Shown here: positions 1 through 64,000 of the stretch, piece by piece
Layout: every line of letters begins with the position of its first letter
Numbering within the stretch: position 1 is the stretch's first letter
Assembly (NCBI GenBank): GCA_964628285.1
Contig: CAZVNP010000005.1
Location: 902 to 64,901 of the forward strand
Reading direction: 5' to 3'
DNA length: 64,000 nucleotides
Source of the DNA: an uncultured Lentimicrobiaceae bacterium
GTDB lineage: Bacteria; Bacteroidota; Bacteroidia; Bacteroidales; JAGONC01
Made by a program: the position numbers and the translations under genes
Notes under the pieces: model-generated
Database searches by the model: none
What the model saw: the letters and a program-made list of their open reading frames with translations, nothing else
Told to the model about the DNA's origin: nothing

Positions 1-2
1 TC

Positions 3-1022
3 GCTGCCGTCACGGGCGACGTCATCATCTGGAAACCCAGTTCAAAGACACCCCTCACGGCAATAGCTATACAGCATATCATCGCGGGCATCCTGGAAAG
101 TAATAAGGTGCCGGAAGGTGTTTTCAACATGATCGTGGCACAATCAAATGTGTTGGGTGACAGCTTTGTGAAAGATAACCGCATGCCCCTGATCTCCGTG
201 ACAGGCTCCACCGTTGTGGGTAAAAAGATCGGCGCCATTGTCGGCAACAGGCTGGGAAGAACGATCATGGAACTGGGAGGCAACAATGCCGTCATCATCT
301 CCGATAAAGCCAACCTTGAAATGGCTATAAAATCAGTCGTCTTTGGGGCCGTGGGCACCTGCGGCCAGAGATGCACAACAACACGCCGCCTTATCATTCA
401 TGAAAGCATATACAATAAGGTTAAAGATCTGCTGATAAAGGCTTATAAGAGCGTTGCTGAAAAGATCGGGGATCCCTTTGAAAAAGATATACTGGTGGGC
501 CCGATGATCGACGGAACCGCTGTCGACGCTTTTCACAAAGCACTGCACGAAGCCGAAAAGGAAGGCGGTAAGATCATTTTCGGCGGGGAGATTTTACAAG
601 GAGAACAATTCCGTAACGGTAACTATGTGGTGCCGGCGCTCGTCGAGGCTGAGAATCATTACTCCGTGGTACAGAGAGAAACCTTTGCACCCATTCTATA
701 CCTGATGAAATACAACAATATTGAAGAAGCCATCAGGTTAAACAACAGTGTTCCTCAAGGATTATCCTCTTCCATATTTACACAGGATCTGACTGAATCC
801 GAAAAATTTCTGTCCGAAGCAGGGTCGGACTGCGGCATTGCCAACGTCAATATCGGGACTTCCGGCGCCGAGATCGGCGGCGCCTTTGGAGGTGAGAAAG
901 ATACCGGCGGAGGCAGGGAAGCAGGTTCCGATGCCTGGAAGACTTATATGAGGCGTCAAACCAATACCATCAATTACGGATCGACACTTCCGCTGGCGCA
1001 GGGGATCAAGTTCGGTTTTTAG
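3..1022 (+). CDS. Aldehyde dehydrogenase, ALDH7/piperideine-6-carboxylate dehydrogenase-like (5' partial)
   Basis: Frame is open to the left edge (WKPSSKTP). Motifs TGST, MELGGNNA, GTCGQRCTT, ETFAP and GAEIGGAFGGEKDTGGGRE are typical of ALDH7. Confidence 0.9.
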   Translation, partial: AAVTGDVIIWKPSSKTPLTAIAIQHIIAGILESNKVPEGVFNMIVAQSNVLGDSFVKDNRMPLISVTGSTVVGKKIGAIVGNRLGRTIMELGGNNAVIISDKANLEMAIKSVVFGAVGTCGQRCTTTRRLIIHESIYNKVKDLLIKAYKSVAEKIGDPFEKDILVGPMIDGTAVDAFHKALHEAEKEGGKIIFGGEILQGEQFRNGNYVVPALVEAENHYSVVQRETFAPILYLMKYNNIEEAIRLNNSVPQGLSSSIFTQDLTESEKFLSEAGSDCGIANVNIGTSGAEIGGAFGGEKDTGGGREAGSDAWKTYMRRQTNTINYGSTLPLAQGIKFGF

Positions 1023-1046
1023 TACCTCACCCTACACCCTCACCCT

Positions 1047-1078
1047 GACTGACGACTGACGACTGACGACTGACGACT
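1047..1078. repeat. Heptamer tandem repeat (GACTGAC)x4.5, preceded by CACCCT-like repeats at 1025-1046
   Basis: Read directly; lies between convergent gene ends. Confidence 0.9.
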
Positions 1079-1079
1079 A

Positions 1080-1844
1080 TCAAATAATCCCGAGCTTCGC
1101 TGCATACTTGATCGCTTCAATGGCGTTATCGGCCTGTAATTTCTCCAGGATGCGCTGACGGTGTGTGTTGACGGTGTTGACGCTGATGTAAAGCTTGTCG
1201 GCTATCTGTTTGCTGATGAGGCCCTTGGAGATAAGCTGCAGAATCTCTTTTTCACGGGCTGTGAGCATGGCCTCTTTACCGGGAGGAGGAAACAGGTACA
1301 CCTTCCCTTCACGGAGATCGATGAGACGGCTGCGAAAAGGAGTATCCGGCGACTGGTCGGGTGAGATGTCCATGATGCCTAAAGCCAGCCATATATTACC
1401 GTGGATATCGTTCTCGAAACACATCTGTTGCTCCAAAATCCTTACATATTCACCTTTACCGTTAAGAATCCTGTATTCGTTGACCAGCTTTCCCTCCTTC
1501 TGGCGTGCAGGTGGAAGAGACATGCCATACCTCAGGAAGTATAATCCTGCTTCATACAATTCAAACAAGTCATCAGGATGTATCCTTTCATCGATATAGG
1601 CTGGGTCACCATGCGATTGTTCAGGATCAAGACTGAATATCTGTGATATGTTCTTTGAGACATAGACATGTTCTCTCCTGAAAAGGTCGAAGACCATGAT
1701 GACGCTGTTGCTCAGCTCACTGATCCTGTCGAGGTTGGGGATATGATGGTCGAGGATGGCATAATCCGGATCCTTTTCGACAAAATGCTGTGAGTCGAGG
1801 AGCCTGTAATGCTCTTTGTGAAGCTGCTCAATCGTTTTTTGCAT
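1080..1844 (-). CDS. PAS-domain LuxR-family transcriptional regulator
   Basis: PAS_3-like RIHPDD segment; C-terminal HTH LTAREKEILQLISKGLISKQIADKLYISVNTVNTHRQRI. Start moved to ATG 1844, downstream of a TAnnTTTG element. Confidence 0.88.
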   Translation of the reverse strand: MQKTIEQLHKEHYRLLDSQHFVEKDPDYAILDHHIPNLDRISELSNSVIMVFDLFRREHVYVSKNISQIFSLDPEQSHGDPAYIDERIHPDDLFELYEAGLYFLRYGMSLPPARQKEGKLVNEYRILNGKGEYVRILEQQMCFENDIHGNIWLALGIMDISPDQSPDTPFRSRLIDLREGKVYLFPPPGKEAMLTAREKEILQLISKGLISKQIADKLYISVNTVNTHRQRILEKLQADNAIEAIKYAAKLGII

Positions 1845-1848
1845 CAGA

Positions 1849-1868
1849 AATACTGATTTATCAGTATT
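1849..1868. promoter_or_regulatory. Inverted repeat AATACTGA-TTTA-TCAGTATT, candidate LuxR/NarL-type operator
   Basis: Perfect 8-bp arms in the divergent intergenic region between the LuxR gene and the TonB receptor fragment. Confidence 0.5.
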
Positions 1869-1897
1869 GTATACCACACCGGATGCACCGACTTTTG

Positions 1898-1905
1898 CAA
1901 AGATA
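1898..1905 (-). promoter_or_regulatory. Bacteroidota -7 promoter element (TATCTTTG) for the LuxR gene
   Basis: Matches TAnnTTTG about 55 nt upstream of ATG 1844. Confidence 0.5.
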
Positions 1906-1916
1906 AAAAATATGCA

Positions 1917-2312
1917 ATGCACCTGAAAATCATTGTCATTGTCATTGTCATTGTCATTGCGCTCACTATACTGTCAGGTGCCGTCATGGGACAGCGGCTC
2001 ACGCAGACGGTGAAGGGCAGGGTCACGGATAAGGAGAGCCAGACCACGCTTCCGGGTGCCAACATCGTCATTCTGGGCACCGATCCATTGCTGGGTAGCG
2101 CCACCGGACCTGACGGCAATTACGTCATCAAAAATGTCCCCGTCGGACGTTACGATATCAGGGTAAGTTTTATGGGCTACCGCGAGGTGATCATCAATGA
2201 GGTGCTGGTCGGCTCAGGTAAAGAGGTTGTTTTAAATGTGGAGATGGAGGAGAAGGCATTGGATGCAGCGGAGGTCATCATCAGGCCGGACAAGGACAAG
2301 GTGGAATTTTAG
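1917..2312 (+). pseudogene. Truncated TonB-dependent receptor (signal peptide plus CarboxypepD_reg-like domain only)
   Basis: QTVKGRVTDKESQTTLPGANIVI...VPVGRY...SFMGY...VGSGKEVVLNVEMEE. Stops at the edge of a repeat cluster; no plug or barrel follows. Confidence 0.75.
1932..1959. repeat. (ATTGTC)x4.7 hexamer repeat encoding IVIVIVIVI in the signal peptide
   Basis: Read directly. Confidence 0.85.
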
Positions 2313-2398
2313 TTGCGGGTTGCAGGTTGCAGGGGTAGCGCCGCGCCGGTGGCGCGGCTTAGCTGCAAACTGCGAACCTGAGTCCGCCGAAGGCAGAC
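2311..2398. repeat. Composite palindromic element: GGTTGCA heptamers, GCCGCGCC/GGCGCGGC hairpin, inverted heptamers, GTCCGCCGAAGGCAGAC hairpin
   Basis: Perfect 8-bp stem at 2340-2358 flanked by oppositely oriented heptamer runs. Confidence 0.7.
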
Positions 2399-2443
2399 GT
2401 CATCCAATAGCGAGAGGATGTTAAGATATTGATTGTTAGTCCT

Positions 2444-2636
2444 GTAGAGACGGCATTTATTTAACCACAGAGGAACACCGAGGTAAACGGAGGTTCGCGG
2501 AGGATGAAAAGATTCATTTTACATTCCTCTGCGTTCTCCGCGGTAAAAAAAGCCTCAATTCTTGCATAATAAAAAAATTAATTTGATATTTGAACCATAA
2601 TATCAGCTATTTAGTGTAAAGCCTCATGCCGTCGCT
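2444..2636. repeat. Nested inverted repeats: outer GTAGAGACGGCAT...ATGCCGTCGCT (REP-like); inner AACCACAGAGGAA...TTCCTCTGCGTTCTCCGCGGT
   Basis: Outer arms at 2444-2456 and 2626-2636; inner element about 2461-2547. Confidence 0.6.
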
Positions 2637-2764
2637 CATCTACCCCATAACTTACAGAACATCTGACTTATACGGCATCTTTCGACAGGAAGCTTAAACT
2701 TAAAACCCAGCGAGGTCGGTTCATTAAAAGAGATCGACAGTTATCCTGAGCAACACTTCAAATC

Positions 2765-4767
2765 ATGAAAAAAATTACCCTCATCATTTCCTGTTTTCTT
2801 ATTTGTATCAATACCTTTTCACAGGTGCGCGACAGATACTTTAGCACGCTTGGCCGGCAGATCTTTAATGATCTTGAGAAGCAGGATTATTATAACGCCA
2901 TAGCCGGGATGGATGTCTTTCTCCGGGTTTACCCGGATGATTCAATCATGTGGTACTTCAGAGGAATGGCCAAATTCATGATGAATGATATTCCAGCAGC
3001 AAGTATCGATCTGATCAAAGCCCAGCAGATGGGCTATCACCAAAACGACAATTTTATTAACATGATTGTATCTAAAGATTACCAGGTAAAAATGCTGGCC
3101 AAAGACTATATCGATGACGTTAATATTCTTAAAACAAAAGATTTCAAACCTGTCTTCAGCCTGAAGGATTCATTGCGTGGAGCCCTTCGACCCGAACGAA
3201 CATGTTATGACGTCTATTACTACAACCTTACCCTCAAAATATTGCCGGAATCAAAGAGCATCGAAGGGCGTAATGAAATTTATTTCACGACAATGCAGAA
3301 CACTATAAGGATACAGGTGGATCTGACCGGTAAACTGCAGATCGACTCGATCACCTGTAAGGGCCGGGAATTAAATTTTACAAGGATCTTTGATGCCGTT
3401 TTCGTTGATTTTGACGACACGCTCCCTGCCGGTAAGGACCTGATATTGGCCGTATCATATTCCGGAACGCCGCGGGAGGCACCCTCCCCTCCGTGGAATG
3501 GTGGTTTCGTATGGAAAAATAATAAAAAACGGCAATGGACAGGGGTGGCATGCGAACATCTGGGCGCCAGTGCGTGGTGGCCCTGTAAGGATTACCTGGG
3601 CGATAAGCCTGATTCGATGTGCATTAATATTCAGGTTCCAACCGGATATCAGGCTATCGCTAACGGAAATCTCCGGTCGTCCCGGGCAGTCGATGATCAA
3701 TATACCAATTTTGAGTGGTTTGTCAGCTACCCTATCAACTCTTACGGCGTCACTTTCTACGTGGGAGATTTTGTCAACTTCAACGAGATGTATACACATG
3801 GTGGCAGTTCATTCCCGATAGATTATTATGTCTTACCCAAACATTTAAAAGCAGCCAGGAAGTACTACCAAAATACAAAGGATGTCATAGCTGTTTATGA
3901 AGATCTGTATGGAGAGTATCCCTATAAGAAAGACGGTGCAGCGATGGTGGAAGCGCCATATGAAGGCATGGAACATCAAAGTGCCATAGCCATTGGTGAC
4001 GTATACAAGAAAAAGAATCGTGAAGACAGGCCAAGCATCAGCGACGGCTTTGACTATTTGCTGGTTCATGAAACGGCGCACGAATGGTGGGGCAATACAG
4101 TGACCATGAGTGACATGGCCGATGCGTGGATCAGTGAAGGCTTTGTAACCTATTCCGAAGCGCTGTTCGCGAAAAGAAAGATGGTTATGGGGAATATCTG
4201 ACAAGATGCGCCGAGGACATGTGGAATATCTTTAATATATGGCCCATGGTTGGCATCAGGGACGTGAACGACAACACTTTTCCGGGAAATGATATCTATC
4301 ATAAAGGAGCGGCAATGCTCAACAATCTGCGGTGCATCATCAATGATGACAGCCTGTTCTTTGCCGTCATCAAAGGATTTTATGACCACTTTAAATTTAA
4401 AACCATTACTACAGCTGATTTTGTGAATTACGTCAACGACAGGACAGGCGCAGACTATAACGACTTTTTCAACAAATTCCTGAACGATACCGATCCACCG
4501 GTACTGAAGTACAGATTCACCCTTGAAAATGACACGCTGCGGTTTTATTATAAATGGGTCGGCGTAGGAGAAAACTTTGCCATGCCTTTCAGCATTACTC
4601 TCAATAATAAAGATAACCACCGCCTTGACGGCACCACGGAATACCAGATCTTTGAAGCGGGTGGCGTCAGGTCATTTTATCTGCCTAATGAAAAGAGATT
4701 CAATAAAGATCAGATCACTAAAAATTCGTTTACCTATTACTGGACATCATGGAGAGAAAGGGATTGA
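2765..4767 (+). pseudogene. Secreted M1-family aminopeptidase with N-terminal TPR-like segment, split by a -1 frameshift near 4170-4182 (ORFs 2765-4201 and 4219-4767)
   Basis: GMEHQ and HETAHEWWGN...WISEG zinc motif in the first ORF; IYHKGAAML in the second. The -1 frame is open across the junction (DGYGEYLTRCAEDMWN). Confidence 0.8.
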
Positions 4768-4777
4768 TGACTAATTA

Positions 4778-4846
4778 ATATCTTCGCTACGCGATTCGAC
4801 GGATATTGTGACATATGGTCCTATCAAATATAGTCGCTACGCGACT
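4778..4846. repeat. Two direct copies of a REP-like hairpin (TCGCTACGCGA core)
   Basis: ATATCTTCGCTACGCGATT and ATATAGTCGCTACGCGACT; the second forms an AGTCGC/GCGACT stem. Confidence 0.6.
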
Positions 4847-4935
4847 TTTATGTACGGTTTGGGACAACCTTCCGGCACTTCGTACAGGCAAATCATAAAA
4901 CTCCATTTATCCTTGGATTTCCAATAAGGATCATT

Positions 4936-4943
4936 TACATTTG
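4936..4943 (+). promoter_or_regulatory. Bacteroidota -7 promoter element (TACATTTG)
   Basis: TAnnTTTG match upstream of the 5010 gene. Confidence 0.45.
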
Positions 4944-5009
4944 TTTGGGATTACGGACAAGTGGTATCGTATTTAAACTTATTAATCTTGTACCCTTTAA
5001 ATGTAAGCC

Positions 5010-5462
5010 ATGGAAACAAATGATGAGATTCGGGATCAGGAAGTGATCCGTGAAAAGGTTGAAATACCGAATGAATTTATTCATCACCTCAATCAAATCA
5101 GCAAATGGACGACTTTCTTCTCAGTCCTGGGATTTATAGCGGTCGGCGTATTACTGATCTTTGCCGCTTTTTCGGGACGGATTTTTTCAGCCATGACGCA
5201 CTATCATGCCAAGGGAGCTGCACTGATAATGAGTCTTGTTTACATTATTATGGCGGTCATCTATTTTTTCCCTGTGGTTTATCTTTACCGGTTTTCAATT
5301 CTTTCGCGGCGTGCCATAAGGGTTAATGATCCGAACGAAATCGTCACCGCCTTTAAGAACCTAAAATGGCACTTCCAATTTGTTGGAATAGTGACTATTA
5401 TTTTTCTGCTGGTCTATCTGCTTGTGGGGATAGGCTTCTCAATTACTGCTTTTCTGAGATAA
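5010..5462 (+). CDS. DUF5362-family membrane protein
   Basis: KWTTFFSVLGFI...IYFFPVVYLYRFS...AFKNLKWHFQFVGI pattern; three hydrophobic segments. Confidence 0.75.
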   Translation: METNDEIRDQEVIREKVEIPNEFIHHLNQISKWTTFFSVLGFIAVGVLLIFAAFSGRIFSAMTHYHAKGAALIMSLVYIIMAVIYFFPVVYLYRFSILSRRAIRVNDPNEIVTAFKNLKWHFQFVGIVTIIFLLVYLLVGIGFSITAFLR

Positions 5463-5492
5463 GTATGACCTGATAAATACGTCGATGGAACC

Positions 5493-7250
5493 ATGAAAAA
5501 AAAACTCTTCCTTTTTCTGGGCATATTGTTCATTATCATTTTCAACGACGGCTGTGAGAAGAAAGAGATCATCAACATTTATGAAAACCCAGCTGCGGGC
5601 ACATTGGTATTTCTGACCGATTTTGATGCGGGTTCAGATGTGGTCATTTCCATGACGGCATCATTAAAAAGCAGGTTTCCCGGCCTGGCTGTCGACTTCA
5701 TCCAAGCCAAACCTTTCAATGTGAAGGAGGCGGCATACCAGTTGGAGGTGGCAGCCATAAACTATCCTGCCGGCACCTTTTTCCTAGGCCTCGTCGATCC
5801 CGGTGCCAATTCGCACTGCATGGTCTTTAAAGCGCAGGATGATAAAAAATTCGTCGTGCCTGATAACGGTTTGGCCACGCTCGTCTTCAAATACATGTTA
5901 ACCGGTGATTATTATGGTGTTGATAATCCGCTTGATGATACCGGTATACCTCCCAGTCAGCTTAATTTCAAAGAATTATACTTGAAAGCTACGATGGGCC
6001 TCATTTCGGGAAAGTCTCTCTCCTCTTTCGGTGATCCCATCGAGCAGCCTGTCACTTTTAATGTGGTCGAGCCGGCTCTCGTCAACGACACCCTTTACGG
6101 TCAGATCACCAATACCGATAATTTTGGCAATTGTATGACTAACATACCCGACTCATTGCTGGATGCCTTCGATACAGGTGTTCTGTTCAAAGTTACAGGA
6201 GGTTCGCAACCTTTCTTCGCTCTTTACGGCATCAATTATTCCTCAGTTCCTCCGGATCAAAATATTGTCTTTTCCAGCCCTTCCAACCTGCTTGAAATAG
6301 CTGTTAATTTAGGTAATGTCTCACAACGTTATCAACTAACGGCCGGAGCCCCCGTCAAACTTCACAGGGGCATGGCACGCATTGGCATCTTGCAATATAA
6401 CGATATCTCAAATTCTTATGTCGACATTGTGAAGAACGAGCTCATAGCTAAGGGATTTGTTGAAGGCGACAATGCCTTATATATCGAAAGAAATGCCGGC
6501 GGAAATATTGCTCAGCTCAGCAGCATGGTCCATGAAATTCTGGAAGAGGGTATCGACATCATGGTCTCCTTCTCCACACCGGCGACACAAGCTGCCGTTT
6601 CCATGGTTCCCGATGACATACCCATAGTATTCAGTATAGTAACCAATCCGGAGATTGCCGGTATCCTGAATCAGCGTACAGGTGTTACGGGCCTCTCCAA
6701 TGCCACGGACTTCAATGCGTTTATCGGCTTCACCAAAAGGCTTTTACCCGCAATTTCCATCGCCGGCAGCCTGTACAATGCAGGGGAATCAAATTCCATC
6801 TTCTCTCAACAGCAACTCAGCAATACCTGCGTTTATTACGGTATGAATTTCTTCAATACTTCCGTGACCGGTGCCGGTGACATCCCTTCCGCCTATGCGG
6901 ATATCAAACAGAATCATATCCAGGCCATCCTGATCAGCAATGATAACACCATGACCCTGGCCATGACTGATCTTGTCGCTCTTGCATTGCCCGATACCAT
7001 ACCGGTGCTTGGCACCGATTATGTCAATACTCAGGATGGCGCTCTTGCCTCCATCAGCGTGGATTATGATCTGATAGCCCGGGAGACCGGCAAGCTCGTT
7101 GTGGCAGTGATCCGCGGCGTGAATCCCGATGATGTGTCAGTAAAATATTTCGATACGAATATCATTGCCATCAATACACAAACGGCCGAGAGTCTGGGAT
7201 ATGTATTCGATCCCGGAATCATCTCAGAAGCCCGCTACATTTACCCCTGA
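5493..7250 (+). CDS. Lipoprotein: DUF62 (SAM hydroxide adenosyltransferase/halogenase-fold) domain fused to an ABC substrate-binding domain (PF04392-like)
   Basis: Signal peptide ending NDG-C. N-half has FLTDF, VDPG, VVPDNGLATL, DNFGNCMTNI and LEIAVNLG. C-half has ERNAGGN, STPATQA, PIVFSIVTNP, VTGLSN, YNAGESNS and DNT. Confidence 0.85.
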   Translation: MKKKLFLFLGILFIIIFNDGCEKKEIINIYENPAAGTLVFLTDFDAGSDVVISMTASLKSRFPGLAVDFIQAKPFNVKEAAYQLEVAAINYPAGTFFLGLVDPGANSHCMVFKAQDDKKFVVPDNGLATLVFKYMLTGDYYGVDNPLDDTGIPPSQLNFKELYLKATMGLISGKSLSSFGDPIEQPVTFNVVEPALVNDTLYGQITNTDNFGNCMTNIPDSLLDAFDTGVLFKVTGGSQPFFALYGINYSSVPPDQNIVFSSPSNLLEIAVNLGNVSQRYQLTAGAPVKLHRGMARIGILQYNDISNSYVDIVKNELIAKGFVEGDNALYIERNAGGNIAQLSSMVHEILEEGIDIMVSFSTPATQAAVSMVPDDIPIVFSIVTNPEIAGILNQRTGVTGLSNATDFNAFIGFTKRLLPAISIAGSLYNAGESNSIFSQQQLSNTCVYYGMNFFNTSVTGAGDIPSAYADIKQNHIQAILISNDNTMTLAMTDLVALALPDTIPVLGTDYVNTQDGALASISVDYDLIARETGKLVVAVIRGVNPDDVSVKYFDTNIIAINTQTAESLGYVFDPGIISEARYIYP

Positions 7251-7261
7251 TTTCCATTGAT

Positions 7262-7612
7262 ATGTCAGGCTTCAACGGCAGGATGAAACAAACAATCACA
7301 CTGACCGGAAATGAAGCTAAGGACATGCTGCCTGCCATCCATTCCTATAGCATATCCATGCGTTATCAGCTTAAGAACACGTCGGCAAAGGTCTTTGAGA
7401 TTATCCTTCCCACCGTCAACACCGGGCTTGAAAGGGGCACCAGGGCCAGAAGAGAGGTCATATACCGGGGATTAGCAACTGAGGAAGTAGCTGTTGAAAC
7501 CATGAAAGCCCTGGAGTGCGACAAGTTTGAACACGCCATCGGTCAGGCTAAAAATCTGCTTGAAGCGGCTGAAAGCAATCCGGAACAATTTTTTAACCAA
7601 ATGAACCACTGA
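7262..7612 (+). CDS. Hypothetical protein
   Basis: 116-aa ORF starting 11 nt after the fusion gene, same strand; no recognised motif. Confidence 0.5.
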   Translation: MSGFNGRMKQTITLTGNEAKDMLPAIHSYSISMRYQLKNTSAKVFEIILPTVNTGLERGTRARREVIYRGLATEEVAVETMKALECDKFEHAIGQAKNLLEAAESNPEQFFNQMNH

Positions 7613-7867
7613 ATGATTGGGAGGTATCATGCTGCTGATGAAAACTGTAAAATCTAAGATAAGGTTGACATCACAAAAAATTTCGTTACAGTCATTTTAT
7701 AGGATAATTTTTCATCCTTTGTCTTTCACCTTTATTTTTCATGACCAAACTATTTATTCTATAGTTTGTTATCATCATAATGACGGCGCATCCCGATTTA
7801 ATACAAGCCGCTCATTCCGATATAAATGGGAATAGAGTTTTTAATCAAAACAATGGAGATCTTTGCA

Positions 7868-8290
7868 ATGAAAAACACGAACCGTTTACCTATTGGTTTA
7901 TTAGTTCTTTTTATTGGATTCAGTTTTTTCTTCCTTCAGGGCTGTATGGTCAGTCAATACCATGTGCCGCCGGTCACCGTGGCTCAAATCGTCGAAATGA
8001 GCAAATCCGGTGTAGCGCCCAAGGATATCATCGACAAGATCAAGAAATCGCACACCGTTTACCGTCTTAAAGCCGATCAGCTTGTCCAGCTGGAGAAGGA
8101 GGGTGTTTCGACAGAAGTGCTTGATTACATGCAGAAAACATATATCGATTCGGTACGTCAAAACCAGCAGCTGGAGGATTGGAATTACTGGTGGCCGGGA
8201 TGGGACGGTTACTGGTACGGAGGTCCGGCCTTCGGGTGGCCCTGGGGTTACTGGCGCTGGCACTGGGGCGCCGGTATCGGTTTCGATTAA
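7868..8290 (+). CDS. Hypothetical lipoprotein with small helical domain and Trp/Gly-rich C-terminus
   Basis: Lipobox FLQG-C; QIVEMSKSGV...LEKEGVSTEVLDYM helical repeat; tail WNYWWPGWDGYWYGG. Confidence 0.75.
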   Translation: MKNTNRLPIGLLVLFIGFSFFFLQGCMVSQYHVPPVTVAQIVEMSKSGVAPKDIIDKIKKSHTVYRLKADQLVQLEKEGVSTEVLDYMQKTYIDSVRQNQQLEDWNYWWPGWDGYWYGGPAFGWPWGYWRWHWGAGIGFD

Positions 8291-8356
8291 ATATCATCAT
8301 TTCTCCTCAATTTAAATCGTTTTTCATATTCAACTTCCTTAACTGTAGAGGACATT

Positions 8357-8974
8357 ATGATGTTTTTTGACGCAAAAGCCCGGGAGTGGGATAACGATCC
8401 TCAAAAGATCGACAGGGCCAAAGTCTTTGCCAATGAGATACTGTCATTTGTCAAGCCATTGCGATCCATAAACGGTTTTGAATATGGTTGCGGCACCGGC
8501 TTGCTAAGCTATTTCATGAAAGATCATTTTGCCCGGCTAACCCTCGCCGATAATTCCGATGGTATGCTCAATGTACTGCGTAAAAAAATAAAAAAAGAAC
8601 ATATCCCCAACATGACCCCCATCCACCTGGACCTGATGACACAAAATTTCAGACAACATTCTTATGATGTGATATACACCCTGATGACACTCCATCACAT
8701 CAGGGATATCGGAAAATTATTGAAACAGTTTTTTTCGATGTTGAAAAAAGGTGGTTACCTGTGTATTGGAGACCTGACGAAAGAGGACGGCTCCTTTCAT
8801 TCCCATATACCGGATTATGACGGCCACAATGGCTTTGACAGGGAAGAGATTGAAAGGATCATGGAAAGCAGTGGATTCAAAACAGAATTGTACAAGATCT
8901 GTTATCGGATCACAAAACAATCGGAAGGAAAGGTGACCACCTATCCTTTATTTCTGATGATAGGGAAAAAATAA
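8357..8974 (+). CDS. Class I SAM-dependent methyltransferase
   Basis: FDAKAREWD, EYGCGTG, DNSDGML, MTLHHI, EDGSFH and HNGF motifs. Confidence 0.9.
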   Translation: MMFFDAKAREWDNDPQKIDRAKVFANEILSFVKPLRSINGFEYGCGTGLLSYFMKDHFARLTLADNSDGMLNVLRKKIKKEHIPNMTPIHLDLMTQNFRQHSYDVIYTLMTLHHIRDIGKLLKQFFSMLKKGGYLCIGDLTKEDGSFHSHIPDYDGHNGFDREEIERIMESSGFKTELYKICYRITKQSEGKVTTYPLFLMIGKK

Positions 8975-8983
8975 TCTGGAAAA

Positions 8984-9337
8984 TCAACCGACGATAAGCC
9001 ATTCTTTCAGGACGACGGCCTGGTTATGTTCAGTATCCTTCGACGAGTAAAGTAATATGAGAGGTTGATGTTGTGCGATGTGACGAAGTCTTCCGACAAT
9101 GTTTTCATGCGAGGCCAGTTCCTGCCTGTATTTGATCCTGAACTCTTCCCAACGTGCGGGATCATGTGCGAACCATTTCCTCAATGCAGTGGTTGGTGCG
9201 ATCTCGTGGCACCACTCATCCAGGCGCAGGGATTCTTTTGAGATTCCCCGTGGCCACACCCTATCGACCAGGAGGCGGTAACCCTCGCCGGAATAAGTAA
9301 GATCATACACCCTTCTGATCGTGATGTTCATACCCAT
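8984..9337 (-). CDS. DUF488 / YeaO-family protein
   Basis: RRVYD, RLLVDRVWPRGISK, APTTALRKWFAHDP, HNQAVVL. Confidence 0.9.
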   Translation of the reverse strand: MGMNITIRRVYDLTYSGEGYRLLVDRVWPRGISKESLRLDEWCHEIAPTTALRKWFAHDPARWEEFRIKYRQELASHENIVGRLRHIAQHQPLILLYSSKDTEHNQAVVLKEWLIVG

Positions 9338-9420
9338 TTTAAAAAACCCAATAAAGGTTTTATCCTTTAAGATAAAAACATTTCTTGACCCGTTTTGATT
9401 GTCGACAGGTTACCCTTTGA

Positions 9421-9567
9421 TCAGAACCATTCTTCAGTACCATCCTCCAGCAATATACCGCCTCTTTCAAAGTACAGGTCAAGAGCCAGTTGATAGTCAT
9501 CGGCTTCTTTCTTCGGCGAAATCTTCCTTTTTCTTGAACCAACGGTTTTCTTTACATTTTCATCCAT
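9421..9567 (-). CDS. Candidate 48-aa small protein (not in ORF track)
   Basis: Hand translation: MDENVKKTVGSRKRKISPKKEADDYQLALDLYFERGGILLEDGTEEWF*. Co-oriented between the DUF2582 and DUF488 genes. Confidence 0.5.
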   Translation of the reverse strand: MDENVKKTVGSRKRKISPKKEADDYQLALDLYFERGGILLEDGTEEWF

Positions 9568-9611
9568 GATTGTTCATTTTAAGTGTTAATATATGATGAA
9601 AGAAGGATCTA

Positions 9612-9824
9612 TCAGGTATTCACAGGAAAAACATACATACTCTCGTCAATTTCTATCAGCTTGATCTTATCTTCACGGGCAAGCCATCCCAGTGCCATGT
9701 AAAAATCATCTTTTTTAATCCGGCACTCTTTTATTAACATCGGGACCTTGGTGTCGGTGAGATCTGCCTCCAGCCTCCGCCAAATGATTCCGGCATTTGT
9801 CCCAATCTGATCCTTTTTTTTCAT
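9612..9824 (-). CDS. DUF2582-family winged-helix protein
   Basis: IGTNAGIIW...YMALGWLAREDKI signature. Confidence 0.85.
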   Translation of the reverse strand: MKKKDQIGTNAGIIWRRLEADLTDTKVPMLIKECRIKKDDFYMALGWLAREDKIKLIEIDESMYVFPVNT

Positions 9825-9971
9825 GTGTCATTCATATTATCAGTTATATTAAACAAATTCCTGAAGCATCTGTCTATTACATTAGCTTTTCTGCTGAGAA
9901 TTAATACATTAAACTACAAATCATCATACCCTAAAGACCCCATAAAAGTACAGGCGTCTCTTTGGATCGGC

Positions 9972-10010
9972 ATTAAGAACGGATTAAGAAAAAATTAAGA
10001 TCTCATTAAA
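9972..10010. promoter_or_regulatory. Four ATTAAGA-like direct repeats at 11-bp period, candidate OmpR-family binding site
   Basis: ATTAAGA at 9972, 9983 and 9994; ATTAAA at 10005. Confidence 0.5.
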
Positions 10011-10026
10011 AATACCGTGCGAACAT

Positions 10027-10704
10027 CTACCTTTTATCGGTCATAATGTACCCGACGCCGGTAACGGTATGAATAAGCCTGGGAGAAAAGTCCTTGTCCA
10101 GTTTTTTCCTTAATGAATTGATGTGAACATCGATAACATTGGTGCCGGGATAAAATTGAAAGTTCCAGATTTTCTCAGCTATTTCGGCTCTGTCGAGAAC
10201 CCTTCCCTGATTTCTCAATAACAACTCAAGAATATGATATTCACGTGACGTAAGTATTATCTCTTTATCAGCCCTGGTTACTTTTTTTGCCAGGGTATCC
10301 ATTTCCAGGTCGGCAAGCCGCAGTAACGGATGAATGATCATATCTTTGCTCCTGCGGTTCAACGCCTCGACACGGGCCAGCAGCTCCCTGAACTCAAAGG
10401 GCTTGGCAAGATAATCGTCGGCGCCACTGTCAAATCCTTCCACCTTGTCGTCGATCGAACCGAGTGAAGTCAAGATAATAACCGGGGTTTTTATCCCGGC
10501 CGCCCTGATCTTCCTGCATAGCTCCATTCCATTTATTCCGGGCAGCACCACATCGAGGACGATCAGATCATATTTTCTGCTCGTCGCCAGTTTTTCCCCG
10601 GTCACTCCGTCATAAGCCTGATCGACAACGTGCTTTTTATCTTCCAGTCCATATTTTATGGAAGTTGACAGCTTTTCATCATCATCAACCAATAAAATTT
10701 TCAT
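10027..10704 (-). CDS. OmpR/PhoB-family response regulator (CusR/CzcR-like)
   Basis: LLVDDD, LDVVLP, GADDYLAKPF, LTSREY, TNVIDVHINSLRKK, IHTVTGVGY. Confidence 0.93.
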   Translation of the reverse strand: MKILLVDDDEKLSTSIKYGLEDKKHVVDQAYDGVTGEKLATSRKYDLIVLDVVLPGINGMELCRKIRAAGIKTPVIILTSLGSIDDKVEGFDSGADDYLAKPFEFRELLARVEALNRRSKDMIIHPLLRLADLEMDTLAKKVTRADKEIILTSREYHILELLLRNQGRVLDRAEIAEKIWNFQFYPGTNVIDVHINSLRKKLDKDFSPRLIHTVTGVGYIMTDKR

Positions 10705-10996
10705 CGGACCGCGATTTGAAAATAACGGCCATTGCCATCATCTGACAAAAATATATAACATCCGTATCTTTTCTATTCCACGCATGACTTTTTTTACTTC
10801 AAATAATTATAATTTTACACGGCAAGGTTCTTATTTTATAAATTGTCATAGAATTTATCCACTTGACGGTAATCGAACATTTTTTTGTAAATTCACCCTG
10901 TCGATATAATCGGTAACCGGTCACGTGGTAAACCCGGCTATCAATACGCCGCGACCAGGTAGTCGTACATTGTTTCGCAACTTAACGGTTCACACG

Positions 10997-13900
10997 ATGA
11001 GAATGCCCGGGAAAAAAGATATTATACAATTGCTGATCATCATGATCCTGATACCTTTGGTGGTGACGGTCATCACCCTCATCGTGGTTTATCACCTGAC
11101 ACTCAGAGGTAAAATGGATTTGCTGAAAGATATTTCATCGGACCAGACCGAGCTGATCACAACAGCCTTTCAGGCGACAAAAGATACTACTGCCGTTTTG
11201 AAGACAATAAAAAAGCAGGAAGATATAACCAATGGCTTGGATGAGACGGGCGAGTTCATTCTTGCTTACCGTAAAAAGGATTCAATATACTTTATTTTAG
11301 AACAACGGAATGAATATTTCATTCAGCCCAAGCCCATTTCAATTGATTCAAAAACCGCTGAACCCATCAAATATGCTCTCCAGAAACACAGTGGATTTAT
11401 CAGGGGTAGGGACTATAAGAACAAAAGGGTCCTCGCTTATTATAATCACATCCCTGGTCTGGAATGGGGCATGGTTGTAAAAACGGATCTGGCGAAATTA
11501 CAAAGGCCTTTTTATCATGCAGCCTTTTATGCCGTCATATCTTCACTCTTACTGGTATTGATTGGGATATATATTTTCAGGCGGGTCTCGGTGCCCATCG
11601 TAAAAAAAATCATTGAAAGCAATGAGCGTTACAGGAACTTATTCGAGCATTCCGTCATTCCCATCTGGGAGGTCGATCTCTCATTAATAAAAAAACATCT
11701 CAACATATTAAGGGAATCAGGCATCAGCGATCTTAAAGCTCACTTGGAACAAAATCAGGATGCTTTAAATTACCTGATCTCATTGGTTAAAGTGATTGAT
11801 ATCAATCAGAAAAGCGTATCATTTTTTAAAGCCGGGGGTAAAGAAGATCTGTTGACGAACACGCAATTTTATTTCAGTGAGGATTATAAGGAAGTGTTCA
11901 GGGAAATGGTGATTCGTCTGGCGGGAGGTGCAACTCATTTTGAAGGTGAAATTGAGGCCAGGACCGTGGAGGGCAAGCGTGTACTTTCAATACACCTTGA
12001 CGTGGCACCGGGGTATGAAAACAGTCTCGGTAAAATCCTGGTTTCATTTGTCGATTTCACCGACCGAAAGCGCATGGAGGAAGCTTTGAAGGAAAGCGAA
12101 AAGCAGCTCCGCCGCCAGGCTGAACTTTTGGAATATGCTCCTGTGCTGGTACGTGATTTACAAGATCAGATCATCATGTGGGACAAGGGCATGGAAGAAC
12201 TGTACGGTTACCGCCATGATGAGGCTTTGGGAATGATATCACATGACCTCCTGAAGACTGTGTTCCCTCTTTCTCGTGCTGCCACCGCCGAGGCTTTGAA
12301 CCGTGGCGGCTATTGGTTCGGTGAGTTACGGCATTACCGCAACGATGGCCGGCAGGTATGGGTCAACAGCTTACAGATCCTTCACCGGAACCGGCAAGGT
12401 AAGCCTGATGCCATCATCGAAATCAATAACGACATCACGTTGTTAAAAAAAAGAGAAGCAGAACTCCATAAGCTGAACCGCACCCTCAAGGCTTTGGGCA
12501 ACAGCAGGCAAGCCATGTTACATGCCACGGATGAAGTGCCCTACCTCCAGGAGATATGCCGCATTATCCAGGAGGATTGTGGCCATGCCATGATATGGAT
12601 AGGCTATGCCATGAACGATGACACCAAGTCGGTCATCCCCGTAACCTATGCCGGTTTTGAGAAAGGTTATCTGGAGACACTTCACATCACCTGGCACGAT
12701 ACGGAACGTGGCCGCGGTCCCACAGGCACTGCCATCAGAACCGGAGAGCCTGCCGGCTGCAACAACATGCTGACCGATCCTAATTTCAAGCCCTGGCGCA
12801 ACGAAGCCCTCAAGCGCGGTTATGCCTCTTCCATCGTTCTCCCGCTGAAAGATGACAAACGTACCTTCGGTGCCATCTCAATCTATGCCAGGGAACCGGA
12901 AGCTTTCTCCGATGAGGAAGTGGCATTACTCTCACAGTTGGCTGTCGATGTCTCCTACGGCATTATGAACATCCGCCTGCGTCTTAAAAACATCGAAACG
13001 GAAGAGGCCATACGCCAAAGTGAAGAAAAGTACCGCCTGCTGTTCAATACCATGACCGATGGCTTCGCCCTTCATGAGATCATCCTTGACGATAAGAATA
13101 ATCCGGTTGACTATCGGTTCCTCAGCATCAATCCCTCTTTTGAAGCGATGACCGGCAGGAGTGCGAATGATTTGGTCGGAAAAACCGTCAGGGAAGTGTT
13201 TCCCGATATCGAGCCCCATTGGATCAACACTTACGGAACGGTTGCCATGACAGGGAAAAGAATGGTATTTGAACATTATTACCCTTCTTTAGACAAGTAT
13301 TTCAATCTCAGAGTTTTCTCGCCTAAAATGGGTTATTTTGCAGTGATATATGATGACATAACGTTTTATAAAAAAGCCGAACAGGCCATTGCCGCCAGCG
13401 AACAAAAACTGAAAACATATGCTGATGAACTCAAAAATCTACTGGCCACAAAAGATAAATTTTTCAGCATCCTCGCACATGACCTTCGAAATCCCTTCAG
13501 CAGCCTGTTTATCGCTTCCGAACTCCTTTATGAGAATGTACCTGAATATGACACCGAAAGAACCAGGGAATTCATTAAAATCTTCAACGACGCAGCCAAA
13601 CATGGTCACGACATCCTTGAAAACCTGCTTGAATGGTCACGGTCACAAACAGGGTCCATCAGCGTCAATCCTGAGTCATTGAATATCAGTGAACTTATCA
13701 GAAGCAACCTGTCAGTGCTGCAAGCGGCAGCTATCAGCAAACAGATCTCCATATCTGCCGAGGTTCCGGACGATATCCGGATAAACTCCGACAAGCATAT
13801 GCTGGATACCATCCTGAGAAATCTGTTAAGCAATGCCATTAAATTTACACTTAGAGGCGGCTATGTCTCTGTCCATGCAATACCAAGCGACGACCATCTC

Positions 13901-14125
13901 CTAGTGACCATTAAAGACACGGGCACAGGGATATCAGAAGAAGATCTGAGCAAACTTTTCAGAATAGACATTAAATTTAGTAATGTCGGTACCGAGGGTG
14001 AAAAAGGGACCGGCATGGGATTGATTTTATGCAGGGAATTTGTCGGAAAGCTCGGGGGCAAGATATGGGTTGAAAGTGTTGTCAATCAGGGAAGTGAATT
14101 CAAATTCACCATTCCGATGCAGTGA
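10997..14125 (+). CDS. Sensor histidine kinase (TM-Cache-like-TM-PAS-PAS-GAF-PAS-HisKA-HATPase)
   Basis: H-box AHDLRNPF, NLLSNAIKFT, DTGTG, GTGMGL; GAF segment GRGPTGTAIRTG. Start uncertain (10925, 10997 or 11003). Confidence 0.92.
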   Translation: MRMPGKKDIIQLLIIMILIPLVVTVITLIVVYHLTLRGKMDLLKDISSDQTELITTAFQATKDTTAVLKTIKKQEDITNGLDETGEFILAYRKKDSIYFILEQRNEYFIQPKPISIDSKTAEPIKYALQKHSGFIRGRDYKNKRVLAYYNHIPGLEWGMVVKTDLAKLQRPFYHAAFYAVISSLLLVLIGIYIFRRVSVPIVKKIIESNERYRNLFEHSVIPIWEVDLSLIKKHLNILRESGISDLKAHLEQNQDALNYLISLVKVIDINQKSVSFFKAGGKEDLLTNTQFYFSEDYKEVFREMVIRLAGGATHFEGEIEARTVEGKRVLSIHLDVAPGYENSLGKILVSFVDFTDRKRMEEALKESEKQLRRQAELLEYAPVLVRDLQDQIIMWDKGMEELYGYRHDEALGMISHDLLKTVFPLSRAATAEALNRGGYWFGELRHYRNDGRQVWVNSLQILHRNRQGKPDAIIEINNDITLLKKREAELHKLNRTLKALGNSRQAMLHATDEVPYLQEICRIIQEDCGHAMIWIGYAMNDDTKSVIPVTYAGFEKGYLETLHITWHDTERGRGPTGTAIRTGEPAGCNNMLTDPNFKPWRNEALKRGYASSIVLPLKDDKRTFGAISIYAREPEAFSDEEVALLSQLAVDVSYGIMNIRLRLKNIETEEAIRQSEEKYRLLFNTMTDGFALHEIILDDKNNPVDYRFLSINPSFEAMTGRSANDLVGKTVREVFPDIEPHWINTYGTVAMTGKRMVFEHYYPSLDKYFNLRVFSPKMGYFAVIYDDITFYKKAEQAIAASEQKLKTYADELKNLLATKDKFFSILAHDLRNPFSSLFIASELLYENVPEYDTERTREFIKIFNDAAKHGHDILENLLEWSRSQTGSISVNPESLNISELIRSNLSVLQAAAISKQISISAEVPDDIRINSDKHMLDTILRNLLSNAIKFTLRGGYVSVHAIPSDDHLLVTIKDTGTGISEEDLSKLFRIDIKFSNVGTEGEKGTGMGLILCREFVGKLGGKIWVESVVNQGSEFKFTIPMQ

Positions 14126-14295
14126 CATCCCTGTAATATGGAAAAAGAAGCCAATTATCTTTTCGATCATTTTGACGATATTTGAATCGTAATCTTTAAT
14201 TTTACGGCCAATTTTTTTCATTTTTCAATAAACCGGCTTTCCGGACGATGAATATTTTACATGCATAACCATCAGGGAACAATTAATCATAATAT

Positions 14296-15087
14296 ATGTC
14301 ACTCACGGCATTAATTACCGGAGGTTCCTCCGGACTGGGATATTCTATCGCCACACTCCTGGCACAACGGGGTTACAACATCATCATTCTGGCCAGGGAC
14401 TCTCAACGCATCGATGCAGCCTGCCAGCGGTTATCCGTTCACCCGGTTTCACGGCGGGGCATCACATGTGATATCACGCGGGAAGAAGACCTTCGTGCAG
14501 CTGCAAAAATCGTGGAACAGGAATTTGGAACAATTGACTTCCTGGTGCTCAATGCCGGTGAAGTCACCGTCAGATTACTTGGCGAATACGGTACTGTTGC
14601 CGATCTTAAAAAAGATATGGAAGTTGATTTATGGGGAACCATCCAGTCCGCCTGGTTCTTTGTTCCTTTTCTTGCAAAGGGCGCGAAGGTGCTGATGATC
14701 TCATCGGGTTTCGGATTGATGGGAGCGGCGGGGTATTCCGTGTATTGCGCTGCCAAGGCAGGAGTCATTAACTTCGGTGAAGCTTTGCGTCGTGAGCTTT
14801 TACACCGCCACATACAGGTTTATGTCGCCTGTCCCGGCGATATGGATACGCCGCAGTTTCATGGTGAGATAGCCAGCCAGCCGGACTGGATGAAGGCCAA
14901 AAATTCACCGCGCCGGGTCATGTCACCGGAAAAGACCGCACAAAAGATACTGGGCAGATGCACCGGCAGTTCCAAATTTCTGATCATCACGGGCGCGGAT
15001 GTCAGGTTGCTGGCCTTCGCCACCAAGCTCCTGCCGCGACGATGGCGCGACAAATTGATCGACGGCATGCTGCCTTTACCTGGATAA
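14296..15087 (+). CDS. SDR oxidoreductase, 3-ketodihydrosphingosine reductase (KDSR)-like
   Basis: ITGGSSGLG, NAG, GYSVYCAAK (YxxxK), EALRRE and CPGDMDTPQF resembling the KDSR PPDTDTP motif. SDR call is firm; KDSR subtype is inferred. Confidence 0.75.
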   Translation: MSLTALITGGSSGLGYSIATLLAQRGYNIIILARDSQRIDAACQRLSVHPVSRRGITCDITREEDLRAAAKIVEQEFGTIDFLVLNAGEVTVRLLGEYGTVADLKKDMEVDLWGTIQSAWFFVPFLAKGAKVLMISSGFGLMGAAGYSVYCAAKAGVINFGEALRRELLHRHIQVYVACPGDMDTPQFHGEIASQPDWMKAKNSPRRVMSPEKTAQKILGRCTGSSKFLIITGADVRLLAFATKLLPRRWRDKLIDGMLPLPG

Positions 15088-15151
15088 TGAGAGTATCAGT
15101 TTAAAAGAAAAGGTTTATTACATTAGTTGGATAATTACCAATAAAATAAAC

Positions 15152-16450
15152 ATGAAATCTGAATTGTTAAAAGCCCTCGGGGGAAGTGCCCTTGATTATT
15201 TAAAGGTGAGCGGTAAAACCCTGATGTCACGATATACACCTCTATCCGATCTGGCGGCTCTTCGCAACAGTTATGGCGTGATGTTTTCGGCCAACAGGGT
15301 GCTGACATCCGTCGTGTCACCCTATGTGGATGCCGAGGTGGCCAACCGCAGGAAAGAGCGTTATCTGAACTTCAGTTCACAGGACTACCTTGGACTGGCC
15401 CAGGATGAAGAGGTGAAGAATGCCGTTAAGCAGGCTGTGGATGACTATGGCATTCATACGGCCTCATCCCCTATCCTGACCGGCAGGAACAAACTCACAG
15501 AGAAGCTTGAGGCAACCTTGGCAGGCATTCTAAATACGGAACAATGCTTACTCTATCCCACCGGCTGGAGCGCCTGTTTCGGTGTCATAGCCGCCCTGGT
15601 CACCGTCAACGATCACCTGATCATTGATTCATTATCACATAACAGCCTGCAGGTGGCAGCGCGTTACAGCACCCCGCTGCTGCAAAAATTCAGACACAAT
15701 GACATCGGTCATCTTGAAACCCTGATGCAGAAATGCCGCGAGAAAGATCCGGTGAACGGTCTCTTCGTCGTCATGGAGAGTCTTTACTCCATGAATTCAG
15801 ATGTGCCGGATCTGAAGCAGGTGCTGCAGTTGATCCGGCAATATGAAGGCATTCTGATCCTTGATATTGCGCATGACTTCGGAGCCATGGGTGAGAGAGG
15901 CCTGGGATTGCTGGAGACCGTGACGAAAGCGGATCTTGACAATGTGGTCATCTGCGGCGCCTTCAGTAAATCCTTTGCCTCCAACGGTGGCTTTGTGGCG
16001 GGGCCCAACATCATCCGGCCCCAGCTCATCGTTTTCAGCCCCTCCTACACTTTTTCAAACGGCATCTCACCCATGCAATGTGCGGTGGTTCAGAAATGTG
16101 CCGAGATCATTTTTTCGGAGAAAGGCGATCATCTGAGAAGTATGCTAAGGGATCACATCGATTTTGCCATCCACGCCTTCACCTCCAATGGATTTGTCAC
16201 CACCGGAGTTCCCAGCCCTATCGTGCCGGTACTCATTGGAGCCGAAGAGCTGGCCAGACTGATATCAAAGGAAACTGCTAAAAAAGGCCTGCTGGCCAAT
16301 CTGGCCGAATTTCCTGCAGTGCCTAAAGGCAAGGCCATCTTCAGGTTCCAGCTCATGAGCACACACCGGAATCAGCATATCGCCGAAGCCGTCCAGATAC
16401 TGAAAAGCACCAAGGCCGACGCCGAGATGATCCTGCGCCAACTGAAATGA
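15152..16450 (+). CDS. PLP-dependent alpha-oxoamine synthase (serine palmitoyltransferase/BioF family)
   Basis: NFSSQDYLGL, SHNSL, FRHND, ESLYSMNSD, DIAHDFG and GAFSKSFASNGG (PLP lysine). Confidence 0.88.
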   Translation: MKSELLKALGGSALDYLKVSGKTLMSRYTPLSDLAALRNSYGVMFSANRVLTSVVSPYVDAEVANRRKERYLNFSSQDYLGLAQDEEVKNAVKQAVDDYGIHTASSPILTGRNKLTEKLEATLAGILNTEQCLLYPTGWSACFGVIAALVTVNDHLIIDSLSHNSLQVAARYSTPLLQKFRHNDIGHLETLMQKCREKDPVNGLFVVMESLYSMNSDVPDLKQVLQLIRQYEGILILDIAHDFGAMGERGLGLLETVTKADLDNVVICGAFSKSFASNGGFVAGPNIIRPQLIVFSPSYTFSNGISPMQCAVVQKCAEIIFSEKGDHLRSMLRDHIDFAIHAFTSNGFVTTGVPSPIVPVLIGAEELARLISKETAKKGLLANLAEFPAVPKGKAIFRFQLMSTHRNQHIAEAVQILKSTKADAEMILRQLK

Positions 16451-16625
16451 CCGTCAGACCGCATCACGTCATTGTGGTCCATCAATAATCCTGACATTTT
16501 CCACCTGATACCTTTCAAAGGGTATCGGGTATCATCATCCCTCCATAACAAAACATCCGTTAACAAAACAGGTAAAAGATTGTTTATAAGCCGGTATTGT
16601 TATAGTTGAATTATAAAAAATAATC

Positions 16626-17804
16626 ATGCCTGATTATCATTACCTTATCATCGGTGGCGGGATGACTGCCGATGCTGCCGTGAAAGGCATCCGCCGGGTG
16701 GATAGCAACGGCAGCATAGGTCTTATCAGCAGCGAGGGTTACCTTCCCTATGACCGGCCTCCATTGTCGAAGGCTTTATGGAAAGGCGAACCGATGGATA
16801 AAATATGGCGACATACACCCTCCGGCCATGTTGAAACACACCTGTCACGGACAGTGAAAAAGATCGACTCCGGAAAGAAAATAGTCACCGATGATCAGGG
16901 CACTGTTTATTCTTACGGTAAACTTTTACTGGCCACAGGCGGGAGAGCGCGTCGCTTACCCTATCATGTGAATGGCATCATTTACTTCAGAACCCTGGAT
17001 GATTACCATGCGCTGAAAGCTTTGAGCAGTTCACATAAACACATCGCCGTGATCGGCGGGGGCTTTATCGGATCTGAAATTGCCGCGGCACTAACCATGA
17101 ACGACACTTCCGTCACGATGATCTTCCCTGAAGAAAGCCTCGGAGCACATGTTTATCCTGCCGCCCTGTCGTCGTTTGTCCATGCTTATTTTCAATCAAA
17201 AGAGGTTCATATCATTTCCGGCGAGAGCGTGACAATGATCAAGCAACGTGATTCTTCATATGTTATTGAAACCTCTCACGGCAAAGAGTTGCATGTTGAT
17301 GGCGTTGTGGCCGGTATCGGCATTCTGCCCGAAACGGAACTGGCACATGCTTCAAAACTGGCCACCGATAACGGCATTATTGTGGACGAATACCTCCAGA
17401 CCACACACCAGGATATTTATGCTGCGGGTGATGTAGCCAACTTTTATAATCCTGTCCTGGGGAAAAGAATACGTCTGGAACATGAAGACAATGCCAACCG
17501 TATGGGTGAAACAGCAGGTATGAATATGGCCGGCGAGCATGTTCTTTACCACTACCTGCCATTTTTTTACTCCGATCTGTTCGATCTTGGCTATGAAGCC
17601 GTCGGTGAAATTGACAGCCGTTATGAAATGATCGGCGACTGGAAAGAACCTTTTCGTGAAGGTGTTGTTTATTATCTGCATCAGGGCAGGATAAAAGGGA
17701 TACTGCTATGGAATACATGGGGACAGGTGGAAGCTGCACGTCAGTTAATGGCTGAGAAAGGGCCTTTCACCGCACATACAGTGAGAGGACGTCTTCAGAC
17801 TTAA
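16626..17804 (+). CDS. FAD/NAD(P)-dependent oxidoreductase (ferredoxin reductase/AIF-like)
   Basis: IIGGG, PYDRPPLSK, LLATG, IGGGFIGSE, YAAGDVA, PFFYSDLFD. Confidence 0.9.
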   Translation: MPDYHYLIIGGGMTADAAVKGIRRVDSNGSIGLISSEGYLPYDRPPLSKALWKGEPMDKIWRHTPSGHVETHLSRTVKKIDSGKKIVTDDQGTVYSYGKLLLATGGRARRLPYHVNGIIYFRTLDDYHALKALSSSHKHIAVIGGGFIGSEIAAALTMNDTSVTMIFPEESLGAHVYPAALSSFVHAYFQSKEVHIISGESVTMIKQRDSSYVIETSHGKELHVDGVVAGIGILPETELAHASKLATDNGIIVDEYLQTTHQDIYAAGDVANFYNPVLGKRIRLEHEDNANRMGETAGMNMAGEHVLYHYLPFFYSDLFDLGYEAVGEIDSRYEMIGDWKEPFREGVVYYLHQGRIKGILLWNTWGQVEAARQLMAEKGPFTAHTVRGRLQT

Positions 17805-17862
17805 CATCACTGCCGCTGATAAATCATGAAAAAGGATCGAACGATAGTTTTTCATAACGACA

Positions 17863-18336
17863 ATGGAAACACCTCCGACGGAACCGGTATTATTTCTTCT
17901 TCTTGAGAACATACTGTTTTACATGCTGAACAATAACCTCAGCAAGTCGCTTTCATTGACCCTTTCAATACCTATTTTAAACGGAAGGCAGGCAGCCGAT
18001 AATGTCAAACTGGGCGAATTGAACCTGCGCAATGCCAGGTTGAACGAAGAACAGGGTAAGGTCACCCTGCGCAAGGAGGTGGAACAGGCCTATTATGATC
18101 TTAAAAATGCGATATCCAATTACGAAGCGTCACAGGGACAACTGGATGCGGCTGCCGCTTCATATGACGATTCCAAGACATGTTACGATGCAGGCATGAT
18201 GAATGCCCCCGACCTGCTGGTTCAGAAGAACGCCCTTATAAAAGCACAGTCCGGCTTACTTCAGGCTAAGTATGACCTTATTTTTAAGTCTAAGATCCTC
18301 GACTACTATATGGGCATTAAAATAACTTTACAATAG
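17863..18336 (+). pseudogene. TolC-family outer membrane efflux protein, C-terminal fragment only
   Basis: SLTLSIPILNG...VEQAYY...QAKYDLIFKSKILDYYMG; only about 135 TolC-like residues, with no intact N-terminal repeat. Confidence 0.75.
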
Positions 18337-18345
18337 CGTGAAAAG

Positions 18346-19500
18346 ATGAAAAAAAGAAGAAGAAATGTGATCATTATCGTGATCGTAGTCGTTGTGCTGG
18401 CATTGCTGATATCTCCTTTTATCAGGAGACATCCTAAGATCACGGCTGCCAGTTTCATCACGACCACTGTTAAAACCGGCACGGTAACCAATGAGGTGAC
18501 AGCCACCGGCACAATCAATCCGCTTGTATCGGTGGATGTTGGTACACAGGTTTCGGGCATCATCTCCAAAATATATGTCGACTACAACGATATTGTAAAA
18601 AAAAGTGAGCTGATCGCATTGATTGACACGACAACGCTGCATGCATCCGTGGTGGATACACGTGCGGCCTTATTGAAAGCCAGGGCGCAGCTGGCTCAGC
18701 AGGAAAAAGAGTACGTCAGATACCAGGATCTGCTGGCTCAGAAGGCCATCGCTCAGAGTGATTACGACACCCAATATGCCGGCTACCTGTCGGCAAAAAG
18801 CGATCTGGAAGCAGCCGAAGCCGATCTTAATAAAGCACAGACAAACCTTTACTATGCCAAAATCACGGCACCCATCGATGGTGTTGTCATTTCGCGCAAT
18901 GTGAACATAGGACAGACCGTGGCAGCAAGCTTTGCCACTCCCACCCTGTTCACCATTGCCAATGATCTGAAGAAGATGCAACTGCTGGCTTATGTTGATG
19001 AAGCCGATATAGGCCAGGTGAGAAAAGGTCAGCCGGCTATGTTCAATGTTGACGCATACCCGGATGAAACATTCAGGGGAATTGTCGATCAGATACGGTT
19101 GCAACCCAACACCACGGGGAATGTCGTCACCTATACGGTTGTGATTGACGCACCCAATCCCGATCTGAAGCTTCTGCCAGGTATGAACGCCGATGTGTCG
19201 ATCGTTGTCAGAAAAGATACCAACGTGCTGACTGTACCCATGGCGGCCTTTGAATTTTCGCCTTATTCCGACACCGCCGTCACAACAAATACCATAGATA
19301 CTGTCTGGACATTAAGAGGAAACATACCCGTCCCCGTTAAAGTGAACAAAGGCATTGATGATGGCACCATATCGGAAATCTCGGGGAAGGGAGTGACCGA
19401 CACCCTGAGGGTGATCATCGGCCGAAGGGTTGTCGTCACACGTCAATACCGATCGATATTCCCGTCGCCACATAACAGACCGCATCCACCGAGAATTTAA
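18346..19500 (+). CDS. Efflux periplasmic adaptor subunit (MacA-like)
   Basis: ATGTINP, VGTQVSG, APIDGVVISRNVNIGQTVAASFATPTLF, VDEADIG, LLPGMNA. Confidence 0.92.
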   Translation: MKKRRRNVIIIVIVVVVLALLISPFIRRHPKITAASFITTTVKTGTVTNEVTATGTINPLVSVDVGTQVSGIISKIYVDYNDIVKKSELIALIDTTTLHASVVDTRAALLKARAQLAQQEKEYVRYQDLLAQKAIAQSDYDTQYAGYLSAKSDLEAAEADLNKAQTNLYYAKITAPIDGVVISRNVNIGQTVAASFATPTLFTIANDLKKMQLLAYVDEADIGQVRKGQPAMFNVDAYPDETFRGIVDQIRLQPNTTGNVVTYTVVIDAPNPDLKLLPGMNADVSIVVRKDTNVLTVPMAAFEFSPYSDTAVTTNTIDTVWTLRGNIPVPVKVNKGIDDGTISEISGKGVTDTLRVIIGRRVVVTRQYRSIFPSPHNRPHPPRI

Positions 19501-19505
19501 CAGAC

Positions 19506-20092
19506 ATGGAACAAAGCGAAGCCATATTGAAAATTGAAGATGTTCACAATATCTATGAGGTCGGTGAGGTCCATATCAACGCCCTGCGCGGGGTGACCCT
19601 GGAAGTGCACAGCGGTGATTTTGTCGCCGTCATGGGAGCCAGCGGCTCCGGTAAATCAACACTCATGCACATCCTGGGATGGCTCGACAGACCTACCAAA
19701 GGAAGGAACTCGTTTTGCGGGCGCTCGAATCGGTCGGCCTGAAGGACAGGATGTACAACAAACCCAACCAATTGTCGGGAGGACAGCAGCAACGTGTGGC
19801 CATAGCCAGGGCTATCGTTAACAATCCGGCCGTCATTTTTGCCGATGAACCCACCGGTAACCTTGACACGCACAGCAGCCTGGAGATCATGACCATTTTT
19901 CAGAAACTGAACAATGAAGGGGCCACCATTGTCTTTGTGACCCATGAAGCCAATCTGGCCGATTTTTGCAAATCGAAAGTCATGTTCAGTGATGGCAAAA
20001 TAATCTCAACAAAAACCAATGATAATCCTAAGTCGGCCCAGGCAGAGCTTGACAGGCTGCCTGTTATGGATGAAAATACAAAAGTGGTATGA
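19506..20092 (+). pseudogene. MacB/LolD-type ABC ATPase with an internal frameshifting deletion near 19697-19708
   Basis: Walker [10 protein letters not shown] in frame 19506-19742; [19 protein letters not shown] and VTH in frame 19679-20092. The GFVFQ Q-loop region is missing. Confidence 0.85.
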
Positions 20093-21309
20093 ATGCGTTA
20101 ATGATGATAAAAAGTGCCTTTGGTGCCCTGGGGAAGAATAAGTTCAGGACTTTCCTGACCATGCTGGGCATCATCATCGGTGTAGCCGCTGTCATCGTGA
20201 TGCAGGGCATAGGCAAAGGCACCGAGGCGGTTGTGAATAACCGTATTGCCAGTCTGGGTACCAACCTGGTCTTTGTAAGCCCGTCGGCGGCACGTGAGAA
20301 TGGTGTCAGACAAACCGCGGGAACACAGCAAAGCCTCACGGTCAACGATGTCGAGGCCATACGAAAATTTTGTTCCGACGTTCAATATGCCTCACCTGTT
20401 ATCAGTACATCAGTACAGGTCAAATTCAGTGCAAACAACTGGCAGACGACCATACTCGGGGTATCGTCCGATTTCCTTAAAATACGTGACATGACCCTTA
20501 TCGACGGTGCATCGTTTAACAGTGAAGATATTAAAACGTCGGCTAAATATTGTCTCCTTGGCAATACGGTCAAGAACGAGCTGTTCACCAACAACGAAGA
20601 TCCTGTAGGAAAGACCATCCGTGTGGGTTTGATACCCTTCAAAGTGATCGGCGTGTTGGCGCCAAAAGGACAAACCGGTTTTGGGCGGGACCAGGATGAT
20701 ATTATCCTTGCCCCTTACACAAGCGTAAAAAACAGGATCACGGGAAGCCGGTATATACAGCAGATCTTTGTGTCGGCACGCACTCTGGGTGACATTAACC
20801 CGGCTGTCAGCGAGATCACCAGGACTTTAAGGATACAGCACAGGATAGCGAAGGGCCAGGCCGATGATTTCACCATCAACACACAGTCAGAGATAGCCCA
20901 GACGGCTAAATCCATCACAGGGGCTCTGACGACGTTGCTGGCCAGCATTGCGGCGATCTCACTGCTGGTGGGAGGCATCGGCATCATGAACATCATGCTC
21001 GTGTCGGTGACGGAGCGCACGCGTGAGATAGGCATACGCCTGGCTATCGGCGCCACAGCCTATGACATCCTCACCCAGCTCCTGATCGAGGCTGTTGTCC
21101 TGAGCATCACCGCCGGTCTCATCGGCGTGCTCTTTGGCGTGGCCGTCGCTACCGCCCTGTCACGCTTTGTCGGATGGGAGACAGTCATCACACCCGGCAC
21201 CGAGTTGGCCGCCTTCCTCATCAGCTCGTTCATCGGCGTCTTTTTTGGGTGGTATCCCGCACGCAAAGCTGCACGACTTAATCCCATCGACGCTCTTCGA
21301 TTTGAATAA
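20089..21309 (+). CDS. MacB-family ABC transporter permease
   Basis: [55 protein letters not shown]. Confidence 0.93.
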
Positions 21310-21367
21310 ACACCGCGGCATAGGTTGATCTTATGACCACCGGGATGATAATTGCGGAAACCTCGTC

Positions 21368-24238
21368 CTAGAAATGGTCATGATCCATGCCGTCACGCCA
21401 TCTCTCTCCCGGCTGGAACTGCGGCGCACCTTGAAAATTTCTGAGGTTATAAGTAAAGATGATCATGAGATAGCGGTTCAGGACTTCGGTCTGCGTATTC
21501 TCAATATAAGAGTCTGTCACCGTCCGGTTGATGCTGTTGTTGCTGTTGAGGATGTCAAAGGCATAAAGCCGCACCTCGGCAGCATTGTTTTTTAAAAATT
21601 TATACCCTATGGACGCATTCCACAGCAGGTAATCTTTGACCAGCGGACTGGTGAATCCGGTGTACAGGGTATAGCTGATATCGGAGCCGAGGATGAGACC
21701 TTTCCAGGGCAACAGGTTGATTTTGCCGGTAGCCACCTGGTAGAGGTAGTTGTTATCGGAAGCCGGCTGAATACTGTTCTTCACCAGGTTATAATCCACC
21801 GAATAAGCCACGGTAAAGTCGATGTTTTCGCTGATATTGCTGCTCACAACCACACCGCCGTTGAAATCGGATGTATTGGCGTCATTCACGTTACCGTTGA
21901 TTAATCCGGGGGTATGGGAATATGAGATGCCGCCGTGAAGGTTCAGGTTGCTTTTGATGCTTTTCACCGGCACGCCGTACATAAAGAAAGACCGCACGTT
22001 CCAATAACCCCTGAGATTGACGGGTCTGGTGAGCTGTGATCCGGCATTCAGGATCATGCCGTTCTGAAGAACTGTATCAGCCTGTTCAAAAAGGATGGAA
22101 TTGCCGATGTAATTCTGTGTTAACATGCCGCTGAGGAAGATAAAAAAGGGTTTGATCCTGTCAGGATCGGTCCTCCCGTAACGGGCCACGATCAGGTGAC
22201 TGTACTGCTGTTTCAGGTCAGGATTACCGGTGGAAAGGATCAGCGGATTGGTGTTGTCGATGACATCCTGTAATTGGCCGACACCGGGGGTGTTGGTGAA
22301 AGTCCTGTAAAAAATCCTCAGATTATTGGAAGAGGAGAATTTATACATCATCACTGCCATAGGCAGGAGATTGTCGAAGTTCTTACTTAGCCTGGATGAT
22401 GACGGAAAGGTTTGGTCACCCGTTAAAAGGGTGTGCTGGTAATTGACTCCGGCTATGAAATTATATTTCACACCCCTCAGGCGGTAGCTGATGCCTCCCC
22501 TGTGGATTGTATTATATGTGCTGTATTTATTAGAAAGAGAGGTATCGGGAATGGAATATTGACCGCTTATGGAATCGAAGAGAAAGGTCTCCTTATCAGA
22601 ATAATCTTTGGAATACGAGGGGTCATAGCTGAACTGTAACTGGCTGTTGACCCCCAATGGCTCGGTGTAGGCCAGATCGCCCGAAACCATATATCCGTCG
22701 GCGACAGTATGCGCATTCTGATCATTGGTCTGCAGGGAATCATAACCCACATTATAACGGCTTTGAGAGAGAAGATCGCTGTTACCGGTTTTATTATTGC
22801 ATGCCGATCCTATATTCACCGAAACGGTTCTTCCTGTCTTATTGAATTTATGCCTGTATAAAAGGTTGCCCGACAGATCATACCCTGAATAAGTTGCATT
22901 GTAATCGCTCGTGCTGCTGTTGATCATCACCTCATTGAGCAGACTGTTGGTCCCCGTCAGATCACTTGTGGAATGATTCTTCTGAAAGCTCAGGCGGGGT
23001 GTGAAAATGAAGGAATTCGACGAATCGATATTGTACTGCATGCGCATATTGAAACGGTGATTGTAATTGTTGCCGGCGGCGTCATTGGTTTCATGGTAAT
23101 ATTGGCTCGTGGTGTCATTGATGAAATATTGCCTGTCGAGGATGCTGTTGGTCTTATTCCTCACCTGGTTAAAGAAATAGCTGGCAGTGATTTTGATTTT
23201 TTGTCCCCAGGTGTCACTGTAATTGAATCCTATGGCGTTTGTGGTGTTGATACCAGACTGTTGTCCGATGAAGAAGTTGCTCATATCAAATCCCATGGGG
23301 CCACCGCCGAAGGAACCACCGCCGCGACGGCCGCCACGGCCGCCGAAGCCTCCCAAGCCGCCGCGCCGGCCTGACATACCTGCCACCCCCAGGAAATCCT
23401 GCGAAGAGAAGTTCTGTTGGTTAACGTTGTTGCTCAACCCGATAATGGTCAAACGGCGCTGCTGACCGAACAGATTAAGGTTGCCGCCCACCTGGTACCT
23501 CCCGTCGGTGCCATAACCGGCGAAGAATCTACCAAACCGGCCTTTGTTCATACCCTGCCGTGTGACGATATTCATCGTCTTGTCGGTATTACCGTCGTTA
23601 AAGCCGGTGAACTGTGCCTGGTCGCTGAGCTTGTCGAACACCTGTATCCTGTCGATGATCTCTGCGGGGACGTTCCTGAGAGCCAGCGAGGGATCATCAC
23701 CAAAAAATTCCCGCCCGTCGACGAGCACCTTTTTGACATCCTCGCCCTGTGCTTTCACCGTGCCCTGCTCCACGGTGATGCCGGGCATCTTCGTGACGAG
23801 ATCTTCGGCATTGGCGTCGGGGTTGGTCTTATAAGCACCGGCATTGTATTCGACCGTGTCGCCCCTCATCTCGGTGCGTATCTGTTGCGATTGAACCGTG
23901 ATGCCTTCAAGCGGAGTGATGACCGGTTCCATCATGATATCCGCCAGACGGATGTCGGCATTGGTGACGATGATGCTTTGTTCATATTCTTTCAATCCGA
24001 CATATGTGGCCTTGAGCTTATACCTTCCCGGCGCCACATGCCTGAAGGTGAAAGTCCCTTCCAGACCTGACACCTCACCCAAAGCCCGCGTGGTATCAGG
24101 CGTATCCATCAGCAGAACATGGACACCTTGCAGGGGCGCATGATCGTCCTTGCCAAGGATCCGCCCGGTAATCGTAAAGGTCTGCGCATGAATAAAAAGG
24201 AAAGATAAAATCAGCATCAACGTAGTAAAATATCTCAT
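21368..24238 (-). CDS. TonB-dependent receptor-like outer membrane beta-barrel protein
   Basis: Signal peptide, CarboxypepD_reg domain, GDTVEYNA, KMPGITVE, VDGREFFGDDP, GNPDLK, Gly/Arg-rich loop. Start 24238 or 24247. Confidence 0.88.
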   Translation of the reverse strand: MRYFTTLMLILSFLFIHAQTFTITGRILGKDDHAPLQGVHVLLMDTPDTTRALGEVSGLEGTFTFRHVAPGRYKLKATYVGLKEYEQSIIVTNADIRLADIMMEPVITPLEGITVQSQQIRTEMRGDTVEYNAGAYKTNPDANAEDLVTKMPGITVEQGTVKAQGEDVKKVLVDGREFFGDDPSLALRNVPAEIIDRIQVFDKLSDQAQFTGFNDGNTDKTMNIVTRQGMNKGRFGRFFAGYGTDGRYQVGGNLNLFGQQRRLTIIGLSNNVNQQNFSSQDFLGVAGMSGRRGGLGGFGGRGGRRGGGSFGGGPMGFDMSNFFIGQQSGINTTNAIGFNYSDTWGQKIKITASYFFNQVRNKTNSILDRQYFINDTTSQYYHETNDAAGNNYNHRFNMRMQYNIDSSNSFIFTPRLSFQKNHSTSDLTGTNSLLNEVMINSSTSDYNATYSGYDLSGNLLYRHKFNKTGRTVSVNIGSACNNKTGNSDLLSQSRYNVGYDSLQTNDQNAHTVADGYMVSGDLAYTEPLGVNSQLQFSYDPSYSKDYSDKETFLFDSISGQYSIPDTSLSNKYSTYNTIHRGGISYRLRGVKYNFIAGVNYQHTLLTGDQTFPSSSRLSKNFDNLLPMAVMMYKFSSSNNLRIFYRTFTNTPGVGQLQDVIDNTNPLILSTGNPDLKQQYSHLIVARYGRTDPDRIKPFFIFLSGMLTQNYIGNSILFEQADTVLQNGMILNAGSQLTRPVNLRGYWNVRSFFMYGVPVKSIKSNLNLHGGISYSHTPGLINGNVNDANTSDFNGGVVVSSNISENIDFTVAYSVDYNLVKNSIQPASDNNYLYQVATGKINLLPWKGLILGSDISYTLYTGFTSPLVKDYLLWNASIGYKFLKNNAAEVRLYAFDILNSNNSINRTVTDSYIENTQTEVLNRYLMIIFTYNLRNFQGAPQFQPGERWRDGMDHDHF

Positions 24239-24300
24239 CGCCAGCACACGGTTTGGGGTTGAAGGGCAAAATTATTTAATTACTGAGCCGGAAACGTACG

Positions 24301-24328
24301 TTAGACGTAAAAAAGAGGATAAAGTTTA
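24301..24328 (-). promoter_or_regulatory. Candidate ECF-sigma promoter TAAAC-N16-CGTCTAA
   Basis: AAC (-35) and CGT (-10) spacing typical of ECF promoters, upstream of the beta-barrel gene. Confidence 0.35.
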
Positions 24329-24399
24329 ATACACTGAATCATATCCACATTCATGAGCATAATGCCGGTTATATAATTATACACTATGATTGACGGGAA

Positions 24400-25815
24400 T
24401 CAATAACGGTAAAAGCAAACTGTTTTTGGCTCCGTCATTTCCATCAGCGAGAACTTGATCCCTTCACGGCCCAGCCCGGAGTTTTTAATTCCGCCGAAGG
24501 GCATGGAATCTAACCGGTAATCGGTGGAATCATTGACCATCACCCCGCCGCACTCCAGATCATAAGCGGCCTTCAGGGCCGTATTCACATTGGAGGTGAA
24601 TACAGCGGCGTGTAAGCCAAACGGCAGGCTGTTGGCCTTTGCAATGGCTTCTTCAATGGTTTTGACAGGAAAGAGGTTCACTGCCGGGCCGAACACTTCA
24701 TCTTTAAAGATCTTCGCTGTCGCGGGGACATTCTCCAGCACCGTCGGCTCCATGACGGCCCCTGTTCTCCTTCCCCCGCAAAGGCAGGTGGCGCCCATGG
24801 TGACGGCTTCCTTCACCCACGTTTCAACCCTGACCGCTTCCTTTTCGGTAATCATGGGCCCCATGTCGCACTCCTCCGACAGCTTGTTACCTGTTTTGTA
24901 TTTCTTTGTAATGGCGACAAACCGCGTTTTAAATTCATCATAAATATCCTCATGAACATAGATCCTCTGCACGCCGATGCAGTTTTGTCCTGCCGCCCAG
25001 AAGGCACCTGACACACATGATTCCACGGCCATCCGGAGGTCCGCATCGTTCCACACAATGACCGGGGAGTTGGAACCCAGTTCCATCCCGATCTTTTTAA
25101 TACCTGCTATTTTTGTGATCTCTCTCCCGGCTTCCAGCCCGCCGGTAAAGGATATCATCCTGATGTCTTCATGTCGGACCAGGACGGGGCCTATCTCGCT
25201 ACCCTGGCCGGTGACGACCTGCAAACATTCGGCAGGCAGGCCCGATGCCAGGAAGGCCTCCGCCAGCTTCAGGGCAGACAAAGGGGTGACCGTGGCAGGT
25301 TTGAGAATGACGCTGTTGCCGGCAGCAAAAGCAGGGCCCAGCTTGTGGGCGACAAGGTTCAACGGATCATTGAAGGGCGTTATGGCCAGTACGATGCCTA
25401 TCGGGAAACGGTAATAATAACCGATCCTGTTCTCACCTCCCGGAAAGGAATCGAAGGGTATGGTCTCGCCCAGGATTCTCTTCGATTCTTCGGCGGAAAT
25501 TCTCAGAGTGTTGACGCAACGTCCCGCTTCTTTCCTTGCTTCTTTTATTGTCTTGGAACCCTCCCTGGCTATGGTCCGGGCAAAATCTTCCTTGTTTTGC
25601 TCCACGTAAGCTGCTGTTTTGTAAAGGATGTCGGCCCGTTCAAAAACCGTCATCTTCCGTGCAGTCTGAAAACCTTTTTTGGCCGACTCAACGGCCCTCA
25701 GAGCATCCGCTTCAGAAGCCTTCGGCACGACATCTATCAATGAATTATCATAAGGATCATACACCGGTATGGTTTCGCTGGTCATCACCCACTGACCGTC
25801 TATCAGCATCTTCAT
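24400..25815 (-). CDS. Aldehyde dehydrogenase (lactaldehyde dehydrogenase/GapN-like)
   Basis: ITPFNDP, ISFTGG, MELGSN, AGQNCIG, EVFGP, PFGGIKNSGLGREG. Confidence 0.92.
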   Translation of the reverse strand: MKMLIDGQWVMTSETIPVYDPYDNSLIDVVPKASEADALRAVESAKKGFQTARKMTVFERADILYKTAAYVEQNKEDFARTIAREGSKTIKEARKEAGRCVNTLRISAEESKRILGETIPFDSFPGGENRIGYYYRFPIGIVLAITPFNDPLNLVAHKLGPAFAAGNSVILKPATVTPLSALKLAEAFLASGLPAECLQVVTGQGSEIGPVLVRHEDIRMISFTGGLEAGREITKIAGIKKIGMELGSNSPVIVWNDADLRMAVESCVSGAFWAAGQNCIGVQRIYVHEDIYDEFKTRFVAITKKYKTGNKLSEECDMGPMITEKEAVRVETWVKEAVTMGATCLCGGRRTGAVMEPTVLENVPATAKIFKDEVFGPAVNLFPVKTIEEAIAKANSLPFGLHAAVFTSNVNTALKAAYDLECGGVMVNDSTDYRLDSMPFGGIKNSGLGREGIKFSLMEMTEPKTVCFYRY

Positions 25816-25867
25816 AATAAAAGTTTTGAATGAATAATTTCAGATTGAGACGATTTCATGATGGGTA

Positions 25868-25875
25868 CAAATATA
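25868..25875 (-). promoter_or_regulatory. Bacteroidota -7 promoter element (TATATTTG)
   Basis: TAnnTTTG match about 55 nt upstream of the ALDH start. Confidence 0.5.
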
Positions 25876-26078
25876 TGACCTAATGGTGGAATTTAATAAT
25901 AATTATCCCAGGCATACAAAACGAAGCCAACATGCCAATCCGGGTCGATATGGTTGCCGGACAATAAATTCTTCCCTGAAAGACCAGGATTCACATATAC
26001 AGATCGTCCCATTAAGAAATAATTAGATGAGTTTCCCGACGTTAAATCAAAAATGGGATCCACTAAATCTGATCGGTT

Positions 26079-26681
26079 ATGAACACAAAACTTTTTCTCA
26101 GCAGCCTAGTGGCTTTTCTGGCACTCGTCAATCCGGTGCACAAAATTCTGGTGGTTAACATATTACAGGAACAATTTACGATAAAACAACTGAGATTTCT
26201 TTCAATAAAATCAACGCTGACAGCCTTCATCATCCTGATCCTTTTCTTATTTCTGGGACACGCTATTTTTTCCTATGTCTTTCACATCCAGCTTTATGCT
26301 TTCCAGATCACCAGCGGTATCGTACTGATTTATACCGGTCTTCTCGGATTGCAGAGGGGTGAATTTATAAGGATGGAAAAAAACATCAGATTGATGGATG
26401 TTGCGAGCGTTCCAATAGCCATTCCCATGATAGCAGGACCTGCCACCATCACGGCAGCGGTGACCTTCCCTGCCGATTACGGTAAAGTGATCACCATTGT
26501 CTCCATTTTCTTTGCGCTGGTCATTAATCTCGTTATCATGCTGTATGCCCATAGCATAGGCAAGGTCCTGAGAAAATACAACTTCATGAGTGCCCTGATA
26601 AGGATTACCGGTCTGATCGTGGCCACCATCGGTCTGCAATTGATCCTCAACGGGATCAGGAACTTTGTCATTTCAATATGA
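26079..26681 (+). CDS. MarC-family membrane protein
   Basis: LVNP, VPIAIPMIAGPATIT, RITGLIVATIGLQ. Confidence 0.9.
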   Translation: MNTKLFLSSLVAFLALVNPVHKILVVNILQEQFTIKQLRFLSIKSTLTAFIILILFLFLGHAIFSYVFHIQLYAFQITSGIVLIYTGLLGLQRGEFIRMEKNIRLMDVASVPIAIPMIAGPATITAAVTFPADYGKVITIVSIFFALVINLVIMLYAHSIGKVLRKYNFMSALIRITGLIVATIGLQLILNGIRNFVISI

Positions 26682-26711
26682 TGATAGTAAACCGTGGCCC
26701 GTCCAATTTAT

Positions 26712-26738
26712 GAGCCCCGGCGGGGTGACAGGATAATA
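26712..26738. repeat. REP-like palindrome AGCCCCGGCGGGGTGACAGGATAATA
   Basis: Hairpin whose tail resembles the reverse complement of the copies at 29528-29607. Confidence 0.5.
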
Positions 26739-26862
26739 TCAAAATGAAACGGAAATGAATAACCGTTCAGGAATGGTCGTATGAGATACCACGTTTTCCG
26801 TATCTTTACTCCATGAATCTGCCAATTATTTTATAACGGTAACTCAAACGTTATACATTAAA

Positions 26863-27189
26863 ATGTCCCGTAAGCTAAAAAATATTACTTCTCTTTGGTT
26901 GGTGATCATTTTGCTTACACCGACCTTTGTAAAATTTGAGCATCACCATGAACATGTCATCTGGCACCCGTCAAAAGAAAGGCAGTTTCACATCTTTCAT
27001 GAGAAATGTGCGATATGCAGCTTTGAATTCTCTGTTTTCTTTCCTGAAAAGACCGGCATAGTTCCGGCGAAGTCTGAATTAACAGACAGCTACAATAATT
27101 TCTATAAAGCTTTCCATCATTCAGATCCTTCCAGGTATACATTTTTACTTCGAGCTCCTCCGGTTTTTACAAATAACCTGACGTCCTGA
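26863..27189 (+). CDS. His-rich CxxC/RAPP leader protein (DUF2946/CruR-like)
   Basis: Hydrophobic N-terminus, EHHHEH, HEKCAIC and C-terminal LRAPP, 45 nt upstream of a TonB-dependent receptor. Confidence 0.8.
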   Translation: MSRKLKNITSLWLVIILLTPTFVKFEHHHEHVIWHPSKERQFHIFHEKCAICSFEFSVFFPEKTGIVPAKSELTDSYNNFYKAFHHSDPSRYTFLLRAPPVFTNNLTS

Positions 27190-27220
27190 AAGGATGTAAA
27201 AAGATTTTATTTGTAAAACC
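27162..27220 (+). promoter_or_regulatory. Long RNA hairpin between the RAPP codons and the receptor start codon
   Basis: GGTTTTTACAAATAA (27162-27176) pairs with TTATTTGTAAAACC (27207-27220); inner stem ACGTCCT/AGGATGT. Confidence 0.7.
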
Positions 27221-27234
27221 CAAAACCGTATAAA

Positions 27235-29475
27235 ATGAAGATTATTTTCACTTTATGCGTTATGATGTTATCTTACCAAATCATAAACGCACAAAACAAG
27301 ATTGCAGGGCGAATCACCGATCAGGATGGTCAGCCACTGGTGGGTGCGACCATCTTCTTACCCGAGATCAATAAAGGAACCGCTTCCGATATCAACGGTC
27401 ACTATGAAATCAGGAATCTGCCCGGCGGCAAAGACAAAATCCAGATTTCATTTATCGGATATGCCACGAAAGTTGAAACCGTAATATTGGACAAGCCTGT
27501 CACTGAACTGAATATTGCGTTGCAGCCTTCAGTTATGGAGGCAGAAGAAGTTGTAATCACCGGGGGGTACAGTTCAACACAGGACGAAAATGCAGTCAAA
27601 ATTGATGTCCTTAAACTCAACTCACCATTTGTAAAATCGACTCCCAATTTTTCAGAAATACTGACACAAATACCCGGGGTTGATATGATCTCAAAAGGAA
27701 GCGGTGTTTCAAAACCCGTTATCAGGGGGCTTTCAATGAATGATATTTTGGTACTGAATAACGGTGTCCGTTTCGAGAATTATCAGTATTCGGATCATCA
27801 TCCGTTGGGTATCGACGAATTTGGGATCGACGATGTTGAAATCATCAAGGGGCCTGCATCTTTACTCTATGGTTCCGATGCTGTCGGTGGCGTGCTCAAT
27901 TTCATAAAAGAACGACCGGCACCGGAGGGTACCACTGTTGGAGATTATAATTTACAGTTATTTTCAAATACGCTGGGGATGACTAATAATTTCGGTATAA
28001 AGACATCATCCAAGAAATTTTATGGCGGGATCCGCATCGGGCAAAAAACCAATGCCGATTTCCTGCAGGGTGGAGGGACCTTCGCTCCAAATACACGTTT
28101 CAACGAGTATTCGGTTAAACTTAACACCGGTATGACCGGGAAATCAGGCACCTTCAAATTGTTCTTTGATTATGGCCGGGAAAACCTGGGACTTGCTGAA
28201 GAGGAGGCTATTGAAGCGATAACCAAGAGGGGAAGAAAATGTGAAATTTTTTACGAGCAATTAAACACACACCTGCTGTCATCACAAAACAAGATATATC
28301 TGGGTAAAGCAAAATTGGAAGTGAATGCTGCCTATCAAAATACCGAACTCATTCATTTCGGGGAACCGGATGTCTATGAAATTCAAATGAGACTGGGAAC
28401 GCTGACTTACGAAAGCAAGCTATATCTCTCGTCAGGTAAAAATACCGATTATATTGTGGGTTTTCAGGGATTGTATCAGACTAACACCAATTTGCACGAC
28501 AGGGAGACCAAATTGCTGCCTGATGCGACAACAAATAATTATTCGGTTTTTGGATTATTGCAATGGAACCCCGTCAGGAAACTGAAAATTCAAGCGGGCA
28601 TCCGCTATGACAATAAAATCATCATGTCAGAAGCTCTCGGCATGCCCGATTCATCTGATTTCCGGAGTGCGATTGATAAAAGCTATAACAGTTTCAGCGG
28701 CTCTTTCGGGACAGTGTATAATATTTCGGAAAGGTTTTTATTCAGGACCAACGTTGCGGCAGCGTACCGCACACCCAACCTGGCAGAACTGACATCCAAG
28801 GGACCTCATGAAACACGCTATGAAATTGGAGATAATAACCTTGTTCCCGAGAATGCTTATGAGTTTGATTTGAGCATGCATTATCACAAAGACAATTTCA
28901 TGGCGGATGTTGCAGGGTTTTATAACCTTATCGACCATTATATCTTTATCACACCAACGGGCGATACAACTGCATCAGGCATGTATATTTATAAGTATAT
29001 GCAGAGCAATTCATCATTGTTCGGAGGCGAGGCCGGCATGCACTATCACCCTTATCCAATACAGTGGCTTCATATGAAGGTTACCTATTCGTATGTGTTG
29101 GGAAGACAAAGAAATGGCAACTATTTGCCTTTTATTCCGTCCGGCAAATTTAATTTTGAGATCAGGGCCGAAAAAGAGAACCTGTTATTTATTCATCATG
29201 CATTTGTCTCGATAAATACGAACACAGACTTTGATCAGAATCATCCGGCACCTGATGAAACAACGACGCCGGGCTATACTTTATGGAACCTGTCAATGGG
29301 AGGTCAGATCATGTGGGGCCGTCAGCCCGTTTCAATCGGTATCTGCGTCAGCAATATCTTAGATAAAAAATATGTCGATCATTTGTCGACATTAAAAGAG
29401 GTGCATTTGTACGCTCCCGGAAGGAATATTTCGCTTACCGTAAGGGTTCCGTTTGAAATTAATAAGAAGGAATGA
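27235..29475 (+). CDS. TonB-dependent receptor (probably metal uptake)
   Basis: CarboxypepD_reg domain, plug KPVIRGL, DHHPLG, IIKGPASLLYGSDAVGG, RTPNLAEL, YVDHLS, PGRN. Confidence 0.92.
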   Translation: MKIIFTLCVMMLSYQIINAQNKIAGRITDQDGQPLVGATIFLPEINKGTASDINGHYEIRNLPGGKDKIQISFIGYATKVETVILDKPVTELNIALQPSVMEAEEVVITGGYSSTQDENAVKIDVLKLNSPFVKSTPNFSEILTQIPGVDMISKGSGVSKPVIRGLSMNDILVLNNGVRFENYQYSDHHPLGIDEFGIDDVEIIKGPASLLYGSDAVGGVLNFIKERPAPEGTTVGDYNLQLFSNTLGMTNNFGIKTSSKKFYGGIRIGQKTNADFLQGGGTFAPNTRFNEYSVKLNTGMTGKSGTFKLFFDYGRENLGLAEEEAIEAITKRGRKCEIFYEQLNTHLLSSQNKIYLGKAKLEVNAAYQNTELIHFGEPDVYEIQMRLGTLTYESKLYLSSGKNTDYIVGFQGLYQTNTNLHDRETKLLPDATTNNYSVFGLLQWNPVRKLKIQAGIRYDNKIIMSEALGMPDSSDFRSAIDKSYNSFSGSFGTVYNISERFLFRTNVAAAYRTPNLAELTSKGPHETRYEIGDNNLVPENAYEFDLSMHYHKDNFMADVAGFYNLIDHYIFITPTGDTTASGMYIYKYMQSNSSLFGGEAGMHYHPYPIQWLHMKVTYSYVLGRQRNGNYLPFIPSGKFNFEIRAEKENLLFIHHAFVSINTNTDFDQNHPAPDETTTPGYTLWNLSMGGQIMWGRQPVSIGICVSNILDKKYVDHLSTLKEVHLYAPGRNISLTVRVPFEINKKE

Positions 29476-29487
29476 ATGGGATTAGCG

Positions 29488-29745
29488 AAACCCCGAAGGG
29501 ATTCCAGGATTGTTCACCACATTGTCTGCTATTATCATGTCCCCCCTACTGGGCTTGCGGATGGTTCAGGTCACCGACTGCTATAATCATGTCATCCCTT
29601 CGGGACTGGTGTTTAAATCACGGGTATGTACCCCAGGGCATGTTGAGCCTGCGAAATGCCGCTTCAGCGGTGCCCTGGACCCAATTTCCGCCCCAAAGGG
29701 CGGGGCATTATACCCTCCGCCTCCGGTCCCGCCACAGGCGGGATT
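29488..29745. repeat. Cluster of REP-like palindromes
   Basis: AACCCCGAAGGG..., CTATTATCATGTCCCCC..., CTATAATCATGTCATCCCTTCGGGACT, CCGCCCCAAAGGGCGG and TCCCGCCACAGGCGGGA hairpins. Confidence 0.65.
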
Positions 29746-29852
29746 CAACTTACAAATTTTAATTCACTACGTTCTTAAAATTTGAGTTTCACAAATAAAT
29801 AAATTCTCTATATTTGTTTTAATTATTCATCCCTTTTTTAAAACTCCGACCT

Positions 29853-30785
29853 ATGAAAACAAATACCAGAACCATCCTATTAATTTTCGCGAGCCTATTG
29901 CTGTCCTTTTCTTATTACAGTACAGGATATTCACAAAATAAAGTTATTCAGGATTCAATAAAGGACATCTTTCCTCCGGTGACTATCCCAAATACCGAAT
30001 TAAGAACATTGCATTCAAACCTGATGGATGTGGACTTTAACCTGTATATTAAACTACCGGCGGGTTATCTTCCTGATACGGGACAGGTTTATCCTGTATG
30101 GTACTTCACAGATGCTAACCGGGCATTCCCGCTGGTTGCAAACATTGCCTCCCTCATGGAATTCCCGAAATCGGATGTCAGGGACATGGTCATCGTAAAT
30201 ATAGGCTATCCCATCCGTGATATGAGTGACTGGGCAGCCTGGCGCACGAGGGACCTGACATCAACAAATATTCCGAGGGTTGATTCGAGCTGGAACAGCA
30301 CTCTGAAGGAAATGACAGGCCGCACCTATGATGTGAAGTCAGGCGGCGCCCCTCTCTTCCTGGAATTCATCATTAATGAACTCTTTCCGTTCATCGAAGC
30401 CAATTACAGGGTATCGTCCGACAGAGGCCTGGGAGGTTATTCATATGGTGGTCTGTTCACATTCTATGCCCTCTTTAAGCACCCGGAGGCCTTCAGCCGG
30501 TATTATGCCGGGAGTCCTTCACTGGCCTGGGATAAAGGTGTCCTCTTCCGGTATGAGGAGGAATATGCAGCCTCCCATGATAACCTAAACGCCAGAGTCT
30601 TTATGAGTATCGGTAAGGAAGAAGGCGAGAAATCGATCGCAAACTTGCAAAAAATGAACGACCAGCTTTTGTCACGCAATTACCCGGGTTTGACTATCCA
30701 GTTTTACACCTTTCCCGATATGGAGCACCGGTCCTGCGTCCCCGCATCCGTCATGAGGGCATTCCTGGTTCTGTATACCGAATGA
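29853..30785 (+). CDS. Secreted alpha/beta hydrolase (IroE/esterase-like)
   Basis: Signal peptide, YPVWYFTD, RTRDLT, GGAPLFLEFI, nucleophile GYSYGG, AGSPS, EH. Confidence 0.88.
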   Translation: MKTNTRTILLIFASLLLSFSYYSTGYSQNKVIQDSIKDIFPPVTIPNTELRTLHSNLMDVDFNLYIKLPAGYLPDTGQVYPVWYFTDANRAFPLVANIASLMEFPKSDVRDMVIVNIGYPIRDMSDWAAWRTRDLTSTNIPRVDSSWNSTLKEMTGRTYDVKSGGAPLFLEFIINELFPFIEANYRVSSDRGLGGYSYGGLFTFYALFKHPEAFSRYYAGSPSLAWDKGVLFRYEEEYAASHDNLNARVFMSIGKEEGEKSIANLQKMNDQLLSRNYPGLTIQFYTFPDMEHRSCVPASVMRAFLVLYTE

Positions 30786-30842
30786 CAAAAACAGATTCCC
30801 TTATTCTTACATAATATGTGATCCTTATTCTTTTAATCTTGT

Positions 30843-33506
30843 TCAGCGTATCAGCACTTTCCGGTAAACGATCACATCGTCCAACAACAGCTTTAATATA
30901 TAAATGTTGTGTTTTAAACCTGAGACATTAATATAGAATTCATTACCCACAGTGCAGGCATCTCGCTTCACAATCATCCCATTAACATTGATCAATTCAT
31001 ACGACCGGACAGGAGAAAGTGATGAAACAAAAATCCGTTTATCCGCTGGAACAGGATAGACGTTTATATAAGATAAGTCAGGTTTGTTTTCATGAGGTAC
31101 ACCATAATCAGATAGACCGTTTCCGGTGACCGGTATTGATATAACGGGATTGACCGTATCGTTGCTGTAAATGGATATGACACCGTTATAATGTTTCACT
31201 TCTTCAGGATAGAAACGGACATAAACAGTCAGGTCGTGCTTTCCGACGACTTCCAGACCGGTCAGTATCTGAACGAAGTTACTGTCTGTCTCCAGCAGAC
31301 TGAATGCCCCGGTAGAGGTGATCGAATCAAGTATTAGCAGATCTATCCCTGAGTTGATTATATTGAATGAATCAACACAGAAATGGAAGACCACACAGTC
31401 ATTAAAATTCAACGTATCTACACTAACCACAATAACGGGCGGGCCGGGGACCTGGTATTCGTAGGCCCCGATGTCAATATTACCGGCAAAAATTCTTGGC
31501 AGGCTGTCCAGATCGACCGGGGGTAAATTCAAACCCGTTGTATCGGGATTACCGGCGTTGATGGCAGGGCTGTTGGCTGAAAGCCGGTAATTGGTATCGG
31601 CGAGAAAGGCCGGATCTACTCCGGTCAGGTTATTATGCCCGGTCAGATTGCCCTCAGGGAGATATTGGATCAGGGAATAAAAGGCAGTGATGTTTCCGCC
31701 AAGGTCATCACCGTCGGGATAAGAGTCGGAATTATTCAGTGCGACGATGGTGTTATCGAGGCGTACCTCTCCTGACATGGCTATAATTCCTCCCCCAAGG
31801 CTATTCCTCCTAACAATGTTTTCAGTATCATTCTCATTTTTGCAACTGTTATTGGCAATGGTGCAATTCACCAGCCATGAGGTGCTATTTTCACTGCATA
31901 TCCCGCCCCCGTTGCCTGATATTGTTTCGTCGGGCAGAGGTCCTTCGCCGGTTTTATTTCCCGCCACCAGGCTAGTGATCATCGTAAGCGGGCCTGTGTT
32001 GTCGACAGCACCACCACTTCCACCATCTCCTGATAAATTGTAATAACTACCACCTGCGGCCAGTCCCCCGTCACCTGTCAGATTACCGAACAAGTTGGAC
32101 AGACTGATCTTGCATATTCCTGAGTTATCTATAGCACCACCGGTACCGCCACTTCCTGCTGTTGCTGATTCCCCCGAATTGGCTGATGCCCCGTCACCTG
32201 TCAGATTACCGGAAAGGTAAGAAAGACTGAAGGTGCAGGTTCCTGAGTTATAAACAGCTCCACCATTACCGCCAAATCCTGCTCTACTCACAGCGCCTCC
32301 AGCGCTGCATGCAGCTGATCCCCCCTTACCTGTTAGATTACTGGACATAAAAGACAGGCTGGAGTTGCATGTCCCTGAGTTGTAAATGGCGCCTCCATCA
32401 CCACCATTACCTGCATCTGCGATGTACCCAGCAGAAGCTCCTTTTCCATTACTTGTCAGGTTATGGGTTAAAAAAGACTGATAAATATTGCATGTCCCTG
32501 AGTTATAAATAGCGCCACCATTACCGCCATTTCCTGAGGATGATCCACTAATATACCCATAACCTGATCCTCCTTCACCCGTCATATTATTGGACATGAC
32601 AGAAAGGCTTAAATTGCATGTTCCTAAGTTGTAAATGGCGCCACCATCACCACCATTTCCTCCGTAACCATGCATATCCGATGATGCATTGCCACCATGG
32701 TCGGTATAGTTATAACCAAATGAACTTTTAAGAATAATCATATCACCGGCATTGTATACAGCGCCCCCTTTTCCGGCATCTCCAGCTACAGCAGACTCAT
32801 GATATTCACTGCCACAATTCCCTCCTGCCCCGGTACTATTAGAGTCAACATCACTTTCCTCTATTGACAGAAAGCCATTGTTATATATCCCACCCCCGTT
32901 ACCGCCATTACGGGCATCGTGGTCAGGTGTATATCCACCGGCACCTTTACCTGTATGATTATTCTTTATTTCACAATTCAATATGATGAGGTTCCCACTA
33001 TTAAAAATTCCGCCTCCGTTGCCTCCGTTACCAGTCACATTGTTATAATAAGATCCATCACCTGCTTTATTATTCTCCACGCTGCAATCATGCATCACCA
33101 CAGTGCCTTGATCGATCGAAATTCCGCCACCCGGTTTAACATAGGCGCTATCGGGTGTGGCACCATAATGAATATGAAGCCCCTGAAGAAAAACCGAATC
33201 GCTTTCGTTTTGAAGGTCCACATGGATGATCCGGAACCTCAGGGAAGTATTAATCGTGTCACGAATAATGGAAACACTGTCGCCAATGATATTCAATGGC
33301 TTATTGATCAATAACTCACCGGACGTCAGATAAATCGTGTCGACAGATCCGGTAAATTCAATCGTATCGCCAGGGTTGGCATAAGCAATCAAGGAACGCA
33401 GGGTTCCGCTGCCATCATCACCGTTATCGTTGACTGTCAAAACATTCTGGGAATAAGACAGGCAGGCGGAAATGACTGCAAAAAACAAGGGTAATAGTTT
33501 TTTCAT
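30843..33506 (-). CDS. T9SS-secreted Gly-rich repeat surface protein (beta-helix, choice-of-anchor Q-like, Ig-like domain, type A CTD)
   Basis: DDGSGTLR start, GGxGGAIYN repeats, LSANSPAINAG...PR...IDIGAYE, CTD VYPVPA...YILKL...RKVLIR. Confidence 0.85.
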   Translation of the reverse strand: MKKLLPLFFAVISACLSYSQNVLTVNDNGDDGSGTLRSLIAYANPGDTIEFTGSVDTIYLTSGELLINKPLNIIGDSVSIIRDTINTSLRFRIIHVDLQNESDSVFLQGLHIHYGATPDSAYVKPGGGISIDQGTVVMHDCSVENNKAGDGSYYNNVTGNGGNGGGIFNSGNLIILNCEIKNNHTGKGAGGYTPDHDARNGGNGGGIYNNGFLSIEESDVDSNSTGAGGNCGSEYHESAVAGDAGKGGAVYNAGDMIILKSSFGYNYTDHGGNASSDMHGYGGNGGDGGAIYNLGTCNLSLSVMSNNMTGEGGSGYGYISGSSSGNGGNGGAIYNSGTCNIYQSFLTHNLTSNGKGASAGYIADAGNGGDGGAIYNSGTCNSSLSFMSSNLTGKGGSAACSAGGAVSRAGFGGNGGAVYNSGTCTFSLSYLSGNLTGDGASANSGESATAGSGGTGGAIDNSGICKISLSNLFGNLTGDGGLAAGGSYYNLSGDGGSGGAVDNTGPLTMITSLVAGNKTGEGPLPDETISGNGGGICSENSTSWLVNCTIANNSCKNENDTENIVRRNSLGGGIIAMSGEVRLDNTIVALNNSDSYPDGDDLGGNITAFYSLIQYLPEGNLTGHNNLTGVDPAFLADTNYRLSANSPAINAGNPDTTGLNLPPVDLDSLPRIFAGNIDIGAYEYQVPGPPVIVVSVDTLNFNDCVVFHFCVDSFNIINSGIDLLILDSITSTGAFSLLETDSNFVQILTGLEVVGKHDLTVYVRFYPEEVKHYNGVISIYSNDTVNPVISIPVTGNGLSDYGVPHENKPDLSYINVYPVPADKRIFVSSLSPVRSYELINVNGMIVKRDACTVGNEFYINVSGLKHNIYILKLLLDDVIVYRKVLIR
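31900..33030 (-). repeat. About 9-10 internal repeats of ~41-45 aa (GxGGxGGAIYNxGxC...NxTGxG)
   Basis: Visible in protein and DNA, e.g. CCCCGTCACCTGTCAGATTACCG occurs twice near 32066 and 32189. Confidence 0.85.
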
Positions 33507-33534
33507 ATAATAGATTCTTAACCATCTTTAATAG

Positions 33535-33542
33535 CAAATATA
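33535..33542 (-). promoter_or_regulatory. Bacteroidota -7 promoter element (TATATTTG)
   Basis: TAnnTTTG match upstream of ATG 33506. Confidence 0.45.
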
Positions 33543-33887
33543 TTCATAAAAAATTAATAAAGCAACTTAATAATAAAAAATTTCATAAGACCGGTAAACA
33601 GGTCACCGTACCATCTTAGGAGAGATTCTGAAGTTGGATCAAGAGTTCAATTTCTCACAGATTTCTCAGCTTTACACAGACCGGCCAACAGCTACCTTCA
33701 CGGTTTGTTGTTGTCCAGGTTTCCATAAGTGTAAAAGTTCTGAGCGTCGACAAGCCATTACAAATCATCTATTCTTCCCAAACGACAGCCATCTGTTCGT
33801 CATTACTTCTGTCCATTCTCAGGGTTGACTTACTGACAAATAAGGCCGAATCCTGGTTCCCTTTCACTGCCAGATGTTCATTGTCCA

Positions 33888-36719
33888 TCAATCCATGACC
33901 ACCACCTTTACCATTTTTATTATACCGTTTACCGTCGCTTTCACGAGATACATCCCCGGCGTCAGTCCGGAGGCATCGAGGGTAAGGTCAAATGTTCCCT
34001 GCGAGCGGTTCTTGCGGAATAGGTTTCTGACCATTTGTCCCTTAGAGTTGAGCAAGCTAATTTCCACCAATCCGGGATGGTCAAGGCTTACCTCGATAGT
34101 CGTCATATCTCTGATGGGGTTGGGATAGCACGACAGCGTGATGCTGTTGGTTCCGTTAATCTCTCCGGTGGCTGCACTGGGGTCGTAATAGGTGCTGTAC
34201 AGTCCGTTACCCTGTGTAGCCACGGCGACGAATCCATCCGATTCCCGTGCGTCGATCATATCCACCATGATATTACCGATGGATTCCGGTCCTTCCTGTG
34301 ACCACACTGTGGCGTTGCCGTTCAGTGTGGTGGTGGAATAGAGTCCGACGCTGGTCCCTGCAAAATAAACCGTGTGGTTATCATAATGCAATGTCTTAAC
34401 CCACCGCACGGAAGGCCCCGCGCCGGTGCCGTCGGGATATTGCTCAAGGTTGCCGCTGACATGGCTCCAGGTGGTGCCCCCGTCGGCCGTGTAATAGATG
34501 CTTTGAATGCCATAATTGGAGAAAACGGTGAAGAGTTTCTCGGCGTCATCCTGATCCACATCGAGGCAGGCTACATAGGCATCGTAGGGAAAATCGGCAC
34601 CGGTCACCTCCACCGGCACCGGGTCGCCGGTACTGGCATTGTCGATGCGGTAAACATGACCGTTGTTGGTGCCGATGTAGAGACGGTGCGGGGGGTTGAG
34701 AGAGATACCCAGAGCCGTGATCTCGACCGATTCACTGAGGTTCACCTGATTCAGCCTGCTCCATCCGGCGTTCCGGAGTGACGTATCATAGGCTGCCGCC
34801 TGCATGTTGTCTTTACGCCACAGACTGTTGATAGTCGGTATGAAGAACGTTTGATTGTTTGCGGGATCCAGGATAAAGTCACAGTAAAAGGGAAAGATGG
34901 GATTGGAACCGATGGTCGGATCATAAAAGATGAGAAGCGTGTCAGGGGTTTGATAGAAGATATTTTTGGTGTGGCCGTTTTCATCAAACTGGTGTGTCCA
35001 GATGTTACCGCTGTAAGCTGAGATGATGGCATAGTCGCGGTCATCGGCGATGCGGGCCGAGAAGCCGTCATAATAGAGGTCCACGCTCTGGAACCAGTAA
35101 TCGCCCGGAGCATCGGTCAAGGTATAATACCAGTTGTTATCCTGCAGCCCTCCCAGGATAATGTTATCGCTGTTACCCGCGTGATCGATAGCTACGGAAT
35201 AAAACTGTGAGGTGCACAGGTAGTCATTCAGGCGGTTCCAGAACACATCGCCGGCGAGACAATCGTCGGTGTACACGATGCCGCCGTCGCAGGCCACATA
35301 GAGTTTATCGGGATTTGAGGGATAGAAGGCGAAGGCATGAATATCGGGGTGCAGAAGATGGATGGAATCCATGTCGTAAGGGTCACCGCCTATCCTGGCG
35401 GTATGAAGGGTGTCGAGGAAAGCGGTGGTGGTGCGGAAGAGACTCATCCCCCCAATGAAGACCACGTTTTCATCATCGGGTTTCACGCCCAAGGTGAAGG
35501 TATAACCACCATAGGATATGAACGAGTTGGGATAGCTCAGGAAATCACCATGGCCGTTGCCAAACATGTTGGCAGTGCGGTTTTCCCATATCCCTGAATC
35601 GGCCTGGGGCATGTAGGTATATTTATAAAAGTAGTTATCCGAATTAAAAATGCCGGAATAGGGCACATGTATTTCGGAAGGTTTTTCAGTCATCAGGTAG
35701 ACGACGTTCTCGTTGGAGGGTGCGATGGCAATTTGCAACCGGCGGTACAAGTCGGGAAAATCAGGCGGTGTGATGTTGGTCCAGTGCAGCCCGTCGACGG
35801 AGCGCCAGATGCCGGCTTTCTGCGGCCGCATGATGGAGGTGGTGTAAGAACTCAGGGCCGCATACAGAACACCATCGGAGGTGATGGCTATATCGGTGGC
35901 GAAGGATTTATTGGTCAGGTCGCCGAGGGTGATGTTCCATGTGGCTCCGCCGTCGTCCGACCGCATGATGGCGCCATAACAGGCGGCATAGACCACATCT
36001 TTATCGGCTATCGTGGGATATGTTACTATGCGCCAGACGCCCTGAAAGACTTTCTCCAGTGTGCCCTGCGTCCCGCCCTGTGTGGCCGGCAGGGCCTGCC
36101 AGGTCTCACCGTTGTCGGTCGACTTGAAGATGCCGTTACCAATGCCGATGGTGCGGACGTTAGTGCTGACATTGCGTTCGGTGGTGCTGAGGATCTCGCC
36201 TGTTCCGTAATACCAGGTACCGGTCTTTCCGGGTCTTTTATCCTGTGCCAGTGCTGTGGCGCTTTGTTCCACGTTGGGTGGCGTCACTTTGTACCACACC
36301 TCACCTCCGGTGGTGGTACGCCACATGCCGCCGGAGGCGCTGCCGGCGAGCATGATGTCACTGTCCTGCACATCGAAGGCGACGCACAGCATCCTGCCCC
36401 CAACATTAAAAGGTCCTCTGAGCTCCCATACCTGTGACCGCCCGGAGGGATCCTTTTTAGGCAATGAGGAGGCATAAGCCAGTTCATCGGCCTTGATGTT
36501 GTCAGGAACGGCATTTGTCCGGGGATTCCTTGTTTTTTCGAACTCATACTGAGCGTTATACAAGGCAAAATCGCCCCGCGACATGCTTTTCAGTTCATGG
36601 GTGATTTCCTTTGACATCCCGGTTTCAGCTTTCCTGACGGGATGATTTGAGAAACAGAGATAGCAAAACCCCGCCACAACAAGTAATGCAGTGGACAATA
36701 AATAGTAACCCTTTTTCAT
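33888..36719 (-). CDS. T9SS-secreted BNR/Asp-box (VPS10/YCF48-like) beta-propeller protein
   Basis: RGPFNVGGR, repeated SxDxGxTW, HPDIH, GGLQDN, ATQGNG, CTD YPNP...GMYLVK. Confidence 0.88.
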   Translation of the reverse strand: MKKGYYLLSTALLVVAGFCYLCFSNHPVRKAETGMSKEITHELKSMSRGDFALYNAQYEFEKTRNPRTNAVPDNIKADELAYASSLPKKDPSGRSQVWELRGPFNVGGRMLCVAFDVQDSDIMLAGSASGGMWRTTTGGEVWYKVTPPNVEQSATALAQDKRPGKTGTWYYGTGEILSTTERNVSTNVRTIGIGNGIFKSTDNGETWQALPATQGGTQGTLEKVFQGVWRIVTYPTIADKDVVYAACYGAIMRSDDGGATWNITLGDLTNKSFATDIAITSDGVLYAALSSYTTSIMRPQKAGIWRSVDGLHWTNITPPDFPDLYRRLQIAIAPSNENVVYLMTEKPSEIHVPYSGIFNSDNYFYKYTYMPQADSGIWENRTANMFGNGHGDFLSYPNSFISYGGYTFTLGVKPDDENVVFIGGMSLFRTTTAFLDTLHTARIGGDPYDMDSIHLLHPDIHAFAFYPSNPDKLYVACDGGIVYTDDCLAGDVFWNRLNDYLCTSQFYSVAIDHAGNSDNIILGGLQDNNWYYTLTDAPGDYWFQSVDLYYDGFSARIADDRDYAIISAYSGNIWTHQFDENGHTKNIFYQTPDTLLIFYDPTIGSNPIFPFYCDFILDPANNQTFFIPTINSLWRKDNMQAAAYDTSLRNAGWSRLNQVNLSESVEITALGISLNPPHRLYIGTNNGHVYRIDNASTGDPVPVEVTGADFPYDAYVACLDVDQDDAEKLFTVFSNYGIQSIYYTADGGTTWSHVSGNLEQYPDGTGAGPSVRWVKTLHYDNHTVYFAGTSVGLYSTTTLNGNATVWSQEGPESIGNIMVDMIDARESDGFVAVATQGNGLYSTYYDPSAATGEINGTNSITLSCYPNPIRDMTTIEVSLDHPGLVEISLLNSKGQMVRNLFRKNRSQGTFDLTLDASGLTPGMYLVKATVNGIIKMVKVVVMD

Positions 36720-36805
36720 GATATGAAATTAAAGTTTGAAATGGCTAAAATACGGGGATTTTGCAAGAAAATCAAATTTATTGATGGGCGAAGATCATCA
36801 TGACT

Positions 36806-38473
36806 TTACTTACAGATCTTTCTGAGGTTCTCAATAGCTGCTTTAGACTGTGCGTCATCAGGATCTATCTGAAGGATTTTTCCCCAATATTCCAGCGATT
36901 TGGAGAAATTCGCTTTCGCATCTGCCGGATGTGTCTTATATTCATTATCCCCAAGGACGAAGTAATAATAGGCCAGATACCGGTAACATTCCTCAATCCA
37001 TTGTTGATTTCGGGTTATATTTCCTGAAAGCAGAACCGAAAGGGCTTTTTCATAATATGGTTTGGCGAGGCCCTGGGTGGTTTCAGGATCCAGCTTTGAC
37101 AAACATCTTGCCTCCCAAATATACCCGATATACGAGGCAGAATCCAGTTTTGTCAGGATAGCGAATGAACTGTCTGCGTTTTTATAATATTCCTGTTTTT
37201 CAGATAGATCTTTGGGGAGGGTATCCTGCTCAGCCGCCAGATAATACTCCCGTCCAATCAGGTACACGATGTTGAACGCCGATCCCGGATTATATTTGAG
37301 CAGTTCCCTGTACACCGCAATGGCATCAATATGCCGGCCTGTTTTGGAATCGATTCTGGCGATTTCATTGTACAGGTCATGCTGTGTTGAATCCAGTTCA
37401 ATGGCTTTCTTCAGTGCCACGGCTCCTGCCGAGTCGTGGTCATTAAGGATCAGAAGCCTTCCGTAATAAACATAATCAAGGGCCAATGCCTTCAGGGTAT
37501 CACGGGTATTAAAGAAAGTTTGCATATCCTGTAATCCCCTGGCATAATCACCGGTCTCATAATCAAGATAGGCACGTAAACGATACAGTAAAGGCATGTC
37601 AGGGTATACTTTGATCACATCATCCAAAAGGGTCTTAGCCTTCATATAATCCTTGTTAAAGAACAGGATGAAGGCATATTCCTCCTCATCAAGTGGATTA
37701 TACTCTGCCCTGGATATATAAATGTCATAATATTGCTTAGCCAGTTTATATTGGGCATTCTTATAATAAATATCCCCGAGATACTTATAGGCAATAATTT
37801 GTGAACTGTCACAGGCTATGGTGGAATTAAAGGTCGCTATTGCATCCCGGTAATCACGGGCGCCGATGTATAACTTACCTAATTTCAAATAGGCTTCAAT
37901 GTTCTTCTTATCATAATAAATGGCATTTTCATATTCGTTAGCCGCTTCGCCGAGAGTTTTTTTTAATTGATCATAGTCACCCAATGCAATAAAATAACCC
38001 GGATTATTGGGACTGATATCTGCCGATTTATCAAGATATGTCATAGCCGTTTCAAAATCTTTTACCCGGCTCGCCAGGCAGGCCTCCGCAACCTCGTTGT
38101 AATAGCCGGCATTGTCTCTGGCCAGCTTTTTTCCTTCTTCGAAATGCCCCAGTGCACCGGATGTATCGCCTTTGTTTAAAAGGATCTTACCGATACCGAT
38201 GTAGTTTAAAGGCTCCTCTTTATTGGCAGCAAGTCCCTTTTTGTAATAATAATCGGCTGAGTCTGGCTTGCCGTTCAGGAAGCAAATCTGACCGAGGTAA
38301 AAATCAGCCCGGGCATCCGAAGGATCTTTCGTAACAAGCGAATCAAAAATATTCCAGGCCCTCTTGTACTGCTCCTGGAATAAATACCATTTACCTTTCC
38401 GGATATCCTGCGCCTGGCTCACATGAAGAGTGCACAGCATCATAACGGCCAACAGGTAAAATCCGTTTTTCAT
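36806..38473 (-). CDS. Tetratricopeptide repeat protein (periplasmic)
   Basis: Signal peptide, many TPR-like helices, LDPETTQGLAKPYYEK. Confidence 0.88.
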   Translation of the reverse strand: MKNGFYLLAVMMLCTLHVSQAQDIRKGKWYLFQEQYKRAWNIFDSLVTKDPSDARADFYLGQICFLNGKPDSADYYYKKGLAANKEEPLNYIGIGKILLNKGDTSGALGHFEEGKKLARDNAGYYNEVAEACLASRVKDFETAMTYLDKSADISPNNPGYFIALGDYDQLKKTLGEAANEYENAIYYDKKNIEAYLKLGKLYIGARDYRDAIATFNSTIACDSSQIIAYKYLGDIYYKNAQYKLAKQYYDIYISRAEYNPLDEEEYAFILFFNKDYMKAKTLLDDVIKVYPDMPLLYRLRAYLDYETGDYARGLQDMQTFFNTRDTLKALALDYVYYGRLLILNDHDSAGAVALKKAIELDSTQHDLYNEIARIDSKTGRHIDAIAVYRELLKYNPGSAFNIVYLIGREYYLAAEQDTLPKDLSEKQEYYKNADSSFAILTKLDSASYIGYIWEARCLSKLDPETTQGLAKPYYEKALSVLLSGNITRNQQWIEECYRYLAYYYFVLGDNEYKTHPADAKANFSKSLEYWGKILQIDPDDAQSKAAIENLRKICK

Positions 38474-38548
38474 TTCTGGATCGGTTAATATGATGCCGGA
38501 AGAGCATGTTCAATAAGCCGAATTGGCTCGTCCGGTTAAAAATTTCAT

Positions 38549-39493
38549 TTACCAGTCCTGTGTGATCTTGACCAGACGCACCGGCATGGTGGCCGGAACA
38601 AGACCGGCTCTCAGGATGATTCGCTGTCCTTTATCGCTTGCCAGGAACGTCATGAACCCGGTGGCCAGGCCATTTCTGGGCTCCGTATCGATGGCATAGA
38701 TAAAACGTACCAGCGGGTATGAACCATTAAATATATAAGCCTGATAGGGTTGATAACTGTTGTCAGGAGTAGCCGTCTCCTCTTTTGACAACGCGACTAC
38801 CCTGATTTTTTTAAAAAATGATAACTGTGTGCTGTCACTATGATCATTGATCCAGCTTACACCTGTAAATCCAAGAGCATTAATGTTCCGGGCGACGTAG
38901 CTAACGACATCCATATTGGAATCAAGTGCATACAGATGATCCGATAACTTCATCCCCCGGCATATCGAATCGGCAGCATATCTGACCGTGCCGGAATTGA
39001 TATTGTCAAATACCACTTCTATCCTTTCCAGACCGGACCGCGGATTGAGCTGACCCCATTGGGTCAATTCCCCGGTAAGGATCATTTGGAGTTGTTTCAT
39101 CGTAATCAGGCTATCCTCATTTGCAGGATTGACAATCAGTGCAACGGCGTCTTCAGCCAACCTGGCTTCCCTGGGATACAGTTTTTTTTGTTCAAAATAT
39201 TCCTTTTCTTTTGTGCTCAGGGGTCGGGAGACAATAATCAACTGGACGCTATCCTGAAAAAGATAATTAAAGGCATCATTTTCAGGAAGATATAAGGGAG
39301 TTATCCGGGCATCAACATACATATTCTGAAAAACTGTCAGTTCTGCATCTATGACAGGTCTGGAGGTTTCGTCTGCACCAATCCTGATAACGCCTGTTGT
39401 GGGAGTCTCCATCCCGGGATTATGACCGGCGCCCCGACAACCTGCAATGAGCAGGAAAACACAAATAAGTATACAAATCTTATGATCGTTCAT
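38549..39493 (-). CDS. PstS-like substrate-binding lipoprotein
   Basis: Lipobox IAG-C, DAVALIVNP, FDNINSGTVRY, YPLVR, GFMTFLASDKGQRII. Confidence 0.85.
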   Translation of the reverse strand: MNDHKICILICVFLLIAGCRGAGHNPGMETPTTGVIRIGADETSRPVIDAELTVFQNMYVDARITPLYLPENDAFNYLFQDSVQLIIVSRPLSTKEKEYFEQKKLYPREARLAEDAVALIVNPANEDSLITMKQLQMILTGELTQWGQLNPRSGLERIEVVFDNINSGTVRYAADSICRGMKLSDHLYALDSNMDVVSYVARNINALGFTGVSWINDHSDSTQLSFFKKIRVVALSKEETATPDNSYQPYQAYIFNGSYPLVRFIYAIDTEPRNGLATGFMTFLASDKGQRIILRAGLVPATMPVRLVKITQDW

Positions 39494-39710
39494 CCCGTAT
39501 CAACTTATAAGTTCTGTAAGCTCTTAAAATTCCATATGATATAAACAGGATACCGCAAACAAGTCGGGTAGACCTATTCAACCAACGGATACTCCCCTCG
39601 GATAGAATCAGCCAGATGCCAAATCCAAGGTATACTACCGGCATAATAATTCCATAAAACTTGGTAAAAGTTATGGATTTAATTTTATCATCCGGCCGCC
39701 GGTTATCCAT
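39480..39710 (-). CDS. Small two-TM membrane protein
   Basis: YLGFGIWL...LFISYGILRAYR; overlaps both neighbours. Confidence 0.75.
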   Translation of the reverse strand: MDNRRPDDKIKSITFTKFYGIIMPVVYLGFGIWLILSEGSIRWLNRSTRLVCGILFISYGILRAYRTYKLIRDERS

Positions 39711-40537
39711 TATTGACTACGTAATGTAAATGTAACAGGAATATTGAAATAAACAGGCACGGGCACCCCGTTTTGTCTGCCGGGTATCCAATCGGGCATG
39801 CTCATGACCACACGCAAGGCTTCCTCGTCACATCCTCCGCCTATACCCCTTAACACCTTGGCATCTCTTATTTTACCATCTTTACCGACAATAAATTGGA
39901 CATAGACAGTACCCTGAATATCATTTATCCGGGCCATTTCAGGGTAATGAATATTTTTCTCAAGAAATTTATGCATGGCATTCAGTCCGCCAGGGAAATT
40001 TGGCATCTGTTCCACAAACGTATATGGTTGATTTTCCTGGCCTGTTACCTGCTGTTGCTGCTGTGGAACGGTGGTGGGTATGACTGCCGTGACATCATTT
40101 GTTCCCTTGTTGAAATTAATGGTTCCGATAGCCGCCTTGCTTGCAATCACTTCCTGCTGTGTTTTTGGCTGTTCCACTTCCCTGACTTCTTCATCAGGTT
40201 TGATGACAGGTGCCGTGAACTTGATGACATTTCTCAGGGCCGGGGGAGGGGGCGGTAATTCCTTGACGATTTCATTCACCTTTTCGTTTGGTTTTTCCAT
40301 GTTGATATTGGACAGAACCCTGACCGATACCTCCTTCTCCACAGTCTCCGGAACGATTTTTTTTATAATATCGGGCGCGATGCAGATAATCGTAAAGAGC
40401 ACTACCGCAACTAACAAGGCAAGGGCATGCCATTTGGCCGAATGCTCCCTGAGGCTGAAGGCACCATATTCACGGTTCCTTTTTTCGAAGACCAGGTCGC
40501 ACCATTCATCTGAAAATATATTGTCCCTGTAAGCCAT
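39710..40537 (-). CDS. tonB: Energy transducer TonB
   Basis: VFEKRNREYGA, TM helix, PPPPP, IKFTAP, C-terminal MPNFPGG...YP...GTVYVQF...DEEALRVV. Confidence 0.92.
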   Translation of the reverse strand: MAYRDNIFSDEWCDLVFEKRNREYGAFSLREHSAKWHALALLVAVVLFTIICIAPDIIKKIVPETVEKEVSVRVLSNINMEKPNEKVNEIVKELPPPPPALRNVIKFTAPVIKPDEEVREVEQPKTQQEVIASKAAIGTINFNKGTNDVTAVIPTTVPQQQQQVTGQENQPYTFVEQMPNFPGGLNAMHKFLEKNIHYPEMARINDIQGTVYVQFIVGKDGKIRDAKVLRGIGGGCDEEALRVVMSMPDWIPGRQNGVPVPVYFNIPVTFTLRSQ

Positions 40538-40566
40538 TTAAATTTTTAAAGATTAAAACCGTTTTA

Positions 40567-41190
40567 TCAGGCTTTTAATTTCTTGAGCAAACTCAGATCA
40601 TAATCATTGATATCCAGAATGGCGTAACGGCTGATATCGCAAATAGCCATTTCATCCAGTATATCAACCAGTTCTCCGTAAGTTGCGTCGTCGGTAGCTT
40701 TTATGATGACGATCGGTGACTGTTTATTGTTCATCAGCTCACTCTTCTTCTTTTCAAATTCCTCTTCCGGCATATTCGTGTTGGCTCTTTCCGCTTCCAG
40801 GGCGAGCACTTTCGTGACCACATCATAGTTTCTCTGCAGCAGGTACCGTCTAATTCCGCCGGACGACAAATCCGTGACATGCACGACAGGATCAACGCCA
40901 TGTTCTCTGGTACCTTTATAATAATATACCGTATCGTCCTTACCCAGAATAATCGTAATAGCCCGCGATGCCTTTATTTCAGTCTGCTGGCTTTCAGGCA
41001 CTTTTTGCTTTGACGGCATAGCGATCTCCATGGTCTGAGGCCTGATCAGAGTGGTCGTCAACATAAAGAAAGTGATTAACAGCATGCCTAAATCGACCAT
41101 AGGTGTATAGTCAATCCTGGTGGAAATTTTTCTTGCTTTACCTTTCCGGGTTTTCTTATCTCCTTTACTTTCAGTACCTATCTCAGCCAT
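40567..41190 (-). CDS. exbD: ExbD/TolR biopolymer transport protein
   Basis: IDYTPMVDLGMLLITFFML; VIIKA...YGELVDILDEM. Confidence 0.92.
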   Translation of the reverse strand: MAEIGTESKGDKKTRKGKARKISTRIDYTPMVDLGMLLITFFMLTTTLIRPQTMEIAMPSKQKVPESQQTEIKASRAITIILGKDDTVYYYKGTREHGVDPVVHVTDLSSGGIRRYLLQRNYDVVTKVLALEAERANTNMPEEEFEKKKSELMNNKQSPIVIIKATDDATYGELVDILDEMAICDISRYAILDINDYDLSLLKKLKA

Positions 41191-41201
41191 AATCGGTCAG
41201 A

Positions 41202-41816
41202 TTAAGACTCCGTTATTTTGGGCTTCTTTTTAAAAGCAGTGATCAGATCGTATCTGTTTTCATCAATATCCCGCAATGTATTCATCACATTTTTGATTGC
41301 GGAGTAAGGTGTTGACTCATCAGCTTTAATGGCAATACGTATCTGGGGATTGACTATACGAGCCTCCCTGACCCAGTCTTTAAACTGGTTATTGGTGGAA
41401 TCAGCCGGTATCCCAAGCAAATTCTCTTTCATCTCCCGTTCCTTAGATGTCAGTGCAAGGAAATCTGCCATCTGTCCGATGGGAACCCCAAAGCTGTTGA
41501 CAAGACTAAAGGCCTTTGATTCTTGCGGGGTAAATGACATATTATAATCGGCACCAACTTTTTTAAGCCATTCCATGCGTTTCTGTTCTCCATCCATACC
41601 GATGAATATCTTTCCGGTTTCGTCAATGAGAATGGTCAGGATGTTGGTTTCAGGTATTTTAAGCTGGGAAATGGAAGAGGGAATAGTGACCATTACCGGC
41701 TCATTCTGGATAAAATTGGAGGTGAGCATAAAAAAAGTCAGCAGCAGAAAGGCCACATCGGTCATTGCTGTCATATCGATAGCTGTGCTTTTACGCGGTA
41801 CTTTAACTTTGGGCAT
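41202..41816 (-). CDS. exbD: ExbD/TolR biopolymer transport protein
   Basis: IDMTAMTDVAFLLLTFFML; IAIKAD. Start at MPKVK (41816) overlaps the end of exbB. Confidence 0.92.
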   Translation of the reverse strand: MPKVKVPRKSTAIDMTAMTDVAFLLLTFFMLTSNFIQNEPVMVTIPSSISQLKIPETNILTILIDETGKIFIGMDGEQKRMEWLKKVGADYNMSFTPQESKAFSLVNSFGVPIGQMADFLALTSKEREMKENLLGIPADSTNNQFKDWVREARIVNPQIRIAIKADESTPYSAIKNVMNTLRDIDENRYDLITAFKKKPKITES

Positions 41817-42642
41817 TTGATCCCGTATTAGGTTGAAGAGGATTCTGGGCATAGGTCTGGATGATGCTGAATCCGGCTTCGTCAATGGTATACATCAATT
41901 TATCAATCTTAGTGGTATAATAATTATATGATATGACCGCCAGGGCTGCGGTAGCAATTCCAAACGCCGTATTGACAAGGGCTTCTGAAATACCTGTGGC
42001 CAGAGCAACGGAGTCGGGAGCCCCTGCATGGGCCAAAGCCGCAAAAGCTCTGATCATCCCCAACACCGTCCCAAGCAATCCCATGAGAGTGGCTATGGAT
42101 GAGATCGTGGCAATGATGACAAGATTCTGTTCCATGCTTGGTAATTCCAGTGAGGTGGCCTCTTCAATCTCCTTCTGTATGGCAACGGTTTTCTGCTCTT
42201 TTGTCATGTGTTCGTCTTTATCCACAGTAAGAAATTTCATCAATGCCGATTTGATTACATTGGCCACCGAGCCTCCTTGCTTGTCACACAAATGTATGGC
42301 GTTGGAAATCTGACCCTGTGTCACCAAATGTTTGATGTTTTTGACAAAGTTCAGCACATTACCTTTTCCCGAAGCCCTTCTGATGGTAATGTAACGTTCA
42401 ATGCTGAATGTGATGACGGTCATCAGTAAGGTCATCAGGATAGGAACGATTAATCCCCCTTTGTAAATAATCCCCAGGTAATTACCCGGTATCGGTGCAT
42501 TGGCCGGATCATTACCCTGGAAATTTGAGGGATTACCCATGATTTTCAGGAATATGAGAATGGAAACCACCAGTGCGACAGGGATGACGGAGGCAGCGAA
42601 AACATTCCTGAAATTTCTGAATAATTCTTTGAATCTGCTCAT
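41803..42642 (-). CDS. exbB: MotA/TolQ/ExbB proton channel
   Basis: TLMGLLGTVLGMIRAF, GISEALVNTAFGI. Confidence 0.93.
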   Translation of the reverse strand: MSRFKELFRNFRNVFAASVIPVALVVSILIFLKIMGNPSNFQGNDPANAPIPGNYLGIIYKGGLIVPILMTLLMTVITFSIERYITIRRASGKGNVLNFVKNIKHLVTQGQISNAIHLCDKQGGSVANVIKSALMKFLTVDKDEHMTKEQKTVAIQKEIEEATSLELPSMEQNLVIIATISSIATLMGLLGTVLGMIRAFAALAHAGAPDSVALATGISEALVNTAFGIATAALAVISYNYYTTKIDKLMYTIDEAGFSIIQTYAQNPLQPNTGSNAQS

Positions 42643-42838
42643 AGCGGTCAGAATAAGTCGGTGAAAATTAAAAATTTGTCATAAGATTCATTTGCTTCAT
42701 TCGTGTTAATGAATTAACAACAATCCAGATGACCAAATGTTGGATGTCATTGCATATAATTATGCCTGAGAAGAAGGTATAAAAAAGAAATCAAGGGATT
42801 AAAAATTATTTCAAACCACTAAGTGGCAAGACAAAGGA

Positions 42839-43294
42839 TCAGTTTTCCTTCAGGACGAAATCATCGTATTCAATCTCAAAGCGGAGTTTGTGTTTTGATT
42901 CTTCAACGGCGAGTGACATGAACAATGAGCGTAATTCGTTGATTGTGGCTTTTGCTGAAAGATCCATGTATAACCTGAAAGCTTTTTTTTCCTTATTCAT
43001 AGCCAAGATCAGAGCATCCTGGTAGTTCATCTCGGGTGACGGCTTTACATCAACCATATAATCGGCAATTTTCAGATCGGTAATTTTTTCAACAGGTAAT
43101 TGAAGCTGTCCCGTGAGCTTGATATTGGTCAGCCGGGCTTTATGTCCCATTTCCTCTCCGGCAAACTGAATAAAGACTTTCTTCATTTCCTCATTGGTGG
43201 CCGTTTGGGCCAGCTGAGTATAAAAATCAACGGATTCCTGTTCTGAGTTGATGGCAAAATCGAGGATATCATTAACGTCATGGAATGTTTTCAT
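42839..43294 (-). CDS. Rubrerythrin/ferritin-like diiron protein
   Basis: AINSEQESVDFY, EEMGH, AMNKEKKAFRLY, EESKH. Confidence 0.9.
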   Translation of the reverse strand: MKTFHDVNDILDFAINSEQESVDFYTQLAQTATNEEMKKVFIQFAGEEMGHKARLTNIKLTGQLQLPVEKITDLKIADYMVDVKPSPEMNYQDALILAMNKEKKAFRLYMDLSAKATINELRSLFMSLAVEESKHKLRFEIEYDDFVLKEN

Positions 43295-43320
43295 TGTATC
43301 AGGCGTTAAGATTTTATATC

Positions 43321-43389
43321 TTTCATTTTTCATCTTTCATTTTTCATCTTTCATTTTTCATCTTTCATTTTTCATCTTTCATTTTTCAT
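43321..43389. repeat. (TTTCATTTTTCATC)x5 tandem repeat (alternating heptamers)
   Basis: Read directly; fills most of the gdhA-rubrerythrin spacer. Confidence 0.92.
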
Positions 43390-43396
43390 TGTCCTG

Positions 43397-44734
43397 TTAT
43401 ATCACTCCCTGATCGAGCATGGCGTTGGCCACTTTCATGAATCCGGCGATGTTGGCTCCCTTCATATAGTTCACATAGCCGTCGGGCTGCCGGCCATAGG
43501 TGACGCAGGTCTGGTGTATGCTCTGCATGATATGGTGAAGACGGCTGTCGACTTCGCCGGCTGGCCAGTTCAGTTTCATGGCATTCTGCGACATCTCGAG
43601 CCCTGATGTGGCCACACCACCGGCATTGACGGCCTTGCCGGGGGCATAGAGTTTTTTGGCCTCGAGGAAAACCTCTATGGCTTCGGGTGTGCAGGGCATG
43701 TTGGCGCCTTCGGCCACGCACAGGACGTTATTGCTGACCAGGTTCAAGGCGTCGTCTTTATCCAGTTCATTCTGTGTCGCACAGGGCAATGCAATATCGC
43801 ACTTCACCTCCCAGGGTCTTTTACCCTGGATGAACTGAGCGCCGGGAAACTCATACGAGAAAGGTTTGACGATGTCTTCGTTCGAAGCTCTCAGTTCGAG
43901 CATATAATCGATCTTAGGTCCCGAAATACCCTCGGGATCATAGATGTAGCCGTCGGGGCCTGAAATGGTGATCACTTTGCCGCCCAGTTGGGTCACCTTC
44001 ATGGCGGCGCCCCAGGCCACATTGCCGAAACCCGACAGGGCGACGGTCTTGTCCTTGATGTCTTCGCCTTTGGTCTTCAGCATTTCGAGTGCGAAATAGA
44101 CGGCGCCGAAGCCGGTGGCTTCCGGTCGTACGAGGCTGCCACCCCAGTTGAGCCCTTTGCCGGTGAGCACGCCCGCGTGCTCGTGGGTGAGTTTCTTGTA
44201 CATGCCGTAAAGGTATCCTATCTCACGTGTCCCCACACCGATATCGCCCGCAGGCACGTCTATTTCGGGGCCGATCACTTTCCACAGCTCCAGCATGAAA
44301 GACTGGCAGAAACGCATGATCTCGTTATTGGATTTGCCTTTGGGATTGAAATCCGAACCTCCCTTGGCACCGCCCATCGGCAGGGTGGTCAAACTGTTCT
44401 TGAAGATCTGTTCGAAACCCAGGAATTTCAGTATGCTTAGCGTAACACTGGGGTGGAAACGCAACCCACCCTTATAAGGCCCGATGGCGTTGTTGAATTG
44501 AATCCTGTAACCGATGTTCACCTGCACCCTGCCACCGTCGTCAACCCACGGCACTTTAAATATAAAAACCCTGTCGGGCTCAATTAACCGCTGAAGAATA
44601 TTGGCCGATTCAAAATGAGGTTTCAAATCATACACCTCCTCAATCGATTCTAAAACTTCACGCACAGCCTGGTGAAACTCGGTCTCGCCGGGATGTCTTT
44701 TCTCCAGGTCACTCATTATCCGTTCGATATCCAT
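43397..44734 (-). CDS. gdhA: Glutamate dehydrogenase (GdhA type)
   Basis: GPYKGGLRFHP, MGGAKGGSDF, DVPAGDIGVG, RPEATGFG, GFGNV, PCATQNE, KAVNAGGV. Confidence 0.96.
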   Translation of the reverse strand: MDIERIMSDLEKRHPGETEFHQAVREVLESIEEVYDLKPHFESANILQRLIEPDRVFIFKVPWVDDGGRVQVNIGYRIQFNNAIGPYKGGLRFHPSVTLSILKFLGFEQIFKNSLTTLPMGGAKGGSDFNPKGKSNNEIMRFCQSFMLELWKVIGPEIDVPAGDIGVGTREIGYLYGMYKKLTHEHAGVLTGKGLNWGGSLVRPEATGFGAVYFALEMLKTKGEDIKDKTVALSGFGNVAWGAAMKVTQLGGKVITISGPDGYIYDPEGISGPKIDYMLELRASNEDIVKPFSYEFPGAQFIQGKRPWEVKCDIALPCATQNELDKDDALNLVSNNVLCVAEGANMPCTPEAIEVFLEAKKLYAPGKAVNAGGVATSGLEMSQNAMKLNWPAGEVDSRLHHIMQSIHQTCVTYGRQPDGYVNYMKGANIAGFMKVANAMLDQGVI

Positions 44735-44885
44735 GGTATTTTTGTTTAATGGTTTCTTTTCAGGTTCTTGCGTCACTATTGGACCAATCTATTGTTAATC
44801 GATTAACAACTGAAATTTTCCGGCAAAGTAACTTCTTTACTTATTCATTTCCAAATTTATTCAAGGATTTTATGTCTCATGATTT

Positions 44886-45551
44886 TCAATCCCCGAGGAA
44901 TTCTGTTTCCGACTTCACTGCCCCATGGTTATAAATAATCACTTTCGTTTTATTGCCATTTTCATCATACCATACCTCCTCACCGTTCTTTTCATTCTGT
45001 TCATAGTTTATTTCCCTGCTGATCCGTCCATTCATGTAATAACCTGTTTCTCTGCCGGTACCACGGGTAAAAAAGCCCTCACCCACTTTCCGGCCGTTTT
45101 CATTGTAATAGGTCCAGGTGCTGTCGTACCATCCCATCCTGAAAAAACCGTTTACTTTTATCTGCCCGATGGCAAAGTATAATCTGTAAGGGCCATTCAA
45201 GGTGTCATTCGTATAATTTTCCTCCGACATCCTGTGTCCCTCTTCATCCCAATTGGTCGTCAGGCCGTTGCGCAAGCCACCGCTATATTGCACCTCCGAC
45301 TGAAGTGACCCGCTGTAATACCACCGTGTGGATTTCCCCTGCAGGACCCCCCGACGGTAAAAGGTCTGCTGTTGCTTGTTGCCATTTATGTACCACCAGG
45401 TGGCTGCTCCGTTGATTTTACCGCACCTGTATGTTATTTCCGATTTTTTCAGACCGTTTTGCCAATAATCGACATCTTTGTGCGAGCAGCCATTTAAAAT
45501 AAAGGCTATCAACAGCATGACCGCCAAATCCGGGAAAAACCATTTACTCAT
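44886..45551 (-). CDS. MORN-variant repeat (YwqK-like) lipoprotein
   Basis: Lipobox LNG-C; repeated WYxNG/YxxG units. Start uncertain. Confidence 0.82.
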   Translation of the reverse strand: MSKWFFPDLAVMLLIAFILNGCSHKDVDYWQNGLKKSEITYRCGKINGAATWWYINGNKQQQTFYRRGVLQGKSTRWYYSGSLQSEVQYSGGLRNGLTTNWDEEGHRMSEENYTNDTLNGPYRLYFAIGQIKVNGFFRMGWYDSTWTYYNENGRKVGEGFFTRGTGRETGYYMNGRISREINYEQNEKNGEEVWYDENGNKTKVIIYNHGAVKSETEFLGD

Positions 45552-47463
45552 AAAAGGCGATACCCATATCGTCGATATAAAATTGCTGATGGCCATTGTT
45601 CCAGATGTACACTTTTAAACGATCGCCGTAGGATTTAATTTCAGGAAGTTTATAATCGAGGAAAACCTGGCTCCAGGAATCCGTATCGGTAAAATATTCC
45701 AGATTGGCTGCTCGCCAGACCAGCGTTTTGCCGTTGGGAGCTTCGATGGACAGGACAAGGTACACGTTGTGGACGGGGACAGGTGCCTTGACCCAGACAC
45801 GGGCCTTGATGAGGTGTATGGTGTGCAGGGTGATTTGTGAAAAGGTTCTGGACAGTGTAGGACCATATTCGGCCGTGGAATCAATGAAGTAGCTGTGCGA
45901 CCCGGAGTGGACGGGATCCTGCACGACCCTGGCGGTGTCTTCACCCCAGAGCGCAGGATGTTCGAAACCATTGATGTACCCCACTACGGGAGTCTCCTGT
46001 TTCAGACCTCCGGCCGGTAGTCTGAGACCATACAGGGTGATGGCCGAAAGATCACCGTAATCAATCCTTTGGATAATGAAAGGATACTTCTCACTGACGA
46101 TATCGTCAATTTCAAGTGGTGCCGGCTTTGTCCAGGCATAGAGAAAGTAGGGTCTCTGAGACCTCCTGACAATGTGCCTGAGTTCCAGAAGATCCGTCCC
46201 GCCTCGGTTATCGTATTGTTCAAATGTGTCGTAACAACCGTACTGTTTGAGATAATATTCAATGTACCAGGGATTGTTCACGCTGATGGCCCTGGTAATG
46301 GAATCCGCGCCATAAACCTTATCCCATTTGGCAACATGTAAAGCCACATCCCTGAATTCACCGAAATGCTGTGAATGGTAATAATCTTTTTCGATCACCG
46401 TGCTGCCCAGGCAAACCAATCCCCAAAGAGCCAGCAAGACCATCTTAAAACGGTTCAAAGGCTCATCAAAGAAAGAGAATAAAAGAAATATCAAGAAGGG
46501 AAATGAAAAAAGAAGCACAGAATCCTGCAAAACAGGATTGACAGCCCTGGAGTATATAAATCCGACGAGAAAAGGTAAAATAAACCACACGATGCTGATG
46601 ATCTGAAACGTGGTCATGCGAAGTTTCTTTAAATTGACCAGAATGCTGATGGTCACCAGGAGTATGACTGCGGCCACCACGATGTAGGAGTTATTCAGTG
46701 CATCGAACAGATAGGTCTGCAGCCAGTTGGCGCCGGGTTTGCCGAGCCAGAGACCGACACCGGCGATACGAAGGTGGTTAAGGGTGATAGGGATATGTGG
46801 TATGAACAGGATACCGCTCATGGCATTACCTGCCAGATAATACCAAACCGTGCGGCGTGACAGGAAAAACAGTCCGGTGATTCCCGTGATCACCGCCAGC
46901 AGGAAACTGAAATAATGATTATAGAGACAAAGAGTCATGGATAATGTGTACAACACGGTCATCCAGAATAATTTGCTTTTTTTATTCTCCGGCGATTCAA
47001 ACAGGAGGCGTGTCCAGAAATAAACCATCACGAGGACAAAAAGAAGGCCGGTCACATAAGGACGGGCGATCCGGCTGAACACCAAGGGATACTGAAGAAA
47101 TCCCACAGCCACGGCCGAAAAGAGTCCTGTAACCCGGTTAAACCATCGTGAGGCGACCAGATAGGTGAACAAAACCGATAAGGCTCCGGCAATGACAAAT
47201 GGCAGCCTCACAGCGGTTTCAGAGAAACCGAACAACCGTACCCAGTAAAACAGAAAAATTTGTATGCCGCCGGGATGACCGTCAACATAAAAACCGTTTT
47301 GCACCAGATCATGAAACGTTTCAAAACGGGTTCGGTACAATGCGCTCAGTTCATCATTCGAGAATGAGAATGCCGCGTCATGCCAGAAACGCAGAAAAGC
47401 AGACACCGCCAGGATAACCAGCAGGAACAGTGTCACTTTATTTTGAATTATTTTTTTAATCAT
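45544..47463 (-). CDS. GT-C fold glycosyltransferase (GT39/ArnT-like) with C-terminal carbohydrate-binding-like domain
   Basis: SNDE, HPGG, SETAVRLPF, SRIARPY, YNHY; many TM segments; C-terminal FYIDD. Confidence 0.82.
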   Translation of the reverse strand: MIKKIIQNKVTLFLLVILAVSAFLRFWHDAAFSFSNDELSALYRTRFETFHDLVQNGFYVDGHPGGIQIFLFYWVRLFGFSETAVRLPFVIAGALSVLFTYLVASRWFNRVTGLFSAVAVGFLQYPLVFSRIARPYVTGLLFVLVMVYFWTRLLFESPENKKSKLFWMTVLYTLSMTLCLYNHYFSFLLAVITGITGLFFLSRRTVWYYLAGNAMSGILFIPHIPITLNHLRIAGVGLWLGKPGANWLQTYLFDALNNSYIVVAAVILLVTISILVNLKKLRMTTFQIISIVWFILPFLVGFIYSRAVNPVLQDSVLLFSFPFLIFLLFSFFDEPLNRFKMVLLALWGLVCLGSTVIEKDYYHSQHFGEFRDVALHVAKWDKVYGADSITRAISVNNPWYIEYYLKQYGCYDTFEQYDNRGGTDLLELRHIVRRSQRPYFLYAWTKPAPLEIDDIVSEKYPFIIQRIDYGDLSAITLYGLRLPAGGLKQETPVVGYINGFEHPALWGEDTARVVQDPVHSGSHSYFIDSTAEYGPTLSRTFSQITLHTIHLIKARVWVKAPVPVHNVYLVLSIEAPNGKTLVWRAANLEYFTDTDSWSQVFLDYKLPEIKSYGDRLKVYIWNNGHQQFYIDDMGIAFYE

Positions 47464-48205
47464 CGGCAGACCGTTGTTTAGCGATTTCAAATAAAATGAT
47501 CCCGGCGGCGACGGCCACGTTCAGCGACTGTATCTTACCGTGGAGGGGTATGGCCACCATACCGTCGACCAGTTTCAGCAACTCCTTTGATATCCCCTTT
47601 TCTTCCGAACCCATAATGATGGCGACAGGGACGGTATAATCGGGTATATGGTATGGCTGCCCGGCTTTCTCTGAGGCAGCGATGATGCGCAGGCCACTGT
47701 TTTTTAAGTAGACGACGGTGTTATGCATGTTGAGGCTGCGGTGAACGGGCACCTTAAGCAAGGCCCCTGCCGAGGTTTTAACCGCGTCGGCGTCGATCTG
47801 TGCCGATCCTTTGGCGGGAATGACAATGGCGTCGACGCCGGCACCCTCCGCCGTGCGCACAATGGCACCGAAATTCCTGACATCGGTGATGCTGTCGAGG
47901 ATCAGGAGAAAAGGTGATTTACCCTGTTCATAGAGGGCCGGTAACAAGCTTTCGACCGGCTGATAGACAATGGCGGAGAGAAAGCAGACGACACCCTGGT
48001 GGTTGCCTGTTGTCAACCTGTTCAGCCTGCCCGCAGGGACATACTGGTAAGGTGTGTGGCGCTCCTGCGCCATCTGGATAAGCTGATGATACAGTGACCC
48101 TTTCAGACCTGTCTGAATAAAAAGCCTTTCGATCTCACGACCCGAAGCGATGGCTTCCATAACAGGCCTCAGTCCATAGATGATATTTTCCTTTCTCATT
48201 GTCAT
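47456..48205 (-). CDS. rlmB: 23S rRNA Gm2251 methyltransferase
   Basis: NHQGV, DVRNFGAIVRTA, KTSAGA, MGSEEKG, SLNVAVA. Confidence 0.93.
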   Translation of the reverse strand: MTMRKENIIYGLRPVMEAIASGREIERLFIQTGLKGSLYHQLIQMAQERHTPYQYVPAGRLNRLTTGNHQGVVCFLSAIVYQPVESLLPALYEQGKSPFLLILDSITDVRNFGAIVRTAEGAGVDAIVIPAKGSAQIDADAVKTSAGALLKVPVHRSLNMHNTVVYLKNSGLRIIAASEKAGQPYHIPDYTVPVAIIMGSEEKGISKELLKLVDGMVAIPLHGKIQSLNVAVAAGIILFEIAKQRSADD

Positions 48206-48230
48206 CGTTTACCAACATCAGGCGGCATCC

Positions 48231-49499
48231 TCACCGTCGCCATGTGCTCACGGCCATGTACCATGATTCCTTGTAACCCGTCGATTTCTCAAGCATATAG
48301 TCATTGTTTGTGAATGGATTGGATACCTTGACAAAATTAAAAGTTGTGGACATCATGTTTCCCTCTTCACCAAATATCCATCTCTCGATATTGTTCTGAC
48401 GGTACACCACATTGGGCGGGCCATAAATGATGTAAATCAGTCCCTTGTCAGTCTTCCAGCCTTCCACATAGGAAGTGAAATACCTGTTGGCATTTTCAAC
48501 ACGCATATAATATTTCCGTATCATCAATGCGGCTCTTTCAGGGTTGCCGGTGGTGCTGATCCAGAAGCTGTCGACAGCGGCTTTGGCATCGGGCTCCGAT
48601 TCAAGTGTGCCGAATTCCTTTCGCGTAGAGAGGTAACGCAAAGGATCCAACATACGGATGGGATCGACGATTTCGGGGAATCCTTCGTAAAACCTGAAAA
48701 CGGTTATTCCTTCATGCCGGCCGGTGTCGAGCCGGACATGATAGAAACCCTCTTTTTCAAAACGAATCAGAGGGGTGATGCCACCGGCGATGGTGATGGT
48801 GAACAGGCTGTCGGGCACATAGCTGAATTTCTCATTGTCAGGGGGCAGAAAAGGCGGTACGGCACACGGAAAATCGCGGTGATAATAACCCACGAAAAGC
48901 CGGCGGGCATCTTCGTTGTTGCATCTAATCCTGAAGTCAGTCGTTGCGGTAACATATGGCGTGAAGATGGCTTCATTTTCCCCGTTCAATAAAAGAAAAT
49001 TCTGGTCCGAGAAGGATGATTCCTTATTGATCTCCAGAAGGGTCGTATAGGATTCTTTACTGTTCATATCTGTGAATGAAACCGACAGTATGAAGTTGGC
49101 GGGGTAAATGGTTTTAATATCGAAGCTGGAATAGTAACGTTTGCCCGGACTGTATTTCAACGTATCGGTGCGCTCCACGGATCCGCTGTCGATCAATGTT
49201 TTCTCATGATATGAAGGGAAAAGTTCATAGGATATCCTGAAAGTGGCACAGGAACCGGCGCCGTCGCGCCTTTTTTGATATTTCAGATCCGAGGTGTTGA
49301 ACCTGTAATAGACGCGGCTTTTAAAGTTTGATGTATGGTACACGGTATATTCGACATCCGTAAAATTTTTATTCGTCCCATATAAATATGCCAGGTTTGT
49401 TATACCCAGTTTGTTAACAGTGAGACATCCCGTGATTGCGAGGAGGGAGAGCAGCAATGTCCAGGAAGGTTTCGGTGACAGGTGCGAAGGTGATATCAT
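48231..49499 (-). CDS. GWxTD domain-containing lipoprotein
   Basis: RVENANRYF...EGWKTDKGLIYIIYGPP; lipobox ITG-C. Start moved to 49499 to avoid overlap with amrS. Confidence 0.87.
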   Translation of the reverse strand: MISPSHLSPKPSWTLLLSLLAITGCLTVNKLGITNLAYLYGTNKNFTDVEYTVYHTSNFKSRVYYRFNTSDLKYQKRRDGAGSCATFRISYELFPSYHEKTLIDSGSVERTDTLKYSPGKRYYSSFDIKTIYPANFILSVSFTDMNSKESYTTLLEINKESSFSDQNFLLLNGENEAIFTPYVTATTDFRIRCNNEDARRLFVGYYHRDFPCAVPPFLPPDNEKFSYVPDSLFTITIAGGITPLIRFEKEGFYHVRLDTGRHEGITVFRFYEGFPEIVDPIRMLDPLRYLSTRKEFGTLESEPDAKAAVDSFWISTTGNPERAALMIRKYYMRVENANRYFTSYVEGWKTDKGLIYIIYGPPNVVYRQNNIERWIFGEEGNMMSTTFNFVKVSNPFTNNDYMLEKSTGYKESWYMAVSTWRR

Positions 49500-49645
49500 C
49501 CGATGGGAAAAAGTGCCGTCGGTCAAGGCGTTGATAATATATAAAAAAGATTGCACTTTTATTTTTTGCGTAAAAATAGTAAAAACGTACGAGGGGCTAT
49601 GGGGGACACGATGAACTTTTATCCTCAGGGTGGCAGGGTGGATGC

Positions 49646-50653
49646 TCATTCCATGACGGCCACCTGGTTGCCGCACACGATGCAGCGGCCGTTGGTGTCG
49701 AGTCCTGACGTGGAGGTCCAGTAACCGTCGCGTCGCATCACCGTCCGACCGCACTTGCTGCAAGTCGTGTCACGCCCCTTGGAGAGATGCACATTGCCGA
49801 TGTAAACGTAATCGAGGAATTCCTTTGCGACATCGTACAGATGCGTCAATGTGTCAATGGGGGTGCTTTCAATGGTCATTTTATATGTGGGGAAGTACCT
49901 TGAGAGATGCAGCACAGTTTCCCTGCCCAGGTTGGTCTGTATCCAGCGGCACATATCTCTGAAAATTTTTATATCATCATTCAGCCCGGGGATGACCAGA
50001 TTGGTGATTTCAAGATGACGTTTGGCTTTACTTATTGTTTCCAGGGTATCAAGCACAGGTTGGAGGCGGGAGCCGGTGACCTTGCGGTAGAAATCGTCCG
50101 TAAAAGCCTTGAGGTCGACACTGAACGCATCCACCCATGGCATGAGTTCAAGCAACGGCTCCTGATTGATGAAACCATTGGTCACCATCACATTTTTCAA
50201 CTGGTTATTCTTTACCAGACGGGCCACATCCATCATGTATTCAAACCAGATGGCCGGCTCGTTATAGGTATAAGCCACACCTATGTTGCCGCCGGCAGAT
50301 AAAGCCATCTGGAGAATGTCACCGGGTGAATAGTCACTCAGATTGGGTAAATCGGATAAACAGGATTGCGAGATCTCGGCATTCTGACAAAATTTACAAT
50401 GGAGGTTACATCCGAAACTGCCGATGCTCATTATGGCGGAGCCGGGAAAATAGTGGTACAACGGTTTTTTTTCAACAGGGTCGAGGTGGGAAGCTGTCAC
50501 TAAACCATAGTTTTCGGAGAACAGGTGCCCGTCGATATTTTTACGAACCCGGCAAACACCTCTTTTCCCGGGCTTCACATGGCAGTTATGCGGACATAAT
50601 GAGCAGGTCACCGATCCATCTTCCTCGCCTCTGTAATATAAAGCTTCTTTCAT
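49646..50653 (-). CDS. amrS: AmmeMemoRadiSam-system radical SAM enzyme
   Basis: CSLCPHNC...CRVR, DPVEKKPLYH, CNLHCKFCQN, YTYNEP, VDLK, YVYIGN. Confidence 0.92.
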   Translation of the reverse strand: MKEALYYRGEEDGSVTCSLCPHNCHVKPGKRGVCRVRKNIDGHLFSENYGLVTASHLDPVEKKPLYHYFPGSAIMSIGSFGCNLHCKFCQNAEISQSCLSDLPNLSDYSPGDILQMALSAGGNIGVAYTYNEPAIWFEYMMDVARLVKNNQLKNVMVTNGFINQEPLLELMPWVDAFSVDLKAFTDDFYRKVTGSRLQPVLDTLETISKAKRHLEITNLVIPGLNDDIKIFRDMCRWIQTNLGRETVLHLSRYFPTYKMTIESTPIDTLTHLYDVAKEFLDYVYIGNVHLSKGRDTTCSKCGRTVMRRDGYWTSTSGLDTNGRCIVCGNQVAVME

Positions 50654-50713
50654 AAGATTACAGGCTTTGTGATCATAAAGTGAACTGACCGGTCATCATA
50701 TTCAGTACTTGCC

Positions 50714-51331
50714 TTATTTGGCCTTTTTCCTTTTTATATGCCTGAAGATAAAATATCCCACACCCAAAACAAGCAATCCGACAACGATAATATCGGTGAT
50801 GTGGCTATACTCCAGCAGGAGGTTCCATCCGGCCTGTCCCCAGCGGTAGCCGACATAGGTGAGGAACGAATTCCATAATCCTGCTCCGATGATGGTGTAC
50901 ACCAAAAACTTTAAGATGTTCATTTTACCGAAACCGGCCGGTAAGGAAATAATATGACGAACCACAGGTATAAAACGGCACAGAAGAATGGTCACATCAC
51001 CACGGCGGTTGAAAAAACGTTCACTTATCTCCAGGTCACGGCGGTTTAAAAGAAAATATTTCCCGAATTTATCGACAAAGGGTTTGCCGCCGTAATATCC
51101 GATAACATATGACACCAATGATCCGACAATGCTGCCAAGGGTACCGGCCACCACGACCATCGGAAAACTGAATCTGCTTTGAGCCACCAGCAGACCGGCA
51201 GGCGGCAGCACGGCTTCGCTCGGAACAGGAAAAATCATGCTTTCCATCGTCATTAAAATGAATACGCTGATATAGCCTGTCCCGTAAAAAAAATCCAGGA
51301 TGTTTCTCACCAGGAATTCAGTGATGCCCAT
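50714..51331 (-). CDS. DedA-family membrane protein
   Basis: ESMIFPVPSE, RFIPVVRHIISLPAG. Confidence 0.92.
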   Translation of the reverse strand: MGITEFLVRNILDFFYGTGYISVFILMTMESMIFPVPSEAVLPPAGLLVAQSRFSFPMVVVAGTLGSIVGSLVSYVIGYYGGKPFVDKFGKYFLLNRRDLEISERFFNRRGDVTILLCRFIPVVRHIISLPAGFGKMNILKFLVYTIIGAGLWNSFLTYVGYRWGQAGWNLLLEYSHITDIIVVGLLVLGVGYFIFRHIKRKKAK

Positions 51332-51424
51332 CGTCCAATCAATTTAATACCAGTGCAAAGATGGTCATAATTTTCACGTACTGCCCTTTAATTTTCAAAT
51401 AAAAGACAATAAGGGCGGTTAAAA

Positions 51425-51455
51425 TTTGTTATTTCATCAAAATGAGTTATTTTTG
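51425..51455 (+). promoter_or_regulatory. Bacteroidota sigma-A promoter TTTG-N19-TATTTTTG
   Basis: Both -33 and -7 elements present with canonical spacing. Confidence 0.6.
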
Positions 51456-51495
51456 TCATCCTTCTGTACCATGTTTAATTTATATTGACAATTGT

Positions 51496-51624
51496 ATGAA
51501 AAAGATATTTGTTATTCTGCTCACCCTTGTCTTTATTGCTATTGTCATTTCGTCGTGTAAAATACGGGAAAAGTGCCCGGCATACGGCGAGACACAGAAA
51601 TACCAGATAGAACAAAAATACTAA
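51496..51624 (+). CDS. 42-aa small lipoprotein with CPAY motif
   Basis: MKKIFVILLTLVFIAIVISS-CKIREKCPAYG; lipoprotein signal downstream of a good promoter. Confidence 0.75.
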   Translation: MKKIFVILLTLVFIAIVISSCKIREKCPAYGETQKYQIEQKY

Positions 51625-51726
51625 AGCCGTCACTGAAAGCGTTTATTTCCAGGCAAACAAAACCACGGGACAGTTGTTGAACGGTAATAATAAGTATTTT
51701 TGTATTATCAACTTTCCCACTACAGC

Positions 51727-52518
51727 ATGCGCATCCTGTTATATACCTTTTGTTACATTCTTTTACTGGCAGGTCTGCATATCACGGTATCGGCTCAATC
51801 GTATGATAAATATGACCAGGATGAATTCAGTGATGTCAGCGACAGTGTGCTGTTGCTCAAAGAGATGAGCGGGGGGTTCATCCTGCACTCGATGGGATGG
51901 GGGCTGGAGTTTCGCAAAGCCAAAAATTTAACGGTTTTCAACAAGCGTTTCATTGAGTTCGATTTCACCGAGATGAAATCGCCGAAGGAAGTGCGGGTTG
52001 TCAATCCCTATTTTGCCAATGCAAAAAGTTACATCTACGGTAAGCTGAACAGTATTTTTTTACTGAGGGGCGGCATCGGTCTTCAACGCCTGCTGAACAA
52101 CAAACCTTACTGGGGTGGTGTGGAATTAAGGTATTTCTTCTCCGGGGGTGCCGCACTGGCACTAGCCAAACCTGTGTACCTGAACATCATCAACATGGTG
52201 TCCATCTCGCCCACTTACTTCGAATATGAGCTGACGACAGAGAAGTATGATCCCGACAAGCATTTCAGGGATAACATTTACGGGAGGGCGGCGTTTCTGA
52301 AAGGCATCAACGAGATATCGCTCTATCCGGGCATCTATGGCAAAACAGGGCTGAACTTCGATTTCGGCAATTATGCCTCCGTCATCAAAGCCCTGGAGGT
52401 TGGAGCGGCCCTCGATGTTTTCCCCATTGCGGTGCCTATGATGGCATATAATGATCCTGAGAGATTCTTTCTGACGATCTATGTCAGTATCAGTTTTGGA
52501 AAACGCTATAATAAGTAA
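51727..52518 (+). CDS. Hypothetical exported protein, probable outer membrane beta-barrel
   Basis: Signal peptide, YIYGKLN, amphipathic strands, ends YVSISFGKRY. Confidence 0.75.
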   Translation: MRILLYTFCYILLLAGLHITVSAQSYDKYDQDEFSDVSDSVLLLKEMSGGFILHSMGWGLEFRKAKNLTVFNKRFIEFDFTEMKSPKEVRVVNPYFANAKSYIYGKLNSIFLLRGGIGLQRLLNNKPYWGGVELRYFFSGGAALALAKPVYLNIINMVSISPTYFEYELTTEKYDPDKHFRDNIYGRAAFLKGINEISLYPGIYGKTGLNFDFGNYASVIKALEVGAALDVFPIAVPMMAYNDPERFFLTIYVSISFGKRYNK

Positions 52519-52537
52519 CGGCACGCGAATTTATCTT

Positions 52538-53257
52538 TCACCATCCTGAGGCGAGAACGTCGGCCATGTGAATAACCTTAAGGGGAATATGATTTCGCGT
52601 AATATAACCTTCCTGGTGCATCAGGCATGATGCATCCGTCGACACAATGTATTCGGCACCCGTATCAAGGGCATTCAACACTTTTTGCTCGGCCATGGCA
52701 GTGGAAATGGCTTCATGCTTGACAGCGAATGTCCCTCCGAACCCACAACACATGTCGGCATCCTTCATCTCCCTGAGTTCAAGACCCCTGACATGGCGCA
52801 GCAAGATCCGGGGTTCCTCCCTGATACCATATTCCCTCAGGGCAGCACATGAATCGTGATAAGTGACCACCGACTCAAATGTCGCCCCAACATCCTGCAC
52901 CTGCAATACATTGATGATGAAATCGGTAAGCTCAAAAATGTTCCCCTTGAGTTTCTTATATTCGATATGCATGGCGGTGTTGTAAAACAACTTATCGAAG
53001 TAATTCCTGACATAACCCACACATGATGCCGAAGGTCCGACAATATAACGGTCATTCGAAAAATCGTTGATGAACTTCTCCCCGACTTTCTTGGCATGAT
53101 CCCAGAAACCGCTGTTGAAAGCCATCTGACCGCAACAAGTCTGATTTTCATTATAATGAACCTGCACCCCCAGTTTTTCCAACACTTTCACCATGCTCAT
53201 CCCTGTGGAAGGAAATATCTGGTCTATGAAACAGGGGATAAAAAGGTCGACTTCCAT
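52538..53257 (-). CDS. CCG-domain Fe-S protein (LutA/YkgE/LldE family)
   Basis: FIPCFID, QTCCGQ, SASC, YHDSC, CCGFGGTF, DASCLMH. Confidence 0.92.
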   Translation of the reverse strand: MEVDLFIPCFIDQIFPSTGMSMVKVLEKLGVQVHYNENQTCCGQMAFNSGFWDHAKKVGEKFINDFSNDRYIVGPSASCVGYVRNYFDKLFYNTAMHIEYKKLKGNIFELTDFIINVLQVQDVGATFESVVTYHDSCAALREYGIREEPRILLRHVRGLELREMKDADMCCGFGGTFAVKHEAISTAMAEQKVLNALDTGAEYIVSTDASCLMHQEGYITRNHIPLKVIHMADVLASGW

Positions 53258-53286
53258 AAACAGGTTAATCGTAACAGATCATGGGT

Positions 53287-53294
53287 CAAAGGTA
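53287..53294 (-). promoter_or_regulatory. Bacteroidota -7 promoter element (TACCTTTG)
   Basis: TAnnTTTG match 30 nt upstream of ATG 53257. Confidence 0.45.
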
Positions 53295-53392
53295 AGATTA
53301 TAATTCAATCCATTATAAAAAAGAGAGCTCAAAATATGGGCAATAAGAAAGCGATCATACCACGGGAAATGTGAAAAACCAGTTCGCTGACT

Positions 53393-54472
53393 TTAATGGC
53401 GCAGATTCGCATAAAATGCCAGGCCCCCGGCAATCAGCTCATCGCTGCACCACTGGTCGATCATGGCATTGCCGATAGACGGCAACAGTGTCAGGTTGGT
53501 CCGGTCATGTTCATTTTTCTTGTCGTAACGCATGATCTCCAGAAGGGCTTCCTGATCGGCCGGAGAGAGAGAGTAGTACATGAAATTATCCAGGATGTAA
53601 TTAACTATTTCGTCCATGGCTTTGCCCGAAAGGCCTCTGATCTTGTTCGACAGATAGGTTTCGCAGATCATACCCAGGGCAACAGCATGCCCGTGGGTGA
53701 GGCGGTTATCCTTTTTCATCAACGACATGGTTTCAAAGGCATGACCGAAGGTATGACCGAAATTAAGCCGGCGTCGCAGACTTTTTTCCACAGGATCATT
53801 TCCCACGATGCTGTTTTTTATCTCGACAGAGCGCAGTATCAGGTCATCCCATTCCAGAATGTCGGAAAAGGGACGGCTGCGCAACACCTCCCAGTAATGC
53901 TGGTCGGTGATGAGAGCATGCTTGATCATCTCTGCAAAACCCGAGCGTTTTTGATTATCATCGAGCGTGGCAAGGAGTGAAGGGATAATGAAGACAGCCT
54001 GAGGCTGTGAGAAGAGCCCTATCTGGTTTTTCAGGTCGAACAGGTTGACGCCCACCTTACCGCCCACGGCCGCATCCACCTGTGCCAGCAAGGTTGTGGG
54101 TATGTTCACATAACGTATCCCCCGTTTATAGGTGGAAGCCACAAAACCACCCATATCCATGATGACGCCACCACCCAGATTGATGATCACCGACCGGCGC
54201 TGAGCGTTGACGTTAAGCAGATGCTTCCAAAGCTCGATGCATGTATTGATGTTCTTGTTCTCCTCACCGCTTTTCACTTCGATGACGCGTGCCCCTGCCA
54301 GGGCCGGCACCTTGCTTCTGAGAACCGGCAGACAATAACGTTGGGTATTTTCGTCAACCAGGATAATAATCATCTCATCCCTGACATCAGGATCCCTGAA
54401 AAACGGCTGGATCTCTTCAAATACATCGTCGCCGACATAAATGTAATAGGACTCTGATCGTATCGTATGCAT
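53393..54472 (-). CDS. aroB: 3-dehydroquinate synthase
   Basis: GEENK, LGGGVIMD, PTTLLAQVDAAVGGK, LNFGHTFGHA, HGHAVA. Confidence 0.95.
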   Translation of the reverse strand: MHTIRSESYYIYVGDDVFEEIQPFFRDPDVRDEMIIILVDENTQRYCLPVLRSKVPALAGARVIEVKSGEENKNINTCIELWKHLLNVNAQRRSVIINLGGGVIMDMGGFVASTYKRGIRYVNIPTTLLAQVDAAVGGKVGVNLFDLKNQIGLFSQPQAVFIIPSLLATLDDNQKRSGFAEMIKHALITDQHYWEVLRSRPFSDILEWDDLILRSVEIKNSIVGNDPVEKSLRRRLNFGHTFGHAFETMSLMKKDNRLTHGHAVALGMICETYLSNKIRGLSGKAMDEIVNYILDNFMYYSLSPADQEALLEIMRYDKKNEHDRTNLTLLPSIGNAMIDQWCSDELIAGGLAFYANLRH

Positions 54473-54486
54473 GGCAAGCAGTATTA

Positions 54487-55710
54487 TCAGTGGAAAGCGG
54501 CCATTAACAATTCAATGTCACGGTATGGGAGGGCAAAGGTATCGCTGATGATTTTCTTTGTGATGATGCCATTCAGGACATAAACGCCCTGGCGCACTCC
54601 TTTATCGAGGCGCAGGAGGTTTTCCAGGCCACCCTCCTCCCCAATCCTGAGAAGAATGGATGTGATGTAATTGCTTATGGCGTATGACGCCGTGCGTGGG
54701 ACACGTGAGGCGATATTGGGAACACAATAATGGGTGACGTCATATTTCTTGAACACCGGATTTAAATGATTGGTTGCTTCGGATGTTTCGCAACATCCCC
54801 CCTGATCGATGCTCACGTCCACGATGACAGCTCCGGGTTTCATCTGGCGCACCATTTCCTCGCTGACCACCACGGGTGTGCGCCCCTCCTCGGAATAGAT
54901 GGCGCCGATGACCACGTCGGCTCTTTTCAGGGTCTCCTGCAGCACCTTGGGCTGGATAATGGAGGTGTAGACTCTGGCATTCAGGTTGTTTTGCAGACGG
55001 CGCAGCCGGTATATCGAATTGTCGAAGACCTTGACCGAGGCACCCAGTCCCTGCGCCGCACGCACCGCATATTCTCCCACCGTCCCGGCGCCCAGGATCA
55101 CCACCTCCGTTGGGGTTATCCCGGTCACACCTCCCAGCAAACACCCTTTGCCATAACCGGGTTTACTCAGGTACTCCGCTGCAATAAGAACCGCGGTGCT
55201 GCCCACGATCTCGCTCATCAACCGCCGCAGCGGATAAGCATCGGTTTTATCCATGATGTATTCGAAAGCTATGGCAGTCATCTTCCTGCCGATCATCTTC
55301 CTGAAGTAACTCTCATTCTGACCTGTCAGATTAAGAGCAGAAATGACGGTTTGCCTGCCCTTCAGCAAGTCTATCTCACCGGGCTCGGGCGGAGCAATCT
55401 TAAGGATAAGATCGGCCTTGTAAACATCCTCCTTTGAATAATGGATGTGAGCGCCTGCATCAGCGTATTTCTCATCACTGAAAAAAGCACTTTCACCGGC
55501 ACCCGCCTCTATCATCACCTCGTGCCCGTTGGCGACCAGCACAGCTACGGCCTGAGGCACCAGGGCAATGCGGTGCTCATGACCTGAAACCTCCCTCGGA
55601 ACACCTATTTTCAGATTGGACTTATCCTTCGATACCTCAAGAACCTCTTCCTTTGGCATCAACTTACCGACAGGCGACATCTTTAAGACATTGTTATGAT
55701 CCGAAATCAT
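54487..55710 (-). CDS. ald: Alanine dehydrogenase
   Basis: IGVPRE, EHRIAL, GAGTVG, VDVSIDQGG, HYCVPNI. Confidence 0.9.
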   Translation of the reverse strand: MISDHNNVLKMSPVGKLMPKEEVLEVSKDKSNLKIGVPREVSGHEHRIALVPQAVAVLVANGHEVMIEAGAGESAFFSDEKYADAGAHIHYSKEDVYKADLILKIAPPEPGEIDLLKGRQTVISALNLTGQNESYFRKMIGRKMTAIAFEYIMDKTDAYPLRRLMSEIVGSTAVLIAAEYLSKPGYGKGCLLGGVTGITPTEVVILGAGTVGEYAVRAAQGLGASVKVFDNSIYRLRRLQNNLNARVYTSIIQPKVLQETLKRADVVIGAIYSEEGRTPVVVSEEMVRQMKPGAVIVDVSIDQGGCCETSEATNHLNPVFKKYDVTHYCVPNIASRVPRTASYAISNYITSILLRIGEEGGLENLLRLDKGVRQGVYVLNGIITKKIISDTFALPYRDIELLMAAFH

Positions 55711-55711
55711 T

Positions 55712-56128
55712 TCAATAGGTAATTATTCTGCTCTGGTCTTTTTCGTTGATATTGATTTGAATATATACGAAATTATCAGGTAAAAGTTCCTCAAATTTTT
55801 CAGGCCATTCGATCAGACAATAATGTCCGCTGAATAAATAATCTTCATATCCGATGTCGTAAAGTTCCTCGGCTTTTGCAAGCCTGAAAAAATCAAAGTG
55901 ATAAACGCTGTCATTGCGGTCGGTTTTATATTCATTGATGATGGAAAACGTGGGGCTGTTGACCACGTCGACAACACCAAGGACCCTGCAGAACGACTTG
56001 ATGAGGGTGGTCTTACCGGCCCCCATGGGTCCGCTGAAGCCAAATACCCTCTCATCCGGAAAATGACGGAGCAGACTGCGCGAAATGTCGTCCAGTCCGG
56101 TTAATCTTTTACAGATTAAGGTTGCCAT
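55712..56128 (-). CDS. tsaE: tRNA t6A biosynthesis ATPase TsaE
   Basis: GPMGAGKTT, SPTFSIINEY, HFDFFRL, IEWPE. Confidence 0.95.
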   Translation of the reverse strand: MATLICKRLTGLDDISRSLLRHFPDERVFGFSGPMGAGKTTLIKSFCRVLGVVDVVNSPTFSIINEYKTDRNDSVYHFDFFRLAKAEELYDIGYEDYLFSGHYCLIEWPEKFEELLPDNFVYIQININEKDQSRIITY

Positions 56129-56144
56129 GCCACCATTTTCGTTG

Positions 56145-57704
56145 TTATACTGTTTTAGGAATCAGACTGATAAAAGGGATAACCATTTCTTCCATCGATA
56201 TGCCACCATGCTGAAAGGTGTTCCTGTAATAGTTCACATAATAGTTATAGTTGTTGGGGTATGCGAAAAAATCATCATTCCTGCAAAACACATACGCCGT
56301 GCTGACATTTGTCCGGGGGAGAAAAGCATCCTCGGGATTCCTGATCTCGAACACTTCTCTCTTCTGATAATTAAGGGATTTTCCCGATTTGTAACGCAGG
56401 TTGGTGGTGGTGAACTTATCACCTATGATTTTAACCGGGTTCTGGACCCTGACGGATCCGTGATCGGTTGTCAGCACTAGATTAACCCCTTTTTCAGCAA
56501 GATAGCGGATGATATCCAGCAAGGGAGAATGTTCAAACCATGACAGGGTGACGGAACGGTATGCGGGCTCATCATCGGCCAGCTCACGTATGATCTCCAT
56601 CTCGGTACGGGCATGCGATAACATGTCGACAAAATTGAAGACAATAACATTGAACTTATTGCCCAAGAGGTTGGGAATGTTATCAACCAGTTTACGCCCG
56701 ACACCCAGGTTCAGAACCTTATTATATGAAAATTTGAAATCCTTGCCGAAACGTTTAAGCTGTTCCCCAAGCAGCTCCTCTTCATATTGGTTCTTGGTAC
56801 CCTCATCTTCCTCATTCAGCCACATCTGCGGGTATTTTTTCTCGATCTCCGACGGCATCAAACCTGCAAAAAGAGCATTCCGCGCATATTGCGTGGTTGT
56901 AGGTAAAATGCTGTAATAAAGATCCTCCCTGTCAACCCTGTAATAATTCCCGATGATCGGCTGAATGACCTTCCACTGGTCAAAACGCATATTGTCGATC
57001 AGGATCATGAATAACGGGGTTCCGTTATTGAGCAACGGGAATATCTTATCCCTGATGAGTGTATGCGACAGCACCGGCTTCGATTCGGCCGAACCATTGA
57101 TCCAATTGATGTAATTCGCTTCGATGAACTTGGAGAAGACCACATTGGCTTCTTCCTTCTGCATACGTAAAATCTCCATGATGCTCTCATCCTGTGCATC
57201 ATATAACTCAAGTTCCCAAAAAACCAGTTTTTTATATATATCAACCCATTCCTGATAATTGAGGTCATTGGTCAGCTCCATCCCGATGCTGCGGAATTCC
57301 TGCTGATAGGTATAAGTGGTTTTTTCACTGACGAGCTTTTTTGTATCCAGGTTCTTTTTGAGGCTCAACAGGATCTGCTTGGGATGCACCGGTTTGATCA
57401 GATAATCGGATATCTTCGACCCGATGGCATCTTCCATGATCGTCTCTTCCTCGCTTTTGGTGATCATGACGACAGGCAGGTCGGGAAACTTATTTTTCAT
57501 CATCGAAAGGGTTTCGATACCCGACATACCCGGCATCTGTTCATCGAGAAGGACAATATCAAAAGGCTGTGAATCTAAAATCTCAAGGGCTTCGTTGCCA
57601 TTATTCGAGGTGACGACGCTATAGCCTTTCTCTTCCAGAAAAATAATATGCGGACGTAAAAGCTCGATCTCATCATCCACCCATAATACATTTATTTTTG
57701 CCAT
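56145..57704 (-). CDS. porX: Response regulator PorX (REC plus PglZ domain)
   Basis: LWVDDE, ITKSEEE, IDNMRFDQW, LPTTTQYARN, VDMLSH, TTDHG, FQHGGISMEEM; followed by tsaE. Confidence 0.92.
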   Translation of the reverse strand: MAKINVLWVDDEIELLRPHIIFLEEKGYSVVTSNNGNEALEILDSQPFDIVLLDEQMPGMSGIETLSMMKNKFPDLPVVMITKSEEETIMEDAIGSKISDYLIKPVHPKQILLSLKKNLDTKKLVSEKTTYTYQQEFRSIGMELTNDLNYQEWVDIYKKLVFWELELYDAQDESIMEILRMQKEEANVVFSKFIEANYINWINGSAESKPVLSHTLIRDKIFPLLNNGTPLFMILIDNMRFDQWKVIQPIIGNYYRVDREDLYYSILPTTTQYARNALFAGLMPSEIEKKYPQMWLNEEDEGTKNQYEEELLGEQLKRFGKDFKFSYNKVLNLGVGRKLVDNIPNLLGNKFNVIVFNFVDMLSHARTEMEIIRELADDEPAYRSVTLSWFEHSPLLDIIRYLAEKGVNLVLTTDHGSVRVQNPVKIIGDKFTTTNLRYKSGKSLNYQKREVFEIRNPEDAFLPRTNVSTAYVFCRNDDFFAYPNNYNYYVNYYRNTFQHGGISMEEMVIPFISLIPKTV

Positions 57705-57957
57705 TGAATAGAATACAACTAATTAATAATCAATAACTCAAAACACATCAATTAATCAATAGTTAATTGACATACTATAAACATTTCATCCTGACATAAT
57801 GTTTAAGCTTCAATAAAAAAACAAAATCAGATAATAGATTGATATACAATAATTTGATATTCTTTTCGCGGATATTTATTTTGTGAACGGAAAATTCGTA
57901 ATATTGAATTTTGTTGTTAAACGTTTTCAATTAATTCATAAACAAAATTATATCATT

Positions 57958-59211
57958 TTGTCACGCAGTTACCCGGTTAATAAAAGGAAAATATTCAATG
58001 ATCCCGTTTACGGATTTATCACCATTCCGGGCGAGGTTGCTTTCGATATCATTGAGCATCCCTACTTTCAGCGATTAAGGCGCATCAAGCAGCTGGGGCT
58101 GACCGACATGGTTTATCCCGGTGCTTTGCATACGCGTTTTCATCATTCCCTTGGCGCCATGCATCTGATGCGGCAGGCTCTGGAAACGCTCAGGCTGAAA
58201 GGAACCGATATCAGCGATAAAGAGGCCGAAGGGGTGTTGCTGGCCATTTTGTTACATGACATCGGTCATACGCCTTTTTCACATACACTCGAAAGCCTCA
58301 TTGTCTTTGGCATCACCCACGAAGAGCTGACCGACCTGTTCATCCGCCGGTTCAATGAAATATTTGACGGACGTCTGTCCGTCGCGCTGGATATCTTCAG
58401 AAACAATTATCCGAAGAATTTCCTCCATCAGCTTGTTTCGAGCCAGCTCGATATGGACCGGCTCGATTTTCTGAAACGTGACAGTTTTTATACGGGTGTC
58501 TCCGAGGGCGTTATCAACACCGAGCGCATCATCGATATGCTGGATGTGAAACACGACGGCCTGGTTGTCGAGGCAAAAGGGATATATTCCATCGAAAAAT
58601 TTATCGTTGCCCGCCGTCTGATGTACTGGCAGGTTTATCTTCATAAAACCGTGATCGCTGCCGAAAGGATGCTGGTCAAGATACTGGAAAGAGCCCGTTT
58701 TCTCTGCAAAAAGCAAGAGGAGCTCTTCTCCACATCTGCTCTGTCTAAATTTCTGAAAAACAATTACAACAAGCATGACTTCGCTTATAATACCGATCTC
58801 CTTGATTCTTTTGCCGCCCTTGACGATTATGATATTTTCACATCCATTAAAGTTTGGATGGCACATAAAGACTGCATCCTTTCAACATTGAGCCGCGATC
58901 TGGTCCTGCGCCATCTGTTCAGGATTGAAATCAGCCCTTCGCCTTTTGATAAAAGTTACATTGACATAATCAAGGAGAAGGTGTGCAGAAAATATAAGCT
59001 GGATAAAGAAGATGCGGATTATTTTGTCATTACCGACCTGATCGCCAACAACGCTTATAATCCGTTCAATGATAAGATAAATATCTGTGACAGGGAGGGA
59101 AAAATTGTCGATATTGCCGAAGCTTCCGACCAGTTGAATGTGGCCGTGTTATCGAACACGGTTACAAAATATTATCTTTGTTATCCTAAAACGATTACAA
59201 AACCAGCATGA
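57958..59211 (+). CDS. HD-domain phosphohydrolase (dNTP triphosphohydrolase-like)
   Basis: [42 protein letters not shown]. Start likely TTG at 57958. Confidence 0.92.
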
Positions 59212-59229
59212 AGCTTTCAGAAAATCATT

Positions 59230-59237
59230 TATATTTG
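59230..59237 (+). promoter_or_regulatory. Bacteroidota -7 promoter element (TATATTTG) for lpxD
   Basis: TAnnTTTG match about 40 nt upstream of ATG 59276. Confidence 0.55.
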
Positions 59238-59275
59238 CGGCTGAAATTGATGATAATCTTTACTTCTTTTGCAGA

Positions 59276-60310
59276 ATGAATTTCACTGTCAGGCAAATAG
59301 CCCAATTGCTCAATGGTCATATTGAGGGTGATCCTGAGATCATGGTCACCGGATTATCAAAGATCGAGGAAGGGCTTCCGGGAACATTGAGTTTTTTAGC
59401 CAATCCTAAATACACATCATATATTTACACCACGAGAGCTTCTGTCGTTATCGTCAACAAGAGCTTCACTCCCGACCAACCCCTTGCCAGCACCCTGATC
59501 CGTGTGGATGATCCCTATACCAGTTTTGCCAGGCTACTTGAGCTTTATGATCATACCAAGTCACTGACGGCGGGTATCTCACGTTACGCCGTTATTTCAG
59601 CTTCGGCCCGGCTCGACGAACATGTCTATGTGGGTGACCTGTCCTGTATCGGTAATGAAGCCATCATCGCCTGTCATGTCAAGATCTTCCCGCAGGTTTT
59701 TATTGGTGACCGTGTTCAGATCGGCGAAAACACCCTCATCTACCCGGGAGTCAGGATTTACTCGGGTACCGTGATCGGCAAAAATTGTATCATCCAGTCG
59801 GGAGTGGTTATCGGTTCCGACGGCTTCGGCTTTGCCCCGCAAGCCGATAACCAGTATAAAAAAGTATCCCAGATAGGTAACGTCATCATTGAGGACAATG
59901 TCGAAATTGGAGCCAACACCACCATCGACCGAGCCACCCTCGGTTCGACGATCATCAGAAAAGGGGTGAAGCTCGACAATCTCATCCAGATCGCACATAA
60001 TGTCGAAGTGGGTGAGAATACGGTCATCGCCGCTCAGACGGGTATCTCCGGGTCAACGAAAATTGGGAAGAATTGCATGATCGGGGGTCAGGTCGGGATC
60101 ATCGGTCATCTCATCATCGGTGACAATGTCAAAATAGCAGCCCAATCGGGTATCAGCTCCAACATCAAGGACGGTGAGGTGGTTATGGGCTCCCCGGCTT
60201 TCGGTATAGAAAAATACAGAAAATCATACATTCATTTCCGTAACCTCGATAAATCCATTAAAAAACTGGAAGATTTGGAAAAATTACTCTTAAAAAAACG
60301 GCGGACTTAG
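59276..60310 (+). CDS. lpxD: UDP-3-O-(3-hydroxyacyl)glucosamine N-acyltransferase
   Basis: SFLANPKY, hexapeptide repeats, [23 protein letters not shown]. Confidence 0.95.
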
Positions 60311-60400
60311 GCTCCTGTTTTCCTAACGGGATGACCTCACCTCCGAGATGAGCAGGAAGGTTGGGAGAGTGCTTCCGGTGGTTTATGCTGAAACCTGATT

Positions 60401-61807
60401 ATGATAGAAAGGCAAAAAACGATAAAAAAACCTGTCAGTGTGGCCGGTGCCGGACTGCACACGGGGAAATATGTCACCCTGACATTTAAGCCGGCGCCTG
60501 TCAATGAGGGTATCCGTTTCAAACGCATTGATCTGGCGGGAACACCCCTCGTAGCCGCTGACGTGGACAATGTGGTGGATACCACCAGGGGAACAACACT
60601 CGAAGAAAACGGCGCCAGAATCCTTACTGTGGAACATGTCCTGGCAGCCGTGGCCGGCCTGAGCATTGATAACATCCTGATTGAGATTGATTATTCAGAG
60701 ACTCCGATCCTCGACGGCAGCTCCAGATTTTACGTCGATGCCCTTGCCAAAGCCGGTATCATCGAACAGAATGCCCTTCGCAAACCTTTCACCATCGATA
60801 CCAACATCTCATACAAGGATCCCGAACATAAAGTGGAACTTCTCATTCTCCCTGATGATAAATTCAGACTGTCGGTGATGATTGACTTTGAAACCAAAGT
60901 GCTGGGGACACAGTATGCCATTATGGACAATATGGCCGATTTCAGGGATGAGATCGCCTCAAGCCGCACGTTTGTCTTCCTGCATGAACTGGAATACCTT
61001 CTTCAGAACAATCTGATCAAAGGGGGCGATCTGAATAATGCCATTGTCTTCGTTGAGAAAATCATTTCACAGGATGAGCTGGACCGTCTGGCTGAAGTTT
61101 TCCACAAACCCAAAATAGCCGTTCAGAATGAAGGCATTCTGAATAATGCCACCTTGCATTACAGCAATGAACCGGCGCGCCATAAGCTCCTCGATCTGGT
61201 GGGCGACCTGGCCCTGATCGGCGTACCCCTGAAAGGCCATATCGTTGCCAAACGTCCGGGTCATTACTCCAATGTTCAGTTTGCCAGGATCATCAGGCAA
61301 CATATCCGAAAAGAAAGCAAACACATCCATGCACCCGTGGTGGATCCCAATAAACCACCGCTCTATGACATCTACGAGATACAAAAATTCCTTCCCCACC
61401 GTCCGCCTTTTCTCCTTGTTGACAAAATCATCGAAATGAACGACACGGAGGTCATCGGCCTGAAAAATGTCACCATGAATGAGTCCTTTTTTGTGGGGCA
61501 TTTTCCCGATGAGCCGGTGATGCCGGGTGTTTTACAAGTCGAAGCCATGGCGCAGGCCGGCGGTATCCTGGTGCTTAACACCGTACCGGATCCTAAAGAG
61601 TATGTACCCTATTTCCTCAAAATCGAGAACGTCAAGTTCAGACATAAGGTCATACCAGGCGATACGCTGGTCTTCAGACTTTTTCTGGCCTCACCCATCC
61701 GGCGAGGCATCTGCCACATGAAAGGCATTGCCTTTGTCGGCGATAAAGTGGTAACGGAGGCCGAATTGTTTGCTCAGATCACCAAACGAACAACCCCCAG
61801 GCTATGA
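60401..61807 (+). CDS. lpxC: Bifunctional LpxC-FabZ
   Basis: TVEHVLAA, DGSS and RHKLLD (LpxC); LPHRPPFLLVD, GHFP and PGVLQVEAMAQ (FabZ). Confidence 0.96.
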   Translation: MIERQKTIKKPVSVAGAGLHTGKYVTLTFKPAPVNEGIRFKRIDLAGTPLVAADVDNVVDTTRGTTLEENGARILTVEHVLAAVAGLSIDNILIEIDYSETPILDGSSRFYVDALAKAGIIEQNALRKPFTIDTNISYKDPEHKVELLILPDDKFRLSVMIDFETKVLGTQYAIMDNMADFRDEIASSRTFVFLHELEYLLQNNLIKGGDLNNAIVFVEKIISQDELDRLAEVFHKPKIAVQNEGILNNATLHYSNEPARHKLLDLVGDLALIGVPLKGHIVAKRPGHYSNVQFARIIRQHIRKESKHIHAPVVDPNKPPLYDIYEIQKFLPHRPPFLLVDKIIEMNDTEVIGLKNVTMNESFFVGHFPDEPVMPGVLQVEAMAQAGGILVLNTVPDPKEYVPYFLKIENVKFRHKVIPGDTLVFRLFLASPIRRGICHMKGIAFVGDKVVTEAELFAQITKRTTPRL

Positions 61808-62613
61808 ATCAACCGTTAGCATATGTTCATCCGCAAGCTAAAGTCCCCAATACGGTGGTTATTGAGCCTTTTGTAAATATTGAGAAGAATGTGGAGATCG
61901 GCGAAGGAACCTGGATCGGTTCTAATGTCACCATCATGGAGGGAGCCCGCATAGGTAAAAATTGCCGCATATTTCCGGGAGCCGTCATTTCGGCCATACC
62001 ACAGGATCTTAAATTCAACGGAGAGGATACCACAGTCAAAATAGGCAACAACACGACCATCCGTGAGTTTGTCACCATTCACCGTGGCACCAAGGCGAGT
62101 TTTGAAACGGTCATCGGCGACAATTGCCTCATCATGGCCTATGCCCATATCGCACATGATTGCATCATCGGCAACAATGTCATTTTAGCCAATGCCGCCA
62201 CTCTCGGTGGTCATATCACCATTGACGAGTGGGCTATCATTGGGGGCATGGCGGCTATACGGCAGTTTGTACACATCGGCTGCCATTCCATGGTCACCGG
62301 TGCCTCGCTGGTCAAGAAGGATGTGCCACCCTATGTGAAAGCGGCACGTGAACCTTTGTCATATGTCGGGGTTAACTCCATCGGATTGCGGCGTCGTGGC
62401 TTCACCACCGAAAAAATCAACGAGATACAGAACATCTATAGATTTTTATTCCTGAAAGGGTACAACGTCAGTCAGGCCGTATCGATCATTGAAGCCGATT
62501 TCCCTGTCTCTGCCGAAAGAGATGAGATCCTGTCGTTCATATCCCGCTCCAGCCTGGGCATCATGAGGGGCTACACAGGTAAAACCAGCTCAGGAAGAGC
62601 CGAACCGATCTGA
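61804..62613 (+). CDS. lpxA: UDP-N-acetylglucosamine O-acyltransferase
   Basis: PQDLK, IREFVTIHRGT, AHIAHDC, NSIGLRRRG. Confidence 0.95.
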   Translation: MNQPLAYVHPQAKVPNTVVIEPFVNIEKNVEIGEGTWIGSNVTIMEGARIGKNCRIFPGAVISAIPQDLKFNGEDTTVKIGNNTTIREFVTIHRGTKASFETVIGDNCLIMAYAHIAHDCIIGNNVILANAATLGGHITIDEWAIIGGMAAIRQFVHIGCHSMVTGASLVKKDVPPYVKAAREPLSYVGVNSIGLRRRGFTTEKINEIQNIYRFLFLKGYNVSQAVSIIEADFPVSAERDEILSFISRSSLGIMRGYTGKTSSGRAEPI

Positions 62614-62615
62614 CG

Positions 62616-63752
62616 ATGATCCGCATCGTTGCTGATGAGCATATTCCTTTTCTCAAAGGATCCTTTGAGCCTTATGCTGAGGTCATATACCTGCCCGGAC
62701 ACCTCATCACACGGTCTGTTCTGGGTGATGCCGACGGTCTGGTAACTCGTACCCGCACACGTTGCGATGCTGCTTTATTGCAGGGCACCCCTGTGCGGTT
62801 CATCGCATCAACCACTTCCGGATTCGAACACATCGACACGGATTTCTGCTCCGCCCATCACATCACATGGTATCATGCCGCAGGATGTAATTCATCTTCC
62901 GTCACACAATATGTGGCTACGGCACTTGCCACACTGTCGGTAAAAAACCATATAACGTTACAAGGATTGACGATCGGCATCATCGGAGCAGGTCACATCG
63001 GAACTAAAGTAGCCTCTTTATCAGAAGCGCTGGGATTGAGGGTTCTGCTGAACGACCCGCCACGGTCACACAGGGAAGGATCGTCGCAATTCGTATCTCT
63101 GCATCGCGTCCTGGACGAATCGGATATCATCACCCTGCATGTACCTTTGACGATGACCGGGCAGGACAGCACCTTTCATCTAATCAACGGCAAGGCTTTC
63201 CATTCGATGAAAAAGAACCTGTGGCTTCTCAACACCTCCCGGGGTCAGGTGATCGACAATGAAGCGTTGAAGGAAGCCCTGCGGTTAGGCAAAATACAGG
63301 AGGCCGTGCTGGATGTCTGGGATAATGAACCTGATATCGATCGCGAGCTGATGGATACGGTGAGCCTGGCCACACCCCATATCGCAGGTTATTCCGTGGA
63401 TGGCAAAGCCAATGCCACCGCCATGTGTCTGGAAGCTGTCAGCCGTTTTTTCATGCTGCCGGTGCCACCGCTCAGCCCCCACATCCTGCCGCCACCCGAA
63501 AAACCGGTTATCACCATCGATTGTGATGGCAAGGAGCAGCATGAGATCCTCAGGGAGGCCATCCTTTCCTCTTACGATATTGAGGAGGATGACCGGCGTC
63601 TGAGACGTTCGCCGTTGACTTTTGAGGCACAACGTGACCATTATCCGGAGCGTAGGGAATTCAATGCGTATACCGTCCATTTGATCCACCCTGTTCAAAA
63701 CATTGCAGAACTTTTATCACGAACCGGATTCCGGGTGTCCCAAAAAGCATAA
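62616..63752 (+). CDS. pdxB: Erythronate-4-phosphate dehydrogenase
   Basis: IVADEHIP, TRTRT, GAGHIG, LNDPP, LHVPL, NTSRG, TPHIAGYS, R..YPERRE. Confidence 0.92.
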   Translation: MIRIVADEHIPFLKGSFEPYAEVIYLPGHLITRSVLGDADGLVTRTRTRCDAALLQGTPVRFIASTTSGFEHIDTDFCSAHHITWYHAAGCNSSSVTQYVATALATLSVKNHITLQGLTIGIIGAGHIGTKVASLSEALGLRVLLNDPPRSHREGSSQFVSLHRVLDESDIITLHVPLTMTGQDSTFHLINGKAFHSMKKNLWLLNTSRGQVIDNEALKEALRLGKIQEAVLDVWDNEPDIDRELMDTVSLATPHIAGYSVDGKANATAMCLEAVSRFFMLPVPPLSPHILPPPEKPVITIDCDGKEQHEILREAILSSYDIEEDDRRLRRSPLTFEAQRDHYPERREFNAYTVHLIHPVQNIAELLSRTGFRVSQKA

Positions 63753-63781
63753 ATTGCATTCGTCATACCACGCTTTTCAAA

Positions 63782-64000
63782 ATGAAGAAAACCATATCCG
63801 AAAGGGCAGCCGATAACATCCGGATACTTTCGGCTGCCATGGTCGAGCAAGCCCGGTCAGGTCATCCCGGAGGTTCTATGGGCGGTGCTGATTTTATAAC
63901 GGTTTTATTCTCCGAATTTCTCCGTTTCGATCCGGAGGAGATGACGTGGCCTCTTCGTGACCGTTTTTTTCTGGATCCGGGTCATCTGTCGGCTGCTTTA
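63782..64000 (+). CDS. tkt: Transketolase (3' partial, not in ORF track)
   Basis: Hand translation: MKKTISERAADNIRILSAAMVEQARSGHPGGSMGGADF...RDRFFLDPGHLS. Confidence 0.9.
   Translation, partial: MKKTISERAADNIRILSAAMVEQARSGHPGGSMGGADFITVLFSEFLRFDPEEMTWPLRDRFFLDPGHLSAAL

Follow-up and report, generated by a model that had tools for sequence, protein, structure and literature searches.

A single open reading frame on the plus strand (5493..7250) encodes a 585-aa protein in which an exported DUF62 domain is joined to a solute-binding domain of the PF04392 type. It lies in a 64,000-nucleotide stretch of DNA from an uncultured Lentimicrobiaceae bacterium, referred to as the window. Comparison with related sequences indicates that the fusion is a real, conserved but rare lipoprotein architecture, and it is a variant of known folds. 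A repurposed extracytoplasmic binding module, as proposed in the original prediction, stays the most likely reading, the catalytic His being lost and the pocket motifs kept. The best reading, held tentatively and with less than even confidence, is a lipoprotein that forms trimers and captures ligands in two pockets without hydrolysing them. The parts of the gene are as follows.

5493..5555, plus strand: signal peptide (residues 1-20) and lipobox Cys21 (codon 5553-5555), from sequence, model helix and Cys conservation
5556..5606, plus strand: flexible tether, residues 22-38, 3' of the lipid-anchor Cys (pLDDT <50 at residues 19-33)
5607..6029, plus strand: DUF62 N-terminal domain SAM_HAT_N, residues 39-179, from Pfam and alignments to 2zbu, 2wr8 and 1wu8; it includes D43 (5619-5621), D102, C109 (5817-5819), P123-D-N125 and N158 (5964-5966)
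6099..6356, plus strand: DUF62 C-terminal beta domain SAM_HAT_C, residues 203-288, from Pfam; it includes D209-N-F-G-N213 and L267-E-I-A-V-N272
6372..7247, plus strand: PF04392 solute-binding domain (Pfam match at residues 312-573, fold at about 294-585)
7248..7250, plus strand: stop codon

All three Pfam profiles match above their cut-offs and far beyond chance: SAM_HAT_N (PF01887) with 55.8 bits against a cut-off of 26.3 (E 5.7e-15), SAM_HAT_C (PF20257) with 58.3 bits against 25.5 (E 9.5e-16) and ABC_sub_bind (PF04392) with 122.2 bits against 25.9 (E 3.2e-35). The predicted combination of a two-part DUF62 domain and a PF04392 domain in one frame was thus borne out, and the strings quoted for it (NDG-C, FLTDF, VDPG, VVPDNGLATL, DNFGN, LEIAVN, DPGANSHC and QLNFKE) were all found in the translation. 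The last DUF62 strand runs straight into the PF04392 fold.

A search for other proteins with both domains, suggested at the outset, yielded 32 further full-length proteins that carry all three Pfam domains at 34-55% identity. A full-length copy was found at 19 genome loci; their record titles name Lentimicrobiaceae, Prolixibacteraceae, Bacteroidales, KSB1, Kapaibacterium and Chlorobiota, and several TPA records name Hyphomicrobiales or Chromatiales. A word search of short proteins gave only 10 proteins, the genome scan and the full HMMER scan being far richer. Contigs from 4 of 4 sequencing runs, one or more of which may be the source of the window DNA, bridge positions 5000-7700 with 2-4 single-letter differences and with neither an indel nor a joint. 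The contig recurs in freshwater and sediment habitats. The AlphaFold2 model of the protein (pLDDT 91.1, pTM 0.83) is confident across the DUF62/PF04392 junction. A chimeric join near 6370, one of the findings that would have spoken against the fusion, is contradicted by the homologues and by the four runs. An origin as an assembly chimera, or as a pseudogene in decay, is hardly credible for the frame: it is intact, its full-length relatives come from independent assemblies, and the junction is bridged in every run and modelled with confidence. No support for such an origin was found for the fusion gene itself; the M1 peptidase gene beside it is divided between two frames, which points to some gene decay or sequencing error nearby.

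DUF62-only relatives are nested among the fusions in the tree, and the starred branches force at least two changes of architecture. The nesting of these DUF62-only lipoproteins argues that the exported DUF62 part works by itself. Literature searches returned nothing in print on an exported DUF62 + PF04392 architecture; the one hit for DUF62 with lipoprotein that was read concerned DUF6242. DUF62 clusters gave the highest score in the ESM Atlas, 0.82, which is below the level counted as a lead.

The N-terminus consists of MKKK, a hydrophobic run and then NDG-C, with Cys21 as the lipobox Cys, and a helix spans residues 3-18 in the AlphaFold2 model. All 33 aligned fusion proteins have Cys21. A scan for a Cys preceded by a hydrophobic run covered 60 rows, made up of 33 fusions, 25 proteins with DUF62 alone and 2 lipoproteins of Chloroflexota type; it succeeded in 58, and the other 2 had unresolved ORF starts. 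The lipoprotein-type signal that had been predicted is upheld by the positive charges, the hydrophobic helix and the invariant Cys, and on these sequence features we count the export signal of the protein as established. The N-D-G-C lipobox is atypical at -3 and -2. According to the available text of PMC5080379, the export signal of Bacteroidota surface lipoproteins is K-(D/E)2 or Q-A-(D/E)2 just after the Cys. K, D and E are frequent at +2 to +4 from the Cys across the family: the window protein has C-E-K-K-E, four relatives have exactly K-D-E and most others are acidic at +2 to +4. The protein would be expected in the periplasm or at the cell surface.

DUF62 proteins are SAM hydroxide adenosyltransferases, now named (R)-S-adenosyl-L-methionine hydrolases, and include PH0463 (1wu8, 2wr8), 2zbu, StDUF62 and SaciSAMH. 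The fusion protein resembles them in having both Pfam domains, in matching 2zbu over the whole domain (E 7.8e-24) and in keeping D43, PxNG, DxFGN and LExAVN; a trimer with the pocket loops at the interface is predicted for it. Unlike them, it is exported, lipid-anchored and joined to a binding domain; of the Asp68-Arg75-His127 triad, the His is absent throughout the clade and Arg75 is Cys in the window protein. The NCBIfam equivalogs of the hydrolases were also missed (NF058624, 75.5 bits against 350; NF053629, 45.7 bits against 470).

Alignment to the PH0463 chains 2wr8 and 1wu8 places D102 at Asp68, C109 at Arg75 and N158 at His127. It confirms for the window protein the altered triad described earlier, in which the Asp is kept, DPGVGxxR reads DPGANSHC and TFHGRD aligns to QLNFKE; the 2zbu alignment is shifted by one residue in the latter loop. 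As a family trait the alteration holds in part. His occupies the His127 position in 0 of 58 exported clade members, whereas the Arg75 position is R in 44, K in 10, L in 2, C in 1 and S in 1, so that R or K is kept in 54 of 58. Among these 58 proteins Cys109 was found in the window protein only, and no variant of codon 109 was seen in the 4 runs. V, M and N also occur at the Arg75 position among the wider representatives. The Asp68 position is D or E in 57 of the 58, the Arg of GRD is replaced by E, D or Q across the clade, the GRD Asp position stays acidic, and most members have acidic residues at 160-161. With acidic residues at the Asp68 and GRD Asp positions and R or K usual at the Arg75 position, a different catalytic base is possible. 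The genome encodes a separate cytoplasmic DUF62 which also lacks the DPG..R and His motifs; thus the altered triad is not special to the exported copy, and loss of the His alone is no proof of lost activity. SAM auxotrophy was considered and rejected, since metK is present in the genome.

The pocket residues were assigned from sequence motifs and from PMC4859513, whose available text gives PxNGL, IDxxFGN and, in FDAS, D16 and N215 as conserved active-site features. All 58 exported clade members conserve D43 and PDN, with P123-D-N125-G-L invariant or almost so, and all 58, together with the 18 cytoplasmic ones, keep DxFGN and LExAVN. The halogenases FlA/FDAS (1rqp) and SalL (2q6i) belong to the same fold family and share the adenosyl-binding motifs, the matches being weak (E 8e-6). 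Their halide-site pairs are T80-S158 in FDAS and Y70-G131 in SalL, as stated in the accessible part of PMC4859513. Unlike the halogenases, the fusion protein has F159 at the S158/G131 position, which is mostly F, Y, I or V across the clade. Relatives carry the NCBI label 'SAM-dependent chlorinase/fluorinase'; neither this automatic name nor 'ABC transport system substrate-binding protein' suits the fusion.

Structure prediction suggests that the protein is probably trimeric through the DUF62 domain. The predicted trimer scored an ipSAE of 0.85 against 0.41 for the best control; of the proteins solved as pairs 20 of 30 reached that mark, and of those solved as single chains 1 of 23 did. The trimer runs agree in at least 93% of contacts, with partner pLDDT of at least 88, and the predicted interface takes in residues 44-50, 158-161, 206-211 and 261-265. 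Because structures of DUF62 and fluorinase trimers are already known, the good score may be due to likeness to them.

The description of DUF62 enzymes as cytoplasmic and stand-alone stands for the characterised ones; in the wider family, databases hold many exported DUF62 proteins, 67 of 146 representatives appear exported and other fusions exist. The 146 representatives comprise the best 150 hits of at least 240 aa, to which three fusion proteins and the window protein were added, and export was called from an N-terminal hydrophobic extension by a crude heuristic of our own. The His is kept in 25 of the 67 exported-looking proteins as against 70 of the 79 without a signal, a contrast that is not a statistical test, the rows being related to one another. 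The same number of exported-looking proteins (25 of 67, by the heuristic call) retain the full D-R-H + GRD set, and extracytoplasmic DUF62 catalysis therefore probably exists.

The fusion clade falls inside a 31-row clade entirely without the His (FastTree support 99). Within this clade are P0185 and P0220, lipoprotein DUF62s joined to a PF22309 sensor-type domain; P0154 is a DUF62 joined to N_BRCA1_IG and keeps the full triad. These three proteins, known as database entries only, share with the fusion a signal peptide, a DUF62 domain and a C-terminal extracytoplasmic domain, which differs from PF04392. No characterisation of them was found in literature searches.

The binding domain matches over its full length the aromatic-amino-acid binders of the PF04392 family, VC_1101 (3lkv, Phe; E 6.5e-29), SP1069/TrpX (3lft, Trp; 8.5e-24) and CD0873 (6hni, Tyr; 1.7e-19), the last of which is likewise a lipoprotein whose co-purifying ligand has been identified. 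It is mostly above 90 in pLDDT. In a column comparison of 33 fusion proteins with 43 canonical PF04392 proteins, T362-P363, T384-x-P386, T399-G400-x-S402, E432-x-N434, D484-N485, G516 and D524-Y525 match canonical conserved residues, which probably include ligand-contact residues. From the alignment and the available text of PMC6816091, Tyr-262 of VC_1101 corresponds to Y525 and Glu-263 of CD0873 to D509, with an inferred numbering offset. The TrpX equivalog NF041285 was missed (139.6 bits against a cut-off of 390). The fusion also differs from these binders in lacking an adjoining permease or ATPase, in the position of the domain C-terminal to another one, and in the clade-specific invariants R395, F413, F553 and T532.

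The claim that no cognate permease or ATPase is nearby holds for the window, where none was found in positions 1-20000. A possible pair is present elsewhere in the genome: its one PF02653 permease lies with an ATPase and a triple PF04392 protein on contig C24. Of five other fusion-bearing genomes, four also have such a permease, so delivery to an ABC importer is possible. At the 19 loci a permease or ATPase never adjoins the fusion gene.

The comparison of gene neighbourhoods, also called for at the start, revealed no neighbour gene conserved across the fusion loci, and no biosynthetic cluster surrounds the fusion gene. Exported peptidase genes lie near it in several cases, M1 in the window and L011, M13 in L012 and S8 in L002, and a DUF62-only Draconibacterium locus (L018) encodes a fusion of Peripla_BP_6 with Peptidase_C13. 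As such genes are common in these genomes, an association with peptidases is unproven. A simple terminator scan found no hairpin after 7250 or 7612 and a terminator-like hairpin at 4832-4846, before the ORF at 5010. TAnnTTTG, which we take to be a promoter motif, occurs at 4936-4943 upstream of that ORF; with 37 occurrences in the window where 41 are expected, it shows no enrichment.

The preferred ligand-capture reading would proceed as follows. A lipid-anchored extracytoplasmic protein would trimerise via its DUF62 domain, which would bring three amino-acid-binding domains into each assembly. The DUF62 domain keeps the intersubunit pocket that holds the adenosyl part of SAM in its relatives. 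The water-activating His is gone, and the small residue of the nucleophile site is now aromatic or aliphatic; with both changes the domain most likely binds an adenosyl-type ligand and does not hydrolyse SAM. Candidate ligands are SAM, SAH, methylthioadenosine, adenosine or a related 5'-substituted nucleoside. The ligands, the lack of catalysis and the location are what we infer. The PF04392 domain has probably kept the ability to close around an amino acid or similar ligand, and the two domains together would make up a lipoprotein of the periplasm or cell surface with two pockets for capture or sensing. It may act as a single-gene function, without a dedicated partner encoded alongside.

A possible, on balance doubtful, alternative is an active extracytoplasmic enzyme with altered chemistry, which displaces the C5' group of an adenosyl substrate, either environmental SAM or another 5'-substituted adenosine. 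In such an enzyme Glu/Asp102, or in most members Arg/Lys109, or the acidic pair at 160-161 would replace the His, and the fused binding domain would capture an amino-acid product or regulate the enzyme. The D or E at 102 in 57 of 58, the R or K at 109 in 54 of 58 and the acidic residues at 160-161 in most members agree with it, as do the retention of every substrate-contact motif and the exported-looking DUF62s with a full catalytic set. The Peripla_BP_6 + Peptidase_C13 fusion in L018 lends it further support, showing that binding domains do join exported enzymes in some carriers. However, not one of the 58 members has the His, the Gly/Ser of the nucleophile site is now bulky, the Arg75 position is relaxed, and the window protein has Cys there without a codon variant in any run.

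It is unlikely that the protein is mainly an orphan solute-binding protein for the PF04392-type importer of contig C24, with DUF62 as a trimerising or anchoring scaffold. An intact binding domain, the grouping of the sole PF02653 permease with an ATPase and a binding protein, and the presence of such permeases in most other carriers would suit this explanation, whereas no PF02653 permease was matched on one complete chromosome (4.1 Mb) with the fusion gene. Further, the binding domain of the protein is only 24-28% identical to those of C24 and the gene is never beside a permease. On at least two occasions the binding domain was lost while the exported DUF62 stayed, and the DUF62 pocket motifs, needless for a mere scaffold, are invariant. 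Rather improbable is a signalling co-receptor, in which the loaded lipoprotein would dock on a histidine kinase or 7TM regulator, by analogy with some binding proteins that dock on membrane sensors. The sister lipoprotein DUF62s fused to PF22309 speak for it, and candidate partners occur near the gene or its relatives: L018 has a PDZ-7TM protein and an AraC-type regulator whose N-terminal region is hydrophobic, L005 and L009 have hybrid kinases, and the window has a kinase at 10925-14125. But no sensor is conserved next to the gene, kinases are common, and their adjacency is not above chance.

Beyond the ligand-capture reading of the single protein, the His-less clade of 31 representatives might as a whole represent a new class of receptors or enzymes for adenosyl compounds outside the cytoplasm, trimeric lipoproteins with a scavenging role; we regard this broader proposal as speculative and unlikely. 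Such proteins would recognise environmental SAM, SAH, methylthioadenosine, 5'-deoxyadenosine and perhaps adenosylcobalamin. They would either carry out a His-independent C5' displacement or hold the ligand for uptake, and the fused PF04392 domain, or PF22309 in the sisters, would capture a released or accompanying moiety of the amino-acid type. If true, metabolites derived from SAM would be scavenged outside the cytoplasm by a route not yet described. What DUF62 proteins do physiologically is debated, and at least some members may have another function, according to the available text of PMC12120602. The present data describe a coherent exported DUF62 branch that has dropped the catalytic His and kept the substrate pocket. 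It has been joined to extracytoplasmic ligand-binding domains at least twice, and these features together point to a role of the DUF62 fold beyond cytoplasmic SAM repair. As soluble proteins of two domains, the fusions offer concrete targets for assays of binding and activity.

Exported enzymes with a solute-binding-type accessory domain are exemplified by the lytic transglycosylase MltF. There too a periplasmic binding fold is joined to an exported domain; the families and the domain order differ, and the likeness is one of analogy only.

The region 5493..7250 on the forward strand was translated as one open frame of 585 residues, and the DUF62 and PF04392 motif strings quoted from it in the original prediction were all found in the translation. 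Profile searches for PF01887/PF20257 and PF04392 matched all three domains, which exceeded the curated Pfam cut-offs by a wide margin.

Domains of the fusion protein (residues, strand, Pfam match)
39-179, +, SAM_HAT_N, E 5.7e-15
203-288, +, SAM_HAT_C, E 9.5e-16
312-573, +, ABC_sub_bind PF04392, E 3.2e-35

Sequence matches to solved structures were obtained for the DUF62 half with 2zbu (E 7.8e-24) and, more weakly, with PH0463, a soil chlorinase, SalL and fluorinase, and for the binding half with 3lkv, 3lft and 6hni (E 6.5e-29 to 1.7e-19). Against the NCBIfam equivalogs for (R)-SAM hydrolase and TrpX the protein scored 75.5 and 139.6 bits, far under the respective cut-offs of 350 and 390. The AlphaFold2 model, built with a 33-sequence alignment, had a pLDDT of 91.1 and a pTM of 0.83; pLDDT fell below 50 solely at residues 19-33, the tether after the lipobox.

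Among 5.8 billion proteins, a word-indexed search gave 35 clusters with joint DUF62 and PF04392 annotation, namely the window's own protein, two N-terminally cut fragments and 32 full-length relatives (578-598 aa, 34-55% identity). Other proteins with both domains therefore exist, and these 32 together with the query form alignment A1. When a single genome from each species was scanned, full-length copies were present at 19 loci, one of which (L012, from a MAG) holds two in tandem, of 579 and 577 aa, at 7934-9673 and 9969-11702. Record titles of the fusion loci name Lentimicrobiaceae, Prolixibacteraceae, Bacteroidales, candidate division KSB1, Kapaibacterium and Chlorobiota, while several are TPA records titled Hyphomicrobiales or Chromatiales, labels that call for some caution. 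Positions 5000-7700 of the window were covered unbroken by contigs from four of four public runs (four studies, freshwater and sediment metagenomes), at least one of which may itself be the source of the window DNA. These contigs showed two to four single-letter differences, no indel and no variant in the Cys109 codon, and they span the junction near 6370, where a chimeric join was looked for, without a joint. An assembly chimera or pseudogene is ruled out for practical purposes. When 151 genomes from the same order were sampled, only the window's own genome had the full-length fusion and one other had the DUF62-only form, so the gene is rare and patchy.

On alignment with PH0463 (1wu8, 2wr8), D102, C109 and N158 of the fusion protein correspond to Asp68, Arg75 and His127, the triad said to activate water (PMC4859513). 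These and neighbouring columns were compared between 58 exported clade members (33 fusions, 25 DUF62-only) and 18 DUF62s without a signal.

Residues at active-site positions (exported, n=58; no signal, n=18)
Asp68 position: exported E45 D12 K1; no signal D in 17
Arg75 position: exported R44 K10 L2 C1 S1; no signal R in 17
His127 position: exported zero His (P, S, N, T, A); no signal H in 17
Residue after His127 (FDAS S158 / SalL G131 halide site): exported mostly F, Y, I, V; no signal G in 16
Arg of GRD: exported E, D, Q; no signal R in 18
Asp of GRD: exported still acidic; no signal D in 17

Across the exported clade, the altered triad originally proposed holds for His, gone in 58 of 58 members, but not for Arg, which is kept as R or K in 54 of 58, the window protein alone having Cys. 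Residues conserved alike in both groups (D43, P123-D-N125, D209-x-F-G-N213, Y249 and L-E-x-A-x-N) correspond to PxNGL, IDxxFGN and the D16 and N215 equivalents, given as conserved active-site features (PMC4859513); conservation of the FGN stretch, C214 especially, is partly by construction because the loci were retrieved with the pattern [NS]FGNCxTNI. By the triad that defines the family, the fusion protein does not count as a SAM hydrolase, nor is it a halogenase; the halide-site position mostly carries bulky F, Y, I or V in the exported clade, in contrast to S158 in FDAS and G131 in SalL.

The binding half was compared between the 33 fusions and 43 free PF04392 proteins. The fusions keep T362-P363, T384-(D/N)-P386, T399-G400-x-S402, E432-x-N434-S435, D484-N485-T486, G516, D524-Y525 and N561, and R395, F413, F553 and T532 are invariant in them and unlike the canonical PF04392 set. 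The ligands of the three solved relatives are Tyr, Phe and Trp; all three grip the amino and acid groups in a common way, while the choice of side chain depends on two residues (PMC6816091). By alignment with the solved structures and an inferred numbering offset, these two positions are D509 (CD0873 Glu-263) and Y525 (VC_1101 Tyr-262) in the fusion. Since the conserved residues of PF04392 are kept, this half has probably retained the ability to bind an amino acid or similar ligand.

The N-terminus of the fusion protein runs from MKKK through a hydrophobic helix to N-D-G-C, and all 33 fusions have Cys21. Of 60 rows scanned (33 fusions, 25 DUF62-only and two Chloroflexota-type lipoproteins), 58 show a hydrophobic run and then a Cys; the ORF start was unresolvable in the other two. 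K, D and E are abundant at +2 to +4 past the lipobox Cys. In Bacteroidetes, export to the surface is signalled by K-(D/E)2 or Q-A-(D/E)2 (PMC5080379); the exact form is present in four relatives, and the window protein reads C-E-K-K-E. The protein may thus face the periplasm or be exposed on the outside.

A long branch (SH-aLRT 100, length 0.67) sets the 58 exported proteins apart in a tree of 78 DUF62 domains, with two Chloroflexota-type lipoprotein DUF62s as sister (support 98). The deepest lineages of the clade are fusions, the DUF62-only forms are nested inside, and the starred branches force at least two architecture changes. We infer that the direction was loss of the binding domain, because of the rooting and because the fusion halves resemble each other more than they do free PF04392 proteins. 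When residues 22-294 were run with HMMER against 1.84 billion representatives, 3883 matched at E <=0.001 and 21 at E <=1e-30 (15 of 577-592 aa, five of 287-303 aa, one fragment). Of 146 representatives (the best 150 matches of at least 240 aa, three fusion proteins and the window's own), 67 look exported by our crude rule, having an N-terminal extension with a hydrophobic segment, and 79 have none; five of the 67 have extensions of at least 80 aa and are perhaps mis-called. The view of DUF62s as cytoplasmic and stand-alone thus fits only the characterised ones. His is kept in 25 of these 67 versus 70 of the 79, a pattern and not a test because the rows are related. By FastTree, our 21 rows (support 100) fall within a 31-row clade (support 99) lacking any His, which also includes lipoprotein DUF62s with a PF22309 sensor-type domain (P0185, P0220). 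Further architectures, in P0154, P0150, P0215, P0186 and P0274, were signal + DUF62 + N_BRCA1_IG, signal + DUF62 + a weak Emfourin match, CutA1 + DUF62, and DUF62 + radical SAM + Wyosine_form.

Trimer prediction was carried out with three copies of residues 34-293 and the alignment. The ipSAE was 0.85 versus 0.41 for the best control, a mark that 20 of 30 proteins solved as pairs attain, as does one of 23 solved as single chains; it indicates likeness, not proof, because trimers of the family are already solved. Contact agreement between runs was at least 93% and partner pLDDT at least 88. The predicted interface takes in residues 44-50, 158-161, 206-211 and 261-265, so the ex-catalytic loop of one chain would touch the FGN loop of the next, like solved members, in which the active site lies between protomers (PMC4859513 and PMC12120602).

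The reading we tentatively prefer is of a trimeric lipoprotein in which the DUF62 pocket would have shifted from catalysis to holding an adenosyl-type ligand and the intact binding domain would keep its amino-acid-type ligand, the whole being a two-pocket capture or sensing protein in need of no dedicated neighbour gene. A serious if rather doubtful rival is an enzyme that would use another base: Asp/Glu and Arg/Lys persist in most exported clade members, and by our count the full triad occurs in 25 of 67 exported-looking DUF62s. A signalling co-receptor, suggested by the PF22309 sister fusions (P0185, P0220) and by sensor genes near some loci, though these are not conserved, is distinctly improbable.

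The window's genome (3.35 Mb, 99.8% complete) bears on a further alternative. The absence of a cognate permease and ATPase stood in that no permease is conserved beside the gene, but one PF04392-type ABC system exists elsewhere, on contig C24 (L085, 3729-14539), its PF04392 domains being 24-28% identical to that of the fusion. A plain orphan binding protein for this importer is unlikely, and is weakened by repeated loss of the binding domain, the invariant DUF62 pocket and one carrier without a PF02653 permease; such a permease is present in four of five other carrier genomes and absent from one 4.1-Mb chromosome. By gene context the fusion protein is not a canonical ABC binding protein. The unusual C24 operon encodes a Y_Y_Y hybrid kinase, a response regulator with SpoIIE phosphatase, a 958-aa protein with three tandem PF04392 domains, a 414-aa STAS-domain protein, an ABC ATPase and the sole PF02653 permease of the genome, and appears to be a binding-protein/ABC unit with a link to partner-switching signalling. 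The genome also has metK and, on contig C21 (L086, 1144-1935, -), a separate cytoplasmic DUF62 of 263 aa (SAM_HAT_N 145 bits) with ISSEAS and TFPTRD in place of the relatives' DPGVG..R and TFHGRD; a non-canonical triad therefore occurs in a cytoplasmic member too.

The DUF62 and PF04392 folds are known. The architecture, originally put forward as unrecognised, is already in databases under automatic names, but a search of the available literature found no paper on exported DUF62, the DUF62-PF04392 fusion or the His-less exported clade; one apparent match for a lipoprotein DUF62 turned out to be DUF6242.

Comparison of neighbourhoods, proposed with the original prediction, gave no conserved neighbour family-wide across 45 loci. 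Two window genes may be co-transcribed with the fusion gene, and neither recurs beside relatives.

Genes flanking the fusion gene
5010-5462, +, DUF5362-like membrane protein, 30 nt upstream
7262-7612, +, 116-aa ORF without Pfam family, 11 nt downstream

Further upstream, the two parts of an M1-family peptidase gene lie in different frames, 2765-4201 and 4219-4767 (+), and match Peptidase_M1 profile positions 4-108 and 156-218 respectively; the break reflects a frameshift, a pseudogene or an error in assembly.

In Draconibacterium (L018, 11-12988) the cluster around a DUF62-only lipoprotein gene holds other orphan lipoproteins of binding type; its genes include those for a Bmp/PnrA-like lipoprotein, a 477-aa double SBP_bac_3 lipoprotein, 4-5 paralogous lipoproteins without known family, a fusion of Peripla_BP_6 and Peptidase_C13, a PDZ + 7TM protein and a regulator of AraC type whose N-terminal region is hydrophobic. 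Most of these gene clusters are common to L019 and L020. The double SBP_bac_3 lipoprotein adjoins the fusion gene in Prolixibacteraceae and Bacteroidales loci (L003 5277-11814, L010 2221-11899), with type IX-secreted proteins nearby. At six Bacteroidales/Bacteroidota loci (L022 at 6633-8822, L025, L026, L027, L032, L046) an Amt ammonium-transporter gene immediately precedes the DUF62-only lipoprotein gene in the same orientation, with no PII gene seen between them; a physical link is conceivable because both are trimers. In KSB1 (L004, 280-4969) the gene for an 808-aa TonB-dependent-receptor-like outer-membrane protein lies directly upstream of the fusion on the same strand, an arrangement seen at no other of the 19 fusion loci.
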